In this document: positions 1 through 64,000 of the stretch, one piece after another
Numbering within the stretch: position 1 is the first letter of the stretch
Layout: every line of letters begins with the position of its first letter
Sequence record: OQ708376.1
DNA from: Escherichia phage vB_EcoM_CRJP21
Direction: 5' to 3' (one strand)
DNA: 64,000 bases
Position numbers and translations under genes: made by a program
The notes under the pieces: model-generated
Database searches by the model: none
What the model was told of the DNA's origin: nothing
The model's input: only the letters and a program-made list of their open reading frames with translations

Positions 1-1059
1 AACAGTACACCAGCATCTGCTCGTTACACTTATGTTAAAAAGAATAAGAGTACTGAGATGCTTGTTTTGCGTGATGCTGATATTATACCAATGAAAGAGA
101 ACTATGACGGGACAACATATGAACCTGTTCATTTCTTGCCTATTATTCCATTATCATTGTTTGGTAATGATAGTATGTCAGTTGGTTATAAGAGTACAAT
201 TCTACCACATAAAATTGAAGATATTATTGATAATTGCATTCGTGCTATTGATAAAAAACCACTAAAAGAAATGACCCCATATTATGTTTCATGTGGTGCA
301 AGTGATGTTGTGACTAAGCTTGATGAAAATAAGTATGAATTCTATGGTAAAGCTGAGGTTATTGATGCAAGCACTGTTAAAGTAACAGGCTTACCACCTA
401 ATTACAGTATTGAGAAATTCATCGAAAAACTAATCAAAATGAGTGATGATGGTGAGATTCGTGATTATGACAATGATAGTACTGATGTAATTGATATTAC
501 CATTAAACTTCCACGTGGAACGTCAGCTAAATGGACAGAGATGGATGTTATTGAGTATTTTGGCATTAACAAAAAAATGACTCAACATTTAACTGTTCTA
601 GGTGAAAATGGCAAAGTGAAAGTTTACGATACTACGATGGATTTGATTAAAGACTTCGTTGATTTCCGTTTCAAATATTACATCAAGCGTTATGAAAAGA
701 AACTTGATGATTGTGCTGCTGAAGTTCGTTATAAAATTCTAATTAAAGAATGTTTCGATAATGATATGATTGCTAAGGTAAAAGGATTTGCAAACCGTGC
801 TGAAATGGTTGAATTCGTTAAATCGTTAAATACCGAAATTGAAGCAACGGAAGAGAATATTCAAAGCATTGTAAACTTCCCTTCATATCGCTGGACGCAA
901 GATAATTATCAATCAGTACTACAAGATATTCAAGATAATCTTGATTTGATGGATAAGTACAATGAACTGTTATCTAATCATGACTTAATTTGGGACATTT
1001 ATAAATCTGAACTAAAAGAACTAAGAAAGATTGACTTTACTCCTAAATCAGACAATTGA
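1..1059 (+). CDS. 52: DNA topoisomerase II, GyrA-like subunit (T4 gp52-like); 5'-truncated by window edge
   Basis: Frame 1 is open from nt 1 (no upstream stop), so the CDS starts outside the window. Segment PIIPLSLFGNDSMSVGYKSTILPHKIEDIIDNC matches the GyrA/ParC region around P-LLVNG..GIAVGMAT-IPPHNL-EV; downstream tower-like region follows. Confidence 0.75.
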   Translation, partial: NSTPASARYTYVKKNKSTEMLVLRDADIIPMKENYDGTTYEPVHFLPIIPLSLFGNDSMSVGYKSTILPHKIEDIIDNCIRAIDKKPLKEMTPYYVSCGASDVVTKLDENKYEFYGKAEVIDASTVKVTGLPPNYSIEKFIEKLIKMSDDGEIRDYDNDSTDVIDITIKLPRGTSAKWTEMDVIEYFGINKKMTQHLTVLGENGKVKVYDTTMDLIKDFVDFRFKYYIKRYEKKLDDCAAEVRYKILIKECFDNDMIAKVKGFANRAEMVEFVKSLNTEIEATEENIQSIVNFPSYRWTQDNYQSVLQDIQDNLDLMDKYNELLSNHDLIWDIYKSELKELRKIDFTPKSDN

Positions 1060-1069
1060 TATATTTAAT

Positions 1070-1100
1070 GGAAGACCTTATGGGTCTTCCTTGTCCTTTA
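1070..1100 (+). terminator. Putative intrinsic terminator after the topoisomerase gene
   Basis: Hairpin GGAAGACC-TTATG-GGTCTTCC followed by TTGTCCTTT; the U-tract is weak. Confidence 0.45.
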
Positions 1101-1108
1101 TATAAATA
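1101..1108 (+). promoter_or_regulatory. T4-type late promoter box TATAAATA
   Basis: Exact TATAAATA about 39 nt upstream of the ATG at 1147, consistent with gp55-dependent late promoter geometry in T4. Confidence 0.5.
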
Positions 1109-1146
1109 ATCTATAGATAATGGCAGCTTGGCTATGGAGAATTATA

Positions 1147-3540
1147 ATGACAACTTTTACCCCACGATGGGATATAAAAGCCGATGCTCGATATATACAA
1201 GAAGGACAAGACATTCTTGTGCGTTTGAGTATCAATAAAGAAAGCACAACGGATGATAGCTATGTATTAAATGAAGATGAATACTTAGAAATGATTCTTA
1301 ACATACAATGCTTGGATAGTTCAGGTGCTGTATTTGATCCAGAACCACATTATACTTTTTATGTTGGTAATGACGAAAATACTTTTGTTCCTATTTCAGA
1401 TGGTACAACTGGTAATAAATTAGTAAATGGTAAGCATAAGTGTAAAATCAGCAAAAATGAATTTAACTTATCTGCAAGTACTAATAGTGAAGATGTTTAT
1501 TTTATAAAAATTCATTGTAAAAATGATGGAACCTATAATAATACAGAAATTATAAATTTTTATTTACAAGCAGTAAATGTTATGTATTTTGGAAATATTT
1601 CACCAAGTGGTGTTCTAGGATTAACTGATACATCAATAACATATGATAGTCAAGAAGTTTGGGTTACACCAGGAGTTGAGATTGGTGATGACAAAAAGCT
1701 TTATTGTATTGGTGATGTTGAGTATGGCTCCAACAGTACATTGTTCGTTCAAGGATTTGGAAGAAGACGACCTTTCATTTTGGGTACTGACATGACTACT
1801 GATATTACACCTCGTGTCTTTTTTCCAGCATATCGTTTGATTGACATGGATATTTCTGAAGTTCCAGATAAACATATTACGAATGATTTCGCAGTATTCA
1901 AGCCAGCACAATCAACATGGCCTATTTCTGGTATAAACAAAGAAGTAAAAGTTAATATTCAAAATAGAAATGGTAATTTAATTGACACTGGAATGGTGTT
2001 CAACCCAAATGGGCAATTATTGCAAACATTTTTATATGACTCAGATGCTTGTGATGCATATTTTAAAGTTGAGATTGTTGATATATTAAGTACATACACC
2101 GAAGAAAGTGAAAGGTTTGCTATCAATCAACGATATAAAGCATATCAAATGTGGGTTTGTCCTGAAGACATAGATACTATATATTCTATTTCAGAAAAAC
2201 CACTACCCAATCATTTATATCAATTAAAAGATAATGTTGTGTATCCATACGTAATTAGTGGTGAATACGATAATGGAACAATTAAGCCCGTTTATGATAG
2301 TAGTGATTGGATTGATTTAGGATATTATGACTCTACTCTTGGTGATAATATCATTGGTATGCAAAAAATGTTCAGGGTTTTGATAAACGCAGAAGAAGGT
2401 AATAATATAAACTTTATTACTGATAGTGATTTAGGAACCATACATGTTGGTGAATATTTTGGAGACAGTATATATCCTAAAATTGAAACTGATAGCTCTA
2501 ATCAAGTTTCGTATGTTTTAGATGGTGGTGATGACATTAGAAAGTATGGGATAGATTTGACACCAGATGGATATCTTGTAGGAACTGCATATGCCAAAAG
2601 TATTGATTTTAGTGAAAATGATGATATTAAATTATCGTTTTATGTTAAAGCATTTAGTACTGAAGGTGGTGAAGCAAGAAAAATATTTAACCTTAAGATT
2701 GTAAGAGGATTCGGACAGAATTATTTGAGTGCACATGTATTACCTTCGGTTGCATTTGAGAGAGAATGGTTTAAATGTATAAGTACTTCATCATTCACTA
2801 ATCAACTATTTTTCCGACAATCTGACAATAGATATGGTCTTCAGAAAATACCGAAGATGTTATTGAAAGAAAACTTCCTAAGTCAAACGTATCCATATAC
2901 TAACCTTTCTGATATCAAGAAAGTATTGAGAAATAGTATAATTAACCCAAATGGAACTACTATTCCAAATGGAAAATTTAAAATGGTAATGGGTAATTAT
3001 AAAATAATATCAGCACTTGACAATCAAGGTAACTTACAATATGATCTATTATATAGAGAGGTTTTACCTGAAGGTTCTTTAGTATCTGTATCCAAAAATC
3101 CACGTCAATATACTCAAATCGACAACGGTCAGCTTGGTGAATTATTTGGTTTACGACAAAATATTTTTCAGGCTATTGGTGAAGACACAACCAACTTAGT
3201 AAAAGACCCAACCGATTTACAAAATCGTGGTCTATACGTTGATGCGATACCAAGTATCAGTGATGAAATGCTTGATACGGTCCCAAGATTTATGAATCAC
3301 CCATACATTGAAGATGGTATACAGAAAAAATTCATGCCTATCATTCCAGTTGCATATTGTCAACCAGGCAAAGGTGAAGCATTTTTCAACACTTTACTTC
3401 AGAACAATGAACATGGTACAATGGTAGGTGTAGAGTTCGAAATCACATCGGTTGAATTCGGATACTTTTCGCATGAATCAGTGAATTATGTTTCAGATAC
3501 ATTTTTGATTACATTGCAAAACAATAACATAGGAGGTTAA
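1147..3540 (+). CDS. Large hypothetical protein (about 797 aa), probably a late/structural gene
   Basis: Long ORF (track 1120..3540); start moved to ATG 1147, which has an upstream GGAG. Preceded by a TATAAATA late box. No catalytic motif recognised. Confidence 0.6.
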   Translation: MTTFTPRWDIKADARYIQEGQDILVRLSINKESTTDDSYVLNEDEYLEMILNIQCLDSSGAVFDPEPHYTFYVGNDENTFVPISDGTTGNKLVNGKHKCKISKNEFNLSASTNSEDVYFIKIHCKNDGTYNNTEIINFYLQAVNVMYFGNISPSGVLGLTDTSITYDSQEVWVTPGVEIGDDKKLYCIGDVEYGSNSTLFVQGFGRRRPFILGTDMTTDITPRVFFPAYRLIDMDISEVPDKHITNDFAVFKPAQSTWPISGINKEVKVNIQNRNGNLIDTGMVFNPNGQLLQTFLYDSDACDAYFKVEIVDILSTYTEESERFAINQRYKAYQMWVCPEDIDTIYSISEKPLPNHLYQLKDNVVYPYVISGEYDNGTIKPVYDSSDWIDLGYYDSTLGDNIIGMQKMFRVLINAEEGNNINFITDSDLGTIHVGEYFGDSIYPKIETDSSNQVSYVLDGGDDIRKYGIDLTPDGYLVGTAYAKSIDFSENDDIKLSFYVKAFSTEGGEARKIFNLKIVRGFGQNYLSAHVLPSVAFEREWFKCISTSSFTNQLFFRQSDNRYGLQKIPKMLLKENFLSQTYPYTNLSDIKKVLRNSIINPNGTTIPNGKFKMVMGNYKIISALDNQGNLQYDLLYREVLPEGSLVSVSKNPRQYTQIDNGQLGELFGLRQNIFQAIGEDTTNLVKDPTDLQNRGLYVDAIPSISDEMLDTVPRFMNHPYIEDGIQKKFMPIIPVAYCQPGKGEAFFNTLLQNNEHGTMVGVEFEITSVEFGYFSHESVNYVSDTFLITLQNNNIGG

Positions 3541-3541
3541 T

Positions 3542-3853
3542 ATGTTTAATCCGTTTTTTGACCCGTCTGGAATGACGGAAAAAGAACTACAGTTAAAAAT
3601 TAATGAACAGTCAATGCGTTTAACTTCTGCTCGTGCTGCTGGCCTAAGCGACATGATTATTGGTAATATGCAAACTGTCTTAAATCAATGTTATGCTGAA
3701 CTAGAACTTCGCCAAGGACAAAAAGAAAAAACTGTTTATGACGAAGAAGATCCATGTATCTTCGATATGGATTCATATCTAACTGACAACGAAGAGGCCC
3801 AGAAGAAGAAAAATGAAAGTACAAGGAAACAGATTTATAAGTCCCAATGGTGA
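3542..3853 (+). CDS. Hypothetical protein (103 aa)
   Basis: ORF with strong RBS (TAGGAGG, then ATG); start overlaps the upstream stop (TAATATG). Confidence 0.5.
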   Translation: MFNPFFDPSGMTEKELQLKINEQSMRLTSARAAGLSDMIIGNMQTVLNQCYAELELRQGQKEKTVYDEEDPCIFDMDSYLTDNEEAQKKKNESTRKQIYKSQW

Positions 3854-4331
3854 TGTGAAATGTAATCTTAACGCAGTTGTTTATGCAATCAATTGCGGTG
3901 CAGATATCCAGTACTTACAATTGCAGGAAATTGATGAACCTGAAAGGTTGAAATTCAATGATAACTGTAAAAAATTTGGCTTAGAACAACGTATGCTGGA
4001 TTATACAATTGAGCATGATAAAAATCATGAACTGTGGCGATATGATCCAGTATACGACAATATAAATCTGCGTGACTTTTTCTTACAAAAATGCACATCC
4101 GATGAAGCACGAAAACGTGTTGAGTATGAACTTGATTTATATGAATATTATAATATGACAAAGCTACTAAGATGTATGATATGGCTTGTTGATTATATGG
4201 AAGAAAATGAGATCTTTTGGGGTCTAGGTCGTGGAAGCTCTGTTGCATCATACTGTTTGTTTTTGATTGGACTACATATGGTAGATTCATTGAAGTATGA
4301 ACTTGATGTTAACGAATTTTTGAAATGGTAG
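3813..4331 (+). CDS. DnaE-like (Pol III alpha) fragment; non-catalytic PHP/palm-junction segment (start may be ATG 3753)
   Basis: C-terminal segment RVEYELDLYEYYNMTKLLRCMIWLVDYMEENEIFWGLGRGSSVASYCLFLIGLHMVDSLKYELDVNEFL resembles the DnaE region [55 protein letters not shown] (from memory). The ORF ends just before where the catalytic PDFD aspartates would lie. Confidence 0.45.
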   Translation: MKVQGNRFISPNGDVKCNLNAVVYAINCGADIQYLQLQEIDEPERLKFNDNCKKFGLEQRMLDYTIEHDKNHELWRYDPVYDNINLRDFFLQKCTSDEARKRVEYELDLYEYYNMTKLLRCMIWLVDYMEENEIFWGLGRGSSVASYCLFLIGLHMVDSLKYELDVNEFLKW

Positions 4332-4349
4332 AAAAACATGTGATATAAT
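4320..4349 (+). promoter_or_regulatory. Sigma-70-type early promoter
   Basis: TTGAAA, 18 bp spacer, TGTGATATAATGTTT (extended -10) upstream of the gene at 4395. Confidence 0.5.
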
Positions 4350-4394
4350 GTTTATTGTAGGCTTATATCACACATACAATAAAAGGATTTTGAT

Positions 4395-4739
4395 ATGTCT
4401 AAACATACAACTTATCGTGGTACAACAATTGACATGGATATGCTCAAGTACCAAAATCAACATCAGGTAGCATTAGGTAATGCTAATTTAAACGCACGTG
4501 GTGATAAAATCGGTTCAGGTGGAACAATTATTAAAACTCGTGAAGAGTTGATTCAAGAAAAAGAACGAGAAATGCAAATTCCTGATTATATCCCTGAACA
4601 TCAACTTCATAGTACTGAACATGGTACGGATGAAGTATGGGATGATGAGAGTTTTGAAGTTAAGCCCGAAGAACAAGAAGCTGAGGTTTCTGAAGAGAAG
4701 AAAGCACCACGTCGAGCTAGAACCAAAGATCAGGAGTAA
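4395..4739 (+). CDS. Hypothetical protein (114 aa), acidic C-terminus
   Basis: ORF with RBS AAAGGA upstream of the ATG. Confidence 0.55.
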   Translation: MSKHTTYRGTTIDMDMLKYQNQHQVALGNANLNARGDKIGSGGTIIKTREELIQEKEREMQIPDYIPEHQLHSTEHGTDEVWDDESFEVKPEEQEAEVSEEKKAPRRARTKDQE

Positions 4740-4747
4740 TATATTAA

Positions 4748-5074
4748 ATGACTAATAAAGTAATGACTGCATGTAAAGGTAAAGTACTGGTAACTGAACT
4801 GGAACATGGTGAACGCAAAACAGCAGGTGGTATCGTTTTAACAAACGATGACGGTAAAATTAGAGGTATTCGTTCTCGCTGGGCAAAAGTTTATTCTGTA
4901 GGCGAAGACATTACTGATATTAAAGAAGGTCAATGGATTTTAATTGATCATGGTCGATGGTCAAGAACTATTGAAGTTGATGGTATTGAATTAAACTTGG
5001 TTGATTATCCAGCCGCAGTTAGTTTAGTTTCAGATGAAGATCCACGAACTAAAATGCTAACCTTTGGTCGTTAA
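4748..5074 (+). CDS. GroES-like co-chaperonin (functional analogue of T4 gp31)
   Basis: 108 aa; KTAGGIVLT, VYSVGED and EGQWILIDHG segments match the GroES pattern (K.AGGIVLT, V.AVG.G, GD.V.F). Confidence 0.65.
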   Translation: MTNKVMTACKGKVLVTELEHGERKTAGGIVLTNDDGKIRGIRSRWAKVYSVGEDITDIKEGQWILIDHGRWSRTIEVDGIELNLVDYPAAVSLVSDEDPRTKMLTFGR

Positions 5075-5088
5075 TAAAATATAATTAA

Positions 5089-5120
5089 AGCTCGGATGAA
5101 TATCTGGGCTTTTTATTTGG
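5089..5120 (+). terminator. Weak putative terminator
   Basis: Imperfect hairpin CTCGGAT-GAAT-ATCTGGG followed by CTTTTTATTT. Confidence 0.35.
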
Positions 5121-5127
5121 ACAGATT

Positions 5128-5400
5128 TTGATGATAACTGATGATGGAAAATTTAGTTTCAAGGATGTAACATTAGTATCTAAAAACGGAAGATTCATGT
5201 TTGAAGATAGAAAAAATACCAAATATGTATATGAAGTTTCACATGATATGTTTAAAGTTTTATTAGTTGCATCGGCCCAAGCTGAAAGTACTGGGATTAA
5301 AAATAAGGCAAATTCTTTTAATTTTTTATTAAATCAATTGGAAATGACAGAAGAACTTTTCACGGCTTTATTATATAATTCAGCCGATTGGATTCTATAA
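5128..5400 (+). CDS. Hypothetical protein (90 aa)
   Basis: ORF in the gap between the GroES-like and clamp-loader genes. Confidence 0.45.
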   Translation: MMITDDGKFSFKDVTLVSKNGRFMFEDRKNTKYVYEVSHDMFKVLLVASAQAESTGIKNKANSFNFLLNQLEMTEELFTALLYNSADWIL

Positions 5401-5423
5401 CACGTACACATAAGGAAATAAAA

Positions 5424-6377
5424 ATGACCACACTATGGACTGAAAAATATCGCCCACAATCAATGGAAGATTATGTATCAAAAAATGATGCACTACGCCA
5501 GAAAATGGAAGAATGGATTAAAACTGGTGACATTCCACATATTGGGTTTTTTGGCCCAGCAGGAACTGGTAAAACATCTGCGATCAAAGTACTCATTAAT
5601 GGATTGGTACAGAATGGACACCTTGACCCAAGTGATGTGACTACGCTTAACATGTCGGATGAGGGTATTGATGCAGTTCGTGATAAAATCGATGCCGCAG
5701 CAAAGCTATCATGTTTTGGTAGGTATCGTATCTTTGTTCTTGAAGAAATGGAGCAGATGAACCATAAAGCACAAGGTAGTTTGAAACGTGTAATGGAAGA
5801 CTACCATGAAAACGCTCGCTTTATTTTAACAAGTAACGAACCACATAAAATTCAAAAACCTATCATTTCTCGTGTTCAAGTTATTACAATCGAAAAGCAT
5901 GATATGGAACAATTCATGACTCGAATTTATAATATTCTTCTAGCAGAAGGTGTTGATTTGAGTAGTGATGATAGTGTTGAACAAGTTCAAAAGTATATCA
6001 ATGCTTCCTATCCTGATTTCCGTAAAACACTAAACGTATTGCAAAGTTCAGTTGTTGATGGTAAGCTAGTAAAACTTGAAGATAGTATTGAAAATTCAGC
6101 AGGGTATCGTACTGCAATTGTTGAAGCATTAAAGGCAGGAAACATTCGCCAAATGCGTGAACAAATTGTACAAAATATCCCTGATGATGAGATGGATGCA
6201 TTCTTTTCTTATCTGTATCGTAATGCTGAAATGTTCAGTACTGATGAAATCACACTGATGAAGATTAAAGTTAAAATTCGTGATGCAGTTGTTAAGCAAG
6301 CAACAGTATCAGACCGTGAAATGAATCTTAGTGCTTTACTGTGTGAGATTGACCTAATTTGTTCGGGGAACATGTAA
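5424..6377 (+). CDS. 44: Clamp-loader ATPase subunit (T4 gp44-like, RFC/AAA+ family)
   Basis: Opens MTTLWTEKYRP; Walker A GPAGTGKTS; Walker B-like FVLEE; SRC-like IISRV; start moved to ATG 5424 behind RBS AAGGAA. Confidence 0.85.
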   Translation: MTTLWTEKYRPQSMEDYVSKNDALRQKMEEWIKTGDIPHIGFFGPAGTGKTSAIKVLINGLVQNGHLDPSDVTTLNMSDEGIDAVRDKIDAAAKLSCFGRYRIFVLEEMEQMNHKAQGSLKRVMEDYHENARFILTSNEPHKIQKPIISRVQVITIEKHDMEQFMTRIYNILLAEGVDLSSDDSVEQVQKYINASYPDFRKTLNVLQSSVVDGKLVKLEDSIENSAGYRTAIVEALKAGNIRQMREQIVQNIPDDEMDAFFSYLYRNAEMFSTDEITLMKIKVKIRDAVVKQATVSDREMNLSALLCEIDLICSGNM

Positions 6378-7003
6378 TGAAACCACGTTGTATAGTTTTT
6401 GATTGTGATGAAGTTCTATTGGACCATATGGGTATGCTTTCTGAGTTTGTAAAACAAACTTATAATATCACACCATCAACACCATACCCATTAGAATATG
6501 ATTTATCAGACTGGTTGGGTGTTCCTCAACCTGAAGTTAAAAAGATTCTTGAACAGTTCAACCAACAATCATATTTGTTTGGGTTGTTAAAGCCAGTCGA
6601 ACCAAATACAGTTGATATTGTACAAGAGCTACGTGATCGTTTTCATAAAGAAAAATTCGTAGTACTCACAAAATGTGGTAAAAAAGGCTATGGTGAAGTT
6701 TTACGAAATGTAAATCTAATGCGTGAATTTGGTGAAAACTGCTTTGATGAGATTATTATCATAGAAATGAATGAATCAAAGAAAGAAGCATTAGAGGATT
6801 TACAAACACGATATGATGTAAAACTAATGATTGATGATTATATCAATAATATTGAAACTGCTATGGGTCTTGGTATTCCATCAGTTATGATGGGATGTTC
6901 TCATAATACTATGTATAAGAATCATAGTGGTTTTGAATATATCGAAAACTGGACAGAACTTAGACTGAAAATTTATTCAGTACTAGGTAAATATTACAAA
7001 TAA
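6377..7003 (+). CDS. HAD-superfamily 5'(3')-deoxyribonucleotidase-like phosphatase
   Basis: N-terminal IVFDCDEVLLD (HAD motif I, DxDx[TV]) and C-terminal KLMIDDY (motif IV DD); start is coupled to the gp44-like stop (TAATG). Confidence 0.6.
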   Translation: MKPRCIVFDCDEVLLDHMGMLSEFVKQTYNITPSTPYPLEYDLSDWLGVPQPEVKKILEQFNQQSYLFGLLKPVEPNTVDIVQELRDRFHKEKFVVLTKCGKKGYGEVLRNVNLMREFGENCFDEIIIIEMNESKKEALEDLQTRYDVKLMIDDYINNIETAMGLGIPSVMMGCSHNTMYKNHSGFEYIENWTELRLKIYSVLGKYYK

Positions 7004-7015
7004 AACTTTTAAATT

Positions 7016-7045
7016 GGGGTTTGATTCAAACCCCTTTTGTTGTAT
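7016..7045 (+). terminator. Intrinsic terminator
   Basis: GGGGTTTG-ATT-CAAACCCC hairpin followed by TTTTGTTGTATTTT. Confidence 0.7.
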
Positions 7046-7099
7046 TTTAAAAGTAGTAAATAGTATTATATGTGCTAGTTTTTAAGGATAATATAAAAT

Positions 7100-7663
7100 A
7101 TGGACGATTTAGATTATACAGATAATGCTATTCAGCAGTTGTATGATAACAGTGGTATGTTAGATATACTTCTTGCTGTAGAGAAATATTTCGATGATAA
7201 TGATTTATATGCGTATAAAGGAATTATTGAGGGTGAGTTGGTAGAGGGGCCAATTGTAAGTAAGTATTGGTGTACTGTTACATTTAAATACTATCGTGAA
7301 AATTTTCCCGATCCTACCGCATTCTCTATTTTAGAGAAACATGGAACTAAAGTATATGTTAAAGCTGATTATGAAATAACTCCTATTAAAGAACCAAATC
7401 GTCAAGCTGACATGAAAAGTGTAGCGACACAATCTGGCTCTGTACGTATACCAAAAAATGAAAGAATCCCAGTACTATTGGTTAGAGTGCAGATTCCACG
7501 AAACTTGATTAATCCAGAAAGTTTTGATGAATATAAACTAATGGCAGCAGAATTCAATAGTAATCCAATGAATTCTCCTGAGAATATTGAAGAACCTGTA
7601 ACTGGTGATGATGTGGATTTAGATGTAGAAGTAACGGATGAGACACAAGAAGGTGGAATGTAA
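7100..7663 (+). CDS. Hypothetical protein (187 aa), acidic C-terminus
   Basis: ORF; same length as T4 gp62 and near the gp44-like gene, but no sequence motif supports that identity. Confidence 0.55.
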   Translation: MDDLDYTDNAIQQLYDNSGMLDILLAVEKYFDDNDLYAYKGIIEGELVEGPIVSKYWCTVTFKYYRENFPDPTAFSILEKHGTKVYVKADYEITPIKEPNRQADMKSVATQSGSVRIPKNERIPVLLVRVQIPRNLINPESFDEYKLMAAEFNSNPMNSPENIEEPVTGDDVDLDVEVTDETQEGGM

Positions 7664-8343
7664 TGAAAAAGAAATTAAATGAACAAGGCTTACGTCCGCA
7701 AGTTCTCAAAGATTTGATTCATCCTATCATTAGTGTTGATGAATATACTCCTAAAATTGAAGATAGTAATATTGTTATTATGTTTCAGGTACTTAACAAT
7801 TTTGATGCAGCATATGATTTATCTTCTTTTATTGAAAAATCACCTATTGATGTAGCTGATACAGAAGCAGCAGAAACACCAAATTTAGATGGTCGATATC
7901 AAGTTTATGTTGAAATGGAACGAAATGCCGAATTCCCTGAAAAACTTTTACGTTTAATTAAAACTATTGAAAATATTTGTCCAGACCCAGGTTGGAAAAT
8001 ACAACTATATGGTGTTAATGACCCAATCGATGTTGATTTTGAAGAAATACAGCAGAGAATTGATTTGGGTATTCCTAGTTCAATTAGTGAGTTCCTTGAT
8101 TATGCTGGTGTTTCAGTAATCAAAGAAGGAAACATGTTGACATTAAAAACAGCATATGGTAAATTACATTACAGTACTGGAAGCGGTTTTGTTTCAGAAA
8201 CATATGTGAAAAAGTTATTAAAGAATGATACACAATTAGACACTTCGCGTCTTAGTTCCATACTAGGGGAAAGCTATACAGTACTACGAAGTGGTGATCA
8301 ATATGTAATTGGAAGAAACGGGAAATATTTGGTGTTGCGATGA
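7663..8343 (+). CDS. Hypothetical protein (226 aa)
   Basis: ORF with start overlapping the upstream stop (TAATG). Confidence 0.55.
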   Translation: MKKKLNEQGLRPQVLKDLIHPIISVDEYTPKIEDSNIVIMFQVLNNFDAAYDLSSFIEKSPIDVADTEAAETPNLDGRYQVYVEMERNAEFPEKLLRLIKTIENICPDPGWKIQLYGVNDPIDVDFEEIQQRIDLGIPSSISEFLDYAGVSVIKEGNMLTLKTAYGKLHYSTGSGFVSETYVKKLLKNDTQLDTSRLSSILGESYTVLRSGDQYVIGRNGKYLVLR

Positions 8344-9158
8344 GAATTTTAAATATGCTTAAATCTCTTCACGAAACAACCAAATTACATCAGGATGAAA
8401 AGTATCGTCGCAGCCTTACTAAAGATTTAGCATGTCGTATGTATATGCGTAGATTTGAAATTTCAAGAATTGGTAAAGGCTGGGATGATGTAAATCGTGA
8501 AGACATTGATCCAGATGCAATTTTTAAAGCATACATGGCTAGAAAAGTTTTCATAAATGAAAAAACTTTTTATATTGATAGTGATAGAGAATTAGAAAAT
8601 AAATTTACAAAAGGTTTATGGAAGATATGGTGTGTTGAAGTATTCGGTGAAGTATTACCTGAGCCACCTGTTCCAGAAACTTATAAAGATTTAAAAAGTA
8701 TTTTTGATAATGAACATATACATTCAAATTTCTCATTATATGATACTGTGTCAGAAGCTGTATTTTATGGTGAGTTACATGGTCATAACAAATACTTTGA
8801 TAGTATGGTTAGTTTTGATTTGTTTTGTCACTTGCCTGGTGTATCAAGTTGGACATGTGACCAACACAGAGCAAGTAAGATTGATAAGCGAAAATTCTCG
8901 GCCCAAAGATTTATGCAAGTTGCTATGAGTATGTATAAACTTGATTATCTTGGTTGTCCAGAACCATATAAACATTTTTGGAAAGAAAGAGCACAAAAAT
9001 GTTTAAACTATTGTATAATCCGTTTAATGGACACATACATTCTTAAGTTTAGAAATGCAACTGTATACGACATGCCTGAACCACCAAAGAATGAAAAATA
9101 TCCACCTGTCAAGACATTTGTATGGTACAAGGATAAAAGTAACAAAAGGATGCACTAA
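8340..9158 (+). CDS. Hypothetical protein (272 aa)
   Basis: ORF overlapping the upstream stop by 4 nt. Confidence 0.55.
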   Translation: MRILNMLKSLHETTKLHQDEKYRRSLTKDLACRMYMRRFEISRIGKGWDDVNREDIDPDAIFKAYMARKVFINEKTFYIDSDRELENKFTKGLWKIWCVEVFGEVLPEPPVPETYKDLKSIFDNEHIHSNFSLYDTVSEAVFYGELHGHNKYFDSMVSFDLFCHLPGVSSWTCDQHRASKIDKRKFSAQRFMQVAMSMYKLDYLGCPEPYKHFWKERAQKCLNYCIIRLMDTYILKFRNATVYDMPEPPKNEKYPPVKTFVWYKDKSNKRMH

Positions 9159-9178
9159 GGTGCGTCCTTTTTTCTTTT
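9148..9178 (+). terminator. Intrinsic terminator
   Basis: GGATGCAC-TAAG-GTGCGTCC hairpin followed by TTTTTTCTTTT. Confidence 0.7.
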
Positions 9179-9184
9179 CAGGTG

Positions 9185-9213
9185 TTGACATGTGTAGTCG
9201 AAGTATGTACAAT
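9185..9213 (+). promoter_or_regulatory. Sigma-70-type early promoter
   Basis: TTGACA, 17 bp spacer, TACAAT. Confidence 0.5.
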
Positions 9214-9254
9214 ATCACCATAGCGTAAATTTTAATTGATTATGAGGTTTTATA

Positions 9255-10382
9255 ATGAAAGGTAAATATTTTTTCATTGAAAATGGCAAAGAAGTTGAGA
9301 TTCAAGAATTTAACTATAATTATGTACTGAACTCTTTATTGAAACAATATGACCGTTCATCAAACAAAAAATACATTTACAATGTAATTGTACGTCGCAC
9401 CTATGACTCGCTGGGTAATCCGTTATTTGATGTAAAAACTCTGTCATTAGATGAAATCTATTTTGATAATAAACGTCTGAAAGTTCTTGATTTAATGAAG
9501 GATAAAATTCATTTTAGTAATATTAGAATTGATCCTAACATGCCAGTACCGCCATTAGAGCGTGAATATCGTGAATGGAAAGAAGGTCGTGCCAAACCAC
9601 GTTTAGACTTGGTACAAACATCACCAGATGTACCTGCACCTATTGTTCTTAAGAAAAAACCTATCAACCCAGACGATAGCAGAATTGATGACATTGAAAG
9701 ATGGGTTGAATTCCCTAGTACTATTGAAAAGAATTCAGTAAAAGTACTAGACTGGTTTGTAAACTTACCAGTTTGTGCACAAGAAATTGGAACTAAGATT
9801 CAACAAATTTCAGAACGTCAATTGGATCTTAACTCAGCATTACAACAGCATAGTGATTATATTAGAATGCTTATGAATAACCTTACTGTTGCGTTGGAGA
9901 CGTTGTTCCCATTGAAGCCGACCTTTACACAGAAATTGTTTGGTAAAACTGATATCAAAGTGCAACCATCAGATTTGCCAAAAGTGATGAAAGCACTAAA
10001 TGAAGCAGTTAAGTATGACACTAATAAGTTTAGTGGTCTTAGTACGATGTTTTCAGAACTTAGAAACGAAGTTAATGAAATCAAAAATGAACTTGAATAT
10101 GGTAAGTTGGGTTGTGAATACGCACTACGTTGTGTGGATGATGCGTTTGAATATGAATTAACATTAGAACGTATTATGAAAATGGGAATCACCACCTCCA
10201 TGACTGAAACGAGCATTATTGCAACAAGTAAGCAATATCAAGTTGATATGAATCGTATGGTAGATATTCAAACTATTACTATTCCTTTGATTATCAATCG
10301 TTTACAATCACAGACAGGTAAAGCTGTGGATGAGAGTACTGTAGAAATTATTCGTAATCTGGCATATGGTAACAAAGAGTAA
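9255..10382 (+). CDS. Hypothetical protein (375 aa)
   Basis: Long ORF; no recognised motif. Confidence 0.6.
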   Translation: MKGKYFFIENGKEVEIQEFNYNYVLNSLLKQYDRSSNKKYIYNVIVRRTYDSLGNPLFDVKTLSLDEIYFDNKRLKVLDLMKDKIHFSNIRIDPNMPVPPLEREYREWKEGRAKPRLDLVQTSPDVPAPIVLKKKPINPDDSRIDDIERWVEFPSTIEKNSVKVLDWFVNLPVCAQEIGTKIQQISERQLDLNSALQQHSDYIRMLMNNLTVALETLFPLKPTFTQKLFGKTDIKVQPSDLPKVMKALNEAVKYDTNKFSGLSTMFSELRNEVNEIKNELEYGKLGCEYALRCVDDAFEYELTLERIMKMGITTSMTETSIIATSKQYQVDMNRMVDIQTITIPLIINRLQSQTGKAVDESTVEIIRNLAYGNKE

Positions 10383-10391
10383 AAAAAATAC

Positions 10392-10439
10392 TTGACTATC
10401 ATACGTGCTGCCCGTATAATGTTTATCACAGAGCAGCAC
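10392..10439 (+). promoter_or_regulatory. Sigma-70-type promoter flanked by an inverted repeat (candidate operator)
   Basis: TTGACT, 17 bp spacer, TATAAT; inverted repeat GTGCTGC ... GCAGCAC brackets the -10 box and the predicted start site. Confidence 0.55.
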
Positions 10440-10468
10440 ATCATATTAAATTAAACGAGGAATACTAA

Positions 10469-11605
10469 ATGTCCGAGAAAGAAATCAATCCTAAAAAAGC
10501 ATCCACCGCAGCTAAATCAGCAAAACGCACTACTAAAACTGCGTCTAAAGGTCATACAATTGATGCAAGTGATATTTTTAACCAAACTACAAAATCACTA
10601 CCAGTACTGAAAGATGTTAAGGGAAATACTATGTCTCTAACAGTTCAAAACATCAATACTGTTGGTACAACTGCTGGTGCTGCTGTTGGGCGTTTGGCTG
10701 ATGAAATTATGTCTAAAGTTAATGTAACGGATGACAATACCGAGTTTGGTAAATCAATCACCACAATTCTTACGTTGACTCGTGCAGTTGATATTGACAG
10801 TCTTCAAGAAGATAAATCAATTGTTGGTCGTATTAAGAAATTCTTTGTTAATGCTCAACAGAAAGTAGGTGATCAGTACAAAAACAGTAAAGAGCAAATT
10901 GACGAAATTATGAAAACTCTTCAAACTGGTATTAATCGCCAGCACGGAGAATGTGAATGGCTTGATAAAGCATATAATGAAAACAAAGAATATTTGTTTG
11001 AATTACGTGATACATTAGTTGGTTTAGAAGAAGTAACTAAAACACAAGATGCATTATTATTAGAAATGCAAGCAGACAAAAATGTAGACTCTTTTGCTAT
11101 TCAAGAGCAAAAGATGATTTGTGAAGCACTTTCTAAACAAGAAGATAAGATTCGTCGTCTTATCATGATGTGCGAGCTAAGTGGTCCACGTTTGATGAGT
11201 ATGAAAAAAGTAAACTTGAACACTGTTTCTAAGTTTGAAGATTTAAAATCTGTTGTTATTCCAGCATGGAAGTCTCAATTGGCTGAACAGTTAATTTCCG
11301 AGCGTCAACGTAAGGATAATGAACTAGGCAATCTAATTGATAATGAGACAAACCGTCTTTTGGAAACTAACTCTAAAATGGTTGCAGCAAATATGTTGGA
11401 CGCAGCAAAGGCAAACAACCGTGGTATTGTGGATATTAAAACCTTGCGTAATGTACATAAAACGATGATTGACAGTATTGAAGCAGTTATTGAAGAAGAG
11501 AAAAAAGGCAAATTGGAACGTGAACGTGCTAAACAGGAAATTGCACAACTTTCCTATGAACTGGAAGACACTCTTCGTGAAATTGCCGAAAAAGCTAACA
11601 AGTAA
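10469..11605 (+). CDS. Hypothetical coiled-coil protein (378 aa) with Lys/Ala/Thr-rich N-terminus
   Basis: ORF with RBS AACGAGGAA; low-complexity N-terminal region; no family assigned. Confidence 0.6.
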   Translation: MSEKEINPKKASTAAKSAKRTTKTASKGHTIDASDIFNQTTKSLPVLKDVKGNTMSLTVQNINTVGTTAGAAVGRLADEIMSKVNVTDDNTEFGKSITTILTLTRAVDIDSLQEDKSIVGRIKKFFVNAQQKVGDQYKNSKEQIDEIMKTLQTGINRQHGECEWLDKAYNENKEYLFELRDTLVGLEEVTKTQDALLLEMQADKNVDSFAIQEQKMICEALSKQEDKIRRLIMMCELSGPRLMSMKKVNLNTVSKFEDLKSVVIPAWKSQLAEQLISERQRKDNELGNLIDNETNRLLETNSKMVAANMLDAAKANNRGIVDIKTLRNVHKTMIDSIEAVIEEEKKGKLERERAKQEIAQLSYELEDTLREIAEKANK

Positions 11606-11608
11606 TAG

Positions 11609-11637
11609 TTGACATATGAGTGCGTTTTTAATATAAT
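11609..11637 (+). promoter_or_regulatory. Sigma-70-type early promoter embedded in the terminator hairpin
   Basis: TTGACA, 17 bp spacer, TATAAT; the -10 box lies in the loop of the upstream terminator. Confidence 0.6.
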
Positions 11638-11660
11638 CTTATTGAAAACGCACTCTTTTT
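11618..11660 (+). terminator. Intrinsic terminator
   Basis: GAGTGCGTTTT ... AAAACGCACTC 11 bp stem followed by TTTTT. Confidence 0.65.
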
Positions 11661-11684
11661 AATGTACAGATAAGGAACTAACTT

Positions 11685-12374
11685 ATGAAACGTCGTCATA
11701 TTAGTGTTGATATTGAAGCTCTTGGAACACCTGAACTTTCCGGTTATGATATTATTATCCCAAATTACGCAGCAGTAGTAGTTCCAAGTAAACCTGAAAA
11801 TGACATTCGTCAGTTCTTATATATTAAATTACCATACCAGGATCAAGTTGCTACTGGTTTAAAATCAGACGCAGGTGCAATGGATTTTTGGATGAATACA
11901 TGTCAGAAAGAATACCCTAATGCATATTATGAAGTTGCCAGTACTATGAAACTCAAAGCACCTGAACTGTATGGACCGAATGGTCAATCACGACGATTTT
12001 TTGCATACAGTAGTATTGTTGATTTCTGGAAAGAATTACGTTACAATGATTATGGTGAAGAAGTTCCTCATTCAGTATGGGGCAACGGATGTAACTTCGA
12101 TTGTAGTATTTTACAAGCAAACCATTTAAAACTAATGAACGCTGGTGAGTTGTGGAAGTATGATGCACCTGAAAATGCACGCACATTGAAACGTTTATTG
12201 AATGAAGAAGCTCGTATTGAAATGGATGAAATCGTTTCGGTACAGTTGGATAAATTTATCACATATGCAAATACGTGTGGGATTAATGGGTTGGAGTTAC
12301 ATCACCCACTGTTTGATGCAGCACGTGAAGCAATCCAGATTTCATTCTGTCTAAACAAGCTTAAAATGGATTAA
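11685..12374 (+). CDS. dexA: DnaQ-like 3'-5' exonuclease (T4 DexA-like)
   Basis: 229 aa; N-terminal ISVDIEALGT (Exo I DxE motif) and C-terminal HHPLFDAAREAI (Exo III-like H..D); size and motifs resemble T4 exonuclease A as I recall it. Confidence 0.55.
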   Translation: MKRRHISVDIEALGTPELSGYDIIIPNYAAVVVPSKPENDIRQFLYIKLPYQDQVATGLKSDAGAMDFWMNTCQKEYPNAYYEVASTMKLKAPELYGPNGQSRRFFAYSSIVDFWKELRYNDYGEEVPHSVWGNGCNFDCSILQANHLKLMNAGELWKYDAPENARTLKRLLNEEARIEMDEIVSVQLDKFITYANTCGINGLELHHPLFDAAREAIQISFCLNKLKMD

Positions 12375-12377
12375 TAC

Positions 12378-13472
12378 ATGAATTTCATTATTCTGTTAAT
12401 ACCTGCTCTTATCGTTGTATTCGTTATGAAATACATGTACGATAAGCATATCAGTACTAAAGAACTATTGATTCATATTGCTTGTTGTCTGGTTGGTGCG
12501 GCTCTTGTTCTTGGTATTTCATACGCAATCAACTATAGCCAGCTTTATGATGTTGAGATTCTGAATGGTCAAGTAACTTCAAAATACAGCCACAAAGAAT
12601 ATTGCACACAATCTAGTTCATGTAAGCACTATACATGGCATGAGAAGTGCCATACGCGATATGATAGTAAAGGTAAATCACATCGTGAGTGTGAATCATA
12701 TAAGGTTTTTGATTACTCATATGAAGTTGATTGGTATGTGAAAAGTACAGTAGGTGAGTTTGAGATTGAACGTGTGAACCGTCAAGGTACAATGACACCA
12801 CCACGTTGGCAGCAAGTTATTATTGGTGACTATGCCGCAGCAGAGAGTTCATATATCAACTATCTATTTGCTGATAAGAACTCATTGTTTAGTCCTGAAG
12901 AACTACACAACATGTATGATGAAAAGTATCTTAGTACTATTCCAGAATACCCAAGTGTAGTTGATTATTACAAAACACATCACGTAATTAACACTACAAA
13001 TTACAACGTTGATGGTTACGATGAATACCTTCGTAATGAGCTAAAAACGATGGGTGCACGAAAGCAGGTAAACATCCAAGTACTAGTTTATGATTACAAA
13101 GATGTTGATTTTGTTGATGCTACCCTTGCATCGTGGCGTGGTGGTAAGAAGAATGATGTTATTATGTTCTTTGGTATTGACAATGATGGTAACGTTGTAA
13201 AATTTTACAGTACATCATTTGCACAAGGAATGAAGAATGAAGAGTTACATGCAAAGATGCGTATTGATGCATTAAATGAAAAATTAACTCTTGACTTACT
13301 AGTTAAAGAAGTACATAATATTGACAAACATTTTGAGAGACTCTCTAATAAAGAGTTTGAGTACTTGTCAGTAAAAATGGAACCTAGAAAAGATGTTCTT
13401 ATCGGTGCTTCCATTGTGTTGTTGATTCTGTCTATTTTCATTGGCCTTTATATGAGGGATAACGATTTATGA
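12378..13472 (+). CDS. Membrane protein (364 aa) with Cys/His-rich soluble domain
   Basis: Hydrophobic helices at the N-terminus (IILLIPALIVVFV, CCLVGAALVLGISYAI) and C-terminus (VLIGASIVLLILSIFIGLYM); cluster CTQSSSCKHYTWHEKCH. Confidence 0.55.
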   Translation: MNFIILLIPALIVVFVMKYMYDKHISTKELLIHIACCLVGAALVLGISYAINYSQLYDVEILNGQVTSKYSHKEYCTQSSSCKHYTWHEKCHTRYDSKGKSHRECESYKVFDYSYEVDWYVKSTVGEFEIERVNRQGTMTPPRWQQVIIGDYAAAESSYINYLFADKNSLFSPEELHNMYDEKYLSTIPEYPSVVDYYKTHHVINTTNYNVDGYDEYLRNELKTMGARKQVNIQVLVYDYKDVDFVDATLASWRGGKKNDVIMFFGIDNDGNVVKFYSTSFAQGMKNEELHAKMRIDALNEKLTLDLLVKEVHNIDKHFERLSNKEFEYLSVKMEPRKDVLIGASIVLLILSIFIGLYMRDNDL

Positions 13473-14023
13473 ATGGTAAACTCCTTGCGTTAATTGGTAT
13501 TTTGGTAGTTATCGTACTAATGGTGTTTGGTTCTATTAGTATGTATGTTGGTGCACATGATCGTGCAGTTGAGTTTGAAGGAAACATTAAAAAGTACTAT
13601 GATGCATCAGAAAGTCAACTTAGCAATTATACTCTTACTATTCAAGATAAGGTTCAAGTAGCCGATAAGTATAAAGATGCGTTGAAAGAAACGATTGAAT
13701 CATACTTTAAAGGGCGTGAAGGTGTTGACCAGAAGTTTGTAATGTCACAGATTCAACAACAGGTTCCAAATCTTGATCCTAAAATTTATCAGGAATTGAT
13801 GGTGACAATTGAAACAGGACGTACAAAGTTCAACAATCTTCAGAAAATGAAAATTGACCAGTGTACTGATTATGCTAAGTTCCGCAAAGGCTTCTGGAAT
13901 TCCAAAATTCTTGATTCGAATACGTTTCCAAGTGAAAATATTGAACACCTTTGTACAGTAGTATCTGATACGCGTACCAAGAAAGCAATGGATACTGGTA
14001 TTCAAGAATCAATTAAACTATAA
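13469..14023 (+). CDS. Membrane-anchored protein (184 aa)
   Basis: N-terminal TM helix LLALIGILVVIVLMVFGSISMYV followed by a soluble domain; start overlaps the upstream stop. Confidence 0.55.
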   Translation: MNGKLLALIGILVVIVLMVFGSISMYVGAHDRAVEFEGNIKKYYDASESQLSNYTLTIQDKVQVADKYKDALKETIESYFKGREGVDQKFVMSQIQQQVPNLDPKIYQELMVTIETGRTKFNNLQKMKIDQCTDYAKFRKGFWNSKILDSNTFPSENIEHLCTVVSDTRTKKAMDTGIQESIKL

Positions 14024-14032
14024 TTAAATGTT

Positions 14033-14058
14033 GGGAGTACTTTGTACTCCCCTTTTCT
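14033..14058 (+). terminator. Intrinsic terminator
   Basis: GGGAGTAC-TTT-GTACTCCC hairpin followed by CTTTTCTAT. Confidence 0.65.
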
Positions 14059-14070
14059 ATGGGGTGTACT

Positions 14071-14658
14071 ATGTTTTTAAAAAATACTTATGAATTAATT
14101 AAAATGCTTCAAAATATGAATTCCGGCGGCTTGTTTCCCTATTACTCTGAGGATGAAACTCATCGTTTAGTCCTTAAATTGGATGAAACTGGACGTATTA
14201 TATCACTAAGAACAACAGTCCCCAGTGTAGAACCAGTAATTACCAAATCAACTCAAAATTCAGGAACTGCTGTTAAAACACCACAAACATACAACTCTAA
14301 TTACCAACAACCACAAATGTACACGATTAGCACTCCACCTATTAAACGAGTTGCTTGTATTGTGAATATAAAAGTATCTAAGGACTATCGCGACTTAATA
14401 TCAGTTGAATGGTCAGAACTAACATCATCATTAGCAACACATGGATTTGTAGTAACAAATACAGGTCTAGCACAAAATGTGAAAGAAGGACAACAGATCA
14501 TGAGTGCATTGTATCTTAGTAATGGTTGTGTTATCATCAATGGTAAGTTGTATAGCGATGCCGACCCCACTGCATTCACTGAAGATTTGATTGGTGATAA
14601 AGAATACAGCATTCTTGAAATTATGAATTTGAAAAAGGTATATGAAAACCATGACTAG
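14071..14658 (+). CDS. Hypothetical protein (about 195 aa)
   Basis: ORF (track 14059..14658); start moved to ATG 14071 because 14059 lies inside the terminator U-tract. Confidence 0.5.
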   Translation: MFLKNTYELIKMLQNMNSGGLFPYYSEDETHRLVLKLDETGRIISLRTTVPSVEPVITKSTQNSGTAVKTPQTYNSNYQQPQMYTISTPPIKRVACIVNIKVSKDYRDLISVEWSELTSSLATHGFVVTNTGLAQNVKEGQQIMSALYLSNGCVIINGKLYSDADPTAFTEDLIGDKEYSILEIMNLKKVYENHD

Positions 14659-15223
14659 ATTTCATCAAGATGATTTGCCATTTATACAAGAACTAGAAGA
14701 ACTGGTGATAAGTATTATGGATGAAATTAGTACTTGGGATATAACAGTTTTTCGAAATGTATATGATAAAGTGGTGAATTTTAAAAATGTTAATATTGAA
14801 GTAAAACATAATAATTTTTACTTAACAAAACAATTCATTCTAACTCGACCAGGATCAAAGCCAGTTAAACGTAATTTATCATTCGGACACCTGATTGGTG
14901 CAGAAAATGTACATGATGAATGGGTTGATTCAATCTATTCGTATACAAAAGAACTTATTCCTGATATTGAGAAAAAATATTATCTTAGTATCACATTAGA
15001 TGAAAACGGTAATCTTAATGCATATTCAATAAATTCTTCTTCAAATGTTCCATTACATTCAGTGACGATTGGTGATAAAAAAATGCTAATAAATTCTGAA
15101 ACATGGTATAATAGAGAAAATTTCGCAGCAGAATCATTTCAGTACTCAGTATCTGAACCAAAGTCACCTTTTGATTTAGTGTTTGTTAATAATATTATTT
15201 TACGTTTTGGTGTAGGAGTGTAA
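14642..15223 (+). CDS. Hypothetical protein (193 aa); weak resemblance to the FFQxS family (ESFQYSV)
   Basis: ORF overlapping the upstream gene end. Confidence 0.5.
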   Translation: MKTMTRFHQDDLPFIQELEELVISIMDEISTWDITVFRNVYDKVVNFKNVNIEVKHNNFYLTKQFILTRPGSKPVKRNLSFGHLIGAENVHDEWVDSIYSYTKELIPDIEKKYYLSITLDENGNLNAYSINSSSNVPLHSVTIGDKKMLINSETWYNRENFAAESFQYSVSEPKSPFDLVFVNNIILRFGVGV

Positions 15224-15226
15224 TTT

Positions 15227-15580
15227 ATGCTAATTTATTTAAGTGTTATTGTAATTTCATTACTGGTATCATTCGCTGTTCTTAAAATTGTTGCTATTTG
15301 TAGAAGTAAGATTGATAGTTCTGAAACTAGATCAGTACTTGACTTGATTATGGACCATCCTAAAATCTGTGGTATTATTGTATTATTCGTTGTACTGATT
15401 AATACATATATTGTCAGGGAACATTTATATAATATGTATGATTGTAGTGTGCGTTCTATTTCACAAGGTGTTGAAACAGACTATAGTTGGTACTATGAGA
15501 AATGTCGATTTAAAAACCAGCATGGTATTTGGGTTGATTTTGATAAACTACGTGGAACACCTTCAGGAGAAGAAGAATAA
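15227..15580 (+). CDS. Small membrane protein (117 aa)
   Basis: Two hydrophobic segments (LIYLSVIVISLLVSFAVL, ICGIIVLFVVLINTYIV). Confidence 0.5.
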   Translation: MLIYLSVIVISLLVSFAVLKIVAICRSKIDSSETRSVLDLIMDHPKICGIIVLFVVLINTYIVREHLYNMYDCSVRSISQGVETDYSWYYEKCRFKNQHGIWVDFDKLRGTPSGEEE

Positions 15581-15582
15581 TT

Positions 15583-16074
15583 ATGTTTGAATTCCCAGAA
15601 GAGTCATTTAACTTCATTGACCCTACTGATGATGGATACCGACATATTAACATTTATAGTAAAGCCAGAACGAAGTTAGGTAGAGATCTATCTAACTTTT
15701 CTTCGCATAGCTTCACACTTGAACCATATGGTTGGTTCCCTTCAGTTGAAACATTTTACTTTTGGTTTTTAACTGGGCAAAAACATGATGACCTTATAAA
15801 AGTATCTGGTGCAGCAGCAAAAGCAGCCGCTAACAAATATATGCATGATCGAATTGAAATGACGGATGATTGTATTTCTATTATTCAAGATGCTATTTGT
15901 GCTAAGATAATTCAAAATCCAGAGTTAGCCGAAAGATTAAGAAAAAGCAAGTTGCCTTTTTACCATTACTATGTATATGGTGGTAAAGTTGTAGATGTAT
16001 CCGACGAACATGATTGGTTTGTTAAAACATTCGAATATATAAGAACTGTGTTAAAGGAAAACTATGATGGGTAA
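15583..16074 (+). CDS. NADAR-domain (YbiA/DUF1768-like) protein
   Basis: INIYSKARTKLGRDLSNFS ... PSVETFYFWF and PELAERLRKS ... YVYGG segments resemble the NADAR pattern seen in E. coli YbiA (INFYS ... FSNF ... SEHYFQ ... ELRALL ... WGDGG). Confidence 0.55.
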   Translation: MFEFPEESFNFIDPTDDGYRHINIYSKARTKLGRDLSNFSSHSFTLEPYGWFPSVETFYFWFLTGQKHDDLIKVSGAAAKAAANKYMHDRIEMTDDCISIIQDAICAKIIQNPELAERLRKSKLPFYHYYVYGGKVVDVSDEHDWFVKTFEYIRTVLKENYDG

Positions 16075-16345
16075 ATGTTGGGTATGCTTCAAGGTGTTTG
16101 ATGAAGAATATGAAATAATATTAGATGTATTGCCACAGCAGTACATGGTATGTAATGGAAAATACAAATTGGACACCTACCCGACCCCCAAGTACATGGG
16201 AATATGTCCTTTGTGTGATGCAAATGGCGTGTCCAATAGTGAGATTTCATTCACTAACCAAGCCACAACTAACTGTGTATCTGGGTATATAAGAGAGAAT
16301 CGAGAATATTTTATTAGGAGATTATATGAACGACAAAATCTTTGA
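16064..16345 (+). CDS. Cys-rich zinc-ribbon-like protein (93 aa)
   Basis: CWVCF ... CNGKYK ... CPLCD cysteine pairs. Confidence 0.45.
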   Translation: MMGKCWVCFKVFDEEYEIILDVLPQQYMVCNGKYKLDTYPTPKYMGICPLCDANGVSNSEISFTNQATTNCVSGYIRENREYFIRRLYERQNL

Positions 16346-16556
16346 TACATATGACATCGATACTTTACTAACACCATCTGATAACAGTACTGTTAAAATG
16401 GACATGTACTGGATTGTCGTTGATAAAAAAGTATTTAGACATAAAATTACTAAAGTTTGGCAATGTAATAAAAACAAATCTATTGTTGAAGGATTGGCAC
16501 AATGCATTCCTAATGCAGAGGTTTTATTTTTACCATACGCATATACAAAGGAATAA
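16326..16556 (+). CDS. Hypothetical protein (76 aa)
   Basis: ORF with RBS AGGAG upstream. Confidence 0.45.
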   Translation: MNDKIFDTYDIDTLLTPSDNSTVKMDMYWIVVDKKVFRHKITKVWQCNKNKSIVEGLAQCIPNAEVLFLPYAYTKE

Positions 16557-16557
16557 A

Positions 16558-16719
16558 ATGAAAAAAACTTGGAAAATATTCACAATACCTGCTATAATGT
16601 TGTTATTGGCACTTTTCACACCGCAGAGTCATGTATTGTCTCTTAATATTGTGGAAATAATTCTTCTTGTAATTCACTGTGTCGTGTGTTATAATTATGT
16701 AAAAGGTGATAAAGAATGA
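16558..16719 (+). CDS. Small membrane peptide (53 aa)
   Basis: Start moved to ATG 16558 behind AAGGAA; hydrophobic IFTIPAIMLLLALF. Confidence 0.4.
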   Translation: MKKTWKIFTIPAIMLLLALFTPQSHVLSLNIVEIILLVIHCVVCYNYVKGDKE

Positions 16720-17138
16720 AGTTCTTTAAAATTCGAATTGGTGTAAGTTCTGGTTTATCTCATTGGGTATTTTATGATTTACCTGATAGTTATACTATTG
16801 ATGATGTAATTGATTTATATACCGAAGATCAACAATGGGTGTTAGATACAGAAACACATAGAATTGATTGTCAAGAGATTAGTGAAGAAGATTACAAGCA
16901 CGGAAAGCAAGCCATGAAGTATTTTGAAACAAATATCAAAATGCTGTCTGAAAACGTATTTCCTGTAAAAGAATGGGCAATTTTACTTGCTAATCCTAAA
17001 AAACCTGTTAGAATTGGTTATCCAAATTTTCATATGGTGTATCGTATGAATGATAAGCGAGAGCTTAACTATCAATACGATTACGATTCATCTAAGTTTG
17101 GAGTTCTTAAACAATTTTTAAAGGCTTATCCAGTATGA
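16716..17138 (+). CDS. Hypothetical protein (140 aa)
   Basis: ORF overlapping the upstream stop. Confidence 0.5.
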   Translation: MKFFKIRIGVSSGLSHWVFYDLPDSYTIDDVIDLYTEDQQWVLDTETHRIDCQEISEEDYKHGKQAMKYFETNIKMLSENVFPVKEWAILLANPKKPVRIGYPNFHMVYRMNDKRELNYQYDYDSSKFGVLKQFLKAYPV

Positions 17139-17470
17139 GTGAAGATAGTAAAGAGTATATTTTACGTTGTTCTTGTGGCGATAAAATGGAGCATTGCGTT
17201 CACATTGCACAATTTGACTTGACAGAGGAATATGGAGATGATAAACTTGGTCAATGTCTGATAAGTATGCGTTTAAATCCTTTTTTAAAATGGTATAACC
17301 GTGTATGGGTTGCAGTAAAGTATGTTTTTGGTGTAAACGACTATCAATATGTAGAAGCAACAATTGATGTTGACATTCTAAAAGAAGTTGTGTTACAATT
17401 AGAAGATACTAGAACTGATGAGGTTAAAAAAGAACAAAGAGAAAAACGTACTGATGTGAAGGTTTTATGA
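17135..17470 (+). CDS. Hypothetical protein (111 aa)
   Basis: ORF overlapping the upstream stop. Confidence 0.5.
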   Translation: MSEDSKEYILRCSCGDKMEHCVHIAQFDLTEEYGDDKLGQCLISMRLNPFLKWYNRVWVAVKYVFGVNDYQYVEATIDVDILKEVVLQLEDTRTDEVKKEQREKRTDVKVL

Positions 17471-17661
17471 GTACTGAACTTTATGAAAAAAAGTACTGTA
17501 CAAATTGCTCAACTGAGTATACAATACAAGGTATGTTGATTTGTACAATATGTCAGTCAAAGAAATCAGCAACTTTCATCGTTGATGATAGATTTGGTGA
17601 TTTGAAACAGTTTAAAGCAAACCGCAATCTTCGTATTTTTAGCAATCTAAATAAGGAATAA
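17467..17661 (+). CDS. Zinc-ribbon-like small protein (64 aa)
   Basis: CTNCS ... CTICQ CxxC pairs. Confidence 0.45.
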   Translation: MSTELYEKKYCTNCSTEYTIQGMLICTICQSKKSATFIVDDRFGDLKQFKANRNLRIFSNLNKE

Positions 17662-17664
17662 TAT

Positions 17665-18093
17665 ATGAATATCGAACAAACTATCCGTGAACATTCTTTC
17701 TTCGCTCCAGAAACTGGTCGTGTTATTGAGAGCGTCAAAATCGAAGAACTAATGGTCAATGTTAAATACAAAGAACCAAATGATGAGATTAGCAGTACTT
17801 TTTGTGCTCTACGTGCACCATTCCGTAATGAAAAAGCTAAGAAACCAGCATATGTTCTTGCCATTGCACTGGGTTGTGTTGTAAAACTTGCAGTTGATGA
17901 AAATCTTCTGAATATTAAAGTTGCACCAAGCAATGACGATGAAAACATTGATTTGAACTTTGATGGTTCTCTTGATGAAGATGTATTTTTCCAACAGTCA
18001 CTTGTTTACGACTTCCGTACAGTGACACATTCTCACATCAAGTTCATTAATGAAATGGTTGAGATTGTTGCTGAATACGAAGAATCTCTCTAA
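17665..18093 (+). CDS. FFQxS-motif paralog family member
   Basis: Motif instance DEDVFFQQSLVYD near the C-terminus; RBS AAGGAA. Confidence 0.6.
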   Translation: MNIEQTIREHSFFAPETGRVIESVKIEELMVNVKYKEPNDEISSTFCALRAPFRNEKAKKPAYVLAIALGCVVKLAVDENLLNIKVAPSNDDENIDLNFDGSLDEDVFFQQSLVYDFRTVTHSHIKFINEMVEIVAEYEESL

Positions 18094-18103
18094 GTAAATA
18101 CAA

Positions 18104-18128
18104 AAGCCTCCATTATGGAGGCTTTTAT
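18104..18128 (+). terminator. Intrinsic terminator
   Basis: AGCCTCC-ATTAT-GGAGGCT hairpin followed by TTTTAT. Confidence 0.5.
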
Positions 18129-18146
18129 CACATAAGGAAATGAAAT

Positions 18147-18698
18147 ATGATAGACCAAATTAAAATCCTTACAAAGCAAATCACTGATTTTCTTTCTGAT
18201 AAAGATGGATTTAATACAGAAGTAAAAATGCACGGTGTTAGTGTTGATGTAATTGCACCAAATGGTAATGTAACAAGTTACGACATGTATGAATTACTTC
18301 TTTATACTCTAGCAGTACGTAAACTAGGTAGTGATATTGAACTCAATATCAATACTGATGAAAGTGGGAATAAAATTTTTGCAATCAACACCAGTGCTAA
18401 ATTCGATATCAGTACTGAAATTAAAAAAATAAATGAAAGTTTTATTGGCTTTAAGCATGAATCAATTCAAAGTGTTTTTATTGGAAAGCAAACTTCTAAT
18501 AGTGAATGCCCATATTGTGTAATGACTTTATATAAAGATGGAAACTGGATGCGTCAAGATTTAGTATTTGCTGAACTTCTGTATGCATTTACACATGAAC
18601 TTAAAATCGAATTGGACGATAGTGTTTATTGCTTTAAGAAAATTCGAAATATAACTAAAGATATACAAACCCAACTTAAAGAATTAAATGATAAATAA
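18147..18698 (+). CDS. Hypothetical protein (183 aa)
   Basis: ORF with RBS AAGGAAA. Confidence 0.55.
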   Translation: MIDQIKILTKQITDFLSDKDGFNTEVKMHGVSVDVIAPNGNVTSYDMYELLLYTLAVRKLGSDIELNINTDESGNKIFAINTSAKFDISTEIKKINESFIGFKHESIQSVFIGKQTSNSECPYCVMTLYKDGNWMRQDLVFAELLYAFTHELKIELDDSVYCFKKIRNITKDIQTQLKELNDK

Positions 18699-18814
18699 AT
18701 ATACCAGAAATGGTTAACATATCATGTTACTTTCCTCCCTTACATAATAATGATGCGTTATTATATTTTCATTTTGTTCTTATTCCCCTTTTGGTACAAA
18801 ATCATTTTAGTACT

Positions 18815-18840
18815 GCCCCGATCTTCGGGGCATTTTTCTT
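18815..18840 (+). terminator. Intrinsic terminator
   Basis: GCCCCGA-TCT-TCGGGGC hairpin followed by ATTTTTCTT. Confidence 0.6.
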
Positions 18841-18858
18841 ATCTAAAATTGAGGATAT

Positions 18859-19254
18859 ATGAAGAACAATATTGGAACTTCAATAATTAAACCACTTTCT
18901 TATTACCTTGAAAAATTTAGAAGCACAAATGGTAATAAATTTAATAATATATTTCAGTTCTCTCATAAAGAATATATTACAATTGATCATTTTTCAAAGA
19001 AACTAATGTATGTAAATGATAATAGTCATATTATTAAATTATCATTCGATATTGAGTTAGATAAATTAACATTTACGGAATACATTAATCAAAAAACTTC
19101 TTTTTTATGTCAATACAATAGGAAAGTATATAGTAATATTTCTATGTATCTAAATGATGAATATCACTTTCAACAATCTACAATAGAAGAAGTATTGTTC
19201 AGTACTGAAGAATTAAAAGAACTATATTACTGGTATAATTATTTCACATCTTGA
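18859..19254 (+). CDS. FFQxS-motif paralog family member
   Basis: Motif instance NDEYHFQQSTIEE; first gene of a six-gene tandem array. Confidence 0.6.
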   Translation: MKNNIGTSIIKPLSYYLEKFRSTNGNKFNNIFQFSHKEYITIDHFSKKLMYVNDNSHIIKLSFDIELDKLTFTEYINQKTSFLCQYNRKVYSNISMYLNDEYHFQQSTIEEVLFSTEELKELYYWYNYFTS

Positions 19255-19309
19255 CATTATTGTGGGTTTATCCTACAATACATGATGATGCTGCATTGAG
19301 GATAAATTT

Positions 19310-19720
19310 ATGAGTTTAGATTTACACAATGAACTAAAATATTTTTTAGATTTGGACATATCAGAATTGAACCACCACGTCAATCATATGACTAGTACTG
19401 TATGGTGGTCTAATGATCAAGACGACCCAATTATCCAACTAAGTGATGAATCGTCAATTATGCGATTTTATAAGATTAATTATAAAAAGAACATCAAGAT
19501 CACATATGTACCATACAAAAACATACTACTAGTCGAAACACTTAATCCAAGTTCTTTATTAAAAATCACCGATTTAGATACATTACAAACAAGTGAATCT
19601 TTATTCCAACGTTCATTAGTTGATGATCTTGGTGGTATTACTTTTGAAGATATATTACAATTGAAGAATATGTATAGTGAATTGTTGGAGATTAAAAACA
19701 CTTTAGTAATGGGGAATTGA
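19310..19720 (+). CDS. FFQxS-motif paralog family member
   Basis: Motif instance TSESLFQRSLVDDLGGITFEDI. Confidence 0.6.
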   Translation: MSLDLHNELKYFLDLDISELNHHVNHMTSTVWWSNDQDDPIIQLSDESSIMRFYKINYKKNIKITYVPYKNILLVETLNPSSLLKITDLDTLQTSESLFQRSLVDDLGGITFEDILQLKNMYSELLEIKNTLVMGN

Positions 19721-19721
19721 T

Positions 19722-20126
19722 ATGGTAAGTTTACTAGATATTGATAATACCAGTTTAGTGCTGGTGAAAAAAGGTTTAATTCCAAATTCTAAAAAAATTG
19801 ATTATGCTGTTATTGAAACAAATATTGGAAATATCTGGTACGACTCTGAAAGGGATATTGTGTTTAGCTGTGTAGACAGTGATCGTTCTGAATGTTGTAG
19901 AGTCGGTCATGACGGACAATTTGTTTTTGAATTTCGTTATTGGAAGGACGCAAAATTTCACCAAGAACTGGTTGCTTTGTCAAATGAACTATATACAGAA
20001 GAATCGTTCTTCATGGCTAGTACTATTAATGATTTTGGTTCAGTTACATTTGAGTACTATAAAAAAATATACGCACTATCCAGAGAAGTTATGAAAATTA
20101 TCAGAACTGCTGAAGGTAAAGAATAA
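19722..20126 (+). CDS. FFQxS-motif paralog family member
   Basis: Motif instance TEESFFMASTINDFGSVTFE. Confidence 0.6.
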   Translation: MVSLLDIDNTSLVLVKKGLIPNSKKIDYAVIETNIGNIWYDSERDIVFSCVDSDRSECCRVGHDGQFVFEFRYWKDAKFHQELVALSNELYTEESFFMASTINDFGSVTFEYYKKIYALSREVMKIIRTAEGKE

Positions 20127-20127
20127 C

Positions 20128-20505
20128 ATGACTACTATATATGATATTTTGGGTGTTCTGAGTAGAAATATAGATGATGATTTTGTTATTGTTCAAGATA
20201 CTAGAAATACATTTCAACTACCAATAGGTTCACCAGATAGGTTAATTTTTAATAGATACTCAAATGAACTAACTTACATCCATGATGGGATTGCAATTGT
20301 ATCAGTTTCTATAAACGACTATACAATACGATATGTATATGACTTCAACGATTATTGTACAAGAATCCACAGTATTGATATTTCCGAAGAGGAACTATTC
20401 CAATTGTCATTGATTGAGAAAAATGTAATAGGAATTACAGAAATTGGTATTATTAAAAAAGCATTAAACTATACAAATATAAGAATTAATGGTGGGTGCA
20501 GATGA
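20128..20505 (+). CDS. FFQxS-motif paralog family member
   Basis: Motif instance SEEELFQLSLIEKNVIGITE. Confidence 0.6.
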   Translation: MTTIYDILGVLSRNIDDDFVIVQDTRNTFQLPIGSPDRLIFNRYSNELTYIHDGIAIVSVSINDYTIRYVYDFNDYCTRIHSIDISEEELFQLSLIEKNVIGITEIGIIKKALNYTNIRINGGCR

Positions 20506-20957
20506 ATGTTGACGAAATAAAAAATCATTTTGAAATTGCAATGTCATGTGAATTTGACACACAACGTGTTCATGACCCGAAAGAACATATACGCATTTGT
20601 TGTGAATTGTCAGATGATTGTAATATTTTTATTGGAAAAACCTATGACATGATCGATCTTTCATGTATAGATCCATTGGAAAGAAAAACAAAATATTTAT
20701 ATCTGTACAACACAACATCAGATACGATTGCAATACAACTAATATCAACCACAACATCCCACAGTTATTATAACATAACTGAGGTTAGTAGTTTAACGTT
20801 AACCGAAGAAGGATTCTTTCAACAATCGCTTATTCGTGAAATTGGTGTTAGTTATGATGAGTTAAATGTATTAGTAGATTGTTTCGAAAAATTGAGTACT
20901 TTTGTATTATCCCTTTTTAATATACAGTCGCAAAATCCAATGGTGGTGAAATGCTAA
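20496..20957 (+). CDS. FFQxS-motif paralog family member
   Basis: Motif instance TEEGFFQQSLIREIGVSYDEL. Confidence 0.6.
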   Translation: MQMNVDEIKNHFEIAMSCEFDTQRVHDPKEHIRICCELSDDCNIFIGKTYDMIDLSCIDPLERKTKYLYLYNTTSDTIAIQLISTTTSHSYYNITEVSSLTLTEEGFFQQSLIREIGVSYDELNVLVDCFEKLSTFVLSLFNIQSQNPMVVKC

Positions 20958-21391
20958 ATCCAAGTAAATTTCTCCACTTACTTTCGATAACATCAATACC
21001 GGATCTTACCAGTGAAACTAATGAATATCGTGAAGCTGGGGTGGTGTCTATGGAACTCGATACATTTGACCACAAATGCTATGTGACATATGACCCACCG
21101 CGTTATGGTAAAGAACATTCTTCTTTTATTTTTGTATTCGTATACACTGTATATGATAATACAACACTTGATGATGTTTGTATTGACACTTACGAAATTT
21201 GTGATAATATCATAACTGATGACAACAATAACTCATTTGATATGTCACTATATAACACAGAAGAATCGTTGTTTCAACTTAGTACTGTTATTGATGCACC
21301 ATCATTAGAAGATATAAAACAATTTCAAGAACATCTTGACGCAGTTCGTGAGATGTTCTATAATCATTATCCAGAAGTAGAGTTCAATTAA
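20951..21391 (+). CDS. FFQxS-motif paralog family member
   Basis: Motif instance TEESLFQLSTVIDAPSLEDI. Confidence 0.6.
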   Translation: MLNPSKFLHLLSITSIPDLTSETNEYREAGVVSMELDTFDHKCYVTYDPPRYGKEHSSFIFVFVYTVYDNTTLDDVCIDTYEICDNIITDDNNNSFDMSLYNTEESLFQLSTVIDAPSLEDIKQFQEHLDAVREMFYNHYPEVEFN

Positions 21392-21405
21392 CTAAAGGTA
21401 ATAAG

Positions 21406-21666
21406 ATGACTAAAGTAGTTCGTAAACGCCACATGATGAACATGGATGAATTTCGTACATTTGACAAATATCGTACTATGTTTCGTATGCTTTCACAGGG
21501 CCGTCCAATCGTCATTGTAACAGAGAATTACATGTCACCTGAGATTATGTTTGGTAATTATGAAAAGGTCTTCATGTTGTACGTGAAGCGTGGATTACTT
21601 ACAATCAAGACATTAGCTGAAGCAACTGATGAAGATATGGATGGTGATAATACCTTTACCATGTGA
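21406..21666 (+). CDS. Hypothetical protein (86 aa)
   Basis: ORF with RBS AAAGGTAA. Confidence 0.5.
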   Translation: MTKVVRKRHMMNMDEFRTFDKYRTMFRMLSQGRPIVIVTENYMSPEIMFGNYEKVFMLYVKRGLLTIKTLAEATDEDMDGDNTFTM

Positions 21667-21675
21667 GGAAATATA

Positions 21676-21753
21676 TGTCTGAAAAGCCAAAAGAACCATT
21701 AGATCGTGATGATGATTTTTATGACGAACGATATGGAGATGATGATGAGTGAA
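21676..21753 (+). CDS. Small acidic peptide (25 aa)
   Basis: Strong RBS GAGGAAA then ATG; MSEKPKEPLDRDDDFYDERYGDDDE; below the ORF-track length cut-off. Confidence 0.3.
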
Positions 21754-21996
21754 CATAGTGCTGTGCTTAAAAAGATTTTAAAGGAACTTGATGGTGAGTT
21801 TAATGTCACAGAAGAAGAATATCAGCATTGGAAGAAAGGTTTTGAACAACTAACCGAGTATGATAAAGTGTTCAATATGATTGGTGTAATTAGCCAGTAC
21901 TTACTTGGTGGAGGACGTGCAAGTGCTTCAATTCTGGCATCTGCAATCATCTGTACATCACGATGGTGTGATGAAAAAAGTTTGGAAGATTTCTAA
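21745..21996 (+). CDS. Hypothetical protein (about 83 aa)
   Basis: ORF (track 21706..21996); start placed at ATG 21745, coupled to the stop of the preceding small ORF. Confidence 0.4.
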   Translation: MSEHSAVLKKILKELDGEFNVTEEEYQHWKKGFEQLTEYDKVFNMIGVISQYLLGGGRASASILASAIICTSRWCDEKSLEDF

Positions 21997-22011
21997 ATAA
22001 GATGCTATAAT
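21982..22011 (+). promoter_or_regulatory. Putative sigma-70-type promoter
   Basis: TTGGAA, 18 bp spacer, TATAAT upstream of the methyltransferase gene. Confidence 0.4.
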
Positions 22012-22048
22012 ATATTATAGTACCTTAACAATATAAAAAGGATTTTAT

Positions 22049-22909
22049 ATGAAACCTATCCGAGTACTTTCTCTTTTTAATGGAATGAGTGTGGGATATA
22101 TGGCATTGCAAGATGCTGGTATCCCAGTTGAAAAATATTATTCATCCGAAATTGACAAGTACGCAATAGCTGAATCTCAAGCTAACTTTCCTGATATTAT
22201 CCAATTGGGTGATGTAACTAAGTGGAGAGAATGGGATATTGAGTGGGATAAAATAGATTTATTAATGGGTGGTTTCCCATGTCAAGCCTGGTCAGTTGCA
22301 GGTAAACAGGGTGGTTTAAATGATATACGTGGGCAGTTATTTTTAGTAATGGTTGAAATTTTTGATCATATCAAAAGTCTCAATCCTAACTTGAAATTTC
22401 TGTTTGAAAATGTTAAAATGAAGGAAGATTTCAAAGAATACATTAATAGTATTTTAGGAATCACGCCAGTACTGATAAACTCCCAGCATTATACGCCTCA
22501 CTTCAGGCAGAGATATTACTGGTACAGTACTGATAAGCTTTTTATACCACCTGCATTATCCAATGCACCTAAACTTCAAGATATTATTGAAGATGGTTGG
22601 TACACTGACAGAACCGCTTCGTACTGTATAGATGCTAACTATTTTAAAGGTGGTGATTGTAACCAGTACTTTAATAAATCCAGACGACAATTGGTGTTTC
22701 GTGACCCAGTGATCAGTCGTCAATATCTATTAGAGAATGGCAAAAGAAATATTGACTATAGACACTTAAGTGTAGTAGAATGTTGTAAATTACAGGGTGT
22801 TCCTGAAGATTTCTTTAAAGTGTCTAGTAAGACACAAGCATACAAAATGCTTGGGAATGGATGGACTATGCCAGTTATATCACATTTACTAAGAGAGATA
22901 TTCTTTTGA
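22049..22909 (+). CDS. DNA (cytosine-5)-methyltransferase
   Basis: Motif I LFNGMSVG, motif IV GFPCQAWS (catalytic PCQ), motif VI FENV, motif VIII FRQRYYW, motif X LGNGWTMPV; 286 aa. Confidence 0.8.
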   Translation: MKPIRVLSLFNGMSVGYMALQDAGIPVEKYYSSEIDKYAIAESQANFPDIIQLGDVTKWREWDIEWDKIDLLMGGFPCQAWSVAGKQGGLNDIRGQLFLVMVEIFDHIKSLNPNLKFLFENVKMKEDFKEYINSILGITPVLINSQHYTPHFRQRYYWYSTDKLFIPPALSNAPKLQDIIEDGWYTDRTASYCIDANYFKGGDCNQYFNKSRRQLVFRDPVISRQYLLENGKRNIDYRHLSVVECCKLQGVPEDFFKVSSKTQAYKMLGNGWTMPVISHLLREIFF

Positions 22910-23391
22910 ACATAAACAAATACCAAACTTATATAAAACGTACAGAAAGTTTCAAACGGCTGGCTGTAAAATCTGAATTAGAATTTAATTTGTATTATCC
23001 TAATATTGGTGATGAGGTATTTTATTGCTCTCATTCAAAGAATGGAACTTTACTTAAATCGGGTAAAGGAACTATTGTTGATATGACCGCAAATTTCAGA
23101 GGTAAACTTAATGTAATGTACAAAGTACAAGATTCAAGTACTGAGTGTATTCATGAAGTGATGCATAACATACCTGCATATCCAAAAGATTTTGTTCAGC
23201 TAATATCTCGAAGGGAGAAACCTATGTTTTATTGTGGTTATGACAAATTAACCAAACAAATTATTCCTAATACTATGGGAAAATTTAAAAGTGATGTGAA
23301 ATCTGAACTTGAAAAGAAATTTGGCACGTCATGGGAAACTGAAAACGAGTTTATCGAAATTCGTTTAATTGAAATTACTATACTTGAATAA
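22861..23391 (+). CDS. Hypothetical protein (176 aa)
   Basis: ORF overlapping the methyltransferase 3' end by 49 nt; start uncertain. Confidence 0.45.
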   Translation: MDYASYITFTKRDILLNINKYQTYIKRTESFKRLAVKSELEFNLYYPNIGDEVFYCSHSKNGTLLKSGKGTIVDMTANFRGKLNVMYKVQDSSTECIHEVMHNIPAYPKDFVQLISRREKPMFYCGYDKLTKQIIPNTMGKFKSDVKSELEKKFGTSWETENEFIEIRLIEITILE

Positions 23392-23397
23392 TTACAA

Positions 23398-23420
23398 ATC
23401 CACGCATTGCGTGGATTTTT
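23398..23420 (+). terminator. Intrinsic terminator
   Basis: ATCCACGC-ATT-GCGTGGAT hairpin followed by TTTT. Confidence 0.65.
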
Positions 23421-23433
23421 CATAGGTGCATAT

Positions 23434-23949
23434 ATGCCAATTCCTTATGTTAAAATTATTAATAATATTCTCGATTCATGGGAAGATGTTATTACTGGTA
23501 AAAAGCAACCATCACCAGTACATGCTTTATCTGGGAAACTTCAATTCAGAATGTCAAACCAAACTGAAACATTTAATAATCATGATATTTGCATTACATT
23601 AAAAACACCTATTAGTATTGTAATTAAAAAAAATAAAGATGATGAATTGACATTATCTATTGGTCGTGATAAAATCATTTTAAGTAATTTGTCTGAAGAA
23701 GAATTCTTTCAAAGAAGTACTATTATCGATATGAAAGATTTCACATATGAATCATTGGTTGAACTCAATACACGTTTTAACGATATTCAGGAACGATTGC
23801 GACCAATTCTTCGTATCGAAGAAGAAGCCTGGATTGAAAGTATTAGGAAGATGCAAGAAATGTTGAAAGAAAATATTAACAATCTGGGTAAAGCTACAAT
23901 GGAATTTGGTAAAACTTTTAAACTGAACTTTTCAAAGGATCGTAAATGA
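23434..23949 (+). CDS. FFQxS-motif paralog family member
   Basis: Motif instance SEEEFFQRSTIIDMKDFTYESL; track start 23407 is TTG inside the terminator, so ATG 23434 was used. Confidence 0.55.
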   Translation: MPIPYVKIINNILDSWEDVITGKKQPSPVHALSGKLQFRMSNQTETFNNHDICITLKTPISIVIKKNKDDELTLSIGRDKIILSNLSEEEFFQRSTIIDMKDFTYESLVELNTRFNDIQERLRPILRIEEEAWIESIRKMQEMLKENINNLGKATMEFGKTFKLNFSKDRK

Positions 23950-24401
23950 AAATTGATAATTTGATTCATGTTTTAGGATCTTTACATAAAATATTATCAC
24001 ATCTACATGAGATAAAGAAACTGGGATATAACATCTCAAATTCAATTGAAACTACATTTAAATATCAATCAATTACTGGTGATGGTTATTACATAATCGA
24101 ATATACCTATGAAACCGATCCAGACTTCTATCCTCTTACGTTGAGAATTTATCCAACAAATCCGAGAGGAATTCACGACATATCATCAATTTCACTTGAT
24201 CCAGATGGTGAAACGAGTATTGAATACAATAATGATTCAAAACCAGAATTTTACATTGATGATATTAAAATGATGTTCAACGATGAATATGTGTTCCAGC
24301 AAAGTACTGTGCATGATGTTGGAAGTACTAATGGACAATTTTGGAATACATGTTATTATCATATGATTGAAATTTGTAAATTACTAAAAGGCGATGATTA
24401 A
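23946..24401 (+). CDS. FFQxS-motif paralog family member
   Basis: Motif instance NDEYVFQQSTVHDVGST. Confidence 0.6.
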   Translation: MKIDNLIHVLGSLHKILSHLHEIKKLGYNISNSIETTFKYQSITGDGYYIIEYTYETDPDFYPLTLRIYPTNPRGIHDISSISLDPDGETSIEYNNDSKPEFYIDDIKMMFNDEYVFQQSTVHDVGSTNGQFWNTCYYHMIEICKLLKGDD

Positions 24402-24784
24402 TGAAATACAGCATTGAAGTACATTATACTACAGGGGACACTGAAAATTGTTATGACGTTCTTAATACAATTGATATTCAATGGTCTTCTAAAGAGGAAG
24501 CAGTTGCTGCTTTACAGTGCCTAAAAGAGCATTGGGTGTTTTATATGAAGCAAGATAATTGCTATACTAAAGAACACGAAACTATCGTTGAAAATGCTAA
24601 ACAAAAAGAGTGGTTTGACCCAATATCACCAGAATATTCATTCTTGGTTAAAGTTGGCGATGTGACAGTTCCATTACGAACACCGTGGAACGGCTACTTT
24701 GAAACTCTTCATAATGCACGAGTTGTCGCTGTTGATAATCCTGAGCAAATCGATTTCGATTCATTGGACTGGAAAAAACTATGA
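24401..24784 (+). CDS. Hypothetical protein (127 aa)
   Basis: ORF overlapping the upstream stop (TAATG). Confidence 0.5.
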   Translation: MKYSIEVHYTTGDTENCYDVLNTIDIQWSSKEEAVAALQCLKEHWVFYMKQDNCYTKEHETIVENAKQKEWFDPISPEYSFLVKVGDVTVPLRTPWNGYFETLHNARVVAVDNPEQIDFDSLDWKKL

Positions 24785-25224
24785 CAGTACTGCACCAATT
24801 GAAGAAGGTTAAGCATCCAGTTGTATACGAGGATTGGAAACGACAGAAGTTGATGGGTGATTTTTATTTCCCAAAATCTAAAGTTCTTGCGAATTCAAGA
24901 TGTACATATGTCACACATAATGATAAAGATACAGTATTTGTTGAAATGGGTTTCAATCCATCAAATACAATGTTCAGTACTAACCAGACATTTTACAAAT
25001 TTCATATCCAAAAAGATTCATTTTCTATCATGATTTTAAAACTTTTAGTTGAAGATCTGCTATACCGTGGTGAACGTGTTCCTTTATCATTAGTGGATAT
25101 TCCTTATGATAATTTAGAGGAAATGTACTTCCAACAGTTGACAGTACAAGAAAACTTTGGTATGATAGGACTTCAAGAGTTAGAGATGATTAAGCAAATT
25201 CGTGATATCTACTTTAAGGAGTAA
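24781..25224 (+). CDS. FFQxS-motif paralog family member
   Basis: Motif instance LEEMYFQQLTVQENFGMIGLQEL. Confidence 0.55.
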   Translation: MTVLHQLKKVKHPVVYEDWKRQKLMGDFYFPKSKVLANSRCTYVTHNDKDTVFVEMGFNPSNTMFSTNQTFYKFHIQKDSFSIMILKLLVEDLLYRGERVPLSLVDIPYDNLEEMYFQQLTVQENFGMIGLQELEMIKQIRDIYFKE

Positions 25225-25226
25225 CT

Positions 25227-25370
25227 ATGCCAGTACGTAACAGTACTTCACGCTTTACGCTTCAACAGAAAGCAGATCTTTTGAATATGGCTAACAAAGA
25301 TTCTAATTTTTACTATCTAGTACTCGGTGGGTCAGTAGAAAAGATTGACCTACGTGAGTGTATGAAATAA
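25227..25370 (+). CDS. Small hypothetical protein (47 aa)
   Basis: RBS AAGGAG then ATG 25227; not in the ORF track (below length cut-off). Confidence 0.4.
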   Translation: MPVRNSTSRFTLQQKADLLNMANKDSNFYYLVLGGSVEKIDLRECMK

Positions 25371-25387
25371 CAAAAAGGGGACTAAAA

Positions 25388-25558
25388 ATGAGTCTACGTG
25401 AATCATGGGAACAATTTAAAGAAGAGATTGGTTATCGTGGTGTTAAGATTGAAAAAATCAATCGAACCGAAAGCATCAAAGCCAGTACTAATGGCACTAC
25501 CTATGATCGTTATGATGAAAAGTATGGTTTGCATTCTAAACCGAAGGATACTGAATAA
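25388..25558 (+). CDS. Small hypothetical protein (56 aa)
   Basis: Track 25358..25558; start moved to ATG 25388 behind AAGGGGA. Confidence 0.4.
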   Translation: MSLRESWEQFKEEIGYRGVKIEKINRTESIKASTNGTTYDRYDEKYGLHSKPKDTE

Positions 25559-25701
25559 TGGTATACACTAACATTTTTACTGGTATTATGCGTAAATTTA
25601 TTAATGGTACTGGATACGTATCTAATGACAACGGTAGTACATGGGTAAAAAATAATACGTCTGAATCTTTAGTAAAAAGTCTTCCGTATTATAAAGCTTG
25701 A
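25558..25701 (+). CDS. Small hypothetical protein (47 aa)
   Basis: ATG overlaps the upstream stop (TAATG); not in the ORF track. Confidence 0.35.
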   Translation: MVYTNIFTGIMRKFINGTGYVSNDNGSTWVKNNTSESLVKSLPYYKA

Positions 25702-25726
25702 CACATGAAAATGGAGTATATATAAT
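25698..25726 (+). promoter_or_regulatory. Sigma-70-type early promoter
   Basis: TTGACA, 17 bp spacer, TATAAT. Confidence 0.55.
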
Positions 25727-25758
25727 ACTCCTATATTAATTAAACGAGGATATACGAA

Positions 25759-26331
25759 ATGGCTGGTGTTGATAAAATTTGTGAATTCAGTTCAGATTAT
25801 GAAGGTTACGAGATGTACAAGTCCAAGCGTAATCACATTCAAGTACTGTCAAAGTACCGTAAAGAATTCCGAGGCCACAAAGCAACATTGTATGTTTTTG
25901 AGAATGGATATTCTGAAGTTTTCACAAGTGGTGGGTACAGTACAGCTAACATGGCACATATCAACCCAAACCCAACTGAAGATGATTGGAATAGTGGTAA
26001 CGCTTTTCGTATTTCAATTTTGAATAAAATGAATCGTTACGACCGTTATTGTACATTCTTTGAAAATATTTCAGAATACAAGCAAGCATTAAAGAAATAT
26101 AATCAACGCTTACTAATGAATTATGATTACATTCTTCATGTGCCAACTGTTCCAGGTCAGGTTAATGGTCTGTATACGAATAGTACACATGATTTAACTG
26201 CGGTGAAGCGTCGCCTCAAACGTATGTTGGGTTGTCGTAATTTAACAATCAAGGTTATGCGTAATGAATCAATGTATAACTTTTTAGATGTACTACACTA
26301 CACACTGAAGGATAATAATGGAAACGATTAA
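25759..26331 (+). CDS. Hypothetical protein (190 aa)
   Basis: ORF with RBS AACGAGGA. Confidence 0.55.
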   Translation: MAGVDKICEFSSDYEGYEMYKSKRNHIQVLSKYRKEFRGHKATLYVFENGYSEVFTSGGYSTANMAHINPNPTEDDWNSGNAFRISILNKMNRYDRYCTFFENISEYKQALKKYNQRLLMNYDYILHVPTVPGQVNGLYTNSTHDLTAVKRRLKRMLGCRNLTIKVMRNESMYNFLDVLHYTLKDNNGND

Positions 26332-26515
26332 GTTTATGTTTGAGGTGTTTGTTGCATTCATCTTATGTGCTGTGTCTCTTACTATTGCTTTAATCCCAGT
26401 AATCGTTTACCAAGTTAATGGTGGGACAGATCCAACAATTGATATTTTACTTCGTTGTTTTGGCTTTTTTATATGGTTGGCGATGTTTATGTACTACATG
26501 CATCTTGAGGATTGA
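26318..26515 (+). CDS. Small membrane protein (65 aa)
   Basis: Two hydrophobic helices (FVAFILCAVSLTIALIPVIV, FGFFIWLAMFMYY). Confidence 0.5.
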   Translation: METIKFMFEVFVAFILCAVSLTIALIPVIVYQVNGGTDPTIDILLRCFGFFIWLAMFMYYMHLED

Positions 26516-27348
26516 TTATGTCATTAGAAAAAATAATCATTTCTGAATTCCGAAAGTATATCATGGATTGTGATAGAGATGTGCAGCGTAAGTTCAATGA
26601 GTACCTTGACAAATATCCGTATTTGATGTTTAATCCGTTTGAAACTGATGATGATTTATATCTTGGTTTTTACATAGGATTTACTCAACGAATTCTTCAT
26701 AAAGATGAAATGAAACAATCTGAGATTTGGGTAGAAACTGACTCATCAGAGTCTAATGTTTTTTATCTTTATACATATTATGCCGAAATTGTTAGAGATA
26801 CGACACCTGATGGTTGTCTATTTATACAATCGTCTGATATTGAAAGAATATATATCGAACCTGTATCTTTAGATATGGTTGCCCAGCTTCCAACTATCCA
26901 ACAGTTAGGTGCAGACGAATTAACTTATTCTGTATTTGAATATCTAGGTAGAGATGATTTGACTCAAGAAATTGATAAAATGGTTTCTAAATATACTTCA
27001 TCACTTATTTCAAATGGTAAACTTAAATTAGAATTAATTTTTGAAGATACTAGTATTAATCCAGTAAGAGGGGTAACAATTGGAAAAGTTACCATACGTG
27101 TTGTTTACGATAATGAAGTATTAGGATATATTTCAAAACGTGGACATGATTTATGTATAATTAGTACATTCGTTGTTTCTCGTAAAAAATGGAATGATTT
27201 AATGCAAAAAATCGTGGACGGTAGTAAAATTCGTGATATAATATGTAATGACATGGTAATTATTAATCCTGATGTTGACTGTGATGTATATTTTCCAGTT
27301 CCTGGATTTACACGAGAAAACTTTAGTAAATTGAAGGATAAGAAATGA
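26512..27348 (+). CDS. Hypothetical protein (278 aa)
   Basis: ORF overlapping the upstream stop. Confidence 0.55.
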   Translation: MIMSLEKIIISEFRKYIMDCDRDVQRKFNEYLDKYPYLMFNPFETDDDLYLGFYIGFTQRILHKDEMKQSEIWVETDSSESNVFYLYTYYAEIVRDTTPDGCLFIQSSDIERIYIEPVSLDMVAQLPTIQQLGADELTYSVFEYLGRDDLTQEIDKMVSKYTSSLISNGKLKLELIFEDTSINPVRGVTIGKVTIRVVYDNEVLGYISKRGHDLCIISTFVVSRKKWNDLMQKIVDGSKIRDIICNDMVIINPDVDCDVYFPVPGFTRENFSKLKDKK

Positions 27349-27635
27349 AAATTTTAGAAGTCTTGCTAGAAAAAGATGCATCTGGTACTCTTTATGTTGG
27401 TAATGAGTTCAGTCCAGATCCAATTGATATGTTACAGAGAATCCAAACACTGACTCAAAACATCTCGGTTAAAAAACCGTTTCAGAAAGAATTGGAAATC
27501 TTTTGTGATAAAGATATTGAACAGCATGATAATGTGATTTCAGATATTAAAAGTCTATTGACAAAAAATGGTTATGTAGAGTATAATCCTCCTATCGTAA
27601 TCGTTATTCCAGACTTCATGAAAGGAACAATTTAA
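27345..27635 (+). CDS. Hypothetical protein (96 aa)
   Basis: ORF overlapping the upstream stop. Confidence 0.5.
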   Translation: MKILEVLLEKDASGTLYVGNEFSPDPIDMLQRIQTLTQNISVKKPFQKELEIFCDKDIEQHDNVISDIKSLLTKNGYVEYNPPIVIVIPDFMKGTI

Positions 27636-27904
27636 TGACTAAAGAAGAAATGAAATCTCGCTTAAGCGAACTGAAGAAAGAACGTAAACTAGTACGTTTA
27701 GACTGGGATATCCTTAACAGGAAAGATGAGCAATCATATGCTAACTGGAGTTCTGATAAAGTACGAAATGACCGTTCTAAAGAAGATGCAAAGCAATTCA
27801 TGGCATTATCGAAGCGACTATCATCTTTGAACAGTGAAATTACTGGCCTTCAGAAAGAGATTATTTCCATTCTTAAAGCGGAGATTGAATCACTCTATGA
27901 ATAA
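27635..27904 (+). CDS. Hypothetical coiled-coil protein (89 aa)
   Basis: ORF with start overlapping the upstream stop (TAATG). Confidence 0.5.
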   Translation: MTKEEMKSRLSELKKERKLVRLDWDILNRKDEQSYANWSSDKVRNDRSKEDAKQFMALSKRLSSLNSEITGLQKEIISILKAEIESLYE

Positions 27905-28193
27905 ACATGAAGTAATTCATTTTGATGATAAGATCTATATTCCAAATATTGATAGTACTGAAACATATTACCTAATCAATAAGATTATGGCTGAAACAAA
28001 TACGTGTTGTCGTCAACAGCCAGGAAAATATGAGTTCAGTCAGACTATTGGTTATTACCGATATGATATGTTAGAATCATTTACAATTGATAAGTCTAAA
28101 GTTATTGACATTCTTGTACAGAATGGATATAATGAACAACGTGTAAATAATACAGATTTACCAGTTTCAAAAATTGTTCTTTCTAATAATTAA
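27897..28193 (+). CDS. Hypothetical protein (98 aa)
   Basis: Track 27834..28193; start moved to ATG 27897, coupled to the upstream stop. Confidence 0.45.
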   Translation: MNKHEVIHFDDKIYIPNIDSTETYYLINKIMAETNTCCRQQPGKYEFSQTIGYYRYDMLESFTIDKSKVIDILVQNGYNEQRVNNTDLPVSKIVLSNN

Positions 28194-28196
28194 AAA

Positions 28197-28225
28197 TTGG
28201 ACAAGAACAGATATTGTGATATAAT
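28197..28225 (+). promoter_or_regulatory. Sigma-70-type early promoter
   Basis: TTGGAC, 17 bp spacer, TGTGATATAATGTTT. Confidence 0.5.
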
Positions 28226-28308
28226 GTTTGTTATCGGCAGATATTAAAATGCAAACCATTCCTCAATGATGAGGGTTTTTCATAAAAAAGAAATAAAAGG
28301 GTATTAAA

Positions 28309-28518
28309 ATGGCTAAAGAAACTAACGCACAAGTACTAGATATCACCGACTTCGACCGCACTGTGAACTACATTCAATTCCAGATTCATCAAGCAGAAGA
28401 AGCTCTAGCAGTATTCCACGGTACTGGTGCAAGGCCAATCCGTTTTGCTCACTTGATTGCATGGAAGAAAAGTCTTCAAGAAGAACTATCTGAACTGCGT
28501 AAAGCAAATCGTAAGTAA
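28309..28518 (+). CDS. Hypothetical protein (69 aa)
   Basis: ORF with RBS AAAGGG. Confidence 0.5.
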   Translation: MAKETNAQVLDITDFDRTVNYIQFQIHQAEEALAVFHGTGARPIRFAHLIAWKKSLQEELSELRKANRK

Positions 28519-28529
28519 TTTATCTTACC

Positions 28530-28558
28530 GCCTCATCATTTTTGATGGGGCATTTTAA
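28530..28558 (+). terminator. Intrinsic terminator
   Basis: GCCTCATCA-TTTT-TGATGGGGC hairpin followed by ATTTTAAT. Confidence 0.55.
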
Positions 28559-28583
28559 TCATATAAAGTAAGAGGATTTATAA

Positions 28584-29090
28584 ATGAGTGTTGAATATTG
28601 GTTTTTGTTTGTGTGTATTGGTACACTTGCATTAATCACCATTGGATTGATTTTCAATACCATGATTAGTGGAAGTAAGTACTTTAAGACATTCCAACTT
28701 TTAATGTCTGCTATGCCATATAGTGCTGATGCCGAAAAAACAATTTCTCTAATTTTAGATAAGTTCGATGCAAATCTTTTGGTGGCTAAAATTTCAGCAT
28801 GTGATACAAATATTTCATTTTACACTGTAGAGACAGAACAGAATGGGATTGATACACAATACTCAAATCCAGTAGTTGCTGAAATTTTCATTGGTTCAAA
28901 ATATTATGCCTATGGATATGTAAGAAAATATTATTCAGAAGCAAAAGCTGAGTTGACGAAGAAGCGACCATCAATAAAAACTTTAAAACGCATCATTGCG
29001 TTGGAAAAATCACTTCGTGGTCAAACAAGCGTTAATGAGCCACCATCAGTGATTAAATCCAAAAAAAGTAATGTTGTGGAGTTGGAGTAA
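28584..29090 (+). CDS. Membrane-anchored protein (168 aa)
   Basis: N-terminal TM helix WFLFVCIGTLALITIGLIF; RBS AAGAGGA. Confidence 0.55.
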   Translation: MSVEYWFLFVCIGTLALITIGLIFNTMISGSKYFKTFQLLMSAMPYSADAEKTISLILDKFDANLLVAKISACDTNISFYTVETEQNGIDTQYSNPVVAEIFIGSKYYAYGYVRKYYSEAKAELTKKRPSIKTLKRIIALEKSLRGQTSVNEPPSVIKSKKSNVVELE

Positions 29091-29380
29091 TGGAACCAGA
29101 AAAATCAAGAAAAATTCTTATTGATGTCCAAACTAAATTACTAGATATTATGGAAATCATCAATGAGTTACCACAGGGTTATCAGTACAAAGTTCGTGAA
29201 ATGTTATCTTGTGCCGAAACCGTTGTTTCTATGTACGATGATATTCAACATGGTATTATCCCTGATATTCTCAAAGATGACGTAAATATTAACACTGAGG
29301 TAAAAGAAACTAAATTAGAATCAGAAACAGTATCTAATAAAAAAGTTCTAGACCTTAGTGGTATAAAAATTAATATCTAA
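29090..29380 (+). CDS. Hypothetical protein (96 aa)
   Basis: ORF overlapping the upstream stop (TAATG). Confidence 0.5.
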   Translation: MEPEKSRKILIDVQTKLLDIMEIINELPQGYQYKVREMLSCAETVVSMYDDIQHGIIPDILKDDVNINTEVKETKLESETVSNKKVLDLSGIKINI

Positions 29381-29402
29381 AAAACATCCAATAGGAGAAG
29401 TA

Positions 29403-29552
29403 ATGAGTAATCAAAAAATCGACTTAGTAGTAAAACTTCAAGAGATTCAAGCACTAGCTAAAGACCTTGATAACACACGTGCATCAGTAGTTGATTCACT
29501 ATGTGCAACAATCCTGACTGTTTTTACAGATTACGAAAAGAAATCTGATTAA
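29403..29552 (+). CDS. Small hypothetical protein (49 aa)
   Basis: RBS TAGGAGAAG then ATG; followed by a terminator; not in the ORF track. Confidence 0.4.
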   Translation: MSNQKIDLVVKLQEIQALAKDLDNTRASVVDSLCATILTVFTDYEKKSD

Positions 29553-29564
29553 ACGTTACTTTGT

Positions 29565-29597
29565 AAATACCCAGTCAAGTACTGGGTATTTTTTTAA
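29565..29597 (+). terminator. Intrinsic terminator
   Basis: AAATACCCAGT-CAAGT-ACTGGGTATTT hairpin followed by TTTTT. Confidence 0.7.
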
Positions 29598-29606
29598 GGA
29601 AATAAA

Positions 29607-29999
29607 ATGACTGAATCTGAACTACGTGAAATGATAGATTTCATTTATGAAATGGTACAAGATAAAAATAACATCAATACAATTGCATCTGGTCCAAGAC
29701 AAATTGGTAACCAAATAACATATTCTTTGTCCTTATGGTTACACCCGTGCATTAAGGTTGATTGTTTGTATTTCCGTCCTGATATTGATGCTTATTATTT
29801 TGTCAATCATGATGCATTAATGAAACCACATAATCGTCCAGTTGATGATAACTTTGTGACGCACCCATTTTACCTTGCTGATTCCGAAGAGGATGAGTTT
29901 CAAAAGAACACAACGTTAAGCCCAGGTGAAATTTGCATCCCTTACACACTAAAAGATAAAATGATTTACATCACAGAAGTTATGAAAACATGCTGGTAA
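29607..29999 (+). CDS. Hypothetical protein (130 aa); possible divergent FFQxS-family member (SEEDEFQKNTTL)
   Basis: ORF with RBS TAAGGAAA. Confidence 0.5.
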   Translation: MTESELREMIDFIYEMVQDKNNINTIASGPRQIGNQITYSLSLWLHPCIKVDCLYFRPDIDAYYFVNHDALMKPHNRPVDDNFVTHPFYLADSEEDEFQKNTTLSPGEICIPYTLKDKMIYITEVMKTCW

Positions 30000-30046
30000 G
30001 TGCAATGAAACTCTGATATAATACTATGACTTACTAAGGAGAACAT

Positions 30047-30616
30047 ATGAACTTTATTAAATTCAACACATATGAGTCAGAAGCATACTTTAATACAAAT
30101 AATAAATTTAATATTATTCTTAAAGACGGAACGGTTGTTATCGGAGTATCATTGCTTTCATTTGATGGCGAAAAACTCAAAACTGTTTATAAATTCACCA
30201 ATCTTGATGGTGATTACTGGGATACGTCAGATGTATCTAAAATTTGCACACATTATGTATTTGAATCTATTGAAGTTGGTGATGGCTGGGCATTGACCTG
30301 TAATGGTAATAAAGTATTTTCTGGTAACATATTTGGAGTAATTTCCAGTAAAGAAATCGTAGACCATCATCTTCATGTTCTCAATAATAACGCCAACACT
30401 TATACACCTGATAATATCAAAATTCACGATATTGTAACATATACTGATTATAATGGTTTCAGACATAAAGCAATCGTAACTGAAGTTAAAAAACCAAAAA
30501 ATTATTTAGACCACGGTTTAATTGAAGTATATATGGTAGGTGGCGAAAAACAATACTTTGATCATTTCACTTATACTGGTTGGGATAGATTCCTAACCGT
30601 TATTGAGGAATACTAA
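30047..30616 (+). CDS. Hypothetical protein (189 aa)
   Basis: ORF with RBS AAGGAGAA. Confidence 0.55.
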   Translation: MNFIKFNTYESEAYFNTNNKFNIILKDGTVVIGVSLLSFDGEKLKTVYKFTNLDGDYWDTSDVSKICTHYVFESIEVGDGWALTCNGNKVFSGNIFGVISSKEIVDHHLHVLNNNANTYTPDNIKIHDIVTYTDYNGFRHKAIVTEVKKPKNYLDHGLIEVYMVGGEKQYFDHFTYTGWDRFLTVIEEY

Positions 30617-30617
30617 C

Positions 30618-31106
30618 ATGCCGATTCGTGGTGTCCCAGAACCATTAATGGAAGTTATTAAGCATGTTCGCATTGGAGATCGAGAAGTTAATCTTCGCCG
30701 TAATAACATTTATTACTTTAAAACTTCAGAAATGAGTTCTGTGCAGATTGTCATTGGTACATCTATTAAGATTACTCGTGTACTTGATGGTAGTACTGAC
30801 TTCGTTGAATATAATGTACTTACTAATAAAGTAACGCATATATATAAATGGAGTGGGTATAAAACTATTAAGTATGAATTTGACTTAGCTAGAACTGAAG
30901 AAGAACGATTTATGCTGAGTACTATCAATCCAGCAAACTATCCCGATCTTGATGCATTTTTGCTAATTTTAAAATTGTATAATGAAGCAAATCAGAAAGC
31001 TAAAGAGTATGATAGAATCATGTATGAACGCCGAAAAGAACGTGCACAAAAAAGTTATGATCTGTATGATAGCCCATACGTGAAATATAGTAAGGGGTCG
31101 AAATGA
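30618..31106 (+). CDS. FFQxS-motif paralog family member (divergent)
   Basis: Motif instance TEEERFMLSTINPANYPDLDAF; start moved to ATG 30618 behind GAGGAA. Confidence 0.5.
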   Translation: MPIRGVPEPLMEVIKHVRIGDREVNLRRNNIYYFKTSEMSSVQIVIGTSIKITRVLDGSTDFVEYNVLTNKVTHIYKWSGYKTIKYEFDLARTEEERFMLSTINPANYPDLDAFLLILKLYNEANQKAKEYDRIMYERRKERAQKSYDLYDSPYVKYSKGSK

Positions 31107-31507
31107 ATAAAGAAGTTCAAATTATCATAACTCCACCTATACAAAGTCTGGATGTATCCATTAGTGATTTTTTGGAAAAATACTATGAATGGTTTAATGA
31201 AGATTCAGTAATTTATAACCATTCATTACCAGATGGTTTCGTGGAGCTTATCGAATTAAATTCAAAATCACTATACTTCTGTGTTGAATACAATGATTAT
31301 ATGACAGATGAAGCTTATCGCTTTCGTTGTACATTGTATCCGAATTATTTTTCAATAGGTTATAAAGATTACCAGTACTGTACCACTAACTATAGTGTTG
31401 AGGAAGAATTTCAGTACAATTTACTTTATCCTGATTTAGATTATACGATTGCAGTACTGTTGACTAAAATCATGGATTTTTATAAAGATAAATATAATGC
31501 AGCCTAA
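31103..31507 (+). CDS. FFQxS-motif paralog family member (divergent)
   Basis: Motif instance VEEEFQYNLLYPDLD. Confidence 0.5.
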   Translation: MNKEVQIIITPPIQSLDVSISDFLEKYYEWFNEDSVIYNHSLPDGFVELIELNSKSLYFCVEYNDYMTDEAYRFRCTLYPNYFSIGYKDYQYCTTNYSVEEEFQYNLLYPDLDYTIAVLLTKIMDFYKDKYNAA

Positions 31508-31682
31508 GACATTTGATGAGTGGTTTAATCTACACTATAATATAAATGCAGCAGATATATACTATTTTAAGCTTGAATTGTATATATCATTGCGTAACCC
31601 AATTGAGTACTATAACAACATTATCAATTGTGATGATTTTGGTACATATTTTAGTATAGCCGTTATGGATATTAAGAGATGA
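31497..31682 (+). CDS. Hypothetical protein (61 aa)
   Basis: ORF overlapping the upstream gene by 11 nt. Confidence 0.4.
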   Translation: MQPKTFDEWFNLHYNINAADIYYFKLELYISLRNPIEYYNNIINCDDFGTYFSIAVMDIKR

Positions 31683-31858
31683 CACATGAAGAATGGATGG
31701 CAATGATGAAAAAACGTTATGACCAGTTTGGAAATGGATTTATTGATGGTCATTTCGATATTTTACGAGACAAATATAAGTTCGAATCATATGTACTAGA
31801 TGAGAATGGAAATCGTTGGTTCATCTATGAGCTTGCGGTTAGAGACAAAAAAATATAA
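31679..31858 (+). CDS. MTHEEW mini-protein family, copy 1 (59 aa)
   Basis: MTHEEWMAMMKKRYDQFGNGFIDGHFDILRDKYKFESYVLDENGNRWFIYELAVRDKKI; not in the ORF track (below length cut-off). Confidence 0.5.
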   Translation: MTHEEWMAMMKKRYDQFGNGFIDGHFDILRDKYKFESYVLDENGNRWFIYELAVRDKKI

Positions 31859-31884
31859 TAACCTTTTCCATTGTCCATTGCAAT

Positions 31885-31955
31885 GCTTTCTTTACAGAAG
31901 AATAAATGAAACACTTAATTGAACTGGATACATAAAATGACACACAAAGAATGGA
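31885..31955 (+). repeat. About 71 bp direct repeat, copy A (degenerate upstream module plus start of MTHEEW gene)
   Basis: GCTTTCTTTACAGAAGAATAAATGAAACACTTAATTGAACTGGATACATAAAATGACACACAAAGAATGGAT is about 90% identical to 32404..32474. Confidence 0.7.
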
Positions 31956-32113
31956 TAGAGTCACTAAAATATAAACATGATCATTTTGGATTTGGTATAC
32001 GCCAAGGCCATTATGATGTTTTGAACGATAAAAAAACGTTCGAATCATTGGTTTTGGACGAAGATTCCAACCACTGGTTCATCTACGAGCTTGCTATTAG
32101 AGATAAAAAATAG
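31937..32113 (+). CDS. MTHEEW mini-protein family, copy 2 (58 aa)
   Basis: MTHKEWIESLKYKHDHFGFGIRQGHYDVLNDKKTFESLVLDEDSNHWFIYELAIRDKK; track 31919 start trimmed to the conserved ATG. Confidence 0.5.
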   Translation: MTHKEWIESLKYKHDHFGFGIRQGHYDVLNDKKTFESLVLDEDSNHWFIYELAIRDKK

Positions 32114-32118
32114 TAAGA

Positions 32119-32454
<336 letters not shown>

Positions 32455-32455
32455 A

Positions 32456-32638
32456 ATGACACACGAAGAATGGATGTCCAAACAGCATAAAGAACATGAC
32501 TGCTTTGGGAATGGCATTCGTCAGGTACATTATGATATATTAAGAGATGAAAATCTTTTCAGGTCATATGTTTTGGATACCAGAAAACCCTGGTTTATAT
32601 GCGAACTGGCATTTAGAAAGTCAAATAATCAAAACTAA
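32456..32638 (+). CDS. MTHEEW mini-protein family, copy 3 (60 aa)
   Basis: MTHEEWMSKQHKEHDCFGNGIRQVHYDILRDENLFRSYVLDTRKPWFICELAFRK; track 32438 start trimmed to the conserved ATG. Confidence 0.5.
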   Translation: MTHEEWMSKQHKEHDCFGNGIRQVHYDILRDENLFRSYVLDTRKPWFICELAFRKSNNQN

Positions 32639-32654
32639 ACAAGGAATACAAAAA

Positions 32655-32873
32655 ATGGAAACAACTTTATTAGAAGTTATTCAATCATTAAAACCTGAAG
32701 ATGAGGTTCAAGTACTACTACATGGTTATCGTGTAAAAGGTACTGTGGTTTTAGTCAATGATACAACATTGGTTATTACAGAAACAAACCCATATGATAG
32801 TAATCAACTTGCCAATATCCATATCGATATCACTGGAATTATTGGTGTCGGTGTATCTAAAACACTTGCATAA
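32655..32873 (+). CDS. Hypothetical protein (72 aa)
   Basis: Track 32547..32873; start moved to ATG 32655 behind AAGGAA, since the upstream part overlaps copy 3. Confidence 0.45.
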   Translation: METTLLEVIQSLKPEDEVQVLLHGYRVKGTVVLVNDTTLVITETNPYDSNQLANIHIDITGIIGVGVSKTLA

Positions 32874-32893
32874 ATCATTAATTCATTATATAA

Positions 32894-33022
<129 letters not shown>

Positions 33023-33026
33023 AATA

Positions 33027-33103
33027 CGGGGTATAGCACAATTGGATAGTGCAAGAGAATTCTAATCTCTAGGTTGGGGGTTCAAGTCCCTCTACCTCGG
33101 CCA
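33027..33103 (+). tRNA. tRNA-Arg (anticodon TCT)
   Basis: Acceptor CGGGGTA / TACCTCG; D-stem GCAC/GTGC; anticodon stem-loop AGAGA-ATTCTAA-TCTCT; T-loop TTCAAGT; CCA encoded. Confidence 0.8.
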
Positions 33104-33126
33104 ATTTTAATTAAAGGTTAAAAACC

Positions 33127-33453
<327 letters not shown>

Positions 33454-33461
33454 AAAAAAAG

Positions 33462-33875
<414 letters not shown>

Positions 33876-33935
33876 CTAAATAATTCAGTACTGAGGATAT
33901 TAATATGTTTAAAGATGAACGTCCAGATTTGTAAA

Positions 33936-34066
<131 letters not shown>

Positions 34067-34069
34067 TAC

Positions 34070-34229
<160 letters not shown>

Positions 34230-34244
34230 CAATGCGAGGTATAA

Positions 34245-34502
<258 letters not shown>

Positions 34503-34510
34503 GAATTTAA

Positions 34511-34912
34511 ATGAAAAAGAATGACTTGATCAAAATGCTTCAAGAAATTGACGGCAATCCAGAGATTGTTATTTGGAATGGATACGTCGATGATTATATG
34601 AACATCGAAAAAGGCTTGACTAAAATCACTCTAGTCAAAGAAACCGAACAGTTTCTTCAGGGTGCATTAGAGCACGAATGGTGTGAACGTAACAATACAT
34701 TCGACATTCCAGAAGACCAACGAACCAAGATTGCAGAACGTGCTAAAGAACTGCATAAGAAACGCGAATACGATTTCCAGAACCCATATGTCACTGAAGA
34801 CGAATTCAATCGCTGGTACGGTAAAAAGAAATTGACAAAGTATGTCCTTTCACCTAAACTACGTGGTAAGACTTCACTTGGTGTATTCAACGCCGCAGAC
34901 TTAAACTACTAG
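34511..34912 (+). CDS. Hypothetical protein (133 aa); paralog of 34925..35140 at the N-terminus
   Basis: N-terminal MKKNDLIKMLQEIDGNPEIVIW matches MKAKDLIKILQNNPEADILIH in the next gene. Confidence 0.5.
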   Translation: MKKNDLIKMLQEIDGNPEIVIWNGYVDDYMNIEKGLTKITLVKETEQFLQGALEHEWCERNNTFDIPEDQRTKIAERAKELHKKREYDFQNPYVTEDEFNRWYGKKKLTKYVLSPKLRGKTSLGVFNAADLNY

Positions 34913-34921
34913 CGGGTATTA

Positions 34922-35471
<550 letters not shown>

Positions 35472-35531
35472 TACAACCGACAATGACGAAAGAACAGTTA
35501 TCAACATTTATCAACGCAGCATTAGATAAAA

Positions 35532-35563
<32 letters not shown>

Positions 35564-35615
35564 TACCAAGCAGCTTGAAGAACTTTGTAGTGCTGCACCT
35601 ATGCCGACTCTTGGC

Positions 35616-35716
<101 letters not shown>

Positions 35717-35728
35717 TATCTTACTTCT

Positions 35729-35818
<90 letters not shown>

Positions 35819-35824
35819 TACACT

Positions 35825-36250
35825 ATGACATACAACATTGTTAAAATGGTGAACTATGTATTAAAAAACAACGCATGGTCACTGCATGATGTACAATTAG
35901 AAGATATTGGTGAAGTTAGAGTATTTTGCTATGATCCAGATTTGAATCAAACCACAGATTTGAGTAAATGTTTTAATATTTTTCTTGGTTATGAATTCAA
36001 TAATCATTTTTATTCATTTGATGTGTATTTTGAAAAAGTTATATTCAGAAGTTATGAATGTGATAATGAAGATTATGATTATGATGATGAATCAATTGAA
36101 TTGAATGTTAACGATATTGATACTGAAGAAAAATTCTTCCAGTACTGCCTCCTTAACGACACATTAGGATTAACATTTGAGGACATTAAAGCTATACTTA
36201 AAGTTCAAAAGTTGATTCCAGAAGAGGTACTAAATCCATTAAATGACTAG
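35825..36250 (+). CDS. FFQxS-motif paralog family member
   Basis: Motif instance TEEKFFQYCLLNDTLGLTFEDI. Confidence 0.6.
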   Translation: MTYNIVKMVNYVLKNNAWSLHDVQLEDIGEVRVFCYDPDLNQTTDLSKCFNIFLGYEFNNHFYSFDVYFEKVIFRSYECDNEDYDYDDESIELNVNDIDTEEKFFQYCLLNDTLGLTFEDIKAILKVQKLIPEEVLNPLND

Positions 36251-36608
36251 TCTAATAGTACGTATAATGCAAGATGTTTGTAATAACCTTTATACAGGCA
36301 ATTTTGACGATCCGAACATAAAAATATTATGTTATGATGGTTTTACAATGGTACATCCATCCTATTCAAATAATATCTACGTAGCATATACAGGTGAAAA
36401 TCTATTGTATCAATTTGATATATATAGTACAATGACAAAGATAATTTTGGATGCCTCTAAACCAGCAATCTTTATTGCTTCTCATGATTACCATTACACT
36501 GAAGAATCACTATTTCAGTACTCAATGATTAATGACATTGGTGGGTTGACATTGGATGAGGTTAATGCTATACTAGCTGTCTCACGTTTGGTTAAAACCC
36601 ACAATTAG
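36243..36608 (+). CDS. FFQxS-motif paralog family member
   Basis: Motif instance TEESLFQYSMINDIGGLTLDEV. Confidence 0.6.
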   Translation: MTSLIVRIMQDVCNNLYTGNFDDPNIKILCYDGFTMVHPSYSNNIYVAYTGENLLYQFDIYSTMTKIILDASKPAIFIASHDYHYTEESLFQYSMINDIGGLTLDEVNAILAVSRLVKTHN

Positions 36609-36617
36609 GAGATTCAT

Positions 36618-36809
36618 ATGTTCTGGAATTTATTATGCTTGTTTGGTCGTACATTGGTTCTTGCTATTATTCATACACCTGGTATTCGTAATTATGTTTC
36701 TTATGAATTTAAGAAAAATTATCACAACAATACTGAAGTTCGTACAACTAAGATGTGCAAAGACTTCAAGGTAGATGTTCCACCATTCAAGAAGTACGAG
36801 GATGAATAA
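36618..36809 (+). CDS. Small membrane protein (63 aa)
   Basis: Hydrophobic N-terminus FWNLLCLFGRTLVLAII; RBS TAGGAGA. Confidence 0.5.
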   Translation: MFWNLLCLFGRTLVLAIIHTPGIRNYVSYEFKKNYHNNTEVRTTKMCKDFKVDVPPFKKYEDE

Positions 36810-37093
36810 TGGAATTCATTGTTGCACCTGATGAACTTAAAACATTCACGTTCAGAGATAATAACAATTATCCTTATACAAATCATTCATTGAATTCATT
36901 ACATGTTATTGCAATCATTGCATCTGAATACAGGGATAATCCATGTATTGATTTTAAAACCACTGATGGCGAATATACATGGGTGATCCCAAAAGATAAA
37001 TATAGTTATCAAGGGGCAGTAGAAATTCGTGACTCGATTCTAAAACAAATCGAAGATGGAAATACTCATCCTAAACTAAACACTCAGTACTGA
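36809..37093 (+). CDS. Hypothetical protein (94 aa)
   Basis: ORF with start overlapping the upstream stop (TAATG). Confidence 0.5.
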   Translation: MEFIVAPDELKTFTFRDNNNYPYTNHSLNSLHVIAIIASEYRDNPCIDFKTTDGEYTWVIPKDKYSYQGAVEIRDSILKQIEDGNTHPKLNTQY

Positions 37094-37106
37094 AATCGTT
37101 TAACCC

Positions 37107-37160
37107 GATAGCTTCTAGTCAGTACTGATTCCTCCTTATGTATAGAAGCTATCACTTTTT
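37107..37160 (+). terminator. Intrinsic terminator (long hairpin)
   Basis: GATAGCTTCTA ... TAGAAGCTATC 11 bp stem with a 25 nt loop, followed by ACTTTTTT. Confidence 0.6.
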
Positions 37161-37249
37161 TACGTATAATGATATTACCCTCAAATTCATTATATTCGTT
37201 ACCCTCTAACAGTATCTTTTTATTCCTCTTGGATGCTGTAATTTAGAAG

Positions 37250-37309
37250 TTGACTTTTTAACTTCTACTGTGTTATACTTAAGGCTGATTCGATGAATCG
37301 GCCTTTTTT
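37250..37309 (+). promoter_or_regulatory. Promoter followed immediately by a terminator-like hairpin
   Basis: TTGACT, 18 bp spacer, TATACT; then GGCTGATTC-GAT-GAATCGGCC hairpin plus TTTTTT directly upstream of the gene start at 37328. Confidence 0.45.
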
Positions 37310-37327
37310 CTTATATAGGTGAATGCA

Positions 37328-37747
37328 ATGAGTTATTTGTTTACTTTAATTGATAAGTATGTTGACATTGTATACCGTCAAGTTTGTAGTGATACGTTTG
37401 AAACAAAAAACCCAATTAGAGATGGCATTTTTGATGTTGTCGTTGGATCATTTTTGAATGGATACACCGAGACATTATACAACAGTAATAATATTTTTAT
37501 TTCAGTTCAATCCAGACATACATCAGACTATGCTGTTAGCATTGATATTTGGGAAAATAATATAGAAATAGATATAACGGAACATACTAACATTCATGTT
37601 GATGATACATTTAATCAATTAACTGAAGAAATGTACTTGCAGTTGAATTTTGTACATAATCTTACAAATATCAGTTATGATACATTAAGGAAAATATGTT
37701 TTCTTAGTGGGGTGATCCGTAGTAATATGAGTAAGGATGGGAAGTGA
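37328..37747 (+). CDS. FFQxS-motif paralog family member (divergent)
   Basis: Motif instance TEEMYLQLNFVHNLTNISYDTL; track start 37319 is GTG, so ATG 37328 behind AGGTGA was used. Confidence 0.5.
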   Translation: MSYLFTLIDKYVDIVYRQVCSDTFETKNPIRDGIFDVVVGSFLNGYTETLYNSNNIFISVQSRHTSDYAVSIDIWENNIEIDITEHTNIHVDDTFNQLTEEMYLQLNFVHNLTNISYDTLRKICFLSGVIRSNMSKDGK

Positions 37748-37748
37748 A

Positions 37749-38165
37749 ATGTTAAAAATTCCACCTAAGTCGTTAACACATCTTATTGAATGTGGTGTAA
37801 TATTTTCCGAAGGTGATACCTCATCATACACATTGGTCGATGAGCCTTATAATTTTTCATACCAATCTTATAAAAATAATTCTAAAATTTCTTGTAGATA
37901 TGCTGAAAACATATTAATAGATGTTTCGTTACATAATGTTCCGAAATTTTACATTGATATCTTTGGTGATTCTTTGACAATTCGAACATATGATTATTTT
38001 ATTAATAAAGACCTCTTGAGTCTTCCAATTGAACATGATACTATAGATTCAGAGATGTTCTTTCAACTATCAACAGTTTACGATTTACAGGGTTTAACTG
38101 TTGAGCAGTTGAATGGAATATTTGAGATTTCACGAAACATACGAAGCAGGAATAAAAATGTCTAA
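37749..38165 (+). CDS. FFQxS-motif paralog family member
   Basis: Motif instance DSEMFFQLSTVYDLQGLTVEQL; start ATG 37749 coupled to the upstream stop. Confidence 0.55.
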   Translation: MLKIPPKSLTHLIECGVIFSEGDTSSYTLVDEPYNFSYQSYKNNSKISCRYAENILIDVSLHNVPKFYIDIFGDSLTIRTYDYFINKDLLSLPIEHDTIDSEMFFQLSTVYDLQGLTVEQLNGIFEISRNIRSRNKNV

Positions 38166-38568
38166 TATTTTAAATGAAAAAACAGTTGATGTTGTTATTG
38201 GTGTTCTTAACACCGCAACTTCATTTCAGAAGAAACACAGTGTTGTATACTTTGGTGAAGATTGTTGGCTGAACTATACTAATAATTCGTTTATAATTCG
38301 TGTAGAGGCTGATGATATTGGATTAACCGTTCAGGTAGGATGTGCCAAAACTGACAAACAAATCACTGTCATTGTTGATAAACTTACGTCTTCTTTTTAT
38401 GATAGTATAGATGATTGTGAACACTATAGTTCAACATTTTATGATACAGAAGAAGAACATTTTATGGAAAGTACTGTTCAAGAGTTAGCTATTCCATATA
38501 AGCTAATGAAAGCAGTGAGTGATTTAATTTTAAAATATAAAAAAATAGGAGTTACTAATGCAATTTAA
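38158..38568 (+). CDS. FFQxS-motif paralog family member (divergent)
   Basis: Motif instance TEEEHFMESTVQELAIPY; start moved to ATG 38158 behind AGGAA. Confidence 0.5.
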   Translation: MSNILNEKTVDVVIGVLNTATSFQKKHSVVYFGEDCWLNYTNNSFIIRVEADDIGLTVQVGCAKTDKQITVIVDKLTSSFYDSIDDCEHYSSTFYDTEEEHFMESTVQELAIPYKLMKAVSDLILKYKKIGVTNAI

Positions 38569-39004
38569 TGGTAAAGTTTCCAAAGTAGGTTTGGTTTTTG
38601 AAAACTGTGAATTTGTTGATATTGATGTAAAGAATGTTTTATGGATGCATATTGCTGATGAGAAGACTCTTTGTAGCCGTTTTTCAAACGGTCTGACAAT
38701 TAGTACTGTTATCGGTGAGTTCGGTATTGCATTACGCAGCAATACACCATCGGATTTCATGGACAACTCTACACTGTTAGACCGTTTAAAAATGCGTGAC
38801 GTTACACACGTTTATCTATATGATACTAACGGTGTTGAACAGCGTTATGTAGTTGAATGGGCTAATTATAACCTTAGTGATCAATATTCAGTAAACCAGC
38901 GTGTTCAAATCACCCCTGGTGGTAATATTGTGTTTGTTAGTTCAACTGGTAAATTAATCAGTGTAGATGATAAAAACATTGACCTATTCACAGCATATAA
39001 CTAA
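38558..39004 (+). CDS. Hypothetical protein (148 aa)
   Basis: ORF with RBS ATAGGAG. Confidence 0.55.
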   Translation: MQFNGKVSKVGLVFENCEFVDIDVKNVLWMHIADEKTLCSRFSNGLTISTVIGEFGIALRSNTPSDFMDNSTLLDRLKMRDVTHVYLYDTNGVEQRYVVEWANYNLSDQYSVNQRVQITPGGNIVFVSSTGKLISVDDKNIDLFTAYN

Positions 39005-39015
39005 TACGAGCTTCC

Positions 39016-39435
39016 ATGAAAACAATCAAAATTCATTTCAAAGACACTTGGACAGAAGTAAGTACTGGTAATATTCAGGATATTTTATATAGTACTGAAA
39101 CTATTCATGTTTATGATGAAGAGACTGCTTCCGAGCAGTTAAAAGTTTTGCATCGTAGTGTTGGTGTGCACACTGAATATGGCATTAAACATACTCGTGA
39201 ATTACTTAATACTAATCACATTGAAACCCGTAAAGCAAACTTATCAAAAGAAGAAATGTTCGATTTCATCCTGAACCATAAAGTTCATATTGAGCCTGAT
39301 GGGTCTATATGGGAGAACACTGCTGGACAAAAAGTGCTGAAAAAATATCATGTTTCAATTGATAATGTAAAAATGTCAGGGTATGATTTGGAAGATGCAA
39401 TTAATGAATATGTATCTAGGCAGAGGGCAAATTGA
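39016..39435 (+). CDS. Hypothetical protein (139 aa)
   Basis: ORF following the upstream gene by 12 nt. Confidence 0.55.
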   Translation: MKTIKIHFKDTWTEVSTGNIQDILYSTETIHVYDEETASEQLKVLHRSVGVHTEYGIKHTRELLNTNHIETRKANLSKEEMFDFILNHKVHIEPDGSIWENTAGQKVLKKYHVSIDNVKMSGYDLEDAINEYVSRQRAN

Positions 39436-39806
39436 TGAGCTTGATAACATTTACAATTATTTGTTGCATTACTATTGTACTTTGTCGCCTGATTCATGTA
39501 TACTCATATCATAAAGCGTTGCGAATCGAACAAGAGATTTACAACGAAAACCGAGAACCAGAACCAGTCAAGAAGCCACCATCACCTTATGGGTTGAAAC
39601 GTGAGATGCATTCTCAAAGTAAAAAGTGGGGTTATGCAATTACTAAAAATGGCTACATCTATACTGCAAGTAATGGTTATTTTCAAATTCACCACGAATT
39701 AGAAGTGGCAGTTCAAATTTTGTGGGAGATGGAGGACATTGGTGGTTATGAGCGTACTAAGTTTGAATTCATATCAAATGATCCAGGAACTTCACGAGAA
39801 ACATGA
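39432..39806 (+). CDS. Membrane-anchored protein (124 aa)
   Basis: N-terminal TM helix LITFTIICCITIVLC. Confidence 0.5.
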   Translation: MMSLITFTIICCITIVLCRLIHVYSYHKALRIEQEIYNENREPEPVKKPPSPYGLKREMHSQSKKWGYAITKNGYIYTASNGYFQIHHELEVAVQILWEMEDIGGYERTKFEFISNDPGTSRET

Positions 39807-39840
39807 TATAATTGTTGATGTGGAGAAGAAGGAAGTCGTT

Positions 39841-39951
39841 ATGAAAAAGCAAGCATATAGAATTTTAGAAGACTTCCATCTAAAAGCATTTATAATGAAG
39901 TTCTGTACAGATGAACATCTTACCGGACGAGTAATACGTAAGGAGTTGTAA
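39841..39951 (+). CDS. Small hypothetical protein (36 aa)
   Basis: Track 39739..39951 overlaps the upstream gene; ATG 39841 behind GGAGAAGAAGGAAG is the most plausible start. Confidence 0.3.
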   Translation: MKKQAYRILEDFHLKAFIMKFCTDEHLTGRVIRKEL

Positions 39952-40293
39952 ATGAACTTAAGTTCAACAATTCAGTACTTGAGCAGTAACTTCGAGAAAA
40001 TTATTTCTCGCGGTGGGATGATTGTACACCCAGAAACAGAGGAAATGTACATCATTGGATTTGATAAAAATTCTTATGATCAAGTACTTGTAATTTCCAA
40101 GTTAGAAAGTTATAATGAAGTTGTTCAGTTTTGCTGTACCGAATTTGGTATCTATATTAAAGACGCTGAAACTAATACAATTTCGCATTATTTTTACCAC
40201 ACACTGATGGGTACTAAAGACTTCGGCTTGAAGTTCGATGATTTAGTACAATGTCACTATATGTTTAAAACCTTCCCAGCTAGTGGGCATTAA
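39952..40293 (+). CDS. Hypothetical protein (113 aa)
   Basis: ORF with start overlapping the upstream stop (TAAATG). Confidence 0.5.
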   Translation: MNLSSTIQYLSSNFEKIISRGGMIVHPETEEMYIIGFDKNSYDQVLVISKLESYNEVVQFCCTEFGIYIKDAETNTISHYFYHTLMGTKDFGLKFDDLVQCHYMFKTFPASGH

Positions 40294-40306
40294 GGAGTAT
40301 ATCAAT

Positions 40307-41095
40307 ATGAGCAACATTTTCTTCAAAACTATTTCTTTCAAAAAAGCATCTTACTCCTACGCCTACGTTGATGGTAAAGTGCTTAATATTGTACTGGATG
40401 GTGTTGACGTACCAGTTGAATTTAAAACACATGAAGAAGCAGTTGAAGGTGCTAAAGAATTGAATTCAATTCTTAATGGTGAAGTAAGTCAAAAACAACA
40501 TGTAAAATCTGATTTAGATGTACTTTTGGAAAAAATCAAAACTGGTGAAGTATTAGAAATTTTAGACAACTGTAATGAAAAACTTCGTAATGTAGTTAAT
40601 AATGTTCGTGACCAGATTCAAGAAAAAGCACTAGAGCAAGCATTCAAACATGTATCCAAGAATGCTGAATCTCGTATTGACGGTATGGTTAAAAATCTTG
40701 ATGATGTACTATCTCATCTCTTTACTAAAGAATACGAACAAGAAGTTGAAGAAGAACCAGTAAAAGAAACTAAAAAAGAAAAACGTAGCTTTGGCTCAGG
40801 TGATGATGTGTTTGGTTTTACGAATGTCCGAACAAGTGCAGATGAACCAAAAGAAATTAGTGAGATGCTCATTGGTGACATGACAACTAAGCAGCTTCGT
40901 AATGAAATTGACAAGTTTGTAACTAGTTGTATCAAATCAGAACGTGCACAAAGTATGTTTAAAAGCATTAGTGAGAACTTTGGTCCAGAAGCAACTGAGC
41001 AGGCACTAACTGCATTTAAAGAATTGATTTATAATGTAGCCATTAGCAATCCAGATAAAACACTTGAAGAAGTTCTACGTGACAATTTCAAATAA
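40307..41095 (+). CDS. Hypothetical acidic protein (about 262 aa)
   Basis: Track 40283..41095; start moved to ATG 40307 behind TAAGGAG. Confidence 0.55.
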   Translation: MSNIFFKTISFKKASYSYAYVDGKVLNIVLDGVDVPVEFKTHEEAVEGAKELNSILNGEVSQKQHVKSDLDVLLEKIKTGEVLEILDNCNEKLRNVVNNVRDQIQEKALEQAFKHVSKNAESRIDGMVKNLDDVLSHLFTKEYEQEVEEEPVKETKKEKRSFGSGDDVFGFTNVRTSADEPKEISEMLIGDMTTKQLRNEIDKFVTSCIKSERAQSMFKSISENFGPEATEQALTAFKELIYNVAISNPDKTLEEVLRDNFK

Positions 41096-41110
41096 TTAGA
41101 TAAAATTAAA

Positions 41111-41137
41111 GCCACTACAATGTAGTGGCTTTTTTTA
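41111..41137. terminator. Bidirectional intrinsic terminator between convergent genes
   Basis: GCCACTA-CAATG-TAGTGGC hairpin with T-run on the plus strand and A-run upstream, so it is U-rich on both strands. Confidence 0.65.
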
Positions 41138-42292
41138 TTATGCGTTGTAACCAACTATTACGACTGAGCAGTCAAGCGGTTCTACTACTTTAAGAATTAC
41201 ATTATCATCTTCATCCACTTGTATTTCACTATGAACTACATGATTGTCTGAAGAATATAATTGAACTTGTGGTAGTGCTTTACCATGTTCAGTTACTGGA
41301 ACTGAGATAGAGTACATAGAGTCTTCACCGAGAACCCACTCACTTAAAGTATATTCTTTATGGAAAGGAGTAGTATGCAGTGTTTTTCCGATTATACTCA
41401 AAGAAACAGGTAAATTATCAGTTTGATACACAGTAATATTACCTTCTGCGTCTACAGAAAGATCTACACCAACTTGATATAAGTCACCACTGTATGCTTG
41501 AAGTGCTAAGTACTGTCCACGATCATGAACATCAAATGGAACAACCGCAGAAAATACACCTTCCGAAACAGGTTCAAATTGGGATAGAAGAACTGATGTA
41601 ACAAAATCAATATCCTCACCACTTTCAAGAACATCAAATTCCACCACTTTAGTGTTATAATATGGAGAAGTGAGCGTAGCAGTACCTTTCCCTGATTGTG
41701 TGATAACATCAACTGGAATTGTAAATGCATCATTAACAAATTGGGTAGTAAAGTATTCTGTCCCGTCTGGTAATACGATTGTTATTACCATACCGTTAGT
41801 ATCAATTTCTGAACCAGTGTTGAATAATTTACCACTAATTGAGTCATTACCAACAAATACTGGTGAAATGAGAATATTATCTATATCACGATCTATAATA
41901 CCACATTCAGGTGTATACATATGATACAAGGTTTGTGAACTACCTAAAATTGTTTTATGTAGCATAAATTTATATACAAATCCAGTATCAGTTTCTTGTG
42001 GCTCTTCAGAATATCCACGAACAAAGAAACAATTTTTATTAATTTCACTTAATAGTTGGTCATTAGTTTTATTGTAATTTAATAGATAACCTTTATTATC
42101 TTTAGTTGTTATTTGTACTTTACGATATATTATATTAGTTCTTGGATCAACTAAATCATATAATCTATGGCTTCTTTGGCGATAGATTCTAATATTTTTT
42201 AGTCTAGTTCCATCGTTGAGGATTGCACCATCAACAACATAACCACATTCACCAAACTTATAGCGTCCAGCCGCAGCAATTGACCTTGACAT
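41138..42292 (-). CDS. Hypothetical beta-rich protein (384 aa); the only clear minus-strand gene in the window
   Basis: Long minus-strand ORF not overlapped by any plus-strand gene; convergent with the upstream gene across the bidirectional terminator; candidate divergent promoter on the minus strand around 42300..42345. Confidence 0.6.
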   Translation of the reverse strand: MSRSIAAAGRYKFGECGYVVDGAILNDGTRLKNIRIYRQRSHRLYDLVDPRTNIIYRKVQITTKDNKGYLLNYNKTNDQLLSEINKNCFFVRGYSEEPQETDTGFVYKFMLHKTILGSSQTLYHMYTPECGIIDRDIDNILISPVFVGNDSISGKLFNTGSEIDTNGMVITIVLPDGTEYFTTQFVNDAFTIPVDVITQSGKGTATLTSPYYNTKVVEFDVLESGEDIDFVTSVLLSQFEPVSEGVFSAVVPFDVHDRGQYLALQAYSGDLYQVGVDLSVDAEGNITVYQTDNLPVSLSIIGKTLHTTPFHKEYTLSEWVLGEDSMYSISVPVTEHGKALPQVQLYSSDNHVVHSEIQVDEDDNVILKVVEPLDCSVVIVGYNA

Positions 42293-42352
42293 TTATCCCT
42301 CCATTGGTATAATTATTATAACGTATTTATTATGCATATCCAAAAAATGAGC

Positions 42353-42381
42353 TTGACTGGTGTATGATTTGGTGTTATCAT
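42353..42381 (+). promoter_or_regulatory. Sigma-70-type promoter
   Basis: TTGACT, 17 bp spacer, TATCAT. Confidence 0.5.
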
Positions 42382-42408
42382 GTAGTGAATGAATAATGAG
42401 GTGTTTTT

Positions 42409-42993
42409 ATGAATGTTATTGATAATAGATTAGTACTGAAAAATGGAAAAATGACTGTTAAGTTATATAAAGATGAAGCTGATTCTTTTATGGCAAAAGC
42501 GATTGAAAAATCAGAACGATATAAACTTTTGGCTCCAGCAAGTAAATCGCCATATGGTTTTAATCATGCACATAGTCATTTTGTTGGTATGGTGTGTGAG
42601 CACGCATCTTTAGTACTTTTTAATGAAATTGAAAACAATACTGGTATTAAACTTAATATCGATCCAGCATTCCAAAATGAAGCACGTGACGGTGAATGTG
42701 ATATTAAGGTAAACAACCTTCGTATTGAAGTAAAAGGTATCAAGTATAAATCATGGACTGACTTTGGACCATGTGTTAGTACTCGACAGTTAAAAAATAT
42801 CCAGAAAAAAGCTGACGTAATACTATGGGTATTGTATAATGAGAAAAAACAAGAGTTCACGTTTGAGGGATTCAACTATGTAAAAGATATTAGTTCTATC
42901 CCAGTTATCCTCACTGGTGTACCAGGGCGACCAATGATTGAAAATCACCCAGTACTCGGTATTATGAAACCACTACAGGAGTTACCATTGTGA
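42409..42993 (+). CDS. Hypothetical protein (194 aa), possible PD-(D/E)xK nuclease fold
   Basis: Segment ARDGECDIKVNNLRIEVKG fits a D ... ExK arrangement; weak. Confidence 0.5.
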   Translation: MNVIDNRLVLKNGKMTVKLYKDEADSFMAKAIEKSERYKLLAPASKSPYGFNHAHSHFVGMVCEHASLVLFNEIENNTGIKLNIDPAFQNEARDGECDIKVNNLRIEVKGIKYKSWTDFGPCVSTRQLKNIQKKADVILWVLYNEKKQEFTFEGFNYVKDISSIPVILTGVPGRPMIENHPVLGIMKPLQELPL

Positions 42994-43217
42994 TTACTGC
43001 AACTGTATATCAAGATATCAATGAAGAATTTCATTCTAAAATTGCGTTCTTATCATTTCCTGTACTCCCAGCAGTTGGGTCAACGTTGAATCTTACCATT
43101 TGTGGTTTTGAGAAATATTATAAAGTACTAGATATTGAGTACTGTGCTGATGTATATTCATGTAATAGTGAAATTGCAATTCCAGTATCAATCGATATTA
43201 TTGTAAAAGAGGTTTGA
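42990..43217 (+). CDS. Hypothetical protein (75 aa)
   Basis: ORF overlapping the upstream stop. Confidence 0.45.
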   Translation: MITATVYQDINEEFHSKIAFLSFPVLPAVGSTLNLTICGFEKYYKVLDIEYCADVYSCNSEIAIPVSIDIIVKEV

Positions 43218-43675
43218 TTATGTTTAAGAATTTTATGGTTATCGTAGCAGTACTGTTTGGTACATCATGTTTCATTTCCCCAGTACACGCAGAAGAACAA
43301 CGTCAAACTATTAAAACTATTGGGACTGGTAAAACTCCCCCTAAACGTACTGCTGAAGAATACATGCCTGAAATGCGTGAACGTTATCGTCAGACATACA
43401 GGGAAAAACATGCTAATGATAAACCCATCAAGAAGCATAAATGGGAAGTTGTTAAATCTCCTTCATTTTGTGCTGGATATGCTAAAGTAAAGATTGAGCA
43501 GCACAAAAACCAGTACTATAAAGATATGTATTCCTTCTATGACTCCAGAATTTCTGACACAGATATGATGGCAGGGAAGGTTGATAAAGAAGAATTTCTA
43601 CAAGGCTATGATATGATGGACGATGACAAAATCATGGAATGCGTTGAAGTGTATGAAAAATACAGAGGCTTCTGA
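43214..43675 (+). CDS. Secreted/periplasmic protein (153 aa)
   Basis: Signal-peptide-like N-terminus MIMFKNFMVIVAVLFGTSCFISPVHA. Confidence 0.55.
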   Translation: MIMFKNFMVIVAVLFGTSCFISPVHAEEQRQTIKTIGTGKTPPKRTAEEYMPEMRERYRQTYREKHANDKPIKKHKWEVVKSPSFCAGYAKVKIEQHKNQYYKDMYSFYDSRISDTDMMAGKVDKEEFLQGYDMMDDDKIMECVEVYEKYRGF

Positions 43676-44151
43676 TGTTAACAATAGTGTTGTTGGTTAG
43701 TCCATTTGTGTATTTTGTGCTGTATAATATTTTTAGTAATGCTAATCATTTTAAATATGCACAAACAATTGCAAAGCATGAAGGTTTTTGGAATTTTTTC
43801 CCAGCATTACTATGCTCATATCTATACCATGAACGCTATTTCATTTTTCCTGAATATAAAAATTATGGTTATGATTCTAAAGTAAATGGTATAATTGAGT
43901 ACTGTATAAGAAATTATATTAATAATAATGATAACGTCCAAGTAAGAATAGGAAATGGTAATATATCAAGAATAGTTTTCATACCTGATATACAAGACCC
44001 AATATACTTATATCCATATGATTATAGTATTAGTGTAGGTTGTTCGATACATGGTAGTAAATCTATGTACGATTATTTTATCTTACCACCAACACAAATT
44101 AGATTAATAGAAAAATATTTGAGGGAAAAGTTTGACAACAAAGATTCTTAG
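43675..44151 (+). CDS. Membrane-anchored protein (158 aa)
   Basis: N-terminal TM helix LTIVLLVSPFVYFVLYNIF. Confidence 0.5.
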   Translation: MLTIVLLVSPFVYFVLYNIFSNANHFKYAQTIAKHEGFWNFFPALLCSYLYHERYFIFPEYKNYGYDSKVNGIIEYCIRNYINNNDNVQVRIGNGNISRIVFIPDIQDPIYLYPYDYSISVGCSIHGSKSMYDYFILPPTQIRLIEKYLREKFDNKDS

Positions 44152-44192
44152 TATTATAATTAACACACCAAGTAACCCAAGGGGGATGGAAA

Positions 44193-44651
44193 ATGGATGT
44201 ATTAGCTACAAATTTCAAACGTAACACAGAAGAGCGTGAAGGTTATTTGAGTATTAGTGAAGTTGTCGATGACAATTTTAAACAATACATTTTTAATAGT
44301 GCAATTAAATTAAAATGCACAAAAGATTCACCTGATCGTAGCTTTACTAAATGGATTGCGTATTGGGAAGATTCACCAGTTGCAATTGAAATGACTGTGA
44401 TTACAACAGTACTTGAAACAGGTTACATCAAAGCCATTATAGTTGATAAGAAAGTCCGTACTCTTGATGAAATTAATCCATATCCAGCCCGAAATTCTAA
44501 AGTTTTTGGTGTGTTGGTTGATGGTAAATTTATGATAGAAAAAGATGCAAAGGAATATGTAATTAATAAACTTCAAACTACATCAGAAAAAAAGGAAGTA
44601 GTGGACCAAAACTCTGTTGATGCAATCAAAAAAGCATGGGGACTAAAGTAA
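44193..44651 (+). CDS. Hypothetical protein (152 aa)
   Basis: ORF with RBS AAGGGGGA. Confidence 0.55.
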   Translation: MDVLATNFKRNTEEREGYLSISEVVDDNFKQYIFNSAIKLKCTKDSPDRSFTKWIAYWEDSPVAIEMTVITTVLETGYIKAIIVDKKVRTLDEINPYPARNSKVFGVLVDGKFMIEKDAKEYVINKLQTTSEKKEVVDQNSVDAIKKAWGLK

Positions 44652-44652
44652 T

Positions 44653-45075
44653 ATGTTCACACTAAGTAATGCAAAATATCTTTTTCTTATTAGTATTATT
44701 GGTTGGGTTATGGCTCCAGTGCTAAATGCACTGGGGTTTTCCGATGAACATAAACTTTTAAATGTTTCAGGTTTAATTCAGGGTATTTCATGGTATACAT
44801 TAATTATATTTTCAGTGTGCATCAATACATTTGCCCGTGATTATCGACGTTTGTTATATCTGAAAGTATTTGGAACTACACGATATAGTTTTGTTTACAC
44901 TTTCATTTTAGTACCGTGTATGTTATATGCATTTGTATTTGATTACTATACATATCTATGGGTATGTGGAACTATGTTTGTTATGTTGGAATACATCAGA
45001 ACTGTTCAAAACTCATATGCCGATGAGTTTCATGATCTAGAAGTTAAACGAAAATTAACGGAGCTAAACAAATGA
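44653..45075 (+). CDS. Multi-pass membrane protein (140 aa)
   Basis: Several hydrophobic helices (LFLISIIGWVMAPVL, WYTLIIFSVCI, FVYTFILVPCMLYAFVF). Confidence 0.55.
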   Translation: MFTLSNAKYLFLISIIGWVMAPVLNALGFSDEHKLLNVSGLIQGISWYTLIIFSVCINTFARDYRRLLYLKVFGTTRYSFVYTFILVPCMLYAFVFDYYTYLWVCGTMFVMLEYIRTVQNSYADEFHDLEVKRKLTELNK

Positions 45076-45497
45076 GAGGCTATAATAAGATTTGTATTTT
45101 TGTATTTTTAGTTTGTGCATTCAATTCGTTTGGTTACTACTGTACAGAAAATAATATTTCATATGGTTTAAATCCTTTGTGGTTTACAATTTCCAATGTA
45201 GCACAAATTGGTATTGCTCTTATGTCTGCACTTATGTTCTGTCCAATTGTCACTATGGATACTGATCATGAAAGGCTTGGATTTCTCCGTGATACTGGAG
45301 ACGAACCTTACAGTAGATTGATTGTGTTGTATCCATTTATTGTTATTTTAGGTACTAACATCCAACTTGGGTCATTATCTAATAGTGTTACATCAGCAGC
45401 TATTGCTATATTTGCATTCACATTTTTTATGGTACACAAATCAGTACTTAATTGGTATATCACAAAAATGGCAGAAGAAGGTACTAAAAATACTTGA
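45072..45497 (+). CDS. Multi-pass membrane protein (141 aa)
   Basis: Several hydrophobic helices (ICIFVFLVCAF, IGIALMSALMFCPIV, LIVLYPFIVILG, AAIAIFAFTFFMV). Confidence 0.55.
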   Translation: MRGYNKICIFVFLVCAFNSFGYYCTENNISYGLNPLWFTISNVAQIGIALMSALMFCPIVTMDTDHERLGFLRDTGDEPYSRLIVLYPFIVILGTNIQLGSLSNSVTSAAIAIFAFTFFMVHKSVLNWYITKMAEEGTKNT

Positions 45498-45523
45498 CAT
45501 AATTTAGTATGTTATATATAATT
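45494..45523 (+). promoter_or_regulatory. Sigma-70-type promoter
   Basis: TTGACA, 18 bp spacer, TATAAT. Confidence 0.5.
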
Positions 45524-45556
45524 ATTTTGTTAAAAACAAATTAGAGTAAGGAACTT

Positions 45557-45808
45557 ATGAACATCGATAAGGTCAAAGAACTTAGTGCTGCACTAATTAA
45601 GAATGAAGAAGTTTGTGAAGAACTTCGCAGTACTATCAAAGTTGAGTACGCACGACTCCAAGGTATGCTTCAAGAATCAGAATGGGTAGTAACTAAATCT
45701 ATCGAAGCAATCTATAAGGATATCGAATCCCTTTTCAACAAGAAAAGTAAGATTGAATCTGATTCATATAACAAACGTAAAGAGTTATCTACTGCACTTG
45801 GTATCTAA
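45557..45808 (+). CDS. Hypothetical protein (83 aa)
   Basis: ORF with RBS TAAGGAA. Confidence 0.5.
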   Translation: MNIDKVKELSAALIKNEEVCEELRSTIKVEYARLQGMLQESEWVVTKSIEAIYKDIESLFNKKSKIESDSYNKRKELSTALGI

Positions 45809-45814
45809 AAGTAT

Positions 45815-45843
45815 TTGACATAACAAATAATATGGAGTACAAT
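45815..45843 (+). promoter_or_regulatory. Sigma-70-type promoter
   Basis: TTGACA, 17 bp spacer, TACAAT. Confidence 0.55.
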
Positions 45844-45882
45844 GTGCTCCTAATTTAATTATCAGCTAAAAAGGAAAACATT

Positions 45883-46143
45883 ATGAAATCTATTCTCGTT
45901 GCAGTTAACCTGGTTGCTTCCCCATCTTTCAACTTCAAACAAGTTGTTGCTGATAATCTGAAGAAGATCTGTCCAAACGCTGAATTGACTTTCTGTGTAT
46001 TTGATTCAGAAAAAGTAACTAAAGTTGATCTAAACTATCTTTTGAACGAAGTACAAAGCGTTTCTGGTGAAAGTAACTTAAAAGTTCTTCATGAGATTGC
46101 AGAAGATTATGATGACACTCTAGTAATTTCGGAGAAATTCTAA
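45883..46143 (+). CDS. Hypothetical protein (86 aa)
   Basis: ORF with RBS AAAGGAAA. Confidence 0.5.
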   Translation: MKSILVAVNLVASPSFNFKQVVADNLKKICPNAELTFCVFDSEKVTKVDLNYLLNEVQSVSGESNLKVLHEIAEDYDDTLVISEKF

Positions 46144-46148
46144 ATCAA

Positions 46149-46568
46149 ATGATTACATTCATTCAGTACTTAATCATTAAATTTTTTGGCTATTATACGA
46201 TTGAGGGCAAAGCTACGCTTGCACATAAAATCTTTGTAGCATTATGTACGGGTGATTATGACGTATTGAATAAGTACTGTAAATCTAAAGAATGTATTGA
46301 TATAATGGCACTTCGTATCTATGAGTGCCGATCCAATAGATACAATTTTTACCAGTACAGATTTGATAAAGAAGAATTTGATAGCATCAAAATGCTAAAG
46401 AATTTATGTAACAATAAAAAGAATATGCATATATCAGAATTTGTTGCTTTGTATTTTTATTTAAAAAGTTCATTGTATATGAACACGATGCAAAGATTCG
46501 ATACTAGAATTAATGTATTCACCGATAAAGAATTTTATATATACGATAAATTCTTAGATAAGGTTTAA
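46149..46568 (+). CDS. Hypothetical protein (139 aa)
   Basis: ORF 5 nt after the upstream stop. Confidence 0.5.
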   Translation: MITFIQYLIIKFFGYYTIEGKATLAHKIFVALCTGDYDVLNKYCKSKECIDIMALRIYECRSNRYNFYQYRFDKEEFDSIKMLKNLCNNKKNMHISEFVALYFYLKSSLYMNTMQRFDTRINVFTDKEFYIYDKFLDKV

Positions 46569-46569
46569 T

Positions 46570-47067
46570 ATGACAACTGTTTATATTGATAAACGATTAA
46601 ATTTATTGATTACCGATTCTAGAGTTACGTCAACTATACCACGAAACTTATTTGGTTTTTTCCCACTAAGACCAAAATATCAATATGGAGTTGTTAATCA
46701 AAAAACTTTATATGTACATGACCGTTTATTCAGTGCTAGTGGGTCAGTAAGTGAAATTGATAAAGTACTGGATTGGTTAATTAATAAAGTACCAGTTATA
46801 CCTGACAGAAAGTTAAGTTGCCATTGTGTGCTTCTTTCTAAAGATTATGTTATTCATATGATTTTAACTAAAGGAAAGTTTATTAAAAAACTTGAATATC
46901 TACATGAAGACTACACTTTCTTTATGGGAAGTGGTGGAGAATACATGGTAGATGCTGCTATTCATGAAGAACATACAACTTTATATGATAAAGTGTTTAG
47001 TACTTTCATGGATGTGCATAACCATGATTGCTTCACAGATGATAATATTAATGTATATCGATTTTGA
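46570..47067 (+). CDS. Hypothetical protein (165 aa)
   Basis: ORF with start overlapping the upstream stop (TAATATG). Confidence 0.5.
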   Translation: MTTVYIDKRLNLLITDSRVTSTIPRNLFGFFPLRPKYQYGVVNQKTLYVHDRLFSASGSVSEIDKVLDWLINKVPVIPDRKLSCHCVLLSKDYVIHMILTKGKFIKKLEYLHEDYTFFMGSGGEYMVDAAIHEEHTTLYDKVFSTFMDVHNHDCFTDDNINVYRF

Positions 47068-47088
47068 TTTCGTCATTAGGAGATGTAA

Positions 47089-48054
47089 GTGAAAAAGCTT
47101 GATTTAAATACAATTGCCGAAGAAGTTCTGGATGAATGTTTTTCTAATGAAGAAGTCAACACACTAGAAGCCTTAGATTTCGTTGAAGATAAAGATGAAA
47201 ATGAAGGTAAAGTACAAAGCAGTTTCAAATATAATATTACACTTAAGCGACCACCAAATGTTTCCAATGAAGATCTAATTCGTGATATTCAAGCTGGTAT
47301 CAATGTAAAGAAAAACACTGAACTGTTAGTTCGTTACAATTATGGACTTATTATTGATGTAGCAAGTAAATGTACTTGTTATATCCCATTTGAAGATAAG
47401 ATTTCATATGGTGTTGAGGGGTTCATGAGAGCACTAAAAACCTTTGATCTTAATAAGAATGTGAAGTTCATTACCTATGCTTCTTCTAGTATTTACATGA
47501 CAGTTTATAACGAAAGTTCTGACGCTAACTATATGGTACACTTCCCACGTTATATGAGTGTTCATAAGATCAAAGTAAAAAGATTCTGTCAGGAATATAT
47601 GCGTAAACATGGTGTTCGCCCAACTCCTGAAATAATCTCAGAGGGTACTGGGATTGAGATTCAGCATGTTAATAACTGTTTGTTATTTCAAAGCGAATAC
47701 ACTTCTCTGGATGCACCATTAGACGGTGTTACCGATGGTACACTAGGTGACATTATTCATTCACCTGCTTCTGATTTTAACCTCAATGTTGATAGTATTC
47801 GTGCACCTTTACGTTATGCTATCAATGAACTGACTAACGAATTGAGTACTAAAGAACGTGAGATTATCCAGCGTGTTCATGGTCTAGGTGAATATGAACC
47901 TGAAACGCTTCGTGAGATTGCTGATAATGGTTTTGTTGATGATAATGGAAAATATGTTAAATCCCGTTCATCAATACACCGAAAGTACAGTGAAGCTATG
48001 CAAAAGCTTAAGAAGTTAGTACTTGCAAAAGGGTACGAATACGAAGATTTCTAA
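47089..48054 (+). CDS. Sigma-70-family RNA polymerase sigma factor
   Basis: Region 2-like LLVRYNYGLIIDVASK ... FEDKISYGVEGFMRALKTFD ... FITYASSSI and region 4-like LSTKEREIIQRVHGLGEYEPETLREIA ... SRSSIHRKYSEAMQKLKKL; GTG start behind AGGAG. Confidence 0.75.
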   Translation: MKKLDLNTIAEEVLDECFSNEEVNTLEALDFVEDKDENEGKVQSSFKYNITLKRPPNVSNEDLIRDIQAGINVKKNTELLVRYNYGLIIDVASKCTCYIPFEDKISYGVEGFMRALKTFDLNKNVKFITYASSSIYMTVYNESSDANYMVHFPRYMSVHKIKVKRFCQEYMRKHGVRPTPEIISEGTGIEIQHVNNCLLFQSEYTSLDAPLDGVTDGTLGDIIHSPASDFNLNVDSIRAPLRYAINELTNELSTKEREIIQRVHGLGEYEPETLREIADNGFVDDNGKYVKSRSSIHRKYSEAMQKLKKLVLAKGYEYEDF

Positions 48055-48063
48055 AGAACAAGG

Positions 48064-48090
48064 GTTGGCTTATGCCAACCTTTTTTTTAT
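48064..48090 (+). terminator. Intrinsic terminator
   Basis: GGTTGGC-TTAT-GCCAACC hairpin followed by TTTTTTTT. Confidence 0.75.
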
Positions 48091-48118
48091 GGGATGAAGT
48101 AAAAGTTTGTGATATAAT
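48090..48118 (+). promoter_or_regulatory. Promoter with extended -10
   Basis: TGTGATATAAT with a weak -35; would transcribe into the ORF-free GC-rich segment downstream. Confidence 0.45.
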
Positions 48119-48129
48119 TATCTTGTACA

Positions 48130-48600
48130 ATTCTGTTGGCATGATATTCATGTACCTGATCCACTCGAAAACGTAGAGGGCAGTTGAGCAGTCCGACAGT
48201 GCGAACAGCAAAAGAAACCCGTTAGATGTGGGCATAGTTTGAACCCCTCACGGCAATGCGGCTGTATAAAGAACCACGTTAGGATAGCTGGTGGTTCCTT
48301 GATAGACATATAAGGATAACACCTTACGAATTATCTAAGGGAGAGTTATCGAATTTTGTACAGGAAAGTTGCGTCCAAAATTTGAGTACTCACATTAAGT
48401 ATTTGATTGCATAGATACTTAATGAAGATACACTATGTTTAAAAGTGTAGACCGTCATATGAAACTGAAGTAGAGAGAAACAGGATGACCCGCTTTCGCA
48501 CTCGTTATGAGTAATCTTCAATGCAATAGCTCTGATACCATCAGCGTCAAATTTCCCTCCTTGTGGGGGGAAGAAAAATCCCTTCCTCAAATCCCGTCAA
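48130..48600 (+). ncRNA. Candidate structured noncoding RNA (GC-rich, ORF-free segment)
   Basis: About 470 nt with no plus-strand ORF; local GC around 47-52% (hand count on two 60-nt lines) against about a third genome-wide; hairpins such as GAACCAC ... GTGGTTC, TTAAGTAT ... ATACTTAA and TTCCCTCC-TTGT-GGGGGGAA; own promoter upstream and a separate promoter downstream. Confidence 0.35.
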
Positions 48601-48611
48601 TATTAAAAGTC

Positions 48612-48640
48612 CTTGACAGTTATTAATCATTCGCGTAGAA
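48612..48640 (+). promoter_or_regulatory. Sigma-70-type promoter
   Basis: TTGACA, 17 bp spacer, TAGAAT. Confidence 0.5.
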
Positions 48641-48705
48641 TACGTAGTATTAGAAGCGAACAGACATCTCGAAGAGATGGATGATTAACCATTAAGGAAT
48701 ATCAA

Positions 48706-48915
48706 ATGAATTCAGTAATCTTTTTAGTAGTCGCTTTCTCTGTTAATTCCGGTGTACAAATAACCCCAATGAATTCCATGAATCAATGCATAGCAGTACG
48801 TGATAGTACATACGAACAAGTAAACAAAGATATTTGGATTACAGTTAGTAAAGAACAAATGTGGTGTTACAATAGTAATACTAACACAAAGCTTATTGTA
48901 GGACAAACTCAATGA
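48706..48915 (+). CDS. Small secreted/membrane protein (69 aa)
   Basis: Hydrophobic N-terminus MNSVIFLVVAFSVNSGV; RBS TAAGGAA. Confidence 0.5.
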   Translation: MNSVIFLVVAFSVNSGVQITPMNSMNQCIAVRDSTYEQVNKDIWITVSKEQMWCYNSNTNTKLIVGQTQ

Positions 48916-49142
48916 GTTATGGCGTTCGTTTTGAGATTCGTTCTATTGTCATCAATGCAGAGAAACAAGTATCGTTGGATGGTGATATACGTGAAATTTA
49001 TCTATCATGTATCCGTGCGAAATCTGAAGCAGATGCCTTAGTACAAATGTATAGTTTTAACTTTTCAAATGGATTCTATTTGGTACGAGTTATTGAAGTG
49101 AAAAAAGTACTTATTGGTTGTAGCATAGAAGGATTAATGTAA
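48912..49142 (+). CDS. Hypothetical protein (76 aa)
   Basis: ORF overlapping the upstream stop. Confidence 0.45.
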   Translation: MSYGVRFEIRSIVINAEKQVSLDGDIREIYLSCIRAKSEADALVQMYSFNFSNGFYLVRVIEVKKVLIGCSIEGLM

Positions 49143-49143
49143 A

Positions 49144-49932
49144 ATGAGCACTATAGATGAACTGATTCGACGGAATTCAAAATATTACCAACCATCAGAA
49201 ATTGTAGGTAACATTACCAAATCAGAGTTTGGTCCAAATACTCGAAAACTCATTCATGTAATGTCACGTGATGGCTTTAAATGTGATTGTTGCGGTGAAT
49301 CTAATGTAGTATTCACTTTACACAAGCACAGTACTAAAGATCGTTATAAATTCAGACCTTATGTACTTAAAGGGAAACGCCTTGTACGCATGACGTTAGA
49401 CCATAATGTACTGGACTGTCTTCAGGGCGGTAATGATAAAGAGAACATGACTGCACTGTGTGAAGATTGTAACGCATTACGCCAGCATAAGTTTGCTGAA
49501 TACAGTGAGTTTAAACACTGGTATAATAACGCGGATCGTTCAATCGAGCCTGACGTTAACTACTGCTTCATTGAGTACATTAAGAATGCCAAAGATACAT
49601 ACATTCTTAAATCAATGTCACCTATTACCGTGTTTCCTGAGAACCTATTCACTACATTAAAGAATAGTTTTATTGTAGGTGATATTGATGCATTCAAGTA
49701 TTTTGACAAAGGTGCAAAACATTTTGAAATTCAATGTCTTAGTACTGCACTATGTGAACTCATTAAAATTTACATAAAAGAGTATTTGGGTATTGACAAT
49801 GTACGTGTACCAGAGTATACTTTTTCTATTGAATTCGATTGTGAATCAATCAAAGAGTTTGGAATTCTTTTCAATAAACAAATAGAACTTGCAATTCAAA
49901 ACGAAATCAAGTACTATACTACTAACATTTAA
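49144..49932 (+). CDS. HNH-family endonuclease (homing-endonuclease-like)
   Basis: FKCDCCGES ... TLDHNVLDCLQGGNDKENMTALCEDCNALRQH: paired CxxC with His/Asn core typical of HNH. Confidence 0.6.
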   Translation: MSTIDELIRRNSKYYQPSEIVGNITKSEFGPNTRKLIHVMSRDGFKCDCCGESNVVFTLHKHSTKDRYKFRPYVLKGKRLVRMTLDHNVLDCLQGGNDKENMTALCEDCNALRQHKFAEYSEFKHWYNNADRSIEPDVNYCFIEYIKNAKDTYILKSMSPITVFPENLFTTLKNSFIVGDIDAFKYFDKGAKHFEIQCLSTALCELIKIYIKEYLGIDNVRVPEYTFSIEFDCESIKEFGILFNKQIELAIQNEIKYYTTNI

Positions 49933-49947
49933 TCAGAGGAAATTATC

Positions 49948-50130
49948 ATGCAAATTATCATTCTTATCGTTGGCATCATGCTGGGTGTTTACGGTCACTC
50001 CTGGATGAACGAGAAGTTTCCTAATACGCGTCCTGAGTATTGCAGTTCTAATGTATTCCAGAATGGTGAGAAACCAAAGGAAAGCATTGGTAAAAAGCTG
50101 GATAAAGTACTTGATGTGATCAATGAATAA
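49948..50130 (+). CDS. Small membrane protein (60 aa)
   Basis: Hydrophobic N-terminus MQIIILIVGIMLGVYG; RBS AGAGGAAA. Confidence 0.5.
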   Translation: MQIIILIVGIMLGVYGHSWMNEKFPNTRPEYCSSNVFQNGEKPKESIGKKLDKVLDVINE

Positions 50131-50341
50131 GGGCCATAAAATGTTTAAACCGAATTCCAATGTTGGTAAGAAAGTTCAATTACTTGAAGATGTATCCACC
50201 ATGAGTGGAATTTTCCCAAGAGGTCACATCATGACTATTATTGCCGAAACATCCCGTGGGTGGGATTTGGAAGATGCTGATGGTAATCGCATCCTTGAGG
50301 CTGGATTCTATGGTCATCGTGAATATAAAATCGTTGATTAA
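50123..50341 (+). CDS. Hypothetical protein (72 aa)
   Basis: ORF overlapping the upstream stop. Confidence 0.45.
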   Translation: MNKGHKMFKPNSNVGKKVQLLEDVSTMSGIFPRGHIMTIIAETSRGWDLEDADGNRILEAGFYGHREYKIVD

Positions 50342-50350
50342 GGATACAAC

Positions 50351-50434
50351 ATGACTTTAGAGATTGTCTTTGGTATTGTTAGCTTAGTCGTCTGTGTGGG
50401 TTGGTTTGGGTATCTGATGATTTTTAGTGATTAA
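50351..50434 (+). CDS. Small hydrophobic peptide (27 aa)
   Basis: RBS TAAGGATA then ATG; MTLEIVFGIVSLVVCVGWFGYLMIFSD; not in the ORF track. Confidence 0.3.
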   Translation: MTLEIVFGIVSLVVCVGWFGYLMIFSD

Positions 50435-50437
50435 TAC

Positions 50438-50465
50438 TTGACATAAGATATCAGTACTGTATAAT
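50438..50465 (+). promoter_or_regulatory. Sigma-70-type early promoter with CAGTACTG spacer palindrome
   Basis: TTGACA-TAAGATATCAGTACTG-TATAAT-GTTT. Confidence 0.6.
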
Positions 50466-50510
50466 GTTTATATCAAACGAAATCCACTTTAACAAATGAT
50501 AGGAAATATT

Positions 50511-50789
50511 ATGTCTTTTTCTAAAGAAGAACGTGACCTTATTAAAAAAGCAATCTGGTTTTATGCTAATGAAGGGAAGTGCGATGAAGAAAAAGCACGT
50601 GAACTGTGTAATATCTTTGAGAAGAAACAAGATCTAAAAGTGTATCGTATCCGTGATTTGGATGAAGGGGATCGTATTGTCCTAGCTGAAACAAAAGAAG
50701 AAGCAGAACAAATCTTCACTGATAAAAACGAAAATCCACATTGGATGGAAGAAGTCTGTGATGTTAAAAAAGGTACTTATATCGATTGA
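50511..50789 (+). CDS. Hypothetical acidic protein (92 aa)
   Basis: Track 50496..50789; start moved to ATG 50511 behind TAGGAAA. Confidence 0.5.
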   Translation: MSFSKEERDLIKKAIWFYANEGKCDEEKARELCNIFEKKQDLKVYRIRDLDEGDRIVLAETKEEAEQIFTDKNENPHWMEEVCDVKKGTYID

Positions 50790-50814
50790 CAGTACTGAAT
50801 AATAGCAGTATTAT
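50786..50814 (+). promoter_or_regulatory. Sigma-70-type promoter
   Basis: TTGACA-GTACTGAATAATAGCAG-TATTAT. Confidence 0.5.
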
Positions 50815-50827
50815 GTTTTATATAAAA

Positions 50828-50887
50828 GGGAATGCAGTGAAAGGAAAGACAGCATAATCGTACTCGTCACTGCGTTCCCGCCCTTTT
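50828..50887 (+). promoter_or_regulatory. Long leader hairpin (5'-UTR structure or attenuator)
   Basis: GGGAATGCAGTGA ... TCACTGCGTTCCC (13 bp, one mismatch) then GCCCTTTT, between the promoter and the RBS of the gene at 50909. Confidence 0.45.
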
Positions 50888-50908
50888 AAATTAAATGAGG
50901 AATTAACT

Positions 50909-51217
50909 ATGTTTCAAACTAACACTCAAGGTTTTGTAATCATCGATTTGAATCAAAACAGCGGTCATTGGATGAAACCTACTGACGCATGTATGCAGTT
51001 TGATTTCTTAGGTTACAAAATTAGTGTAAGTACTGGTGCTTCTGTACTGAGAGGTGGTTGTATCGTTGAACATCTGGTAACTGATCCAGAAGGTCGTGAG
51101 TATGAAATCGCAGGTTCAGTACAAGATGCCATTATGTTTGTATGTCAGCGTGAAATGAATGGTTCGAATTCAAATGCACTGACTCATGCTCTTTCTCAAG
51201 AAGTGGAGGTTCGTTAA
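50909..51217 (+). CDS. Hypothetical protein (102 aa)
   Basis: ORF with RBS ATGAGGAA. Confidence 0.55.
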   Translation: MFQTNTQGFVIIDLNQNSGHWMKPTDACMQFDFLGYKISVSTGASVLRGGCIVEHLVTDPEGREYEIAGSVQDAIMFVCQREMNGSNSNALTHALSQEVEVR

Positions 51218-51462
51218 TGAAATACATTGTAGCAGTACTCGTCGCATTTCTACTCACTGCATGTGATGCTTCTACCAAAGAACGTACAAGTGATTTTGTT
51301 CTACCTGCTGAATTAAAAGAAGCAGGGTGTAAGATTTATCGTATGCAACAAGATGGTGCTGGTGCGACTTTATACACTGTGTACTGTCCTAATGCAAATA
51401 CAAGTACTGGATACACTAGCGGTAAAACACGAATCAACACTTCCGTAATTCATGGAGAATAA
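51217..51462 (+). CDS. Putative lipoprotein (81 aa)
   Basis: Signal peptide with lipobox MKYIVAVLVAFLLTAC. Confidence 0.55.
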   Translation: MKYIVAVLVAFLLTACDASTKERTSDFVLPAELKEAGCKIYRMQQDGAGATLYTVYCPNANTSTGYTSGKTRINTSVIHGE

Positions 51463-51464
51463 CA

Positions 51465-51833
51465 ATGAGCCTTGATACAACACGTGCAGCAGATTTATTA
51501 ACTCGTCTGAATGATGAAGAATATCTTGCTGAGATAAAGTACAAGCTTGACAAACTTGTTCGAAGTGCTGAAGTAATTGAAGTTGAAGGTCACTTACCGA
51601 TGGATCAATACCATAGGTTCAAGGAAGATATGGTTTATTATCCTAATGAAATTTGGATTGAGTGGCAACATTGGACTAACAAAACTCTTCGCATTGAAGG
51701 GTATTGTGTGAAGTATGAAAGTTCACCTGGTGATGTTACAAAAACTCTATCAATTTGGTGTACAAAAACAAATGAACTCGTTGAGGTGAATTTGAATTAT
51801 ATGAATGGATTCCGTTGGGGTGATGTTAAATGA
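51465..51833 (+). CDS. Hypothetical protein (122 aa)
   Basis: ORF 2 nt after the upstream stop. Confidence 0.5.
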   Translation: MSLDTTRAADLLTRLNDEEYLAEIKYKLDKLVRSAEVIEVEGHLPMDQYHRFKEDMVYYPNEIWIEWQHWTNKTLRIEGYCVKYESSPGDVTKTLSIWCTKTNELVEVNLNYMNGFRWGDVK

Positions 51834-52105
51834 TTAAAAAACTCTTGACTGGAATCATTGTGTGCAGTACAATGTTTCTTACAGCATGTAATGATGACGG
51901 CAGGTTTAGTGCAAAAGACTTAGTTCGTCAGGATTGTACATTCACAGGTAAGTCTTTTATTAACGAGTATGAAATATGTACACAATCAGGTCGTATCTGT
52001 GGTGGTTGGGAAAAACGTCAGGAGCGATTGTATGTATATGAATGCCCTGGACATCACAACAAAGTACTAAGCACACACAAACTTGTTTATGATAAGGTTG
52101 AATAA
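51830..52105 (+). CDS. Putative lipoprotein (91 aa)
   Basis: Signal peptide with lipobox MIKKLLTGIIVCSTMFLTAC; several Cys residues. Confidence 0.55.
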   Translation: MIKKLLTGIIVCSTMFLTACNDDGRFSAKDLVRQDCTFTGKSFINEYEICTQSGRICGGWEKRQERLYVYECPGHHNKVLSTHKLVYDKVE

Positions 52106-52320
52106 TGACTACCAATGAAATGATGCAGGTTATTTGGGATAAAGGTTGTGATATTAAAATCACTAGTACTGATGTTCGTGTATTCAAAACTGAATATATG
52201 GAGTACTTGGACCTTGATACTTATAATAATATTGTATCAATTGAACACAAAGGTGCAGTACTGGAAACCATTGACGTAGTACTCAAGAAAGCTACCGACC
52301 TATTAGGAGTGGCAGTGTGA
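52105..52320 (+). CDS. Hypothetical protein (71 aa)
   Basis: ORF with start overlapping the upstream stop (TAATG). Confidence 0.5.
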   Translation: MTTNEMMQVIWDKGCDIKITSTDVRVFKTEYMEYLDLDTYNNIVSIEHKGAVLETIDVVLKKATDLLGVAV

Positions 52321-52463
52321 ATAACAAAGAGTGGGAAGATTACCGCAAGAAGTGCAGGGAGTTTGATAAAGAACTTACTGGTACAGTGAATGCAGTAATG
52401 TGGGTATCTGTAATTATTGCAGTTCTTGCGTTGGGTGCTATTATTATTAATAAATTATTCTAA
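52317..52463 (+). CDS. Small membrane protein (48 aa), GTG start
   Basis: RBS TAGGAG 7 nt upstream of GTG; C-terminal TM helix VMWVSVIIAVLALGAIII; not in the ORF track. Confidence 0.3.
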   Translation: MNNKEWEDYRKKCREFDKELTGTVNAVMWVSVIIAVLALGAIIINKLF

Positions 52464-52473
52464 GGCGAATATC

Positions 52474-52674
52474 ATGTTTACTTTATATCTCGCAGTAGTT
52501 CTCACCAATGGTGAAATCACTCGTACTATTGGTGAAGGTGTATATAAAACACCAGACCAGTGCTACTCTGCCACTCATTGGCCTCGCGATAGTGGGGATG
52601 AAACTCGCACTGAATTCAAATGCATGAAAGTAAAAGGTGATTTTGTTAACCTTAAGGTTATCGAGGCGAAATAA
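52474..52674 (+). CDS. Small protein with hydrophobic N-terminus (66 aa)
   Basis: Track 52417..52674; start moved to ATG 52474 behind TAAGGCGAA. Confidence 0.45.
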   Translation: MFTLYLAVVLTNGEITRTIGEGVYKTPDQCYSATHWPRDSGDETRTEFKCMKVKGDFVNLKVIEAK

Positions 52675-53192
52675 TGGATATTAATGAGTTGTTGAAATTA
52701 GTGTTTAATCGTGAACGCCGCGATACAAGACCAATTGAATATCAAGATGTGATACGCATTGAAACTGATTTCTGTTATGGTAAAACAACTCATGACCTTT
52801 TGAATCTCTCTGGAAAACGCTATGCTGATGTTTGTTTTTCAGAGAGAAGTGATGGTTCAGAAATAACGAGTACTGATATTGTTTGTTACGCACGCAGTGC
52901 TGATAAATCTTATGAAATAGAACTTATATATTCCCCTAGTTCTAAAACAAATCATCACCGCCATATTTTATATGATGTTTACACACCACCTGGTATTGCT
53001 GAATATTTTGTTATTGATTATAGTACTGAAGAAAATGTGTTTCAACAAAGTTTGATTCATAACTTTGAGGTGAATGATCCATTAGTACCAAAGTTGTTCA
53101 AACTACTTGACACCATCGATGTTGATTTTGAATTTGTTATGTGCATTAGAACTTCTTTATTCAATGAATTCATGGAACTTTTTAATATATGA
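52674..53192 (+). CDS. FFQxS-motif paralog family member
   Basis: Motif instance TEENVFQQSLIHNFEVNDPL. Confidence 0.55.
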   Translation: MDINELLKLVFNRERRDTRPIEYQDVIRIETDFCYGKTTHDLLNLSGKRYADVCFSERSDGSEITSTDIVCYARSADKSYEIELIYSPSSKTNHHRHILYDVYTPPGIAEYFVIDYSTEENVFQQSLIHNFEVNDPLVPKLFKLLDTIDVDFEFVMCIRTSLFNEFMELFNI

Positions 53193-53410
53193 ATAGATAC
53201 TATGTTGTGTATGAACACGTCTCTGAATTTAATAACATACGCGGGTTTTCCAGAGTAGTCACCAAGATGGATGTATTCATTCGTGCTCTTAGTGAAGTAG
53301 ATGCACTGTTTAAATTGTTTGATGAAATTACAAAGTATAACACACCTAAAACACACCGCTATGTGGAAACTGTACATAGCATTATGCTAACTGAAAGTGA
53401 TGAGGAATGA
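53189..53410 (+). CDS. Hypothetical protein (73 aa)
   Basis: ORF overlapping the upstream stop. Confidence 0.45.
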   Translation: MNRYYVVYEHVSEFNNIRGFSRVVTKMDVFIRALSEVDALFKLFDEITKYNTPKTHRYVETVHSIMLTESDEE

Positions 53411-53413
53411 TAA

Positions 53414-53632
53414 ATGAATTTATATCTAGTTGAAGGTTTAGTACAAGTCTATAAACCAGAAGGTGAAGGTCAACGTTTTTCACACGTAGAAGAATTTAAG
53501 TACGTTGTACAGGCTGATGGTCAGTACGATGCGGAAATTCAAGTAGATGAATCATTCCGTAAGAAAAATGAAATTGGTAAATTTCAATACCAGAACTTAC
53601 AATATAAAGTATGGCCTAGTATAAATGACTAA
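53414..53632 (+). CDS. Hypothetical protein (72 aa)
   Basis: ORF 3 nt after the upstream stop. Confidence 0.45.
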   Translation: MNLYLVEGLVQVYKPEGEGQRFSHVEEFKYVVQADGQYDAEIQVDESFRKKNEIGKFQYQNLQYKVWPSIND

Positions 53633-53840
53633 GATGTGGTGGTGTCATGGTGTATATAACGTGTATGTAAATGGTAGATATAAAATGTCTAGTACCTATG
53701 CAAGACGTGTTAATGCGAACAACCAAGTTGATGCTGCTTGTGAGATCATTGAGTGGTATGCTGAGTTCAATGCACCTGACTATATGTACGAAATAGTTAC
53801 AATAAATGTTGTACAAATCGATACATCTTTGATACAATAA
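53625..53840 (+). CDS. Hypothetical protein (71 aa)
   Basis: ORF overlapping the upstream gene by 8 nt. Confidence 0.45.
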   Translation: MTKMWWCHGVYNVYVNGRYKMSSTYARRVNANNQVDAACEIIEWYAEFNAPDYMYEIVTINVVQIDTSLIQ

Positions 53841-53872
53841 CCACATCAAAAAAATTGCATCTGAGGATACTT

Positions 53873-54535
53873 ATGTTAGTTAATCTTAATTTCATCACTT
53901 CACCTGACTGGGCATTACGTGGAGTTTCTTTAAACTTCAAGGAAACTATGTTTGACTACATTGGTGAGTGTACATTGGTAAATGCAACTTTTGATCCAAA
54001 TCATCCGTTTTGGGCTGAAATTCATGATCCAAATGTAAACAACAATACATCTGTTATGACTATTGTCCAGACTAAACATGCAGGTATCCTTGCAGGTTAT
54101 CGACCTGCACATGCAATTGAACACTTCACTGATTACGATGTCGTGGATGAATACCCAATGATCCATGAAGATGGAAGTCTATACACATCTGAAGACTTCC
54201 GTGCTATCTTTAATAGTACTGATGATATTCTACCAAGTGGACGTCCACGTCCTGAGTCTTATCTTATGCATCCATCTTATGGTGTAGCAGATACGCTTGA
54301 ACAGATTATGAATAAGTACAAGAACCTAATTGAAGGTCCAGAAGAAATTGTCCTGTGCTATCACCCAGTACTGAAGTCTGAACAACCAAAGGATGGTGGA
54401 TGGCGTTGGCATAAGAATGGTGAGTATATCGGTACTAAACGAAGTAAAGAACGTTTTGAGTACTTGTATGATGAGCCAGATGTTGATGTGGTTTTGTGTT
54501 ATAATTTTATTAAGGTGAAAAAGAAATGTATCTAG
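53873..54535 (+). CDS. Hypothetical protein (about 220 aa)
   Basis: Track 53855..54535 begins at TTG; start moved to ATG 53873 behind TGAGGATA. Confidence 0.5.
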   Translation: MLVNLNFITSPDWALRGVSLNFKETMFDYIGECTLVNATFDPNHPFWAEIHDPNVNNNTSVMTIVQTKHAGILAGYRPAHAIEHFTDYDVVDEYPMIHEDGSLYTSEDFRAIFNSTDDILPSGRPRPESYLMHPSYGVADTLEQIMNKYKNLIEGPEEIVLCYHPVLKSEQPKDGGWRWHKNGEYIGTKRSKERFEYLYDEPDVDVVLCYNFIKVKKKCI

Positions 54536-54768
54536 TACTAAGTTTTGTTGTTGCACTATTGTTTATGTTCTATCCTACACTAGTGGCATTAGCCACTAGA
54601 CGAACGATGGTAGATCTCACTACTGTATTCTTGCTAAACGTGGCATTAGTACTGGTGTCTATTATCATTCCAGTGAGCTTTACAGTTATTGATATTATTT
54701 CGGTATTACTCTTCGTGTTAAGTTATCTTATGCTTATTGAAGAAACAAATGTTGACAAACGTTCGTAG
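54526..54768 (+). CDS. Small membrane protein (80 aa)
   Basis: Two TM helices (LVLSFVVALLFMFYPTLVALA, LLNVALVLVSIIIPVSFTVIDIISVLLFVL). Confidence 0.5.
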   Translation: MYLVLSFVVALLFMFYPTLVALATRRTMVDLTTVFLLNVALVLVSIIIPVSFTVIDIISVLLFVLSYLMLIEETNVDKRS

Positions 54769-54779
54769 TACTGTATAAT
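54752..54779 (+). promoter_or_regulatory. Sigma-70-type early promoter with GTACTG spacer motif
   Basis: TTGACA-AACGTTCGTAGTACTG-TATAAT-GGTT. Confidence 0.6.
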
Positions 54780-54825
54780 GGTTCCTGTAGTCTGAAACTT
54801 AACACTTAAACTTGAGGTAAAAAAT

Positions 54826-55152
54826 ATGCTATCAGTACTAATTTCAATTCCGTCTTTAATTCTGATTTGGCTTCTGGTTTACGAATGCTTTATTACTGAT
54901 GATAATGATAAAAAAGAGTTCTCTGAGTTGTTTATGCTTGATTCACCGATTGTGCGTATTTTCTATACAGTAGTTGTGGTTTCAGTAATTGTATGGGTTT
55001 TGAGTTTTATCTTCCCACTCGGTGCAGTAGTTAAAACTTTGGATTTAGTTGAGAACTTTGTTGCAATTATGTGGCTAATCAAAGCACTATTTGCAGGAAA
55101 TGTTAAAATTTGGATTGATATTATCAAATTCAAGTTCACGAATAAGATGTAA
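54826..55152 (+). CDS. Membrane protein (108 aa)
   Basis: Multiple hydrophobic helices (VLISIPSLILIWLLV, FYTVVVVSVIVWVLSFIF). Confidence 0.5.
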   Translation: MLSVLISIPSLILIWLLVYECFITDDNDKKEFSELFMLDSPIVRIFYTVVVVSVIVWVLSFIFPLGAVVKTLDLVENFVAIMWLIKALFAGNVKIWIDIIKFKFTNKM

Positions 55153-55230
55153 CAGTGAAAATATCTCTATAGTATTAAATACTTCTGTACATATATATAG
55201 TACAGAAGTATTTCTCGTTAGAGGTTTGTT

Positions 55231-55590
55231 ATGAAGAGTTATATAAAATTAATAGCACTTGTGTGTGCATTATTTTCATGTTTTAGTTATGGTGCAGCAG
55301 CAGAAACATATTGTCGTAGTACTAAGGGAACGTGGCATGTATTGACTAACGACCCTAGAAATGGTAAAAATATAGTTGTTGATGGTGTGATTTATCGTTT
55401 TAAAGTAGAAAGTATTATCGGTAATAAAAAAATCTCGACTTATAGAGATGATTCTGGTACATTAGCAAACGTAATATTAATTGTAGACCCAAGAACTGGT
55501 AATGGTGATATCTATATAGTAATTTACTTGGACTCATCGGTACGCCGTGACCTAGATATAGATAAATTGAACTTACACTGTGAAATATAG
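55231..55590 (+). CDS. Secreted protein (119 aa)
   Basis: Signal peptide MKSYIKLIALVCALFSCFSYGAAAE. Confidence 0.55.
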   Translation: MKSYIKLIALVCALFSCFSYGAAAETYCRSTKGTWHVLTNDPRNGKNIVVDGVIYRFKVESIIGNKKISTYRDDSGTLANVILIVDPRTGNGDIYIVIYLDSSVRRDLDIDKLNLHCEI

Positions 55591-55601
55591 GACTTAAAAA
55601 A

Positions 55602-55979
55602 ATGGTAAACACTATTTTACTTTTGTTGTTGAATATTCCAATTATTCTGTCTTTTTTAATTTCTATTTTTATGGCAGGATATTGTTTAGTTGCAGTAATT
55701 CATTTCATTTTAACAAACAAATATGTCCTAATTTCTAAGCTTGATTCTATTTTTGCTTGCGATTCGATTGCTTATAACTTGTGGTTAATTTGTTCTTGCA
55801 TTATGGGAGTAACTTTCCTTCTGTATGTATTTGATGTCCTTGACCAAAAGTTCGTATACATCAGTACTGGATTGGCTCTTTATCCTGCTACGTGGTACTT
55901 GATTTACGTTGGTGATATATGGTATAGTACTTATAAAGAATATCAGTACAAGAAATCACTTAACGTTGGAGGAAAATAA
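55602..55979 (+). CDS. Membrane protein (125 aa)
   Basis: Hydrophobic helices (ILLLLLNIPIILSFLISIFMAGYCLVAVI, LWLICSCIMGVTFLLYVF). Confidence 0.5.
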   Translation: MVNTILLLLLNIPIILSFLISIFMAGYCLVAVIHFILTNKYVLISKLDSIFACDSIAYNLWLICSCIMGVTFLLYVFDVLDQKFVYISTGLALYPATWYLIYVGDIWYSTYKEYQYKKSLNVGGK

Positions 55980-55981
55980 TC

Positions 55982-56332
55982 ATGAAAATTATTTTATTTT
56001 TTGTATGTATGTTAATGTGTGGATTGTCATATGCTGAACCATTGGAAGGTTTAGTTTGTACAGATGGTAATATTAAACATATCTATCAAGGTGATAGTGA
56101 CGATCGAGATATTGTATATATTGATGGACAATCATATACGTTTGTTAAAGAGCATACAGTAGGCGACATTAGCTTCACTGAGTTTTCTAACGACACAGAC
56201 CCTAACTTCTTAGCGTTTATTGAAGTAGATGTATATGAAGATAGTAATGGCACACAATATGCTAAATTAGTTATGATGCGTCGTGGTGCTAAAGAAACTA
56301 GTTTTGGTGGCTTGTGTAAATATAAGGATTGA
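55982..56332 (+). CDS. Secreted protein (116 aa)
   Basis: Signal peptide MKIILFFVCMLMCGLSYA. Confidence 0.55.
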   Translation: MKIILFFVCMLMCGLSYAEPLEGLVCTDGNIKHIYQGDSDDRDIVYIDGQSYTFVKEHTVGDISFTEFSNDTDPNFLAFIEVDVYEDSNGTQYAKLVMMRRGAKETSFGGLCKYKD

Positions 56333-56336
56333 TATT

Positions 56337-56528
56337 ATGTTGATTTATCAAAGTGATAATATTCGTGTTATGCAGCATCCCTACTTACAAATCTTTGATG
56401 TGCAGCAGTATATGGAAGGTGATGACCCAAGAACCTATGGTCGTAAGTATGATTACTTCACTGTAAAGCAGTGTAAAAATATTAACGAAGTACGACAATT
56501 AGTTCAAGAACTTCAAAACAAAGGTTGA
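56337..56528 (+). CDS. Hypothetical protein (63 aa)
   Basis: Track 56283..56528; start moved to ATG 56337 behind TAAGGATTGA. Confidence 0.45.
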   Translation: MLIYQSDNIRVMQHPYLQIFDVQQYMEGDDPRTYGRKYDYFTVKQCKNINEVRQLVQELQNKG

Positions 56529-56554
56529 CTTCGGTCAGCCTTTTTTGTTATAAT
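56523..56554 (+). terminator. UUCG-tetraloop terminator that also carries a -35 box (composite terminator-promoter module)
   Basis: GGTTGAC-TTCG-GTCAGCC then TTTTTT; embedded TTGACT followed 18 bp later by TATAAT. Confidence 0.7.
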
Positions 56555-56582
56555 TCTCTTAATAAATTAGAGGATTTTAATT

Positions 56583-57023
56583 ATGTATGTATATCGTTTT
56601 GAACTTAAATTCAGTTACATTGAACCTAACTTAGAACCTGCACGAACTGTAGGTCCGTTTGCACGGTATTCAACCAGATACAGTACTAAAAATGGATTTG
56701 ACCGTTTGCTTATGACTACACCTTCTCAATTCCAACCTGAACCAACTGAGGATGGGATCTATTCAATCAAAAGTGGATGGGTATTTGGCTGTCAAAGTTT
56801 GAAAGATTTGTTCAGATTCTTCACTATGGACTTGGGTAAATTGCATCGTGCTGGGTTTGCTATATCTGTATATGAAGTTCCAGACCACCATGTAGACATT
56901 GGTCGTAATCAGGTTCAGTACTATTGCGGTAGTGCTAAATTAGTTCGTATCATGTCAGTTAAGGAAGCAAAGGATGAGTTCCGACAAAGTAAAAGAGAAA
57001 CACATGAGGTAATATATGGATAA
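56583..57023 (+). CDS. Hypothetical protein (146 aa)
   Basis: ORF with RBS AGAGGATT. Confidence 0.55.
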   Translation: MYVYRFELKFSYIEPNLEPARTVGPFARYSTRYSTKNGFDRLLMTTPSQFQPEPTEDGIYSIKSGWVFGCQSLKDLFRFFTMDLGKLHRAGFAISVYEVPDHHVDIGRNQVQYYCGSAKLVRIMSVKEAKDEFRQSKRETHEVIYG

Positions 57024-57360
57024 AACTCAAATAGAATTAAAGAAATTTGTTTCATTCTATCTTCCTGATGACCCACGTAATTCACAAAAAGATATTGAAT
57101 ATTATAATATCCTATCTAAACAGTTAATGAGAAAGTTTCAACAGTGTTTAACTATATTCAATACAGATGGAAGACGTAGATACCGAATCGTTTCAATGAA
57201 TGATGAAAACGCAAATTTCTTTGATTACGATGTAGTTTTTAGAGCATATAATGATGATCGTATAAAATTAAATTATGATCAAATTATACTTGACCTGAAT
57301 GTTATATGTGTTATAATCACTCACGTAGCCGAACTTAATGGTTTTAAAGAATGGTATTGA
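57016..57360 (+). CDS. Hypothetical protein (114 aa)
   Basis: ORF overlapping the upstream stop. Confidence 0.5.
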   Translation: MDKTQIELKKFVSFYLPDDPRNSQKDIEYYNILSKQLMRKFQQCLTIFNTDGRRRYRIVSMNDENANFFDYDVVFRAYNDDRIKLNYDQIILDLNVICVIITHVAELNGFKEWY

Positions 57361-57374
57361 ATAGAGGATAACAT

Positions 57375-57641
57375 ATGAAGCTTAAATTACAATATAATGG
57401 ATTTACTTTACGTAATGATACTGAATTTATTAATCGTTCTCCTGGTGCTGAACTGTTTTTACGAGAGATGAACATTCCTTTCATCATTACTACAGTGGGC
57501 GACCGTGAAGTTCTACAATATGCAGAGCATCCGATTATTGATGTTCCTTGGTACTCTGAGCATATGTACATGGATATGGCACGTCGCTACAACTGTAAGT
57601 TCGTAGTTGAAGGTGATAAAATTACAGTCGAATTTAAATAA
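57375..57641 (+). CDS. Hypothetical protein (88 aa)
   Basis: ORF with RBS AGAGGATAA. Confidence 0.5.
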   Translation: MKLKLQYNGFTLRNDTEFINRSPGAELFLREMNIPFIITTVGDREVLQYAEHPIIDVPWYSEHMYMDMARRYNCKFVVEGDKITVEFK

Positions 57642-57653
57642 GGTAAATTAAAA

Positions 57654-57947
57654 ATGATCAGTACTTCAGTTAATGAAAGCATCGTCGCTGACGTAGAAAT
57701 GGTTAAAGAATGTGCAGATGAAACTCTTCGTGATATGTACATTAATGATTTAATTACTGAATACGGTAGTCGTGGTGTACACGAATTTATTCGTTTAAGT
57801 GGAGAGTTGATGAAAAATCGAATTCGTATGAAGCTTAACGTACATCCAAAAGCATGGGCATTTACATTAAAATACGCAGAAGATATTGTTAATTTGCGTC
57901 GAACTGAAGTATATGAACGTTTGCACAATGGTATGTTAGATAAATGA
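57654..57947 (+). CDS. Hypothetical protein (97 aa)
   Basis: ORF with RBS AAGGTAAA. Confidence 0.5.
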   Translation: MISTSVNESIVADVEMVKECADETLRDMYINDLITEYGSRGVHEFIRLSGELMKNRIRMKLNVHPKAWAFTLKYAEDIVNLRRTEVYERLHNGMLDK

Positions 57948-57999
57948 TTGTAAAATAGGAATTCTTAAATGAATTCCTTTTTGTTTATAAGGTATAGTA

Positions 58000-58221
58000 A
58001 TGAAATATATAGTACTTGTACTGATATTATTCAGTACTGTTGTAAGTGCTAAACAAAAAGAATATGTTAAATGTATAAATTATGAAGAGAAATATGTTGA
58101 AACATATAAAAAAAGTATAATTAAAAACGTTTCGATTACTAACAGAGCAACAATCATTGTACTTAAAAATGGGTTAATTATGCTATATAAACCACACGTT
58201 AAATGTGAAATTATTAATTGA
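58000..58221 (+). CDS. Small secreted protein (73 aa)
   Basis: Signal peptide MKYIVLVLILFSTVVSA. Confidence 0.5.
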   Translation: MKYIVLVLILFSTVVSAKQKEYVKCINYEEKYVETYKKSIIKNVSITNRATIIVLKNGLIMLYKPHVKCEIIN

Positions 58222-58228
58222 GGAAATT

Positions 58229-58801
58229 ATGAATCGTAAAGGTCGTTTTAAAGTATCAAAAAAGAACAAAAGTTCTAGGTTTAAACCTATTGTTTTAACA
58301 GTTAAATCTAACAAAGATTTAACTGCACTTAGTAAAAAGATAATTTCATCTAAGATTGAAGTATCATACGTAAATTCATTAAAATATATGAATGTCAAAC
58401 CACTGGACCAACTCATTTCACTTATATTTGAACGTAATGATTTTGAGATATCAGTAGATGATTATAGAGCCTATAATGCTGGTTTCATTAATGTTACTTG
58501 TAATAAAAAACTAACTGAGTTGGAAAATTTGTCATGTATAATAAATCTAGATAAAGGTGTTGTGAAGTACCATTTTGTACATTTCACTAATATCAATAAT
58601 GGAATGGGTGTACAATCCAGACCTATAGTGCCTACGTGTGATGTTACTAAATTAGCAAAGCTCAATGATGAAGAATATTTTCAAGAAAGCATTGTAACTG
58701 AGCATTTAGATGATATAATAGCTACTTACAAAGAATGCATATGGGTGTTGAATGCTATAAAACCTAAATTGTGTTTAATGAATATTGTTCGTGATTTATG
58801 A
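58229..58801 (+). CDS. FFQxS-motif paralog family member (divergent)
   Basis: Motif instance NDEEYFQESIVTEHLDDI; start moved to ATG 58229 behind TGAGGAAA. Confidence 0.5.
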   Translation: MNRKGRFKVSKKNKSSRFKPIVLTVKSNKDLTALSKKIISSKIEVSYVNSLKYMNVKPLDQLISLIFERNDFEISVDDYRAYNAGFINVTCNKKLTELENLSCIINLDKGVVKYHFVHFTNINNGMGVQSRPIVPTCDVTKLAKLNDEEYFQESIVTEHLDDIIATYKECIWVLNAIKPKLCLMNIVRDL

Positions 58802-58814
58802 ATGGGGAATCGTA

Positions 58815-59258
58815 ATGAGTTGGGTAAATGTTAATAGTATTGAACTTAACGAACAAGATATTTTTGCATTTGTAAATTTAACTAATAACACAGTACTAAA
58901 AGGGCGTTTGTTCAGTGCTAGTGATGGGTACAAATGGATCTCTTTGATGGATGATAGTGGTGTGATTTATAATGTAATGCAATTACCCCAATGGGTATAT
59001 AGTAACACTGCTGACGATGTTCTTACCGCAGTTATGCGTGAGTTTGAAAAACTCCCAGGTGGTGATATCAAAAACAAAGTTTTTAATGCAGAACGTAAAA
59101 ATTATACAGCACAGCAATTGGAATCCCTTGCCATTGCTGCTTATCAAGCTGCTATTAAGAAGCCAGAGTGCGTTATTCTTAAGTATGTACCAGACTTAAA
59201 ACTTACGTTGGAAGACATGGATGCATTCATTTTTACATCTGAACTTGAACAGTACTAA
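58815..59258 (+). CDS. Hypothetical protein (147 aa)
   Basis: Track 58785..59258; start moved to ATG 58815 behind GGGGAA. Confidence 0.5.
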   Translation: MSWVNVNSIELNEQDIFAFVNLTNNTVLKGRLFSASDGYKWISLMDDSGVIYNVMQLPQWVYSNTADDVLTAVMREFEKLPGGDIKNKVFNAERKNYTAQQLESLAIAAYQAAIKKPECVILKYVPDLKLTLEDMDAFIFTSELEQY

Positions 59259-59266
59259 TTTAACTT

Positions 59267-59337
59267 TGGGACAACCATTCTTATTATGATATAATGTTTT
59301 ATGTCATTCGATATAAATGACAACGGAACTATAAATA
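59267..59337 (+). promoter_or_regulatory. Tandem early (sigma-70-type) and T4-type late (TATAAATA) promoters
   Basis: TGGGAC, 17 bp spacer, TGATATAATGTTTT; then exact TATAAATA at 59330..59337, about 37 nt before the ATG at 59374. Confidence 0.5.
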
Positions 59338-59373
59338 TTATAGTAAAATTTATCTCTTATAGGAGTTATAAAA

Positions 59374-59757
59374 ATGGTTGATAAATGGAATAAGAAAGAT
59401 CCATCACATGATGTTGATATTTCTGGTCTAGACAATGCACATAAGCACAAGTATCTAGATTCACTAGGTCTTCTAAAACCAGACCAAAGTCTTGCACATG
59501 ATCGTCCATCCCGTGAAAAAGCATTTAGCCTAGAATCACTAGGTCATGAGCTTAATCGTGTGTTTGAGGATCACCCAATCTATGTACGTGATATTATCGA
59601 GAAACTTAAAGTAACTCCTAAAGAGCACTTTAAAGCAACTGTACACTCTGCATTCCGTGCATTGCATGATTCTCTAAAGAAAACTCACAATCTTCGTAAA
59701 ATTCATGATGAAATCGTGAATGCAATCGAAAGTGAAAAACATAAGTTCAAGAAGTAA
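59374..59757 (+). CDS. Hypothetical protein (127 aa) with SLGLL module; probable late gene
   Basis: KHKYLDSLGLLKPDQ resembles KLRYVNSLGLLNATQ in the 60028 gene; TATAAATA box upstream. Confidence 0.55.
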   Translation: MVDKWNKKDPSHDVDISGLDNAHKHKYLDSLGLLKPDQSLAHDRPSREKAFSLESLGHELNRVFEDHPIYVRDIIEKLKVTPKEHFKATVHSAFRALHDSLKKTHNLRKIHDEIVNAIESEKHKFKK

Positions 59758-59762
59758 TAAAA

Positions 59763-59796
59763 AGGGGTTGACTAAGGTCAGCCCTTTGTTGTATCA
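59763..59796 (+). terminator. Terminator hairpin with embedded -35 (composite module)
   Basis: GGGGTTGAC-TAAG-GTCAGCCC then TTTGTTGT; embedded TTGACT followed 18 bp later by TATCAT. Confidence 0.6.
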
Positions 59797-59826
59797 TAAC
59801 TTCTCAATATAACTGAGGTATCATAT

Positions 59827-59940
59827 ATGCAAGGTTTGAAATTTGTAGTTGCTGCACTCATCGCCGCAGTTCTGGTTGGTGGTGTATTCTATGTAGTGGA
59901 TCAAAAAGTAAATCCACCTGCACAAGAACAATCTAAGTAA
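59827..59940 (+). CDS. Small membrane peptide (37 aa)
   Basis: RBS TGAGGTA then ATG; MQGLKFVVAALIAAVLVGGVFYVV; flanked by terminators; not in the ORF track. Confidence 0.4.
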   Translation: MQGLKFVVAALIAAVLVGGVFYVVDQKVNPPAQEQSK

Positions 59941-59948
59941 CAAAATAA

Positions 59949-59986
59949 GGTTGACTTCGGTCAGCCTTTTCTTTATACTATAAATA
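59949..59986 (+). terminator. UUCG-tetraloop terminator fused to an early promoter and a T4-type late promoter box
   Basis: GGTTGAC-TTCG-GTCAGCC then TTTTCTTT; embedded TTGACT, 17 bp spacer, TATACT; exact TATAAATA at 59979..59986. Confidence 0.65.
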
Positions 59987-60027
59987 TAGTCATAGAGAAA
60001 AAAATGAAATCTATGGAGAGAAATCAA

Positions 60028-61515
60028 ATGCCAAGTAATTTTACTGATAAAAATGGTGGTAACATGGCTGGTCACTCTGATAAATGGAGTGAACGCAACC
60101 GCCGTCCAAATAGTTATCAAGCAGGTCAAGGTTCACGTGGGTCACGTAACCAAGGAACTGGTCTAGCTGGTAAAGCAAACGCAGAAGCAGGTGAAGTTAA
60201 GAGTACTGAGAACATGACTGAGCTAGAAAAGCTACGTTATGTTAACTCATTAGGTCTTCTTAACGCAACACAAAAACAACGCCTTGCTGATATGGAACGT
60301 GCTGAGAAAGAACAAGCAGTTCCTAAAGAAGAACCAAAAGCAGAAGTACCTAAAGCTGCTAACCCTGTTAAAGAGTTATCAGATAACTTAGGTAAGATCT
60401 TTGCTAACAAACCACAGTTGATTCAGGGTATTGTCAAAGCACTACAGGCAGTTCCTAAAGAAGAACTCAAAGGTAAAGCACAAGCTGTACTTGATGTAAT
60501 GAAAGGTAATAAGAGCACTGAACCAACTGAAGTATTCAGTACTATCATGCGTGCACTTGAAGGTACACACAAAGAAGATTCCAAAGAACCTGAACAGGGT
60601 GAAGCAAGTCTTGATGGTATTCTTAAAACTTTTGATAATATTGGTAAAGCAGACCGTGCTAATGCCCAGCAAGTCAAGAATGTACTGGCTAAACTTGAAA
60701 ACCGTTTAGAAGGTAAAGACAATAAGGTTAAGCTCGTATCAGATGCAGTTAACAGTGCACTTAAATCTTATGTACAAGGTGAGAAAAGTCGCTTCGTAAC
60801 AGCTATGGATGCTGCATTCAACACTATGAAAAAGTATGAAGCAGAACATGGTGAGAAGGTAACACCAGATGGTTATCTAAAGCGTGCAGATGAAGAGGGT
60901 GCAGTTGAACAGAAAGATGTTGAGCCTGAGCAAGAAGAAATACCTGATACCGTTGATATGGATGGATACATTCATCGTCCTGAGATGGAAGAGTTTGGGT
61001 CAGATAAAGAAGGTTTTGAACATGCAATGGCAGTATATAAAGCATTAGTTAAAAATCCAGATTATGCTAACCGTTTTGTTGACGAGTTTGATAGTGCATG
61101 GAATAACTACAAAGAGAAAGGTTATGACTTCCCTGCTGAAGCTGCATTCTTTGAACTTGGTAAACTATTAGCTAAACATGGAATTGACGTTGGTTCATCT
61201 GATTCCGAAGGTATGGAAGAAGAACATCTTGAAATGACCGATAAATCAATTCATGAACTTCAAAAGCTAATGATGTGGATATCCGAGATTGGCAAAAAAG
61301 CAGGTGCTGATCGTAAAAGTATCAACAAAAACATTAGTTGGATTAAAGATAATGTTGGTAACAATGCTCGTAAACTTCAAAAGGCGTGGGCTGATTTAGT
61401 AAATGGTGCAGATGATGTTGACATTGAATCACCAGAAGCATATGAGTATGCACTAACTACACTTGATAACTCATTCAAAGAGTACGACAGTGGTGTTGGA
61501 AAGGATAAAAAATAA
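60028..61515 (+). CDS. Large charged hypothetical protein (about 495 aa) with SLGLL module; probable late gene
   Basis: Track 60004..61515; start moved to ATG 60028 behind GGAGAGAAA; Lys/Glu-rich; visibly higher GC than its neighbours; TATAAATA late box about 42 nt upstream. Confidence 0.6.
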   Translation: MPSNFTDKNGGNMAGHSDKWSERNRRPNSYQAGQGSRGSRNQGTGLAGKANAEAGEVKSTENMTELEKLRYVNSLGLLNATQKQRLADMERAEKEQAVPKEEPKAEVPKAANPVKELSDNLGKIFANKPQLIQGIVKALQAVPKEELKGKAQAVLDVMKGNKSTEPTEVFSTIMRALEGTHKEDSKEPEQGEASLDGILKTFDNIGKADRANAQQVKNVLAKLENRLEGKDNKVKLVSDAVNSALKSYVQGEKSRFVTAMDAAFNTMKKYEAEHGEKVTPDGYLKRADEEGAVEQKDVEPEQEEIPDTVDMDGYIHRPEMEEFGSDKEGFEHAMAVYKALVKNPDYANRFVDEFDSAWNNYKEKGYDFPAEAAFFELGKLLAKHGIDVGSSDSEGMEEEHLEMTDKSIHELQKLMMWISEIGKKAGADRKSINKNISWIKDNVGNNARKLQKAWADLVNGADDVDIESPEAYEYALTTLDNSFKEYDSGVGKDKK

Positions 61516-61525
61516 ACATTTAAAA

Positions 61526-61550
61526 GGTTGACTTCGGTCAACCTTTTTTT
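61526..61550 (+). terminator. UUCG-tetraloop terminator
   Basis: GGTTGAC-TTCG-GTCAACC followed by TTTTTTT. Confidence 0.75.
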
Positions 61551-61586
61551 GTAAATATAAAAGAGGAATTAAGAAGAGGGATTACA

Positions 61587-61838
61587 ATGAAAAAATATAT
61601 TATATTTGGAATTGTATTATTTTCCAGTACTAGTTATGGTGCAGATTATCATTGCTCCGTAGCAAGACAGGATTTCAGAAATGGGGATTTCTATACCACT
61701 TCATACACAAAAGGAATAATACACGACATCGACACAACTATTGGATTTAATGCATTTGATAACAAAGATTCATATACTTCAGGTATACTATCTGAGCGTA
61801 AGACTGATGTAATGGGAATAGAAAAAGAGTTCCGGTGA
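61587..61838 (+). CDS. Small secreted protein (83 aa)
   Basis: Signal peptide MKKYIIFGIVLFSSTSYGA. Confidence 0.5.
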   Translation: MKKYIIFGIVLFSSTSYGADYHCSVARQDFRNGDFYTTSYTKGIIHDIDTTIGFNAFDNKDSYTSGILSERKTDVMGIEKEFR

Positions 61839-61848
61839 TTCAGTAGCA

Positions 61849-62172
61849 ATGTGCAATGACATTGAAAGTACTAAAACAATTTATTATAATAATGAACGTA
61901 ATTATCGTTTTCATAATTTAACCACAAATAAAAGTTTACTATTTTACAATTGTAAAGAAGTAAAACTCCCACCCGACAATAGCTGTAACCCGACGAACCC
62001 ATCACCAGCACAATGTAATACTCAATCTGAACCTGATAACAATAAAAAAGACAAAGATAAAGATAAAAAAGAAGACAAAAAACCTTTAAAAGATAAAAAG
62101 AAAGATAAAAAACCTAATCCGTTTAAAAATAATAAACCAGCACAACCCGATATGACGTGTAAAATAAAATAA
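61849..62172 (+). CDS. Cys- and Lys-rich low-complexity protein (107 aa)
   Basis: KDKDKDKKEDKKPLKDKKKDKKPNP repeat tract; several Cys residues. Confidence 0.4.
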   Translation: MCNDIESTKTIYYNNERNYRFHNLTTNKSLLFYNCKEVKLPPDNSCNPTNPSPAQCNTQSEPDNNKKDKDKDKKEDKKPLKDKKKDKKPNPFKNNKPAQPDMTCKIK

Positions 62173-62181
62173 GGATATATA

Positions 62182-62601
62182 ATGAAAAAGATTTTTTTAA
62201 GTATTATTTTAGTACTTTTTAGTTTTAATGTATATGCAGCAGATGCTAAACAGGTTGCAAATACAGTAAAAGATGTTATAGTAGATAATGCTCCTACATT
62301 AGAGGAAATTGGGGTAAAAACTTGTGATATAGTAATATATAATTTAGTTAATGATGAACGAGTTATGTTGAATACGTATGAACAAGTAGTCCCATTGGTT
62401 GAATCTGGTGATGCTTTTAGCTTTACATATAAAGTTAAATTAACAGGAGGGGTTGAAGTTAATCTTGACATTGATACCGCTTCAGTACTAAAAGATAAAC
62501 TAGGATATGTGTTCAATCGTATTCGTGAAGAAGGTCATCTTAAGTATGTTTATGAAAGTAAAATACTAAAACGTGCAATAGTTATAGAAAACTGTAAATG
62601 A
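62182..62601 (+). CDS. Secreted protein (139 aa)
   Basis: Signal peptide MKKIFLSIILVLFSFNVYAADA; RBS TAAGGATA. Confidence 0.55.
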   Translation: MKKIFLSIILVLFSFNVYAADAKQVANTVKDVIVDNAPTLEEIGVKTCDIVIYNLVNDERVMLNTYEQVVPLVESGDAFSFTYKVKLTGGVEVNLDIDTASVLKDKLGYVFNRIREEGHLKYVYESKILKRAIVIENCK

Positions 62602-62609
62602 TAATAAAA

Positions 62610-62642
62610 GGGTTGACTTCGGTCAGCCTTTTTTGTTATGAT
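62610..62642 (+). terminator. UUCG-tetraloop terminator with embedded -35 (composite module)
   Basis: GGGTTGAC-TTCG-GTCAGCC then TTTTTT; embedded TTGACT followed 18 bp later by TATGAT. Confidence 0.7.
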
Positions 62643-62670
62643 GTTGATATTAACTACAGAGGATAAAGTA

Positions 62671-63312
62671 ATGACTAAGCAAGAAATATTCAAAACTTTA
62701 ATTGACATTTTGCGTCCATCAAAAACTCGTTGTGCGATGGAGTTTGATATTCCTTATGCTGAACGCGTAATCTTTCCACAAGTTAAAGCTGCTGGACTTA
62801 CTTTGCTTGGAATGGGGATGTACTCTGTAGTAGTTGAACATAAAAACTATCCTGGACGAGCATTTAAAGTAACCACTTCACGCTGGGATGGTTTTCGTGC
62901 TTATGCAAAGTACTGCATTGAAAACGCAGGAACCAAGTTTCTTCCAGTGATCTACAGTGCCAACGAACAAGGAAACTTTGGATGGTATGAGATGGACAAG
63001 TACTATCCTATAATTAAACAAAAAAATAATTATGATGACTTTGTTAGTACTAAAATTGGAGATTTGTATTCGTATGCACATGCTGGTCAGTACGCAACTT
63101 CAGTGAATGATATGCGTGGAAATTCTGAAGAGATTGCTATTGCAACGGTCGCTGCTAACATCATGAAAGAGTTTCACGGGCGTTTTGTACCAGACATTCA
63201 TTCAAGTAATGTGATGATGGATAAAGATGGGAATGTATTCATTACTGATCCTCTTTCGTGTGATGTGCGTAGAGAAATACCAATTACTGAAGAAGATCCA
63301 GTTTTTTATTGA
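62671..63312 (+). CDS. Putative atypical protein-kinase-like protein
   Basis: AFKV (VAIK-like lysine), DIHSSNVMMD (HxDxxxxN-like catalytic loop) and FITDP (DFG-like); track start 62638 lies in the terminator U-tract, so ATG 62671 behind AGAGGATAA was used. Confidence 0.45.
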   Translation: MTKQEIFKTLIDILRPSKTRCAMEFDIPYAERVIFPQVKAAGLTLLGMGMYSVVVEHKNYPGRAFKVTTSRWDGFRAYAKYCIENAGTKFLPVIYSANEQGNFGWYEMDKYYPIIKQKNNYDDFVSTKIGDLYSYAHAGQYATSVNDMRGNSEEIAIATVAANIMKEFHGRFVPDIHSSNVMMDKDGNVFITDPLSCDVRREIPITEEDPVFY

Positions 63313-63373
63313 CAGAACTGATGTTCTGATGTATTCTTAATAAACCATAAAAATTGCGGTAAAGGATAAAATC

Positions 63374-63655
63374 ATGCGTTCATTTGAAAACTTAATAGGT
63401 AAGCATCTTTTATCTGAAATTGATGCAGACGTTAAAGAATTATCCAAATCAAAAAGTTACATTCATTTGGATGAACTGTTTGTTAAGTACGGTGAGATTG
63501 GTTTTAAGTCATTATTTGTTTTTACTATGAAAGTACATAGTTTAAAGTACTTCGATTTGAGTGCTAAAGATGGTGAACCGAATCTATATTACATGTATTA
63601 CCTTAAGAACAAAGATGAAGCTAATACATTACTCTCTGAATATATATTGGGGTAA
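63374..63655 (+). CDS. Hypothetical protein (93 aa)
   Basis: ORF with RBS AAAGGATAA. Confidence 0.5.
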   Translation: MRSFENLIGKHLLSEIDADVKELSKSKSYIHLDELFVKYGEIGFKSLFVFTMKVHSLKYFDLSAKDGEPNLYYMYYLKNKDEANTLLSEYILG

Positions 63656-63657
63656 AA

Positions 63658-63996
63658 ATGGAACAATATTTTGAATTAATAAACAAAGTATCATTTTATG
63701 TAGTATCTTTGGTTTGGGTGTATTATATGTTTTGCTATATTATTGCATTCTTCCGATACACTACTTTATATGAACGTATCTACTATGATGCCCCAATTTC
63801 ATTCTTGATGTTTTGTGCCTGTACGTGGGGAATATTAGAAGTACTGATATGTGGGTATAGTACTGATGAATTAAATCTGGTATCGGTGTTGACTGGGTTT
63901 TCATTTGTTGTTATGATAGCTGCCGTTCCAGTATGGTTGTTCTTTGGACTAGTTCATCGCATTGATATATGGCGTTCTAATATCCCTGAAAAGTAA
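63658..63996 (+). CDS. Multi-pass membrane protein (112 aa)
   Basis: Hydrophobic helices (FYVVSLVWVYYMFCYIIAFF, FLMFCACTWGILEVLICGY, VSVLTGFSFVVMIAAVPVWLFFGLV). Confidence 0.5.
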   Translation: MEQYFELINKVSFYVVSLVWVYYMFCYIIAFFRYTTLYERIYYDAPISFLMFCACTWGILEVLICGYSTDELNLVSVLTGFSFVVMIAAVPVWLFFGLVHRIDIWRSNIPEK

Positions 63997-64000
63997 GGAT

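Follow-up and report, generated by a model that had tools for sequence, protein, structure and literature searches.

Most likely, the sigma factor encoded by Escherichia phage 121Q and its relatives brings the RNA polymerase of the host to promoters of a second class, specific to the virus. The sigma gene itself adds nothing new; what is new is the class, the third promoter class of 121Q. The window considered here (the whole stretch of 64,000 nucleotides from Escherichia phage vB_EcoM_CRJP21) is 99.6% identical to 121Q, in which the ORF equivalent to the sigma gene is labelled "RNA polymerase sigma factor". The gene as such is already known, annotated in dozens of near-identical genomes and cited as a hallmark of the group: in the literature the protein marks jumbo phages of the RaK2/121Q/CBB type. 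The combination of an RpoD-like sigma factor, a gp55-like factor and three promoter classes has also been described for this phage group.

A third promoter class

The new class has the form aaaTG(G/A)GACAA-N15-TGnTATAAT, with 16 nt from GRGACA to TATAAT. The genome of 121Q contains 17 sites that fit G[AG]GACA-N16-TAnAAT, all on the + strand, against 0.27 +/- 0.5 expected from a second-order Markov null, while the same two boxes at any other spacer from 12 to 21 give only 0-3 sites each. The class differs from host-type TTGACA-N17-TATAAT promoters in having a separate box, a spacer of 16 rather than 17, and the TG of an extended -10, which is present at 14 of the 17 sites but at just 2 of 18 early-class sites. 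An earlier note on the window held that no -35/-10 pattern distinct from the host-like promoters was obvious. This is wrong, for TG(G/A)GACAA-N15-TGnTATAAT is clearly separable from them. The same note fared better in supposing that an extra sigma factor implies an additional transcription class: such a class does exist.

The sites lie upstream of the genes for primase, exonuclease and topoisomerase II (site at 38013 of 121Q), the DNA polymerase region, a nudix gene, the thyA operon and the gene for a gp55-like factor (site at 321900 of 121Q), as well as upstream of a tRNA cluster and a structured RNA present in four copies. Strict examples within the window are these:

32895 to 32922, + strand: strict middle-type promoter GGGACA-N16-TATAAT, 10 nt upstream of tRNA-Ser (32933)
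59268 to 59295, + strand: strict middle-type promoter GGGACA-N16-TATAAT, upstream of ORF 59374-59757 (121Q g199, structural)

An analogous motif, TGAAACG plus TATA, has already been published for phages CBB and GAP32. The published CBB motif TGAAACG occurs 11 times in the window, not significantly above the 7.7 expected; the box of the 121Q clade is TGRGACA.

Late promoters and the gp55-like factor

That the lineage also uses promoters of the T4 late type is supported by its gp55-like factor. The late boxes that the earlier note had placed at 1101, 59330 and 59979 were found at exactly those positions, upstream of virion genes:

1101 to 1108, + strand: late-type box TATAAATA, intergenic, upstream of ORF 1120-3540 (121Q g54, structural protein)
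59330 to 59337, + strand: late-type box TATAAATA, 44 nt upstream of ORF 59374-59757 (121Q g199, structural)
59979 to 59986, + strand: late-type box TATAAATA, upstream of ORF 60004-61515 (121Q g201, structural), directly past a terminator/promoter module

All three are intergenic and stand 12-45 nt before the first possible start codons of virion structural ORFs. Further copies lie on the - strand at 20694 and 26819. With 5 copies in the window against 12.6 +/- 3.3 in shuffles, the motif is under-represented rather than enriched, and so the boxes are credible by their position, not by their count. Over the whole 121Q genome, 58 upstream regions contain TAAATA (7.4 expected), with a peak 32-43 nt before start codons.

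The gp55-like factor is the product of 121Q gene 591, outside the window, which matches PHROG 12791, "sigma factor for late transcription" (2.7e-154), and PHROG 234 (8e-18), and which adjoins SbcCD (gp46/47-type) genes. It is separate from the sigma protein considered here, which matches no gp55-family profile and is not of the gp55 type. The statement in the earlier note that T4 has no sigma-70-family factor is true only loosely, as T4 gp55 is a very distant sigma-70 relative.

The sigma gene and its operon

45815 to 45843, + strand: host-type early promoter TTGACA-N17-TACAAT, sigma70 consensus-like (11/12 match); no promoter upstream of the sigma operon lies closer
45883 to 47067, + strand: three tightly packed ORFs (45883-46143, 46149-46568 and 46570-47067) upstream of the sigma gene
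47078 to 47082, + strand: Shine-Dalgarno sequence AGGAG, 6 nt upstream of the GTG start, read from the sequence
47089 to 48054, + strand: gene for the sigma factor of the sigma-70 family (321 aa), orthologous to 121Q gene 167
48060 to 48083, + strand: intrinsic terminator, 10-bp stem and T-run, closing the sigma operon

The sigma gene is a real ORF with a GTG start, and the N-terminus MKKLDLN is kept in all homologs aligned. Between the promoter at 45815 and the start codon there is no further promoter-like site on the + strand matching at least 9/12 positions, and the three ORFs are apparently transcribed together with the sigma gene, last of the four. Around the gene lie TTGACA-N17-TATAAT promoters, perfect or nearly so, at 44132, 45494, 45815, 48613 and 50438. 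It sits, in other words, in an early-type genomic context, and its orthologue in CBB has also been placed in a predicted early region (CBB paper). The three ORFs, considered as candidates for an anti-sigma factor or partner, match only PHROGs of unknown function, with no Pfam match and no informative family; the third has a weak match to an HslV-peptidase-like PHROG (4.9e-6).

A sigma factor with three domains

The 321-aa protein is a sigma-70-family factor with the order sigma2-sigma3-sigma4, a call that is not in doubt for the protein as a whole. It exceeds the cut-off of the NCBIfam sigma-70 superfamily model TIGR02937 (44.7 against 42.9), it is matched by RpoD_Cterm across residues 79-283 (6e-25), and the sole PHROG it matches is 351, "RNA polymerase sigma factor" (2e-60). 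Sequence search of the PDB returns chains of sigma70, SigA and RpoS (best 5e-17), with the whole of region 2 aligned, and Foldseek matches the AF2 model to sigmaS and SigA holoenzyme chains (1e-9, probability 1.0). The family assignment of the earlier note is thereby upheld, and classification by sigma-factor HMMs, the check it proposed, gives a sigma factor and not another helix-turn-helix regulator. The "clear region 2 and region 4 signatures" of which it spoke are slightly overstated when each domain is taken singly. Pfam Sigma70_r3 passes its cut-off (37.8 bits against 25.3; 2e-9 across residues 162-226), whereas Sigma70_r2 (22.9 bits against 24.0, E 7e-5) and r4 (23.9 bits against 24.1, residues 251-279) fall slightly under theirs. 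The NCBIfam equivalog cut-offs are all missed, RpoD_Cterm with 88 vs 354, RpoS with 70.5 vs 378.7 and the others far short.

47236 to 47538, + strand: sigma2 domain, about residues 50-150 (alignment to E. coli sigma70, AF2, family alignments)
47548 to 47688, + strand: sigma3 domain, about residues 154-200 (Pfam Sigma70_r3, AF2 helices)
47788 to 48027, + strand: sigma4 domain, about residues 234-313 (Pfam r4; AF2 helices 234-250, 254-264, 274-280 and 293-313)

In the AF2 model sigma2 is a helical bundle, matched by Foldseek, and residues 1-49 are predicted to be disordered or a single helix; the N-terminus has a conserved helix and an acidic disordered linker. Pfam finds no match in the protein to region 1.2 (PF00140), to region 1.1 or to the ECF-type region 4 (PF08281), and since sigma3 is present, the architecture is not the two-domain one of group 4 (ECF) factors. 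Alignment to E. coli sigma70 shows that the equivalents of Y430 (Y130), F427, D445 and P453 are kept, while those of Q437 (M137), T440 (Y140), R441, E458, E585 and R588 are altered. The positions of W433 and W434 are occupied by Ser-Ser (S133, S134). This Trp pair is missing in every member of the family; an ordinary sigma factor in the same alignment reads YAVWWIRQ.

The family in question is that of the RaK2/121Q/CBB jumbo-phage sigma factors, a subset of PHROG 351. Its marks, read from three alignments, are an N-terminal LxLxxIxxE(V/I)LxExF, no Trp pair, a G-x-x-D-x-x-G insertion and a length of about 275-350 aa, and the protein has them all. At 50% identity there are some 18 clusters with scores better than 1e-28, after which there is a gap down to 6e-20. 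Orthologues in 121Q (gp167), PBECO4, Sharanji ("RpoD", WNN14470.1), CBB (CBB_513) and RaK2 (ORF244) are the same gene, already annotated, with 99-100% identity within Asteriusvirus and 32-46% in other genera. Scans of viral contigs with the family alignment and with the primase returned 121Q itself as the sole match.

The altered region 4.2

47929 to 47964, + strand: 8 extra residues specific to the family, within 281-292 (NGFVDDNGKYVK), inserted at the turn of the helix-turn-helix in region 4.2
47965 to 48027, + strand: region 4.2 recognition helix, S-R-S-S-I-H-R-K-Y..., from family alignments

The insertion, which ordinary sigma factors aligned with the family do not have, is predicted to form a beta-hairpin (AF2 strands 282-283 and 289-290, block pLDDT 86-90), and its residues G281, D284 and G287 are invariant across the family. 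AF2 renders the sigma4 helix-turn-helix as helix, beta-hairpin, helix, with high local confidence. Within the recognition helix residues 293 and 297 are hypervariable and R298 is nearly invariant. When the region 4 fragment is set against the PDB, region 4.1 and the first helix of the helix-turn-helix align (RpoS region 4, E 0.2), and the recognition helix, because of the 8-residue insertion, cannot be aligned to solved sigma4 structures. Specific contacts between residue and base are therefore conjecture. If the recognition helix, following a beta-hairpin insertion, does read a clade-specific box, I know of no other sigma factor so arranged.

Two leads were set aside. The R-S-x-I-H-R of the recognition helix may resemble that of ECF factors, a likeness that the PDB search of the region 4 fragment did not confirm and that is not used as evidence here. 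The C-terminal tail KGYEYEDF might have been a sliding-clamp-binding tail such as those of T4 gp55 and gp33, but only the 121Q-like subgroup conserves it, and the RaK2, Munch and CBB-like proteins lack it.

Box and recognition helix across clades

Judged by the orthologous promoters of the gp55-like gene, topoisomerase II, the exonuclease and the RNA gene, the box varies from clade to clade in correlation with the residues of the recognition helix, over few independent evolutionary changes and about three box states. The helix S-R-x-S-x-H-R of 121Q and the Munch-like phages goes with the box TGRGACA, the helix S-K-A-T-L-S-R of CBB, GAP32, BF and Yen9-like phages with TGRAAC, and the helix V-R-G-T-L-H-Y of RaK2 with TTGAAY-N18. 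In three additional lineages from metagenomes position 293 is K, T or S, and the box reads TGAAAC or TGAAAT. Counts on the + strand of syntenic 50-kb replication modules give, for 121Q, 4 boxes of its own type, 2 of the CBB type and 1 of the RaK2 type; for BF, 6 of its own, none of the 121Q type and 1 of the RaK2 type; and for RaK2, 6 boxes, every one of its own type. A good TGGAACA site is present at least once in 121Q, so box specificity is not absolute.

Between clades the sigma factor evolves fast, with 32-46% identity as compared with 73-78% for the gp55-like factor. The Munch sigma factor is 46% identical to that of BF and 37% to that of 121Q, yet it is with 121Q that it has its helix residues and its box in common. 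The hosts are all closely related Enterobacterales and have region 4.2 of sigma70 in common, so a clade-specific box needs a reader encoded by the phage.

A proposed middle sigma factor

I propose, with rather more confidence than doubt, that the sigma factor is an early-made middle factor in a cascade of early, middle and late transcription. It would be made from a promoter of the host sigma70 type, as the last product of a four-gene operon, and would bind host core RNA polymerase. The holoenzyme would then read middle promoters in which A-rich sequence precedes the box TG(G/A)GACAA and, after it, the extended -10 TGnTATAAT, the box being contacted by the region 4.2 recognition helix, in a helix-turn-helix interrupted by the family-specific beta-hairpin. 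Its targets would be genes of replication and nucleotide metabolism, the tRNA cluster, the four copies of the structured RNA and the gp55-like gene, so that host sigma70 (early) would give way to the phage sigma (middle) and this to the gp55-like factor at TAAATA boxes (late). I infer both the timing and the identity of the reader as the phage sigma rather than another phage factor; among papers on the sigma orthologues, none was found that assigns promoters to the protein.

A fuller version I offer tentatively, with doubt somewhat the stronger. It may be that the family reads a clade-specific -35-like box (TGRGACA, TGRAAC or TTGAAC), one base nearer the extended -10, through the helix that follows the beta-hairpin; that residues 293 and 297 set the specificity; and that the multi-copy RNA of about 400 nt that travels with the sigma gene is one main target.

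What counts against the phage sigma as reader is the -10 of the class: TATAAT, frequently with TG, matches the sigma70 type perfectly, so that these promoters would probably serve E. coli sigma70 even in the absence of a -35. Residues of regions 2.4 and 3.0 in the phage sigma, moreover, differ from those of sigma70 and among clades, yet the -10 is unchanged. The small number of independent changes behind the co-variation and the TGGAACA site of 121Q weigh on the same side, and another phage DNA-binding protein could co-vary with the box equally well. Such a protein might act with host sigma70, in an appropriation like that of MotA and AsiA, leaving the phage sigma to other targets. A sigma70-perfect and often extended -10 with a replaced -35 box at fixed distance is, after all, the architecture of T4 middle promoters. 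The hundreds of early ORFs without assigned function could include an activator, and in CBB a "transcriptional regulator" lies two genes away from the sigma gene (CBB paper). I nonetheless consider this unlikely. Queries with T4 MotA, AsiA and gp33 gave nothing significant by tblastn in 121Q and the window, a weak negative (the best AsiA match, at E 0.055, is 121Q g502, a member of unknown-function PHROGs). The box co-varies with the recognition helix of the sigma factor even in Munch, where overall similarity predicts the other box. And if the third class is taken away, no over-represented promoter motif remains for the phage sigma.

It is more improbable still that the protein is a general substitute for sigma70, running all TATAAT promoters of the phage with no specificity of its own once the host factor has been inactivated or sequestered. 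Its best profile matches are indeed factors of the RpoD, RpoS and SigA type, and TATAAT is common to all phage promoter classes but the late one. Region 4.2, however, is so strongly altered, by the insertion and by changes at the equivalents of E585 and R588, that it is unlikely to read TTGACA at a 17-nt spacer, and a mere substitute would not account for the features that set the middle class apart (its box, its spacer and its TG) or for their variation by clade.

That the protein is a decoy on core RNA polymerase, shutting off host transcription without directing initiation, is very hard to credit: it would fit the loss of a Trp pair important for melting in group 1 factors, and the N-terminal helix and acidic linker, but the pair is missing too from several genuine sigma factors of group 3, all three DNA-reading domains (including Y130 and the recognition helix with R298) are under purifying selection over some 18 diverged clusters, and a pure decoy needs neither sigma3 nor diversification at two positions of its recognition helix.

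Comparison with known systems

The proposed middle factor has a precedent in Bacillus phage SPO1, where gp28, an early sigma factor, takes the place of the host's primary sigma on core RNA polymerase and directs middle transcription, with gp33/34 serving for late. In both, a phage sigma would open a temporal cascade toward a second phage factor for late genes. SPO1 middle promoters are non-sigmaA in both -35 and -10 elements, whereas here only the -35-like box differs, the -10 stays TATAAT and the late factor is gp55-like.

With the T4 middle system, a MotA box and AsiA-remodelled sigma70, the likeness is in the promoters: a -10 of the sigma70 type and a phage box in place of the -35, upstream of replication genes. 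The slot is T4-like and lies within a T4-related set of replication and morphogenesis genes, but T4 re-uses host sigma70, while here there is a complete phage sigma and relatives of MotA and AsiA were not detected in 121Q or the window. T4 gp55 is likewise a phage-encoded specificity factor for host RNA polymerase, with a counterpart here in the gp55-like gene of the lineage and its TAAATA boxes. But gp55 is minimal, resembling sigma2 only, and serves late promoters, whereas the phage sigma has sigma2, sigma3 and sigma4 and falls in PHROG 351, not 12791 or 234.

Cellular factors of groups 1 and 2 (E. coli sigma70 and sigmaS; SigA) have the same domain order and fold and provide the best matches in sequence and structure. 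The phage protein departs from them in having no match to region 1.1/1.2, small residues for the Trp pair and a beta-hairpin in the helix-turn-helix of region 4.2. It is also unlike phiEco32 gp36 and the sigma factor of phage 7-11, which are ECF-like, two-domain factors of the group 4 kind, in possessing sigma3, for which the Pfam score exceeds the cut-off.

What is added is a concrete map of regulation, open to test, for a large clade of phages of 350 kb. It gives coordinates for three promoter classes, names a candidate reader of middle promoters and predicts which two residues set box specificity. The map places the gp55-like late factor under middle-class control, as predicted from its promoter. 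If the model is confirmed, there is a second route to T4-style middle transcription, by a dedicated sigma factor instead of the appropriation of one, and a natural case of sigma4 specificity evolving via a modified helix-turn-helix, useful for building orthogonal pairs of sigma factor and promoter.

A structured RNA next to the sigma gene

An RNA family of about 400 nt, supported by covariation, starts immediately downstream of the sigma gene:

48091 to 48118, + strand: variant middle-type promoter GGGATG-N16-TATAAT with extended -10 TG, upstream of the RNA gene, read from the sequence
48150 to 48552, + strand: core of the structured RNA, about 400 nt, 12 helices, one of four paralogs per genome

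The promoters of the paralogous copies are of the strict form G[AG]GACA-N16-TATAAT, and the RNA is a probable target of the middle class. Rfam offers no family for it, whether the limit is the gathering score or an E value of 10, and nhmmer finds no similarity between it and the ncRNA001 and ncRNA002 regions of PA5oct. The family is unannotated. It is found in 61 phage genomes, with 3-5 copies apiece, and as a lead it may be the more original one.

The sigma factor and its gene

The window is part of an Asteriusvirus jumbo phage: nucleotides 46000-49000 are 99.6% identical to Escherichia phage 121Q (348.5 kb), and about 20 further records match that interval at 98-99%. The reading frame lies where the earlier note put it (47089-48054, + strand, 321 aa), with a GTG start 6 nt after the Shine-Dalgarno sequence AGGAG, and is the same ORF as 121Q gene 167, annotated "RNA polymerase sigma factor". 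The note's assignment to the sigma-70 family was checked by profile, and Pfam, NCBIfam, PHROG, PDB and Foldseek all agree on the family. Pfam Sigma70_r3 scores above its cut-off, while regions 2 and 4 narrowly miss theirs; in NCBIfam the model for the sigma-70 superfamily is above cut-off and RpoD_Cterm matches at 6e-25, PHROG 351, "RNA polymerase sigma factor", matches at 2e-60, and PDB chains of sigma70, SigA and sigmaS match down to 5e-17. An AlphaFold2 model (mean pLDDT 70) is confident in sigma2, sigma3 and sigma4, with residues 1-49 and 204-238 disordered, and Foldseek with this model finds sigmaS and SigA holoenzyme chains at 1e-9. The protein falls far below every cut-off of the NCBIfam equivalog models RpoD, RpoS, SigB/F/G and FliA. 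Outside the window, 121Q gene 533 (255134-255466) is annotated 'putative sigma 54'.

Both the gene and the idea behind the finding are already known, because three papers describe them. In phage CBB the orthologue, CBB_513, lies in the predicted early region, the gp55-like factor is CBB_244, and three promoter classes are predicted: RpoD-like, ATAAATA late boxes and a "divergent" class in which TGAAACG replaces TTGACA upstream of DNA-synthesis genes (PMC5259590). Iyer et al. report that every "group 2" jumbo phage encodes a minimal and/or RpoD-like sigma plus gp33 (PMC7824862), and the Sharanji paper takes an RpoD-like sigma as a hallmark of the group (PMC11895373). The sigma gene is thus known and annotated; a literature search found no paper that assigns promoters to the phage sigma or gives transcription data for the clade. 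The promoter assignment, a modified sigma4 and an RNA family are the new, testable leads.

The gene lies in the early region, a long series of small ORFs on the + strand, among dense perfect or near-perfect TTGACA-N17-TATAAT promoters (e.g. 44132, 45494, 45815, 48613, 50438). In 121Q there are 118 early-type sites matching at least 11 of 12 positions, mostly at 50-160 kb. After the promoter at 45815 come three tightly packed ORFs of unassigned function, then the sigma gene, whose context fits early expression by host sigma70 holoenzyme.

Promoters and terminator discussed in the text
45815, early-type promoter, closest upstream of the sigma gene
48060-48083, strong intrinsic terminator closing the sigma transcription unit
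48091-48118, +, variant middle-type promoter directly after that terminator
32895-32922, +, strict middle-type promoter 10 nt before tRNA-Ser (Ser/Arg pair at 32933)
59268, +, strict middle-type promoter upstream of structural gene g199 and in tandem with the 59330 late box

The ORF directly upstream of the sigma gene (46570-47067), apparently co-transcribed with it, weakly matches HslV-family peptidases in PHROG (4.9e-6) and nothing in Pfam. Elsewhere in the window, terminator/promoter modules are repeated at 56525, 59951, 61528 and 62613 (TTGACTTCG...) and in 121Q at 98698-112729 and 144925. In the form aaGGGTTGACTTCGGTCAGCCCtttttgcTATAAT, the -35 hexamer TTGACT lies within the stem of a UUCG-loop terminator hairpin and the hairpin's T-run is the spacer before TATAAT, so that a single compact element terminates an early transcript and initiates the one after it. 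Outside the window, about 14 paralogous RCC1-like 'DNA condensation' genes in a row on the minus strand (121Q 117089-131255) break the otherwise + strand early region.

A third promoter class

The earlier note saw no distinct -35/-10 pattern; a motif search overturns this. When xxGACA-N-TATAAT sites were tabulated by spacer across the 121Q genome, assembled from seven 50-kb pieces, TTGACA preferred a 17-nt spacer (52 sites, with 23 at 16 nt), and GG-, GA- and TG-GACA occurred almost only at 16 nt. The motif G[AG]GACA-N16-TAnAAT is found 17 times, always on the + strand, against 0.27 +/- 0.5 under a second-order Markov null, and at any other spacer from 12 to 21 there are 0-3 sites each. The consensus of this middle class is aaaaaaa.TGgGACAAa....aa.tt.gTGATATAAT, with the extended -10 TG in 14 of 17 sites versus 2 of 18 strict early promoters. 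The sites lie before primase, the g29 exonuclease, topoisomerase II, the DNA polymerase region, nudix, the thymidylate synthase operon and the gp55-like gene; three with no nearby ORF are putative promoters of structured-RNA genes. Seven tRNA genes (Gly, Ser x2, Arg, Met, Asn, Thr) are clustered at 32141-35808, and at the spot equivalent to the 32895 promoter 121Q has TGGACA where the window has GGGACA.

Recognition helix and promoter box

An exhaustive phmmer search (E up to 1e-3) gave 19,226 proteins of the sigma family. Clustered at 50% identity, only about 18 clusters score better than 1e-28, and the next follow after a gap, at 6e-20. The roughly 18 clusters all share a conserved N-terminal motif, MKKLDLN..EVLDECF, that leads into an acidic disordered linker; small residues at the positions of sigma70 W433/W434, with Y430 retained; and, at the turn of the helix-turn-helix in region 4.2, an insertion of 8-9 residues in which G-x-x-D-x-x-G is invariant. 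In the same alignment, ordinary sigma factors have the Trp pair and lack the insertion, which AlphaFold2 predicts to be a beta-hairpin (block pLDDT 86-90) leading into a long recognition helix. In that helix R298 is nearly invariant and positions 293 and 297 are hypervariable. The phage protein also differs at the equivalents of sigma70 Q437, T440, R441, E458, E585 and R588. It evolves much faster than the gp55-like factor, with identities between clades of 32-46% versus 73-78%.

All these phages infect Enterobacterales, across which sigma70 region 4.2 is essentially identical. Yet the box differs by phage clade when orthologous promoters are compared, namely those of the gp55-like gene, topoisomerase II, the exonuclease and the RNA gene.

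Recognition helix and -35-like box by clade
121Q and Munch-like contigs: helix S-R-(S/T)-S-(I/L)-H-R; box TG(G/A)GACA
CBB, GAP32, BF, Yen9 and five metagenomic contigs: helix S-K-A-T-L-S-R-R-Y; box TG(G/A)AAC(G/A)
RaK2: helix V-R-G-T-L-H-Y; box TTGAA(C/T)A-N18, no TG
P0038: helix S-K-P-T-L-Q-R-R-Y; box TGAAACA
P0048: helix S-T-A-T-M-S-R-R-Y; three TGAAAC sites
P0041: helix T-S-P-T-L-S-R-R-Y; box TGAAATT

The last three, further metagenomic lineages, agree with the pattern. On the + strand of syntenic 50-kb replication modules, 121Q has four boxes of its own type, two of CBB type and one of RaK2 type; BF has six, with no 121Q-type and one RaK2-type; RaK2 has six and none of either other type. 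Overall, the Munch sigma resembles that of BF (46%) more than that of 121Q (37%), yet has the helix residues and G-type box of 121Q, so the box follows the helix and not overall relatedness.

Late promoters

The late boxes of the earlier note, TATAAATA at 1101, 59330 and 59979 (+), are present. Their number is no evidence for late promoters, since the window holds 5 copies against 12.6 +/- 3.3 expected; the evidence is their position. All three are intergenic and stand 12-45 nt before the earliest potential start codon of an ORF whose 121Q counterpart (g54, g199 or g201) is a virion structural gene. Throughout 121Q, TAAATA occurs in 58 upstream regions versus 7.4 expected, peaking 32-43 nt before start codons and concentrated in structural-gene regions. 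Rarity of TATAAATA overall, together with this roughly 8-fold enrichment of TAAATA in upstream intergenic regions, suggests that late-promoter words are counter-selected inside genes.

The expected reader of these boxes is the gp55-like late factor, the product of 121Q gene 591, outside the window (321985-322824; 279 aa; PHROG "sigma factor for late transcription", 2.7e-154), adjoining SbcCD (T4 46/47-type) genes. T4 gp55 has about 185 aa. In each clade examined, the gp55-like gene is itself preceded by a middle-class promoter. ORF 59374-59757, a virion structural gene embedded in the early region, has two elements in tandem before it (59268-59337): a promoter of middle type and a TATAAATA late box.

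A proposed transcription cascade

I propose, as the best-supported model and with somewhat better than even confidence, a cascade in three steps. Host sigma70 would transcribe the early region, the sigma gene included. The phage sigma would then take host core RNA polymerase to TGRGACAA-N15-TGnTATAAT promoters, which serve genes for replication and nucleotide metabolism, tRNA genes, the RNA family and the gene of the gp55-like factor. That factor would in turn activate the TAAATA late promoters. What the earlier note observed is confirmed, and its interpretation is supported in part.

Several points weigh against this model. The co-variation of helix and box involves few independent changes, and some other activator could co-vary with the box equally well. 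The middle-class -10 matches the sigma70 type perfectly, and host holoenzyme might need no help to use it. The -10-reading residues of the phage sigma vary by clade while the -10 itself is constant. Perhaps a MotA-like activator works with host sigma70, though I think this unlikely; tblastn with T4 MotA and AsiA sequences against 121Q and the window gave nothing significant, a weak negative. Less probable again is that the phage sigma is a non-specific substitute for sigma70, and that it is a core-binding decoy is very unlikely. The three-step cascade is preferred to each of these.

A structured RNA family

The ORF-free stretch of 650 nt after the sigma gene holds a structured RNA of about 400 nt (48091-48605, core 48150-48552). 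Three paralogs in 121Q, near 192.8, 247.5 and 326.6 kb, make four copies in all, each preceded by a middle-class promoter. The 61 jumbo-phage records with similar sequences have 253 of them, 2-5 per genome and mostly four, almost always unannotated; Rfam gave no match to the family. Eight diverged copies support a structure of 12 helices and 65 pairs. Of the cells, 97.9% are paired versus 35-42% with partners slid, 34 of the 65 pairs have compensatory changes versus 4-7 in slid controls, and none of 500 shuffles reaches the observed values, so that covariation support is strong.

About 540 nt past the RNA comes an HNH endonuclease gene (49144-49932; PHROG 35175, 8e-187). In 121Q, a second HNH gene (g513) is some 0.9 kb away from the copy at 247.5 kb, and a third copy is beside endonuclease VII. 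This proximity may be coincidence. The RNA directly follows the sigma gene in several lineages, two distant metagenomic ones among them, and in fEgEco12 it is 96% identical in nucleotides, versus 59% for the adjacent sigma protein.

Follow-up and report, generated by a model that had tools for sequence, protein, structure and literature searches.

ColE1 RNA II is a structured transcript of ~550 nt made from a sigma-70 promoter, and phage T4 has promoter-driven origin transcripts. In PA5oct, a distantly related jumbo phage of Rak2 kinship, RNA-seq defined four ORF-free transcribed regions of the plus strand, 236–619 nt long, known as lncRNA001–004; these RNAs are abundant (2–5% of the phage reads), two of them very much so from early infection (PMC7318152). 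In phage CBB, "TGAAACG" divergent RpoD-like promoters have been described, and this promoter class is reported upstream of DNA-synthesis genes (PMC5259590). Moreover, islands in Pseudomonas that carry integrase and defence genes and lack transfer genes are proven satellites of a jumbo phage (I55-type; PMC12595487).

The Rak2-like jumbo phages (121Q, PBECO4, RaK2, GAP32, CBB, and relatives) are often isolated as candidates for therapy, and for the majority of their genes no function has been assigned. The window discussed here, a stretch of 64,000 nt from Escherichia phage vB_EcoM_CRJP21 (OQ708376.1), belongs to an Asteriusvirus, i.e., a 121Q/PBECO4-like jumbo phage. This phage has four paralogous genes for an RNA of ~0.45–0.55 kb (~480 nt), and positions ~48125–48605 constitute one of them. 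The RNA family is undescribed, with no Rfam 15 match and no description found in the literature, and an RNA of 0.5 kb with three covariation-proven pseudoknots is a rarity.

Genomic context of the RNA gene

The RNA gene follows a sigma factor gene (47089–48054; Sigma70 r2, r3, and r4 domains). A terminator scan places the intrinsic terminator of this sigma-70-family gene, a 10-bp stem followed by a T-run, at 48060–48083 on the plus strand, and the record of phage G17 annotates a terminator at the equivalent position. This terminator is the upstream boundary of the RNA unit and lies outside the unit itself, which runs from ~48108 to ~48605 and is followed by a conserved 3′ module. The first-pass annotation of the window, made from the letters and their open reading frames, had described a GC-rich segment between the sigma factor gene and an HNH endonuclease gene, free of plus-strand ORFs and possibly a structured noncoding RNA. 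The composition is as described: in 100-nt windows, the GC fraction is 0.49–0.50 at 48150–48299 and 0.44 at 48450–48599, compared with ~0.30–0.35 in the flanks. On the plus strand, the ORFs that overlap 48090–48700 are limited to two short ones of 34 and 39 aa. Three minus-strand ORFs of 53–75 aa cross the region, and none of the five overlapping ORFs has a Pfam match. What the annotation missed was the multicopy nature of the RNA, its full extent (~48108–48605 plus the 3′ module), and its occurrence in bacterial islands. None of the GenBank records examined annotates the unit as such: they leave it blank or lay spurious short ORFs over it, and in several of them three to five short "hypothetical protein" ORFs run across it.

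Further downstream, the expected HNH gene corresponds to a 262-aa ORF (49144–49932) that is HNH-like by the annotation of related records and has no Pfam domain match. The connection between the RNA and this gene that the annotation implied is unsupported, since the HNH gene is an optional insertion: phage ECO103 4-12-1 lacks both the 262-aa ORF and a 76-aa ORF.

Copies at conserved positions in Rak2-like phages

The RNA unit is present in 3–5 copies per genome in 61–70 phage records, with more than 120 full-length conserved copies; in 61 of these records it matches at four or five sites in each genome, and the ECO103 genome, retrieved whole, has four copies. The copies occupy five orthologous positions that are conserved across genera and have been held since before the genera split. 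Paralogues within one genome are 60–70% identical, while orthologues across genera are 75–90% identical and syntenic, and the window copy remains near the sigma factor gene. The closer relationship of orthologues than of paralogues, together with synteny and the proximity to the sigma factor gene, indicates that every position has long been maintained on its own. Some positions are dispensable, however, since the copy number varies between three and five.

The gaps between copies measure 69, 81, 86, 74, and 44 kb in Yen9-04 and 102, 55, 79, and 112 kb in 121Q. The copies are thus over-dispersed; by our own broken-stick estimate, a smallest gap this large would arise by chance with p ~0.02–0.05. 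The shared orientation of the copies is uninformative because nearly all genes lie on that strand. GC and AT skew over the whole ECO103 genome tracks gene orientation, is uninformative about origins, and gives no signal at the four RNA loci. The flanking genes differ among paralogues, and no conserved upstream or downstream protein partner of the RNA was recognized in the phages. Beyond paralogue c2 and its 7t3 orthologue the genes are convergent, with no co-oriented ORF. Phage UE-S1 carries a chimeric copy composed of a c2 5′ part and a c1 3′ part, which suggests that the paralogues are at least partly interchangeable.

A conserved, pseudoknotted fold

The conserved core occupies 48155–48600 of the plus strand, as given by a profile match and a curated fold. 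In the window, the family profile has a single match (nhmmer, E=1.7e-104, 48154–48617), and a covariance model of the 3′ core matches 48434–48530 (cmsearch, 78.9 bits, E=4e-15). This signal is well beyond chance; the folding energy of the single sequence is by itself unremarkable (z=-1.76). The curated fold comprises 16 helices and 70 pairs including three pseudoknots; across 46 non-redundant members, 98.3% of the pairs are formed, compared with ~40% in slid controls. In these 46 sequences, 52 of the 70 pairs show double changes (0/500 shuffles), and the fold is 97.4% paired in 20 unseen sequences. The cells of the paired positions contain 172 G-U and 10 A-C combinations, and this excess of G-U points to selection on the plus-strand RNA. 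Indels in the family are not multiples of three, and substitutions in stems are compensatory. About 130 positions are invariant, and these are largely unpaired. The proposal of a structured noncoding RNA outside the known families is therefore borne out by the strong covariation, the pairing in unseen sequences, and the absence of Rfam matches.

The RNA has at least 16 conserved helices, and every helix of the fold, the pseudoknots included, is complementary in the window copy. From the 5′ side, the core contains P1 (48161–48180), P2 (48188–48202), P3 (48205–09/48261–65), P4 (48219–22/48250–53), P5 (48271–48297; GAACCAC...GTGGTTC), P6 (48311–48326), P7 (48393–48424; TTAAGTAT...ATACTTAA), P8 (48428–48450), P11 (48466–70/48516–20), P10 (48473–48497), P12 (48500–48512), and P13 (48553–48572; TTCCCTCC-TTGT-GGGGGGAA), and closes with the 3′ tail CAAATCCCGTCAA that ends at 48600. 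The three hairpins seen by eye in the first pass are genuine and correspond to P5, P7, and P13. A peripheral module at 48352–48382, recognized in the alignment, forms a stem AATTTTG/CAAAATT around TACAGGAAAGTTGCGTC; in other paralogues it is located inside P12, so that one site, the other, or both are occupied depending on the paralogue.

PK-A joins ATG at 48256–58, in the internal loop between P3 and P4, to CAT at 48307–09. Its pair types (GC 36/AU 10 and UA 44/CG 2) have no exceptions, and it is 100% paired in unseen sequences versus 0–2% when slid. PK-B pairs ATTGCAT in the P7 loop (48406–12) with ATGCAAT (48521–27); these 7 bp are 99.7% paired with double changes at all seven positions, and are 100% paired in unseen sequences. 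Judged by its sequence, PK-B may be an intramolecular or an intermolecular pairing. The paralogues of one genome lack orthogonality in PK-B, several of them being identical there, and there is thus no sign of specific oligomer sets. PK-C connects GTCAT (48454–58) with ATGAC in the P10 loop (48485–89). It is GUUGC/GCAAC in most members, the window copy representing a compensated double change, and is likewise 100% paired in unseen sequences.

Some candidate pairings and motifs were rejected. A helix closing the 5′ and 3′ sides (GAUGAG/CUCGUC, or leader UUGRC with GUCAR), suggested by RNAalifold and minimum free energy folding, is unsupported because changes on one side go uncompensated. The GAUAG/CUAUC pairing from a RIBOSUM alifold is also unsupported. 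In the alignment, the element "CAGAUGAG-P2-CGAA" recalls a hammerhead core (CUGAUGA...GAAA), but U4 is A, A6 is variable, A14 is absent, and stem I is impossible; judged by sequence, it more probably represents tandem G.A pairs where three helices meet.

Promoter, leader, and 3′ module

A promoter-like sequence had been noted 5′ of the segment, and an equivalent of its extended -10 recurs through the family. In the window, a -35-like GGGATG (48091–48096) and an extended -10, TGTGATATAAT (48108–48118), positioned 16 nt after GGGATG, can be read from the plus strand, and transcription is inferred to start near 48125. A TGnTAYAMT (TGnTATAAT-like) element is present within 150 nt upstream of the RNA in 125 of 133 family members, 99 of which also have a -35 resembling GAAAC, GGGAC, or GGAAC; the window copy has both the extended -10 and a GAAAC/GGGAC-type -35. 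Each of the paralogous genes has a conserved promoter to itself, with the extended -10 and a -35 of the TGAAAC/GGGACA type. By sequence, this promoter belongs to the same class as the "TGAAACG" promoters of CBB. In the 5′ leader (48127–48152, plus strand), ACAATTCTGTTGGC precedes a small hairpin (CATGA-TAT-TCATG); the motif AAYYCTGNTTGRY together with a hairpin of variable sequence precedes nearly all copies, the bacterial ones included.

A terminator-like hairpin lies within the unit in about half of the clades, and the invariant P13 and tail are located 3′ of it. Beyond the core of the window copy, the independent promoter reported earlier was found at 48613–48641 (plus strand; TTGACA-17-TAGAAT, 11 of 12 consensus positions); this sigma-70 promoter, for the downstream ORFs, is restricted to the window paralogue. 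A sequence at 48662–48683 (plus strand; AGAC-CATCTC-GAA-GAGATG-GATG), in the 5′ UTR of the ORF at 48706–48915, reads as the counterpart of hairpin B of the 3′ module. Three of the nine pairs of the corresponding hairpin in other copies, UUUGACAUUCGAAGAAUGGCAAA, covary. The 3′ module is not a general promoter: its motif ATTCTT[TA]GAC is almost exclusive to the RNA cassette, 24 of its 26 occurrences in 412 kb lying 3′ of the RNA, and the module is a covarying hairpin and not a -35 box.

Copies in enterobacterial chromosomal islands

Full-length copies of the RNA are also present in chromosomes of Enterobacterales, within a family of small, mobile integrative islands of conserved layout. The gene order is a Ser or Tyr integrase, the RNA, a cI-like repressor, a Ner-like protein, and then defence-like cargo, with a single copy per island adjoining the integrase. 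The cassette is complete in the islands, with promoter, core, and 3′ hairpin module, and its borders are sharp, with short motifs at one end resembling those at the other. For the majority of island copies, the genes beyond are convergent. In the 8–15 kb read, no replication or transfer gene was recognizable and no packaging genes were found. In the one island tested, the RNA cassette is the sole DNA that matches phage genomes, and, apart from an unrelated DUF4326, the proteins of the islands have no counterpart in the phage. Occurrence is sporadic, with a copy in 2 of 5426 E. coli genomes. The chromosomal matches in E. coli are intact island copies of the RNA and nothing else, without complementary or similar sequence beyond them.

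Island and phage copies interleave in clustering, implying repeated exchange between the two. A whole cassette common to phages and chromosomal islands hints, by analogy, at a link between Rak2-like phages and possible satellites. A satellite status of the islands themselves, with these phages as helpers, is proposed by analogy and is not a finding.

What the RNA may do

Our tentative preference is that the RNA might act where it is made, as a cis-linked handle for replication or hijack in phage genome propagation. In its most likely form it would be a pre-primer or R-loop RNA marking replication origins, with ColE1 RNA II and the T4 origin transcripts as closest analogues. The jumbo genome would carry one such unit per 50–110 kb, and islands that lack rep and transfer genes would carry a matching copy, such that an infecting Rak2-like phage would replicate or mobilize them as satellites. 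Several observations favor action in cis: the positions are individually kept and the copies over-dispersed; the cassette is the only phage-matching DNA of the tested island, and the islands have no recognizable rep or transfer genes; and the interleaving of island and phage copies implies repeated exchange. The same reading is favored by the precedent of Pseudomonas integrase/defence islands that are jumbo-phage satellites (PMC12595487), and by the match in promoter class to the DNA-synthesis genes of CBB (PMC5259590). The length of the RNA and its type of promoter also resemble those of RNA II. However, three pseudoknots and ~130 invariant positions, unpaired for the most part, are less typical of known primer RNAs than of ribozymes, riboswitches, and RNP or RNA-only particles. 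In addition, PLSDB and the RNAI model reveal no similarity to ColE1 replicons, GC skew shows nothing at the four loci, a copy number of 3–5 implies that some positions are dispensable, and the internal terminator-like hairpin of about half of the clades is left unexplained. If the cis handle is real, it would for the first time connect enterobacterial jumbo phages with candidate satellites at the molecular level and would make the movement of transfer-less islands testable. A wider and somewhat more doubtful extension is that this class of large pseudoknotted RNA could be a cis signature by which Rak2-like phages initiate replication or propagation at several sites, and which islands have copied so as to be replicated or transduced as satellites, i.e., RNA-based recognition between helper and satellite. 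In a variant reading, the RNA may be a ribozyme of a new kind or may assemble as RNA alone.

Nearly as likely as the cis handle, and thus also a tentative proposition, is an RNA particle that acts in trans: a compact pseudoknotted core would be released and act elsewhere in the cell. By analogy with GOLLD, ROOL, and OLE, it may oligomerize via PK-B and bind or sequester a conserved factor of host or phage, or it may be a ribozyme. The gene copies would then serve dosage, and the islands' version would exploit or interfere with a phage function. The many invariant unpaired nucleotides and the three pseudoknots are in keeping with such a particle, as are the flanking hairpins, which resemble processing or stabilizing elements, the partial interchangeability of paralogues seen in the UE-S1 c2/c1 chimera, and the fact that the phages have no conserved neighbor protein and share no protein with the islands apart from the unrelated DUF4326. 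The related phage PA5oct, moreover, produces abundant lncRNAs (2–5% of phage reads), though without detectable homology (PMC7318152). On the other hand, the paralogues show no concerted evolution of the sort that copies kept purely for dosage might undergo, and five positions are individually kept across genera. PK-B is non-orthogonal between paralogues of one genome, and no partner or target was found, the E. coli genome having no complementary sequence beyond the island copies. A trans-acting RNA would be a new member among the few large structured RNAs of obscure biology, with a genetically tractable E. coli–phage pair as study system.

Two further explanations are unlikely. According to one, the RNA gene is a conserved landing pad or mobile cassette with homing endonucleases beside it and brings little benefit to the phage. 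Endonuclease-type ORFs (HNH or PD-(D/E)XK-like, typed from motifs by eye and GenBank annotation, the HNH ORF being without Pfam match) lie within ~1.5 kb of c1 (in the window only), c2, c3, and c4, and the HNH ORF beside c1 is polymorphic for presence and absence. The sharp cassette borders with similar short motifs at both ends and the sporadic occurrence in E. coli (2/5426 genomes) fit the same picture. Yet the RNA itself needs a function, because purifying selection acts on more than 70 bp and ~130 invariant positions over genus-level divergence. The copies are also syntenic and not scattered, and these phages are so rich in homing endonuclease genes that the proximity may be due to chance.

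The other improbable explanation is a cis-regulatory leader (like a giant riboswitch, a T-box, or a put or nut element) that controls read-through or translation of downstream genes. The arrangement of promoter, structured RNA, terminator-like hairpin (in about half of the clades), and conserved 3′ hairpin before the RBS of varied genes is suggestive of it, and an identical "aptamer" before unrelated genes is the pattern of a riboswitch. A riboswitch, leader, or antitermination RNA would, however, always be upstream of and co-oriented with its gene, while the genes beyond c2, the orthologue of c2 in 7t3, and the majority of island copies are convergent, with no co-oriented ORF. Moreover, an independent sigma-70 promoter follows the window copy, the invariant P13 and tail lie past the terminator-like hairpin, and the RNA is, to our knowledge, two to three times the size of any known riboswitch.

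Finally, a protein gene in decay, a fragment acquired from a host, or an element that works only as DNA, the first two of which the first-pass annotation had entertained in view of the composition, is refuted by covariation and strand asymmetry and thus highly improbable: despite a GC content above the surroundings and the three to five short "hypothetical protein" ORFs in several records, the overlapping ORFs have no Pfam match and the family no host-gene similarity, more than 120 copies are full length with indels out of multiples of three and compensatory rather than codon-like substitutions, E. coli matches are limited to the island copies, and 172 G-U versus 10 A-C reflects strand-specific selection at the RNA level.

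Comparison with known RNAs and satellites

The first-pass annotation could assign the segment to no known RNA family, and systematic searches lead to the same outcome. Rfam 15 (4227 models, including group I and II introns, RNase P, 6S, tmRNA, GOLLD, ROOL, OLE, HEARO, RNAI, and T-box) returned only tRNAs from the window at the gathering threshold; inside the element, nothing appeared at E<=10 beyond chance matches of 12–19 bits, and eight diverse family members gave no match within the element. A group I intron is rejected, as the element lies beyond the stop and terminator of the sigma factor gene, has its own promoter, and has flanking genes that differ between paralogues. A tRNA or tmRNA is rejected as well, with 0 ARAGORN genes in 47500–49500. 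HEARO, the IscB omega-RNA, is likewise structured, measures a few hundred nt, and lies near an HNH-type ORF, but here there is no Rfam match, and the 262-aa downstream ORF is not adjacent, has no Pfam domain, and is absent from ECO103 4-12-1. The PA5oct lncRNAs show no detectable homology and are at most conceivable as very remote relatives: the profile search (nhmmer) found nothing for lncRNA001/002, and a covariance model limited to the 3′ core domain gave no match to lncRNA001–004, its lone match elsewhere scoring 15.8 bits (E=0.9).

The RNA resembles ColE1 RNA II in length and promoter type (~0.5 kb, sigma-70-type, host RNA polymerase), in the preservation of structure by compensatory change, in its occurrence in Enterobacterales, and in having structured hairpins just downstream. 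A role like that of RNA II or T4 oriF/oriG would account for rep-less elements and for several sites per large T4-like genome. It differs in that there is no sequence or model similarity, no promoter like that of antisense RNA I was seen, and the conservation and pseudoknotting of the phage RNA go far beyond what is known of RNA II. It is not a ColE1 relative, given that blastn at E<0.01 found no match in 72,556 plasmids (PLSDB); the Rfam RNAI model likewise has no match in the element.

With I55-type islands, the enterobacterial islands share an integrase, variable defence cargo, and the lack of recognizable autonomous-transfer genes (PMC12595487). The two differ in their host bacteria, in their integrases, and in the genes they carry. 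The I55-type islands are moved by a jumbo phage, a helper dependence of the enterobacterial ones is putative, and the text searched reports no shared RNA for the I55 type.

Compared with GOLLD, ROOL, and OLE, the present RNA is found in Gram-negative jumbo phages, in 3–5 diverged copies at fixed positions, and next to integrases in islands; it has no Rfam match to them and no adjacent tRNA array, the nearest being 12 kb away. Like them, it exceeds 400 nt, has many conserved helices and long-range pairings without coding capacity, occurs in association with phages and mobile elements, lacks an adjoining partner protein, and has a function that is likewise unassigned (PMC12286853). With more than 400 nt, covarying helices, pseudoknots, and a noncoding nature, the window RNA falls within the class of ornate large RNAs, which is a functional class and not a homology group, and the kissing-type helix PK-B could mediate oligomerization.

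A conserved RNA gene beside the sigma factor gene

The segment downstream of the sigma factor gene (~48125-48605) specifies an RNA whose pseudoknotted fold is conserved and strand-specific; the unit has a conserved promoter of its own and is present in multiple copies in jumbo phages. The window is from an Asteriusvirus, a jumbo coliphage like 121Q, PBECO4, slurp01 and SP27; slurp01 and SP27 are 100% identical to it over 48060-48720. The first-pass annotation described a GC-rich, ORF-free stretch, and this description holds: the GC content is 0.49-0.50 at 48150-48299 and 0.44 at 48450-48599, compared with about one third in the flanks, the only overlapping plus-strand ORFs encode 34 and 39 aa, and no overlapping ORF on either strand matches Pfam. 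The three hairpins it named are all present, as are the promoter-like element TGTGATATAAT (48108-48118) and a second promoter, TTGACA-17-TAGAAT (48613-48641), while the upstream neighbor is indeed a sigma-70-family factor gene with its own terminator. Several GenBank genomes carry three to five short "hypothetical protein" CDSs over the RNA gene, on either strand, which are almost certainly spurious calls.

The downstream gene that had been called an HNH endonuclease (262 aa, 49144-49932) is annotated as HNH-like in related records, but has no Pfam hit and is not a partner of the RNA. It is an optional insertion, since the related phage ECO103 4-12-1 lacks both this ORF and the 76-aa ORF preceding it. 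The pair (48912-49932) forms a ~1-kb presence/absence polymorphism, found in the window, G17 and UE-S1. A DHN...N...CxxC motif can be seen in the 262-aa protein despite the absent Pfam hit.

Fold and covariation

Two readings had been offered for the segment, a structured noncoding RNA and a decayed acquired element. Covariation bears out the former, also in unseen sequences, whereas decay from an acquired element, a gene or a host fragment is excluded. With 19 sequences, RNAalifold found compensatory change in 48 of 81 pairs. A curated fold was then derived from an all-against-all covariation scan with helix extension on an alignment (A3) of 46 non-redundant members (<96% identical), giving 16 helices and 70 pairs, with three pseudoknots among them. 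Standard pairs occupy 98.3% of cells, compared with 38-45% when partners are slid by one to three columns; 52 of the 70 pairs are changed on both sides (12-22 when slid), and the covariation score is 0.559 (0.06-0.10 when slid). On four of five measures none of 500 shuffles attains the observed value; on the remaining one, which counts further pair types, eight do.

Because the helices were partly chosen on the same alignment, the fold was re-tested on 20 unused bacterial and metagenomic sequences, each <90% identical to any training row. Here 97.4% of cells were paired (38-46% for slid partners), and each of the three pseudoknots was 100% paired. In the window copy, pseudoknot PK-C is GUCAU/AUGAC, a compensated double change relative to the GUUGC/GCAAC of most members. 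Moreover, G-U/U-G cells (172) greatly exceed A-C/C-A cells (10), so selection acts on the plus-strand RNA rather than on duplex DNA or the opposite strand. Mean column identity across the 46 sequences is 61%, with ~130 invariant positions. The window unit is very probably a functional RNA.

Paralogues differ in the position of a ~30-nt module (GUACAAUAUAGAUCCGUCCAAAAUUUG; window 48352-48382): it fills one or the other of two alternative sites, or in some cases both (A3 columns 262-295 and 430-460), and resembles a swappable peripheral tertiary-contact element.

Organization of the transcription unit

Within 150 nt upstream, 125 of 133 members carry TGnTAYAMT, preceded in 99 of these by a -35 of the GAAAC/GGGAC/GGAAC type. 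This class was described in the CBB genome paper as divergent RpoD-like promoters, with TGAAACG replacing TTGACA, that are enriched upstream of DNA-synthesis genes (PMC5259590). The leader comprises the motif AAYUCUGNUUGRY and a hairpin of variable sequence, with an extra hairpin and U-run in some paralogues. The core starts with CCUGAUCC at 48155. Near its 3′ end, about half of the clades, the window copy not among them, have a terminator-like hairpin with a U-run after AUCAKCGUCAR; beyond this point every member has P13, a G-rich hairpin, and the tail CAAAUCYCGUCAR, which is invariant. A 3′ module, 40-130 nt beyond the tail, combines a long irregular hairpin (GAAUUGAGUU...AACGAAAAUUC) with a 9-bp hairpin (UUUGACAUUCGAAGAAUGGCAAA) in which three pairs covary. 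Of the 26 occurrences of the module's motif across 412 kb of loci, 24 lie downstream of the RNA; the window copy has a reduced module behind its own sigma-70 promoter. Transcription, start site and processing of the unit are predicted from these sequence features. In most copies the core lies between two occurrences of one short motif, UCU..UUGAC with a hairpin after it (window 48127-48152 and 48662-48683), which may mark processing sites or cassette ends.

Distribution and evolution in phages

With the core (48150-48600) as query, blastn matched 254 places in 61 phage records, three to five per genome, all of them Rak2-like jumbo phages infecting Escherichia, Salmonella, Erwinia, Yersinia, Serratia, Pectobacterium, Cronobacter, Xanthomonas or Klebsiella. 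A more consensus-like query brings the total to 70 records, including nine Klebsiella phages. The window holds one copy, and the whole ECO103 4-12-1 genome exactly four on one strand, in agreement with the covariance model. Pattern scans and a family profile yielded 57 copies from IMG/VR and phage loci, 10 from GTDB species-representative bacterial genomes and 76 matches in 74 metagenome loci; the figures are minima, since the scans required conserved sequence patterns. The 126 full-length sequences form ~22 clusters. In two metagenome contigs (L105 and L120) the profile match is broken into overlapping parts that both cover model positions ~204-239, which suggests an internally duplicated central region.

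Copies are spaced 44-112 kb apart, for example near 90, 193, 248 and 327 kb in 121Q and near 25, 93, 174, 260 and 335 kb in Yen9-04. Clusters follow position, not genome (orthologues 75-90% identical, paralogues 60-70%), and the sigma-factor neighborhood of the window copy recurs in phages of Yersinia and Serratia, with sigma proteins that match the window's at 35% identity. It follows that five ancient paralogues were each separately maintained. Sequence comparison also indicates partial gene conversion between dispersed paralogues: three are 85% identical over the first ~190 nt, and the UE-S1 copy at the sigma-factor position (c1) is a chimera, c2-like over its first ~170 nt and c1-like thereafter (L002 3086-3588). 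Part of this chimera is labeled solely "repeat_region" in the UE-S1 record.

Downstream genes vary by paralogue class. ECO103 copies c2, c3 and c4 have endonuclease-like ORFs within ~1.5 kb, of 318 and 261 aa (PD-(D/E)XK/Zn-ribbon type) and 203 aa (HNH type), as typed from motifs by eye and not by domain searches. This may reflect homing beside a conserved RNA gene, or chance.

Integrase islands in Enterobacterales

An intact 550-nt member occurs in two of 5426 complete E. coli genomes (E=2.8e-118), within a ~10.7-kb island between ffs and ybaA. Nine of the ten GTDB records are Enterobacterales (Citrobacter, Silvania, Enterobacter, Buttiauxella, Serratia and others), and nine of the ten copies are full-length, that of Serratia sp. 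L9 being partial. One of the full-length copies, of island type, lies on a 2.8-kb contig (L081) labeled Clostridium sp. UBA10317, which is probably a mis-binned enterobacterial contig; its tyrosine integrase fragment is 87% identical to an enterobacterial one.

The island layout is conserved among the GTDB copies and at least 13 metagenome contigs. A large serine or tyrosine integrase is followed by the RNA in the same direction; a cI/LexA-like repressor points back at the RNA, and a Ner-like regulator and a conserved membrane/coiled-coil protein run onward. The RNA-cI-Ner block stays constant while the integrase type swaps. Cargo is variable and includes mSLOG-DUF4326, DUF488, DuOB, an ADP-ribosylglycohydrolase-like protein and a resolvase. 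Apart from a DUF4326 protein, island proteins have no homologues in the phage genome, and no replication, transfer or packaging gene was recognized in the 8-15 kb read of the islands. In the E. coli LR-29-1 island, the RNA lies between two further long stretches that have no ORF and are relatively rich in GC (L067 11264-11694 and 12549-13257); both are rich in hairpins containing GTAC/AGTACT and may be additional non-coding elements.

The RNA cassette (promoter, core and 3′ hairpin module) moves between phages and islands. Island copies cluster on their own, their clusters interleaving with those of phages; the E. coli copy is 80% identical to that of Serratia phage BF, an "island-type" copy occurs in a 349-kb phage contig, and in the one E. 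coli island tested the cassette is the sole part matching phage DNA.

Possible functions

Two readings are weighed almost equally. The one we tentatively prefer is that the RNA would act in cis as a handle, most simply as a replication-origin pre-primer or R-loop RNA, for which ColE1 RNA II and the T4 origins are precedents. This reading is favored by the separate long-term retention of each position, the over-dispersed spacing (our own broken-stick estimate, p ~0.02-0.05) and a promoter class that is linked to replication genes. It is also favored by the repeated exchange between phages and islands and by the content of the islands: the cassette is the only phage-shared DNA in the one island tested, and the stretches read showed no replication or transfer gene. 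In addition, integrase/defence islands have recently been proven able to serve as jumbo-phage satellites (PMC12595487).

Almost as likely is that the RNA is a trans-acting particle, an RNP or a ribozyme; this reading draws on unpaired nucleotides that are very highly conserved, on the pseudoknots and on flanks that look like processing elements. A leader or antitermination role is unlikely, as it clashes with convergent gene contexts; opposite c2 and the 7t3 orthologue, the convergent genes encode endonuclease VII and the baseplate hub. Equally improbable is a merely selfish or homing-target role, which is at odds with purifying selection of such depth.

The finding is real and of more interest than could be seen from the sequence alone, and the function of the RNA is directly testable in E. 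coli.

Comparison with known RNAs

The first-pass annotation could not assign the segment to a known RNA family and, in keeping with this, no Rfam 15 model matches the window RNA or diverse members. A tRNA or tmRNA is ruled out, as is a gene-interrupting element, since the unit interrupts no gene; a relationship to ColE1 replicons was sought, not found and rejected. No homology is detectable to the lncRNAs that RNA-seq has defined in PA5oct, a distant relative, and a full-text literature search found no published description of the family. GOLLD and ROOL adjoin tRNA arrays, whereas the RNA described here does not: a group of six tRNA genes (Rfam gathering score) is found at 32933-35807, 12 kb upstream. 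The RNA represents a new family of large structured RNAs, unusual in its genomics, and falls in the same functional class as the "ornate" large RNAs GOLLD, ROOL and OLE but is not homologous to them.

Follow-up and report, generated by a model that had tools for sequence, protein, structure and literature searches.

We tentatively propose that, in the Asteriusvirus jumbo phage vB_EcoM_CRJP21 (OQ708376.1), a stretch of about 11 kb (positions 51217-62601) is a hyperplastic accessory region that is transcribed early and carries about half of the Sec-exported proteins of the genome. A conserved core operon within it may shield the envelope of an infected cell much as T4 Imm and Spackle do, and the other exported proteins would be add-on cassettes. 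The window, meaning the whole stretch of DNA that was analysed, comprised 64,000 nucleotides. The source phage was identified as a RaK2-like Asteriusvirus jumbo phage of E. coli (350 kb; 99% to PBECO4/121Q), and it is not T4-like in the strict sense, as the earlier description had implied.

Envelope targeting and clustering of exported proteins

Twelve ORFs of the region had been singled out as encoding small envelope-targeted proteins, and all were present on the + strand, at the coordinates given and with the features described (Table 1). Signal peptides, lipoboxes and transmembrane (TM) segments were called with home-made heuristic predictors rather than SignalP or DeepTMHMM. These recovered two lipobox proteins (51217, 51830), five proteins with a signal peptidase I-type signal peptide (55231, 55982, 58000, 61587, 62182), three polytopic membrane proteins (54526 and 54826, with three TM segments each, and 55602, with two to four) and two short single-TM peptides (52317, 59827). 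The long, signal-bearing starts were backed by Shine-Dalgarno motifs. The number of Cys residues was even and non-zero in 6 of 7 mature domains, against a background of 32% (p=0.005), and the targeting signals were kept in orthologs from fEgEco12, A4 and RaK2 at 24-90% identity. Envelope targeting of the small proteins is supported. Two individual assignments were rejected or revised: the LFSC "lipobox" of 55231 was not conserved among orthologs, and 61587 was without a lipobox despite the label "lytic conversion lipoprotein" on its fEgEco12 homolog.

Exported proteins were significantly clustered. Within the window they accounted for 8 of 30 proteins in the block and 2 of 116 outside it (scan-statistic p=0.0016). 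Genome-wide, as computed in a relative with 98.8% identity to the block, the corresponding counts were 7/30 and 8/510 (Fisher 3.8e-6; scan p=0.00035), such that the block held 47% of the exported proteins of the genome in 3% of its length. For proteins with TM segments only, the excess did not reach significance (p=0.44 within the window and 0.094 across the genome); the clustering proposed in the original prediction holds for the exported proteins and not for the TM-only ones.

None of the exported proteins was detected in the virion proteome of phAPEC6, and they are, on strong grounds, non-structural and directed at the host envelope. The virion proteins 59374 and 60004 lie in the block and fall outside the envelope-targeted set. 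All genes in the region had dN/dS <1; dN and dN/dS of the exported and TM genes were above those of their neighbors, and dS was mosaic. The contrast in divergence and dN/dS was not significant against A4 because dS was saturated.

When 30 proteins were scanned against NCBIfam, Pfam and PHROG, all matches were either to families that are private to the clade and without assigned function or to the signal-peptide region alone, with no known-function family matching any protein of the region. Searches of the literature brought up no functional studies of these genes. In the public annotations, the starts of 55231 and 55982 are truncated in RefSeq/PHROG, which clips their signal peptides, and three of these genes are omitted from phAPEC6; the genes are therefore hidden from automated searches.

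Table 1. Features of the region, with positions in the window
Feature	Position	Strand	Remarks
First-unit promoter, sigma70-type 11/12	50786..50814	+	heads 50909-54768; fEgEco12 12/12, A4 11/12, same position
Lipoprotein 1, 81 aa	51217..51462	+	predicted lipobox LTA|C with Asp at +2; two more Cys; phrog_902
Lipoprotein 2, 91 aa	51830..52105	+	predicted lipobox LTA|C with Asn at +2; four more Cys; clade-private family
48-aa peptide, charged N-terminal half, C-terminal TM anchor	52317..52463	+	phrog_38271
220-aa cytoplasmic protein	53873..54535	+	stop overlaps start of 54526; conserved to RaK2
80-aa three-TM inner-membrane protein	54526..54768	+	order and class conserved to RaK2
Core-operon promoter, perfect sigma70 TTGACA-16-TATAAT	54752..54779	+	fEgEco12 12/12, A4 12/12, RaK2 11/12
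TMa, 108 aa, three TM	54826..55152	+	opens core operon
SPa, 119-aa secreted protein	55231..55590	+	paralog of SPb; two invariant Cys; RBS backs long start
TMb, 125-aa polytopic membrane protein	55602..55979	+	no detectable relation to TMa
SPb, 116-aa secreted protein	55982..56332	+	mature part modelled as 8-stranded beta-barrel, Cys in first and last strands
PeSL-like composite: terminator hairpin and sigma70 promoter	56520..56554	+	-35 inside stem
73-aa secreted protein	58000..58221	+	two Cys in mature part; fast-diverging, 49% identity to fEgEco12
Virion protein	59374..59757	+	phrog_16530; ortholog phAPEC6 gp037c seen by mass spectrometry
Mini-unit: PeSL-like hairpin-promoter, 37-aa single-TM gene (59827-59940), second PeSL-like hairpin-promoter	59766..59979	+	
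Virion protein, paralog of 59374	60004..61515	+	phAPEC6 gp035c seen by mass spectrometry
Variable cassette, PeSL-like hairpins at both ends	61522..62642	+	61587-61838, 61849-62172, 62182-62601

Transcription units, hairpin-promoters and cassette turnover

Strong sigma70 promoters were located upstream of genes, with 31 on the + strand and 2 on the - strand. The exported proteins lie behind conserved near-consensus promoters, as would be expected if they were made early and acted on the host envelope. Host sigma70 RNA polymerase would read the units soon after DNA entry, a timing suggested by promoter sequence, and the products would go to the inner membrane or the periplasm or be tethered to a membrane by a lipid anchor, as their targeting signals and disulfide pattern indicate.

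The idea that the 11 kb form a single block did not stand up, as the region comprises approximately eight sigma70-driven units and includes about 17 cytoplasmic genes, the two virion proteins verified by mass spectrometry and variable cassettes. Several units are bounded by composite elements resembling the promoter-early stem-loop (PeSL; PMC4122927), found at 56523, 59766, 59949, 61526 and 62611, and the cassettes that they flank vary in A4 and fEgEco12. As in the PeSL cassettes of T4-type phages, terminator/sigma70-promoter elements flank ORFs that differ among close relatives (PMC4122927, PMC2839356); unlike them, the elements described here occur in a RaK2-like jumbo phage, carry the -35 box in the hairpin stem and belong to a variant that is nearly confined to the block (5 of 6 genome copies within 56.5-62.6 kb). 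The cassette at 61522..62642, which encodes a secreted protein of 83 aa (61587-61838), a Lys/Asp-rich protein with 5 Cys and no signal peptide (61849-62172) and a secreted protein of 139 aa with 2 Cys (62182-62601), was absent from A4 and RaK2 and had indels in PBECO4. Relatives both gain and lose cassettes: A4 lacks 61587-62601 and a kinase, and fEgEco12 has extra TM and TM-plus-secreted genes. Phyletic range was likewise uneven, with the core operon extending to RaK2 and the lipoprotein and other signal-peptide genes not doing so.

A shared function is not required, because many cytoplasmic genes, two virion genes and some eight transcription units are involved. Somewhat less probable, in our view, than the reading proposed above is that the proteins have no common function at all. 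PeSL-mediated recombination would then pile unrelated accessory cassettes into a hyperplastic dumping ground, and exported proteins would be abundant since they are tolerated there, each in a separate role (e.g. anti-defence, nutrient or ion functions, or interference with the host stress response). The number of units, the local concentration of the hairpin-promoter variant, the presence or absence of cassettes among relatives, the patchy dS, the differing phyletic ranges and the interspersed cytoplasmic and virion genes all agree with such an origin. Against it, the share of exported proteins found in so little of the genome is extreme for chance, and the core operon, promoter included, has stayed tightly together as one conserved unit. 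The dumping-ground account also overlaps in part with the reading that we prefer and does not exclude it. In our preferred reading, the lipoproteins and remaining secreted proteins would be lineage-specific cassettes with similar yet separate envelope roles, added to a functional core formed by 54826-56332 and the upstream gene 54526.

Lysis control and receptor masking as improbable roles

Lysis timing and receptor masking had been offered as roles for the envelope-targeted proteins. In the first case, the small polytopic proteins would serve as holins or antiholins, those of the periplasm as RI-like sensors or regulators and the lipoproteins as spanin components. The small size and charged C-termini of the TM proteins, the pairing of membrane and periplasmic proteins in one operon and the parallel of T4 RI, a small periplasmic regulator of the holin, speak for this reading. 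A role in lysis is nonetheless unlikely, because the spanins and lysozymes of this phage are more than 120 kb away: a canonical overlapping i-spanin/o-spanin pair lies about 195 kb from the block, and the distance to the three T4-lysozyme-like genes is 120-190 kb. Within the 64-kb window no lysozyme homolog was found, and none of the block proteins matched a holin or spanin PHROG. No i-spanin stands beside 51217 or 51830, whose flanking genes encode soluble proteins without the required TM segment, and the host-type promoters suggest early rather than late expression. We therefore regard control of lysis or of lysis inhibition as a poor prospect.

In receptor masking, 51217 and/or 51830 would bind the outer-membrane receptor of the phage from the periplasm and block adsorption of progeny and superinfecting phages. 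The precedent is the lytic-conversion lipoprotein Llp of phage T5 (PMC9586334). Like T5 Llp and T1/phi80 Cor, they are small phage lipoproteins, predicted here to be expressed early and to contain an intramolecular Cys pair; the LTA|C lipobox and small mature protein of 51217 and 51830 were conserved in orthologs, and an early promoter lies upstream of both genes. "Lytic conversion lipoprotein" labels occur in fEgEco12, and 51217 weakly matched the Cor PHROG (phrog_1119, E=0.008). That match covers residues 1-48, however, and falls mainly on the signal peptide, and neither lipoprotein matched Llp in sequence or fold. In E. coli, lipoproteins with Asp at position +2 are kept in the inner membrane by the Lol-avoidance rule. 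Hence 51217 (+2 Asp) is predicted to stay in the inner membrane, and 51830 (+2 Asn) is predicted to reside in the outer membrane.

Genomic context and distribution also argue against masking. No receptor-binding gene stands beside the lipoprotein genes here, in Felixounavirus or in Vequintavirinae, where the neighbors are small hypotheticals. The 51217 family occurs in at least 571 virulent phage genomes with diverse, unrelated receptors, and its host and phage range is far wider than that of Llp/Cor. Receptor masking of the Llp/Cor type is accordingly very improbable. A much stronger match of 51217 was to phrog_902 (1.5e-13), a large uncharacterised family; the AF2 model of 51217 (pLDDT 74) had no PDB neighbor, no Pfam family was found, and a PF16225 tag in precomputed tables could not be reproduced by hmmscan, even at E<=10. 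The lipobox of 51830 was kept in fEgEco12 and A4, and the gene is absent at the RaK2 locus.

The core operon as a candidate exclusion system

In the core operon (54826-56332), gene order and protein class were conserved at 24-46% identity, and the promoter was kept in four lineages including RaK2. The upstream gene 53873 belongs to a broad but unannotated family by homology search. By hhalign, SPa and SPb emerged as paralogs (probability 96.7%, E=4e-10), and the AF2 model of SPb was all-beta, with a low-confidence N-terminal helix, in keeping with the predicted signal peptide, followed by a confident barrel. Two broader groupings were rejected. A tandem-duplicated module of TM and secreted genes was not supported, as only the secreted genes are paralogous and TMa, TMb and 54526 showed no relation to one another (hhalign probability <1%). 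Nor was a single superfamily of secreted proteins supported, given that no link emerged between SPa/SPb and 58000, 61587 or 62182 (probability <10%); the extra secreted protein of fEgEco12 showed weak similarity (27.7%).

The core would consist of small polytopic inner-membrane proteins alternating with paralogous periplasmic 8-stranded beta-barrels. Protection of the envelope of the infected cell, as by T4 Imm and Spackle, would be its most likely role: in the periplasm the barrels may serve as binders or inhibitors, of the muramidase on incoming virions for instance, and the membrane proteins may interfere with DNA entry. T4 Spackle is an early periplasmic, disulfide-bonded inhibitor of the tail lysozyme (PMC7677548). 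Like Spackle and Imm, the proteins described here are small and non-structural and, by prediction, early and either periplasmic with a cleaved signal and disulfide or polytopic in the inner membrane; the T4 proteins work at the infected cell's envelope (PMC7677548), and those of the region are predicted to do likewise. SPa and SPb share the early sigma70 promoter, the signal peptide and an invariant Cys pair with Spackle by prediction. In contrast, Spackle is an alpha-helical bundle where the SPb model is all-beta, no sequence similarity to Spackle or Imm and no Spackle PHROG match were found, and the arrangement in the region is a single conserved operon of TM and secreted genes in which the secreted member is duplicated.

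The barrel also invites comparison with lysozyme inhibitors of the MliC/PliC fold, whose eight-stranded antiparallel, periplasmic beta-barrel is present by prediction. Identity to PliC, MliC/YdhA, Brucella PhiA and Neisseria ACP was only 3-7%, and the MliC/PliC motifs were missing (SxSGAxY in 0/21 sequences, YxxxTKG in 2/21). No Pfam MliC match was found at E<=0.1, and Foldseek did not recover the PliC resemblance, its best match being a lipocalin-fold protein (E=0.02). Up-and-down barrels of 8 strands serve generically as binding scaffolds. In ACP, a disulfide joins the first strand to the last and inhibitor activity occurs although the MliC motifs are missing (PMC5507604), which sets a precedent. 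In further contrast to the MliC/PliC inhibitors, the genes here are phage-encoded, and any lysozyme targeted would probably be of the GH24 T4 type and not of the c type. A virion-associated lysozyme is known in Asteriusvirus (PMC7247149), and the genome encodes an 887-aa virion protein with a T4L-like domain, besides two other proteins with lysozyme domains, of 162 and 308 aa.

We infer an exclusion or inhibitor function for proteins of the region, and superinfection exclusion, which the original prediction had also named, appears to be the most plausible general role; the case for it draws on analogy and on one fold resemblance that fails across methods. A more specific and decidedly speculative proposal, which we consider unlikely, is that SPa and SPb represent a new family of periplasmic beta-barrel inhibitors of T4-type (GH24) muramidases. 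Such a family would have converged on PliC/MliC/ACP as an analogue of the helical Spackle, forming with the inner-membrane proteins a conserved early exclusion operon of RaK2-like phages. Separately, the 51217 family would be a widespread and hitherto unrecognised envelope-acting factor.

Jumbo phages of the PBECO4/121Q/RaK2 group are under development for therapy, and more than 80% of their genes lack a known function. The region marks the place where nearly half of the exported proteins of such a phage are encoded. Within it, a conserved early operon and a large family of lipoproteins stand out as candidates for superinfection exclusion, protection from lysis from without and muramidase inhibition. 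If true, inhibition of T4-type lysozymes by a PliC-like phage protein would be just the second mechanism of this kind to become known, after Spackle.

Exported proteins and their genomic setting

The 12 kb around the block (window 51217–62601, a cluster of predicted exported and membrane proteins) shares 99.2% identity with Escherichia phage PBECO4 and 98.6% with 121Q; both are Asteriusvirus jumbo myoviruses of 350 kb and kin of Klebsiella phage RaK2. The phage, which the original prediction had read by analogy with T4-like phages, is T4-like only loosely; this identity places it in Asteriusvirus. Small plus-strand genes, nearly all annotated as hypothetical, run in a long array through the entire 64 kb window. 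The sole convincing minus-strand gene amid this early-gene array, 41138–42292, carries the RefSeq annotation virion structural protein, and five paralogous ORFs of ∼55–60 aa are interleaved with seven tRNA genes (see table). Two more small groups of membrane or secreted proteins lie outside the block, at 12378–16719 and 43220–45497; 43220, for example, carries a good signal peptide, and three transmembrane (TM) proteins come after it.

Lipobox, signal-peptide (n/h/c regions and the −3,−1 rule) and TM (Kyte-Doolittle hydropathy) predictions were made with our own heuristics, applied to genes called across the entire window. All twelve ORFs named earlier from the sequence were present, and each fell again into its proposed class: lipobox proteins at 51217 (LTA|CD) and 51830 (LTA|CN), cleavable signal peptides at 55231, 55982, 58000, 61587 and 62182, polytopic membrane proteins at 54526, 54826 and 55602, and single-TM peptides at 52317 and 59827. 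The same signals were found in the fEgEco12, A4 and RaK2 orthologs despite divergence to 24–90% identity. Shine-Dalgarno motifs lie upstream of the long starts, with none before the internal starts given by RefSeq/PHROG to 55231 (window 55231–55590) and 55982 (window 55982–56332), which cut away the signal peptide. Two or four Cys were present in six of the seven mature domains, compared with even, non-zero counts in 32% of cytoplasmic proteins (p=0.005), and dN/dS was below 1 for every gene. Assignment of 55231 as a lipoprotein was ruled out because its LFSC motif is not conserved in orthologs; 61587, whose homolog in fEgEco12 bears the label lytic conversion lipoprotein, has no lipobox. Public annotations conceal block proteins through clipped starts (RefSeq/PHROG, PBECO4) and missing genes; in phAPEC6 both lipoprotein genes and the 55231 homolog are wholly unannotated.

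Exported proteins (signal peptide plus lipoprotein) accounted for 8/30 genes in the block and 2/116 elsewhere in the window (scan-statistic permutation p=0.0016). TM proteins alone were not enriched there (p=0.44), and any envelope-targeted class gave 13/30 versus 18/116 (Fisher 0.00175, scan p=0.047). The genome-wide test used a complete relative, OR844650.1 (98.8% identity to the block; 540 genes called by a codon-usage model), and gave 7/30 versus 8/510 for exported proteins (Fisher 3.8e-6, scan p=0.00035), 5/30 versus 40/510 for TM only (p=0.094) and 12/30 versus 48/510 for any envelope-targeted protein (Fisher 2.2e-5, scan p=0.00025). This count of seven takes in 59827, really a TM peptide, and omits the uncalled 61587 ortholog; the curated count is still seven. 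Approximately 47% of the predicted exported proteins of OR844650.1 fall within 3% of its length. Two genes of the block, 59374 and 60004, encode true virion proteins: mass spectrometry of phAPEC6 virions had detected their orthologs, gp037c and gp035c, and picked up none of the block's exported or membrane proteins.

Features of the block, its surroundings and the relative OR844650.1
Feature	Location	Description
Seven tRNA genes and interleaved ORFs	window 32–36 kb (31679–33452, 32141–35808)	tRNA Gly, Ser x2, Arg, Met, Asn, Thr
RNA polymerase sigma factor gene	∼3 kb upstream of block
Core gene 1	53873	cytoplasmic
Core gene 2	54526	TM
Core gene 3 (TMa)	54826	TM
Core gene 4 (SPa)	55231	signal peptide
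Core gene 5 (TMb)	55602	TM
Core gene 6 (SPb)	55982	signal peptide
Composite hairpin-plus-promoter elements	56523, 59766, 59949, 61526, 62611	variant at 48060
Protein kinase gene	62638–63312	T7 gp0.7-like; just downstream of block
Candidate lysis gene	OR844650.1 200640–201566	308-aa T4-lysozyme-like protein, N-terminal TM, ∼9 kb from spanins
Candidate lysis genes	OR844650.1 210094–210773	i-spanin of 124 aa overlapping an o-spanin of 102 aa (Pro-rich lipoprotein)

Lipoproteins and the conserved core operon

The 51217 lipoprotein matched phrog_902 (E=1.5e-13), with relatives in 571 phage genomes by tblastn, including Vibrio phages, Felixounavirus, Vequintavirinae and Erwinia/Aeromonas jumbo phages; an exhaustive search gave 244 representative clusters. 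The lipobox is kept in 141 of 148 relatives and exactly two further Cys in 115 of 148. The conserved core reads YxLPxEL..CK[IV]Y...V.CPNxxTxT...GK; the +2 residue is variable (D 35, S 27, E 25, T 17). The 51830 family is private to the clade. Receptor masking by these lipoproteins is counted among the rival readings of the block.

The order and predicted class of the six core genes are kept in fEgEco12, A4 and RaK2 (24–46% identity to RaK2), and a perfect sigma70 promoter 5′ of 54826 is kept in position in four lineages (12/12, 12/12, 12/12 and 11/12 consensus positions). The first core gene (53873–54535) encodes a 220-aa protein with ∼400 homolog clusters from phages and metagenomes that share a C-terminal domain of ∼80 aa, with no Pfam family or annotation. 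Comparison by hhalign showed the secreted proteins SPa and SPb to be paralogs (probability 96.7%, E=4e-10) and detected no mutual relationship among the core TM proteins. The SPa/SPb family is confined to Asteriusvirus and Alcyoneusvirus (45 phage records; 20 clusters among 5.8 billion proteins) and has two invariant Cys, one at the mature-chain start and the other 2–5 residues before the C-terminus. Foldseek returned no significant match for the SPb model, a lipocalin-fold protein ranking first; neither MliC/PliC motifs nor a match to Pfam MliC was found. By the model, the mature protein can safely be described as a small calycin/PliC-like periplasmic barrel; muramidase inhibition is a hypothesis. 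A plausible candidate target lies in the virion-associated lysozyme carried by the genus (PMC7247149) and in the three T4-lysozyme-like domains encoded by OR844650.1, in proteins of 887, 162 and 308 aa (the last with an N-terminal TM).

Compared with fEgEco12, envelope proteins of the block had lower median amino-acid identity than cytoplasmic neighbours (67.5% versus 88.4%; p=0.009) and higher dN (0.20 versus 0.07; p=0.007–0.015) and dN/dS (0.25–0.30 versus 0.13; p=0.02–0.04); against A4 the envelope–cytoplasmic contrast was not significant. In the fEgEco12 comparison dS was saturated over 55231–55982 but just 0.05–0.5 in the flanks, a pattern that indicates allele replacement and not steady divergence.

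Promoters and cassette exchange

Strong sigma70 promoters (at least 11/12 consensus positions) in window 1–64000 numbered 31 on the plus (coding) strand and 2 on the minus strand, most of them 30–60 nt 5′ of start codons. By this density and placement the window looks like an early region read by host RNA polymerase. The original prediction of one block holds as a concentration of exported proteins but not as a single unit, since from promoters and hairpins we infer approximately eight transcription units.

A near-identical hairpin, GGTTGACTTCGGTCAGCC, whose stem contains a −35 box and which a −10 box follows, forms a composite hairpin-plus-promoter element, and five of only six copies in the 352 kb genome fall in this one 6 kb stretch. 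These five match the published definition of promoter-early stem-loops (PeSLs), terminator/promoter cassettes that mediate the shuffling of genes within the hyperplastic regions of T4-type phages (PMC4122927). Gene content among relatives is consistent with such a role. A4 is without the 61587–62601 cassette and the kinase gene, and the kinase gene is likewise absent at the syntenic locus of fEgEco12; fEgEco12 has, in the same region, an extra small polytopic membrane gene (9298–9534) and an extra pair encoding a polytopic membrane protein and a secreted two-Cys protein (11323–11879), all absent from the window. Just 3′ of the A4 SPb gene lies a 41-aa ORF (7401–7526) that matches the C-terminal end of SPb in its fEgEco12-type allele; it looks like a scar left when recombination replaced one allele with another. 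The kinase gene is flanked by a hairpin-promoter and, given its absence from fEgEco12 and A4, behaves as a mobile cassette.

Within the 61587–62601 cassette, 61587 (signal peptide, one Cys) is followed in another frame by the Lys/Asp-rich ORF 61849 (five Cys, no signal peptide; window 61587–62172). The frame offset is identical in fEgEco12, and in PBECO4 the A-rich tract contains single-base indels; speculatively, fusion of the two ORFs by frameshifting would yield an exported protein with six Cys. PBECO4 also carries a 2-nt insertion directly after the 62182 start codon (window 62182–62190) that leaves only a truncated annotated ORF; either the gene is a pseudogene there or the sequence is in error.

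Functional readings of the block

Control of lysis, whose timing the original prediction had listed among typical roles, is disfavoured: an overlapping i-/o-spanin pair of canonical form and every lysozyme gene are 120–195 kb distant, the window contains no lysozyme homolog, and no holin or spanin family match was obtained. Reading the block as a collection of unrelated accessory cassettes is partly correct for its right half, but leaves the conserved core operon and the strength of the enrichment unexplained.

The block is confirmed as the main place in the genome where exported proteins are concentrated, non-structural and behind host-type early promoters. The predicted envelope-acting set is a reasonable reading, and a putative role in exclusion or protection is our tentative best guess. 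As a set of early accessory envelope proteins encoded in a hyperplastic region of a phage, the block belongs to a known kind; the SPa/SPb operon, with its PliC-like products, and the 51217 lipoprotein family, which is widespread, are two concrete leads that can be tested.
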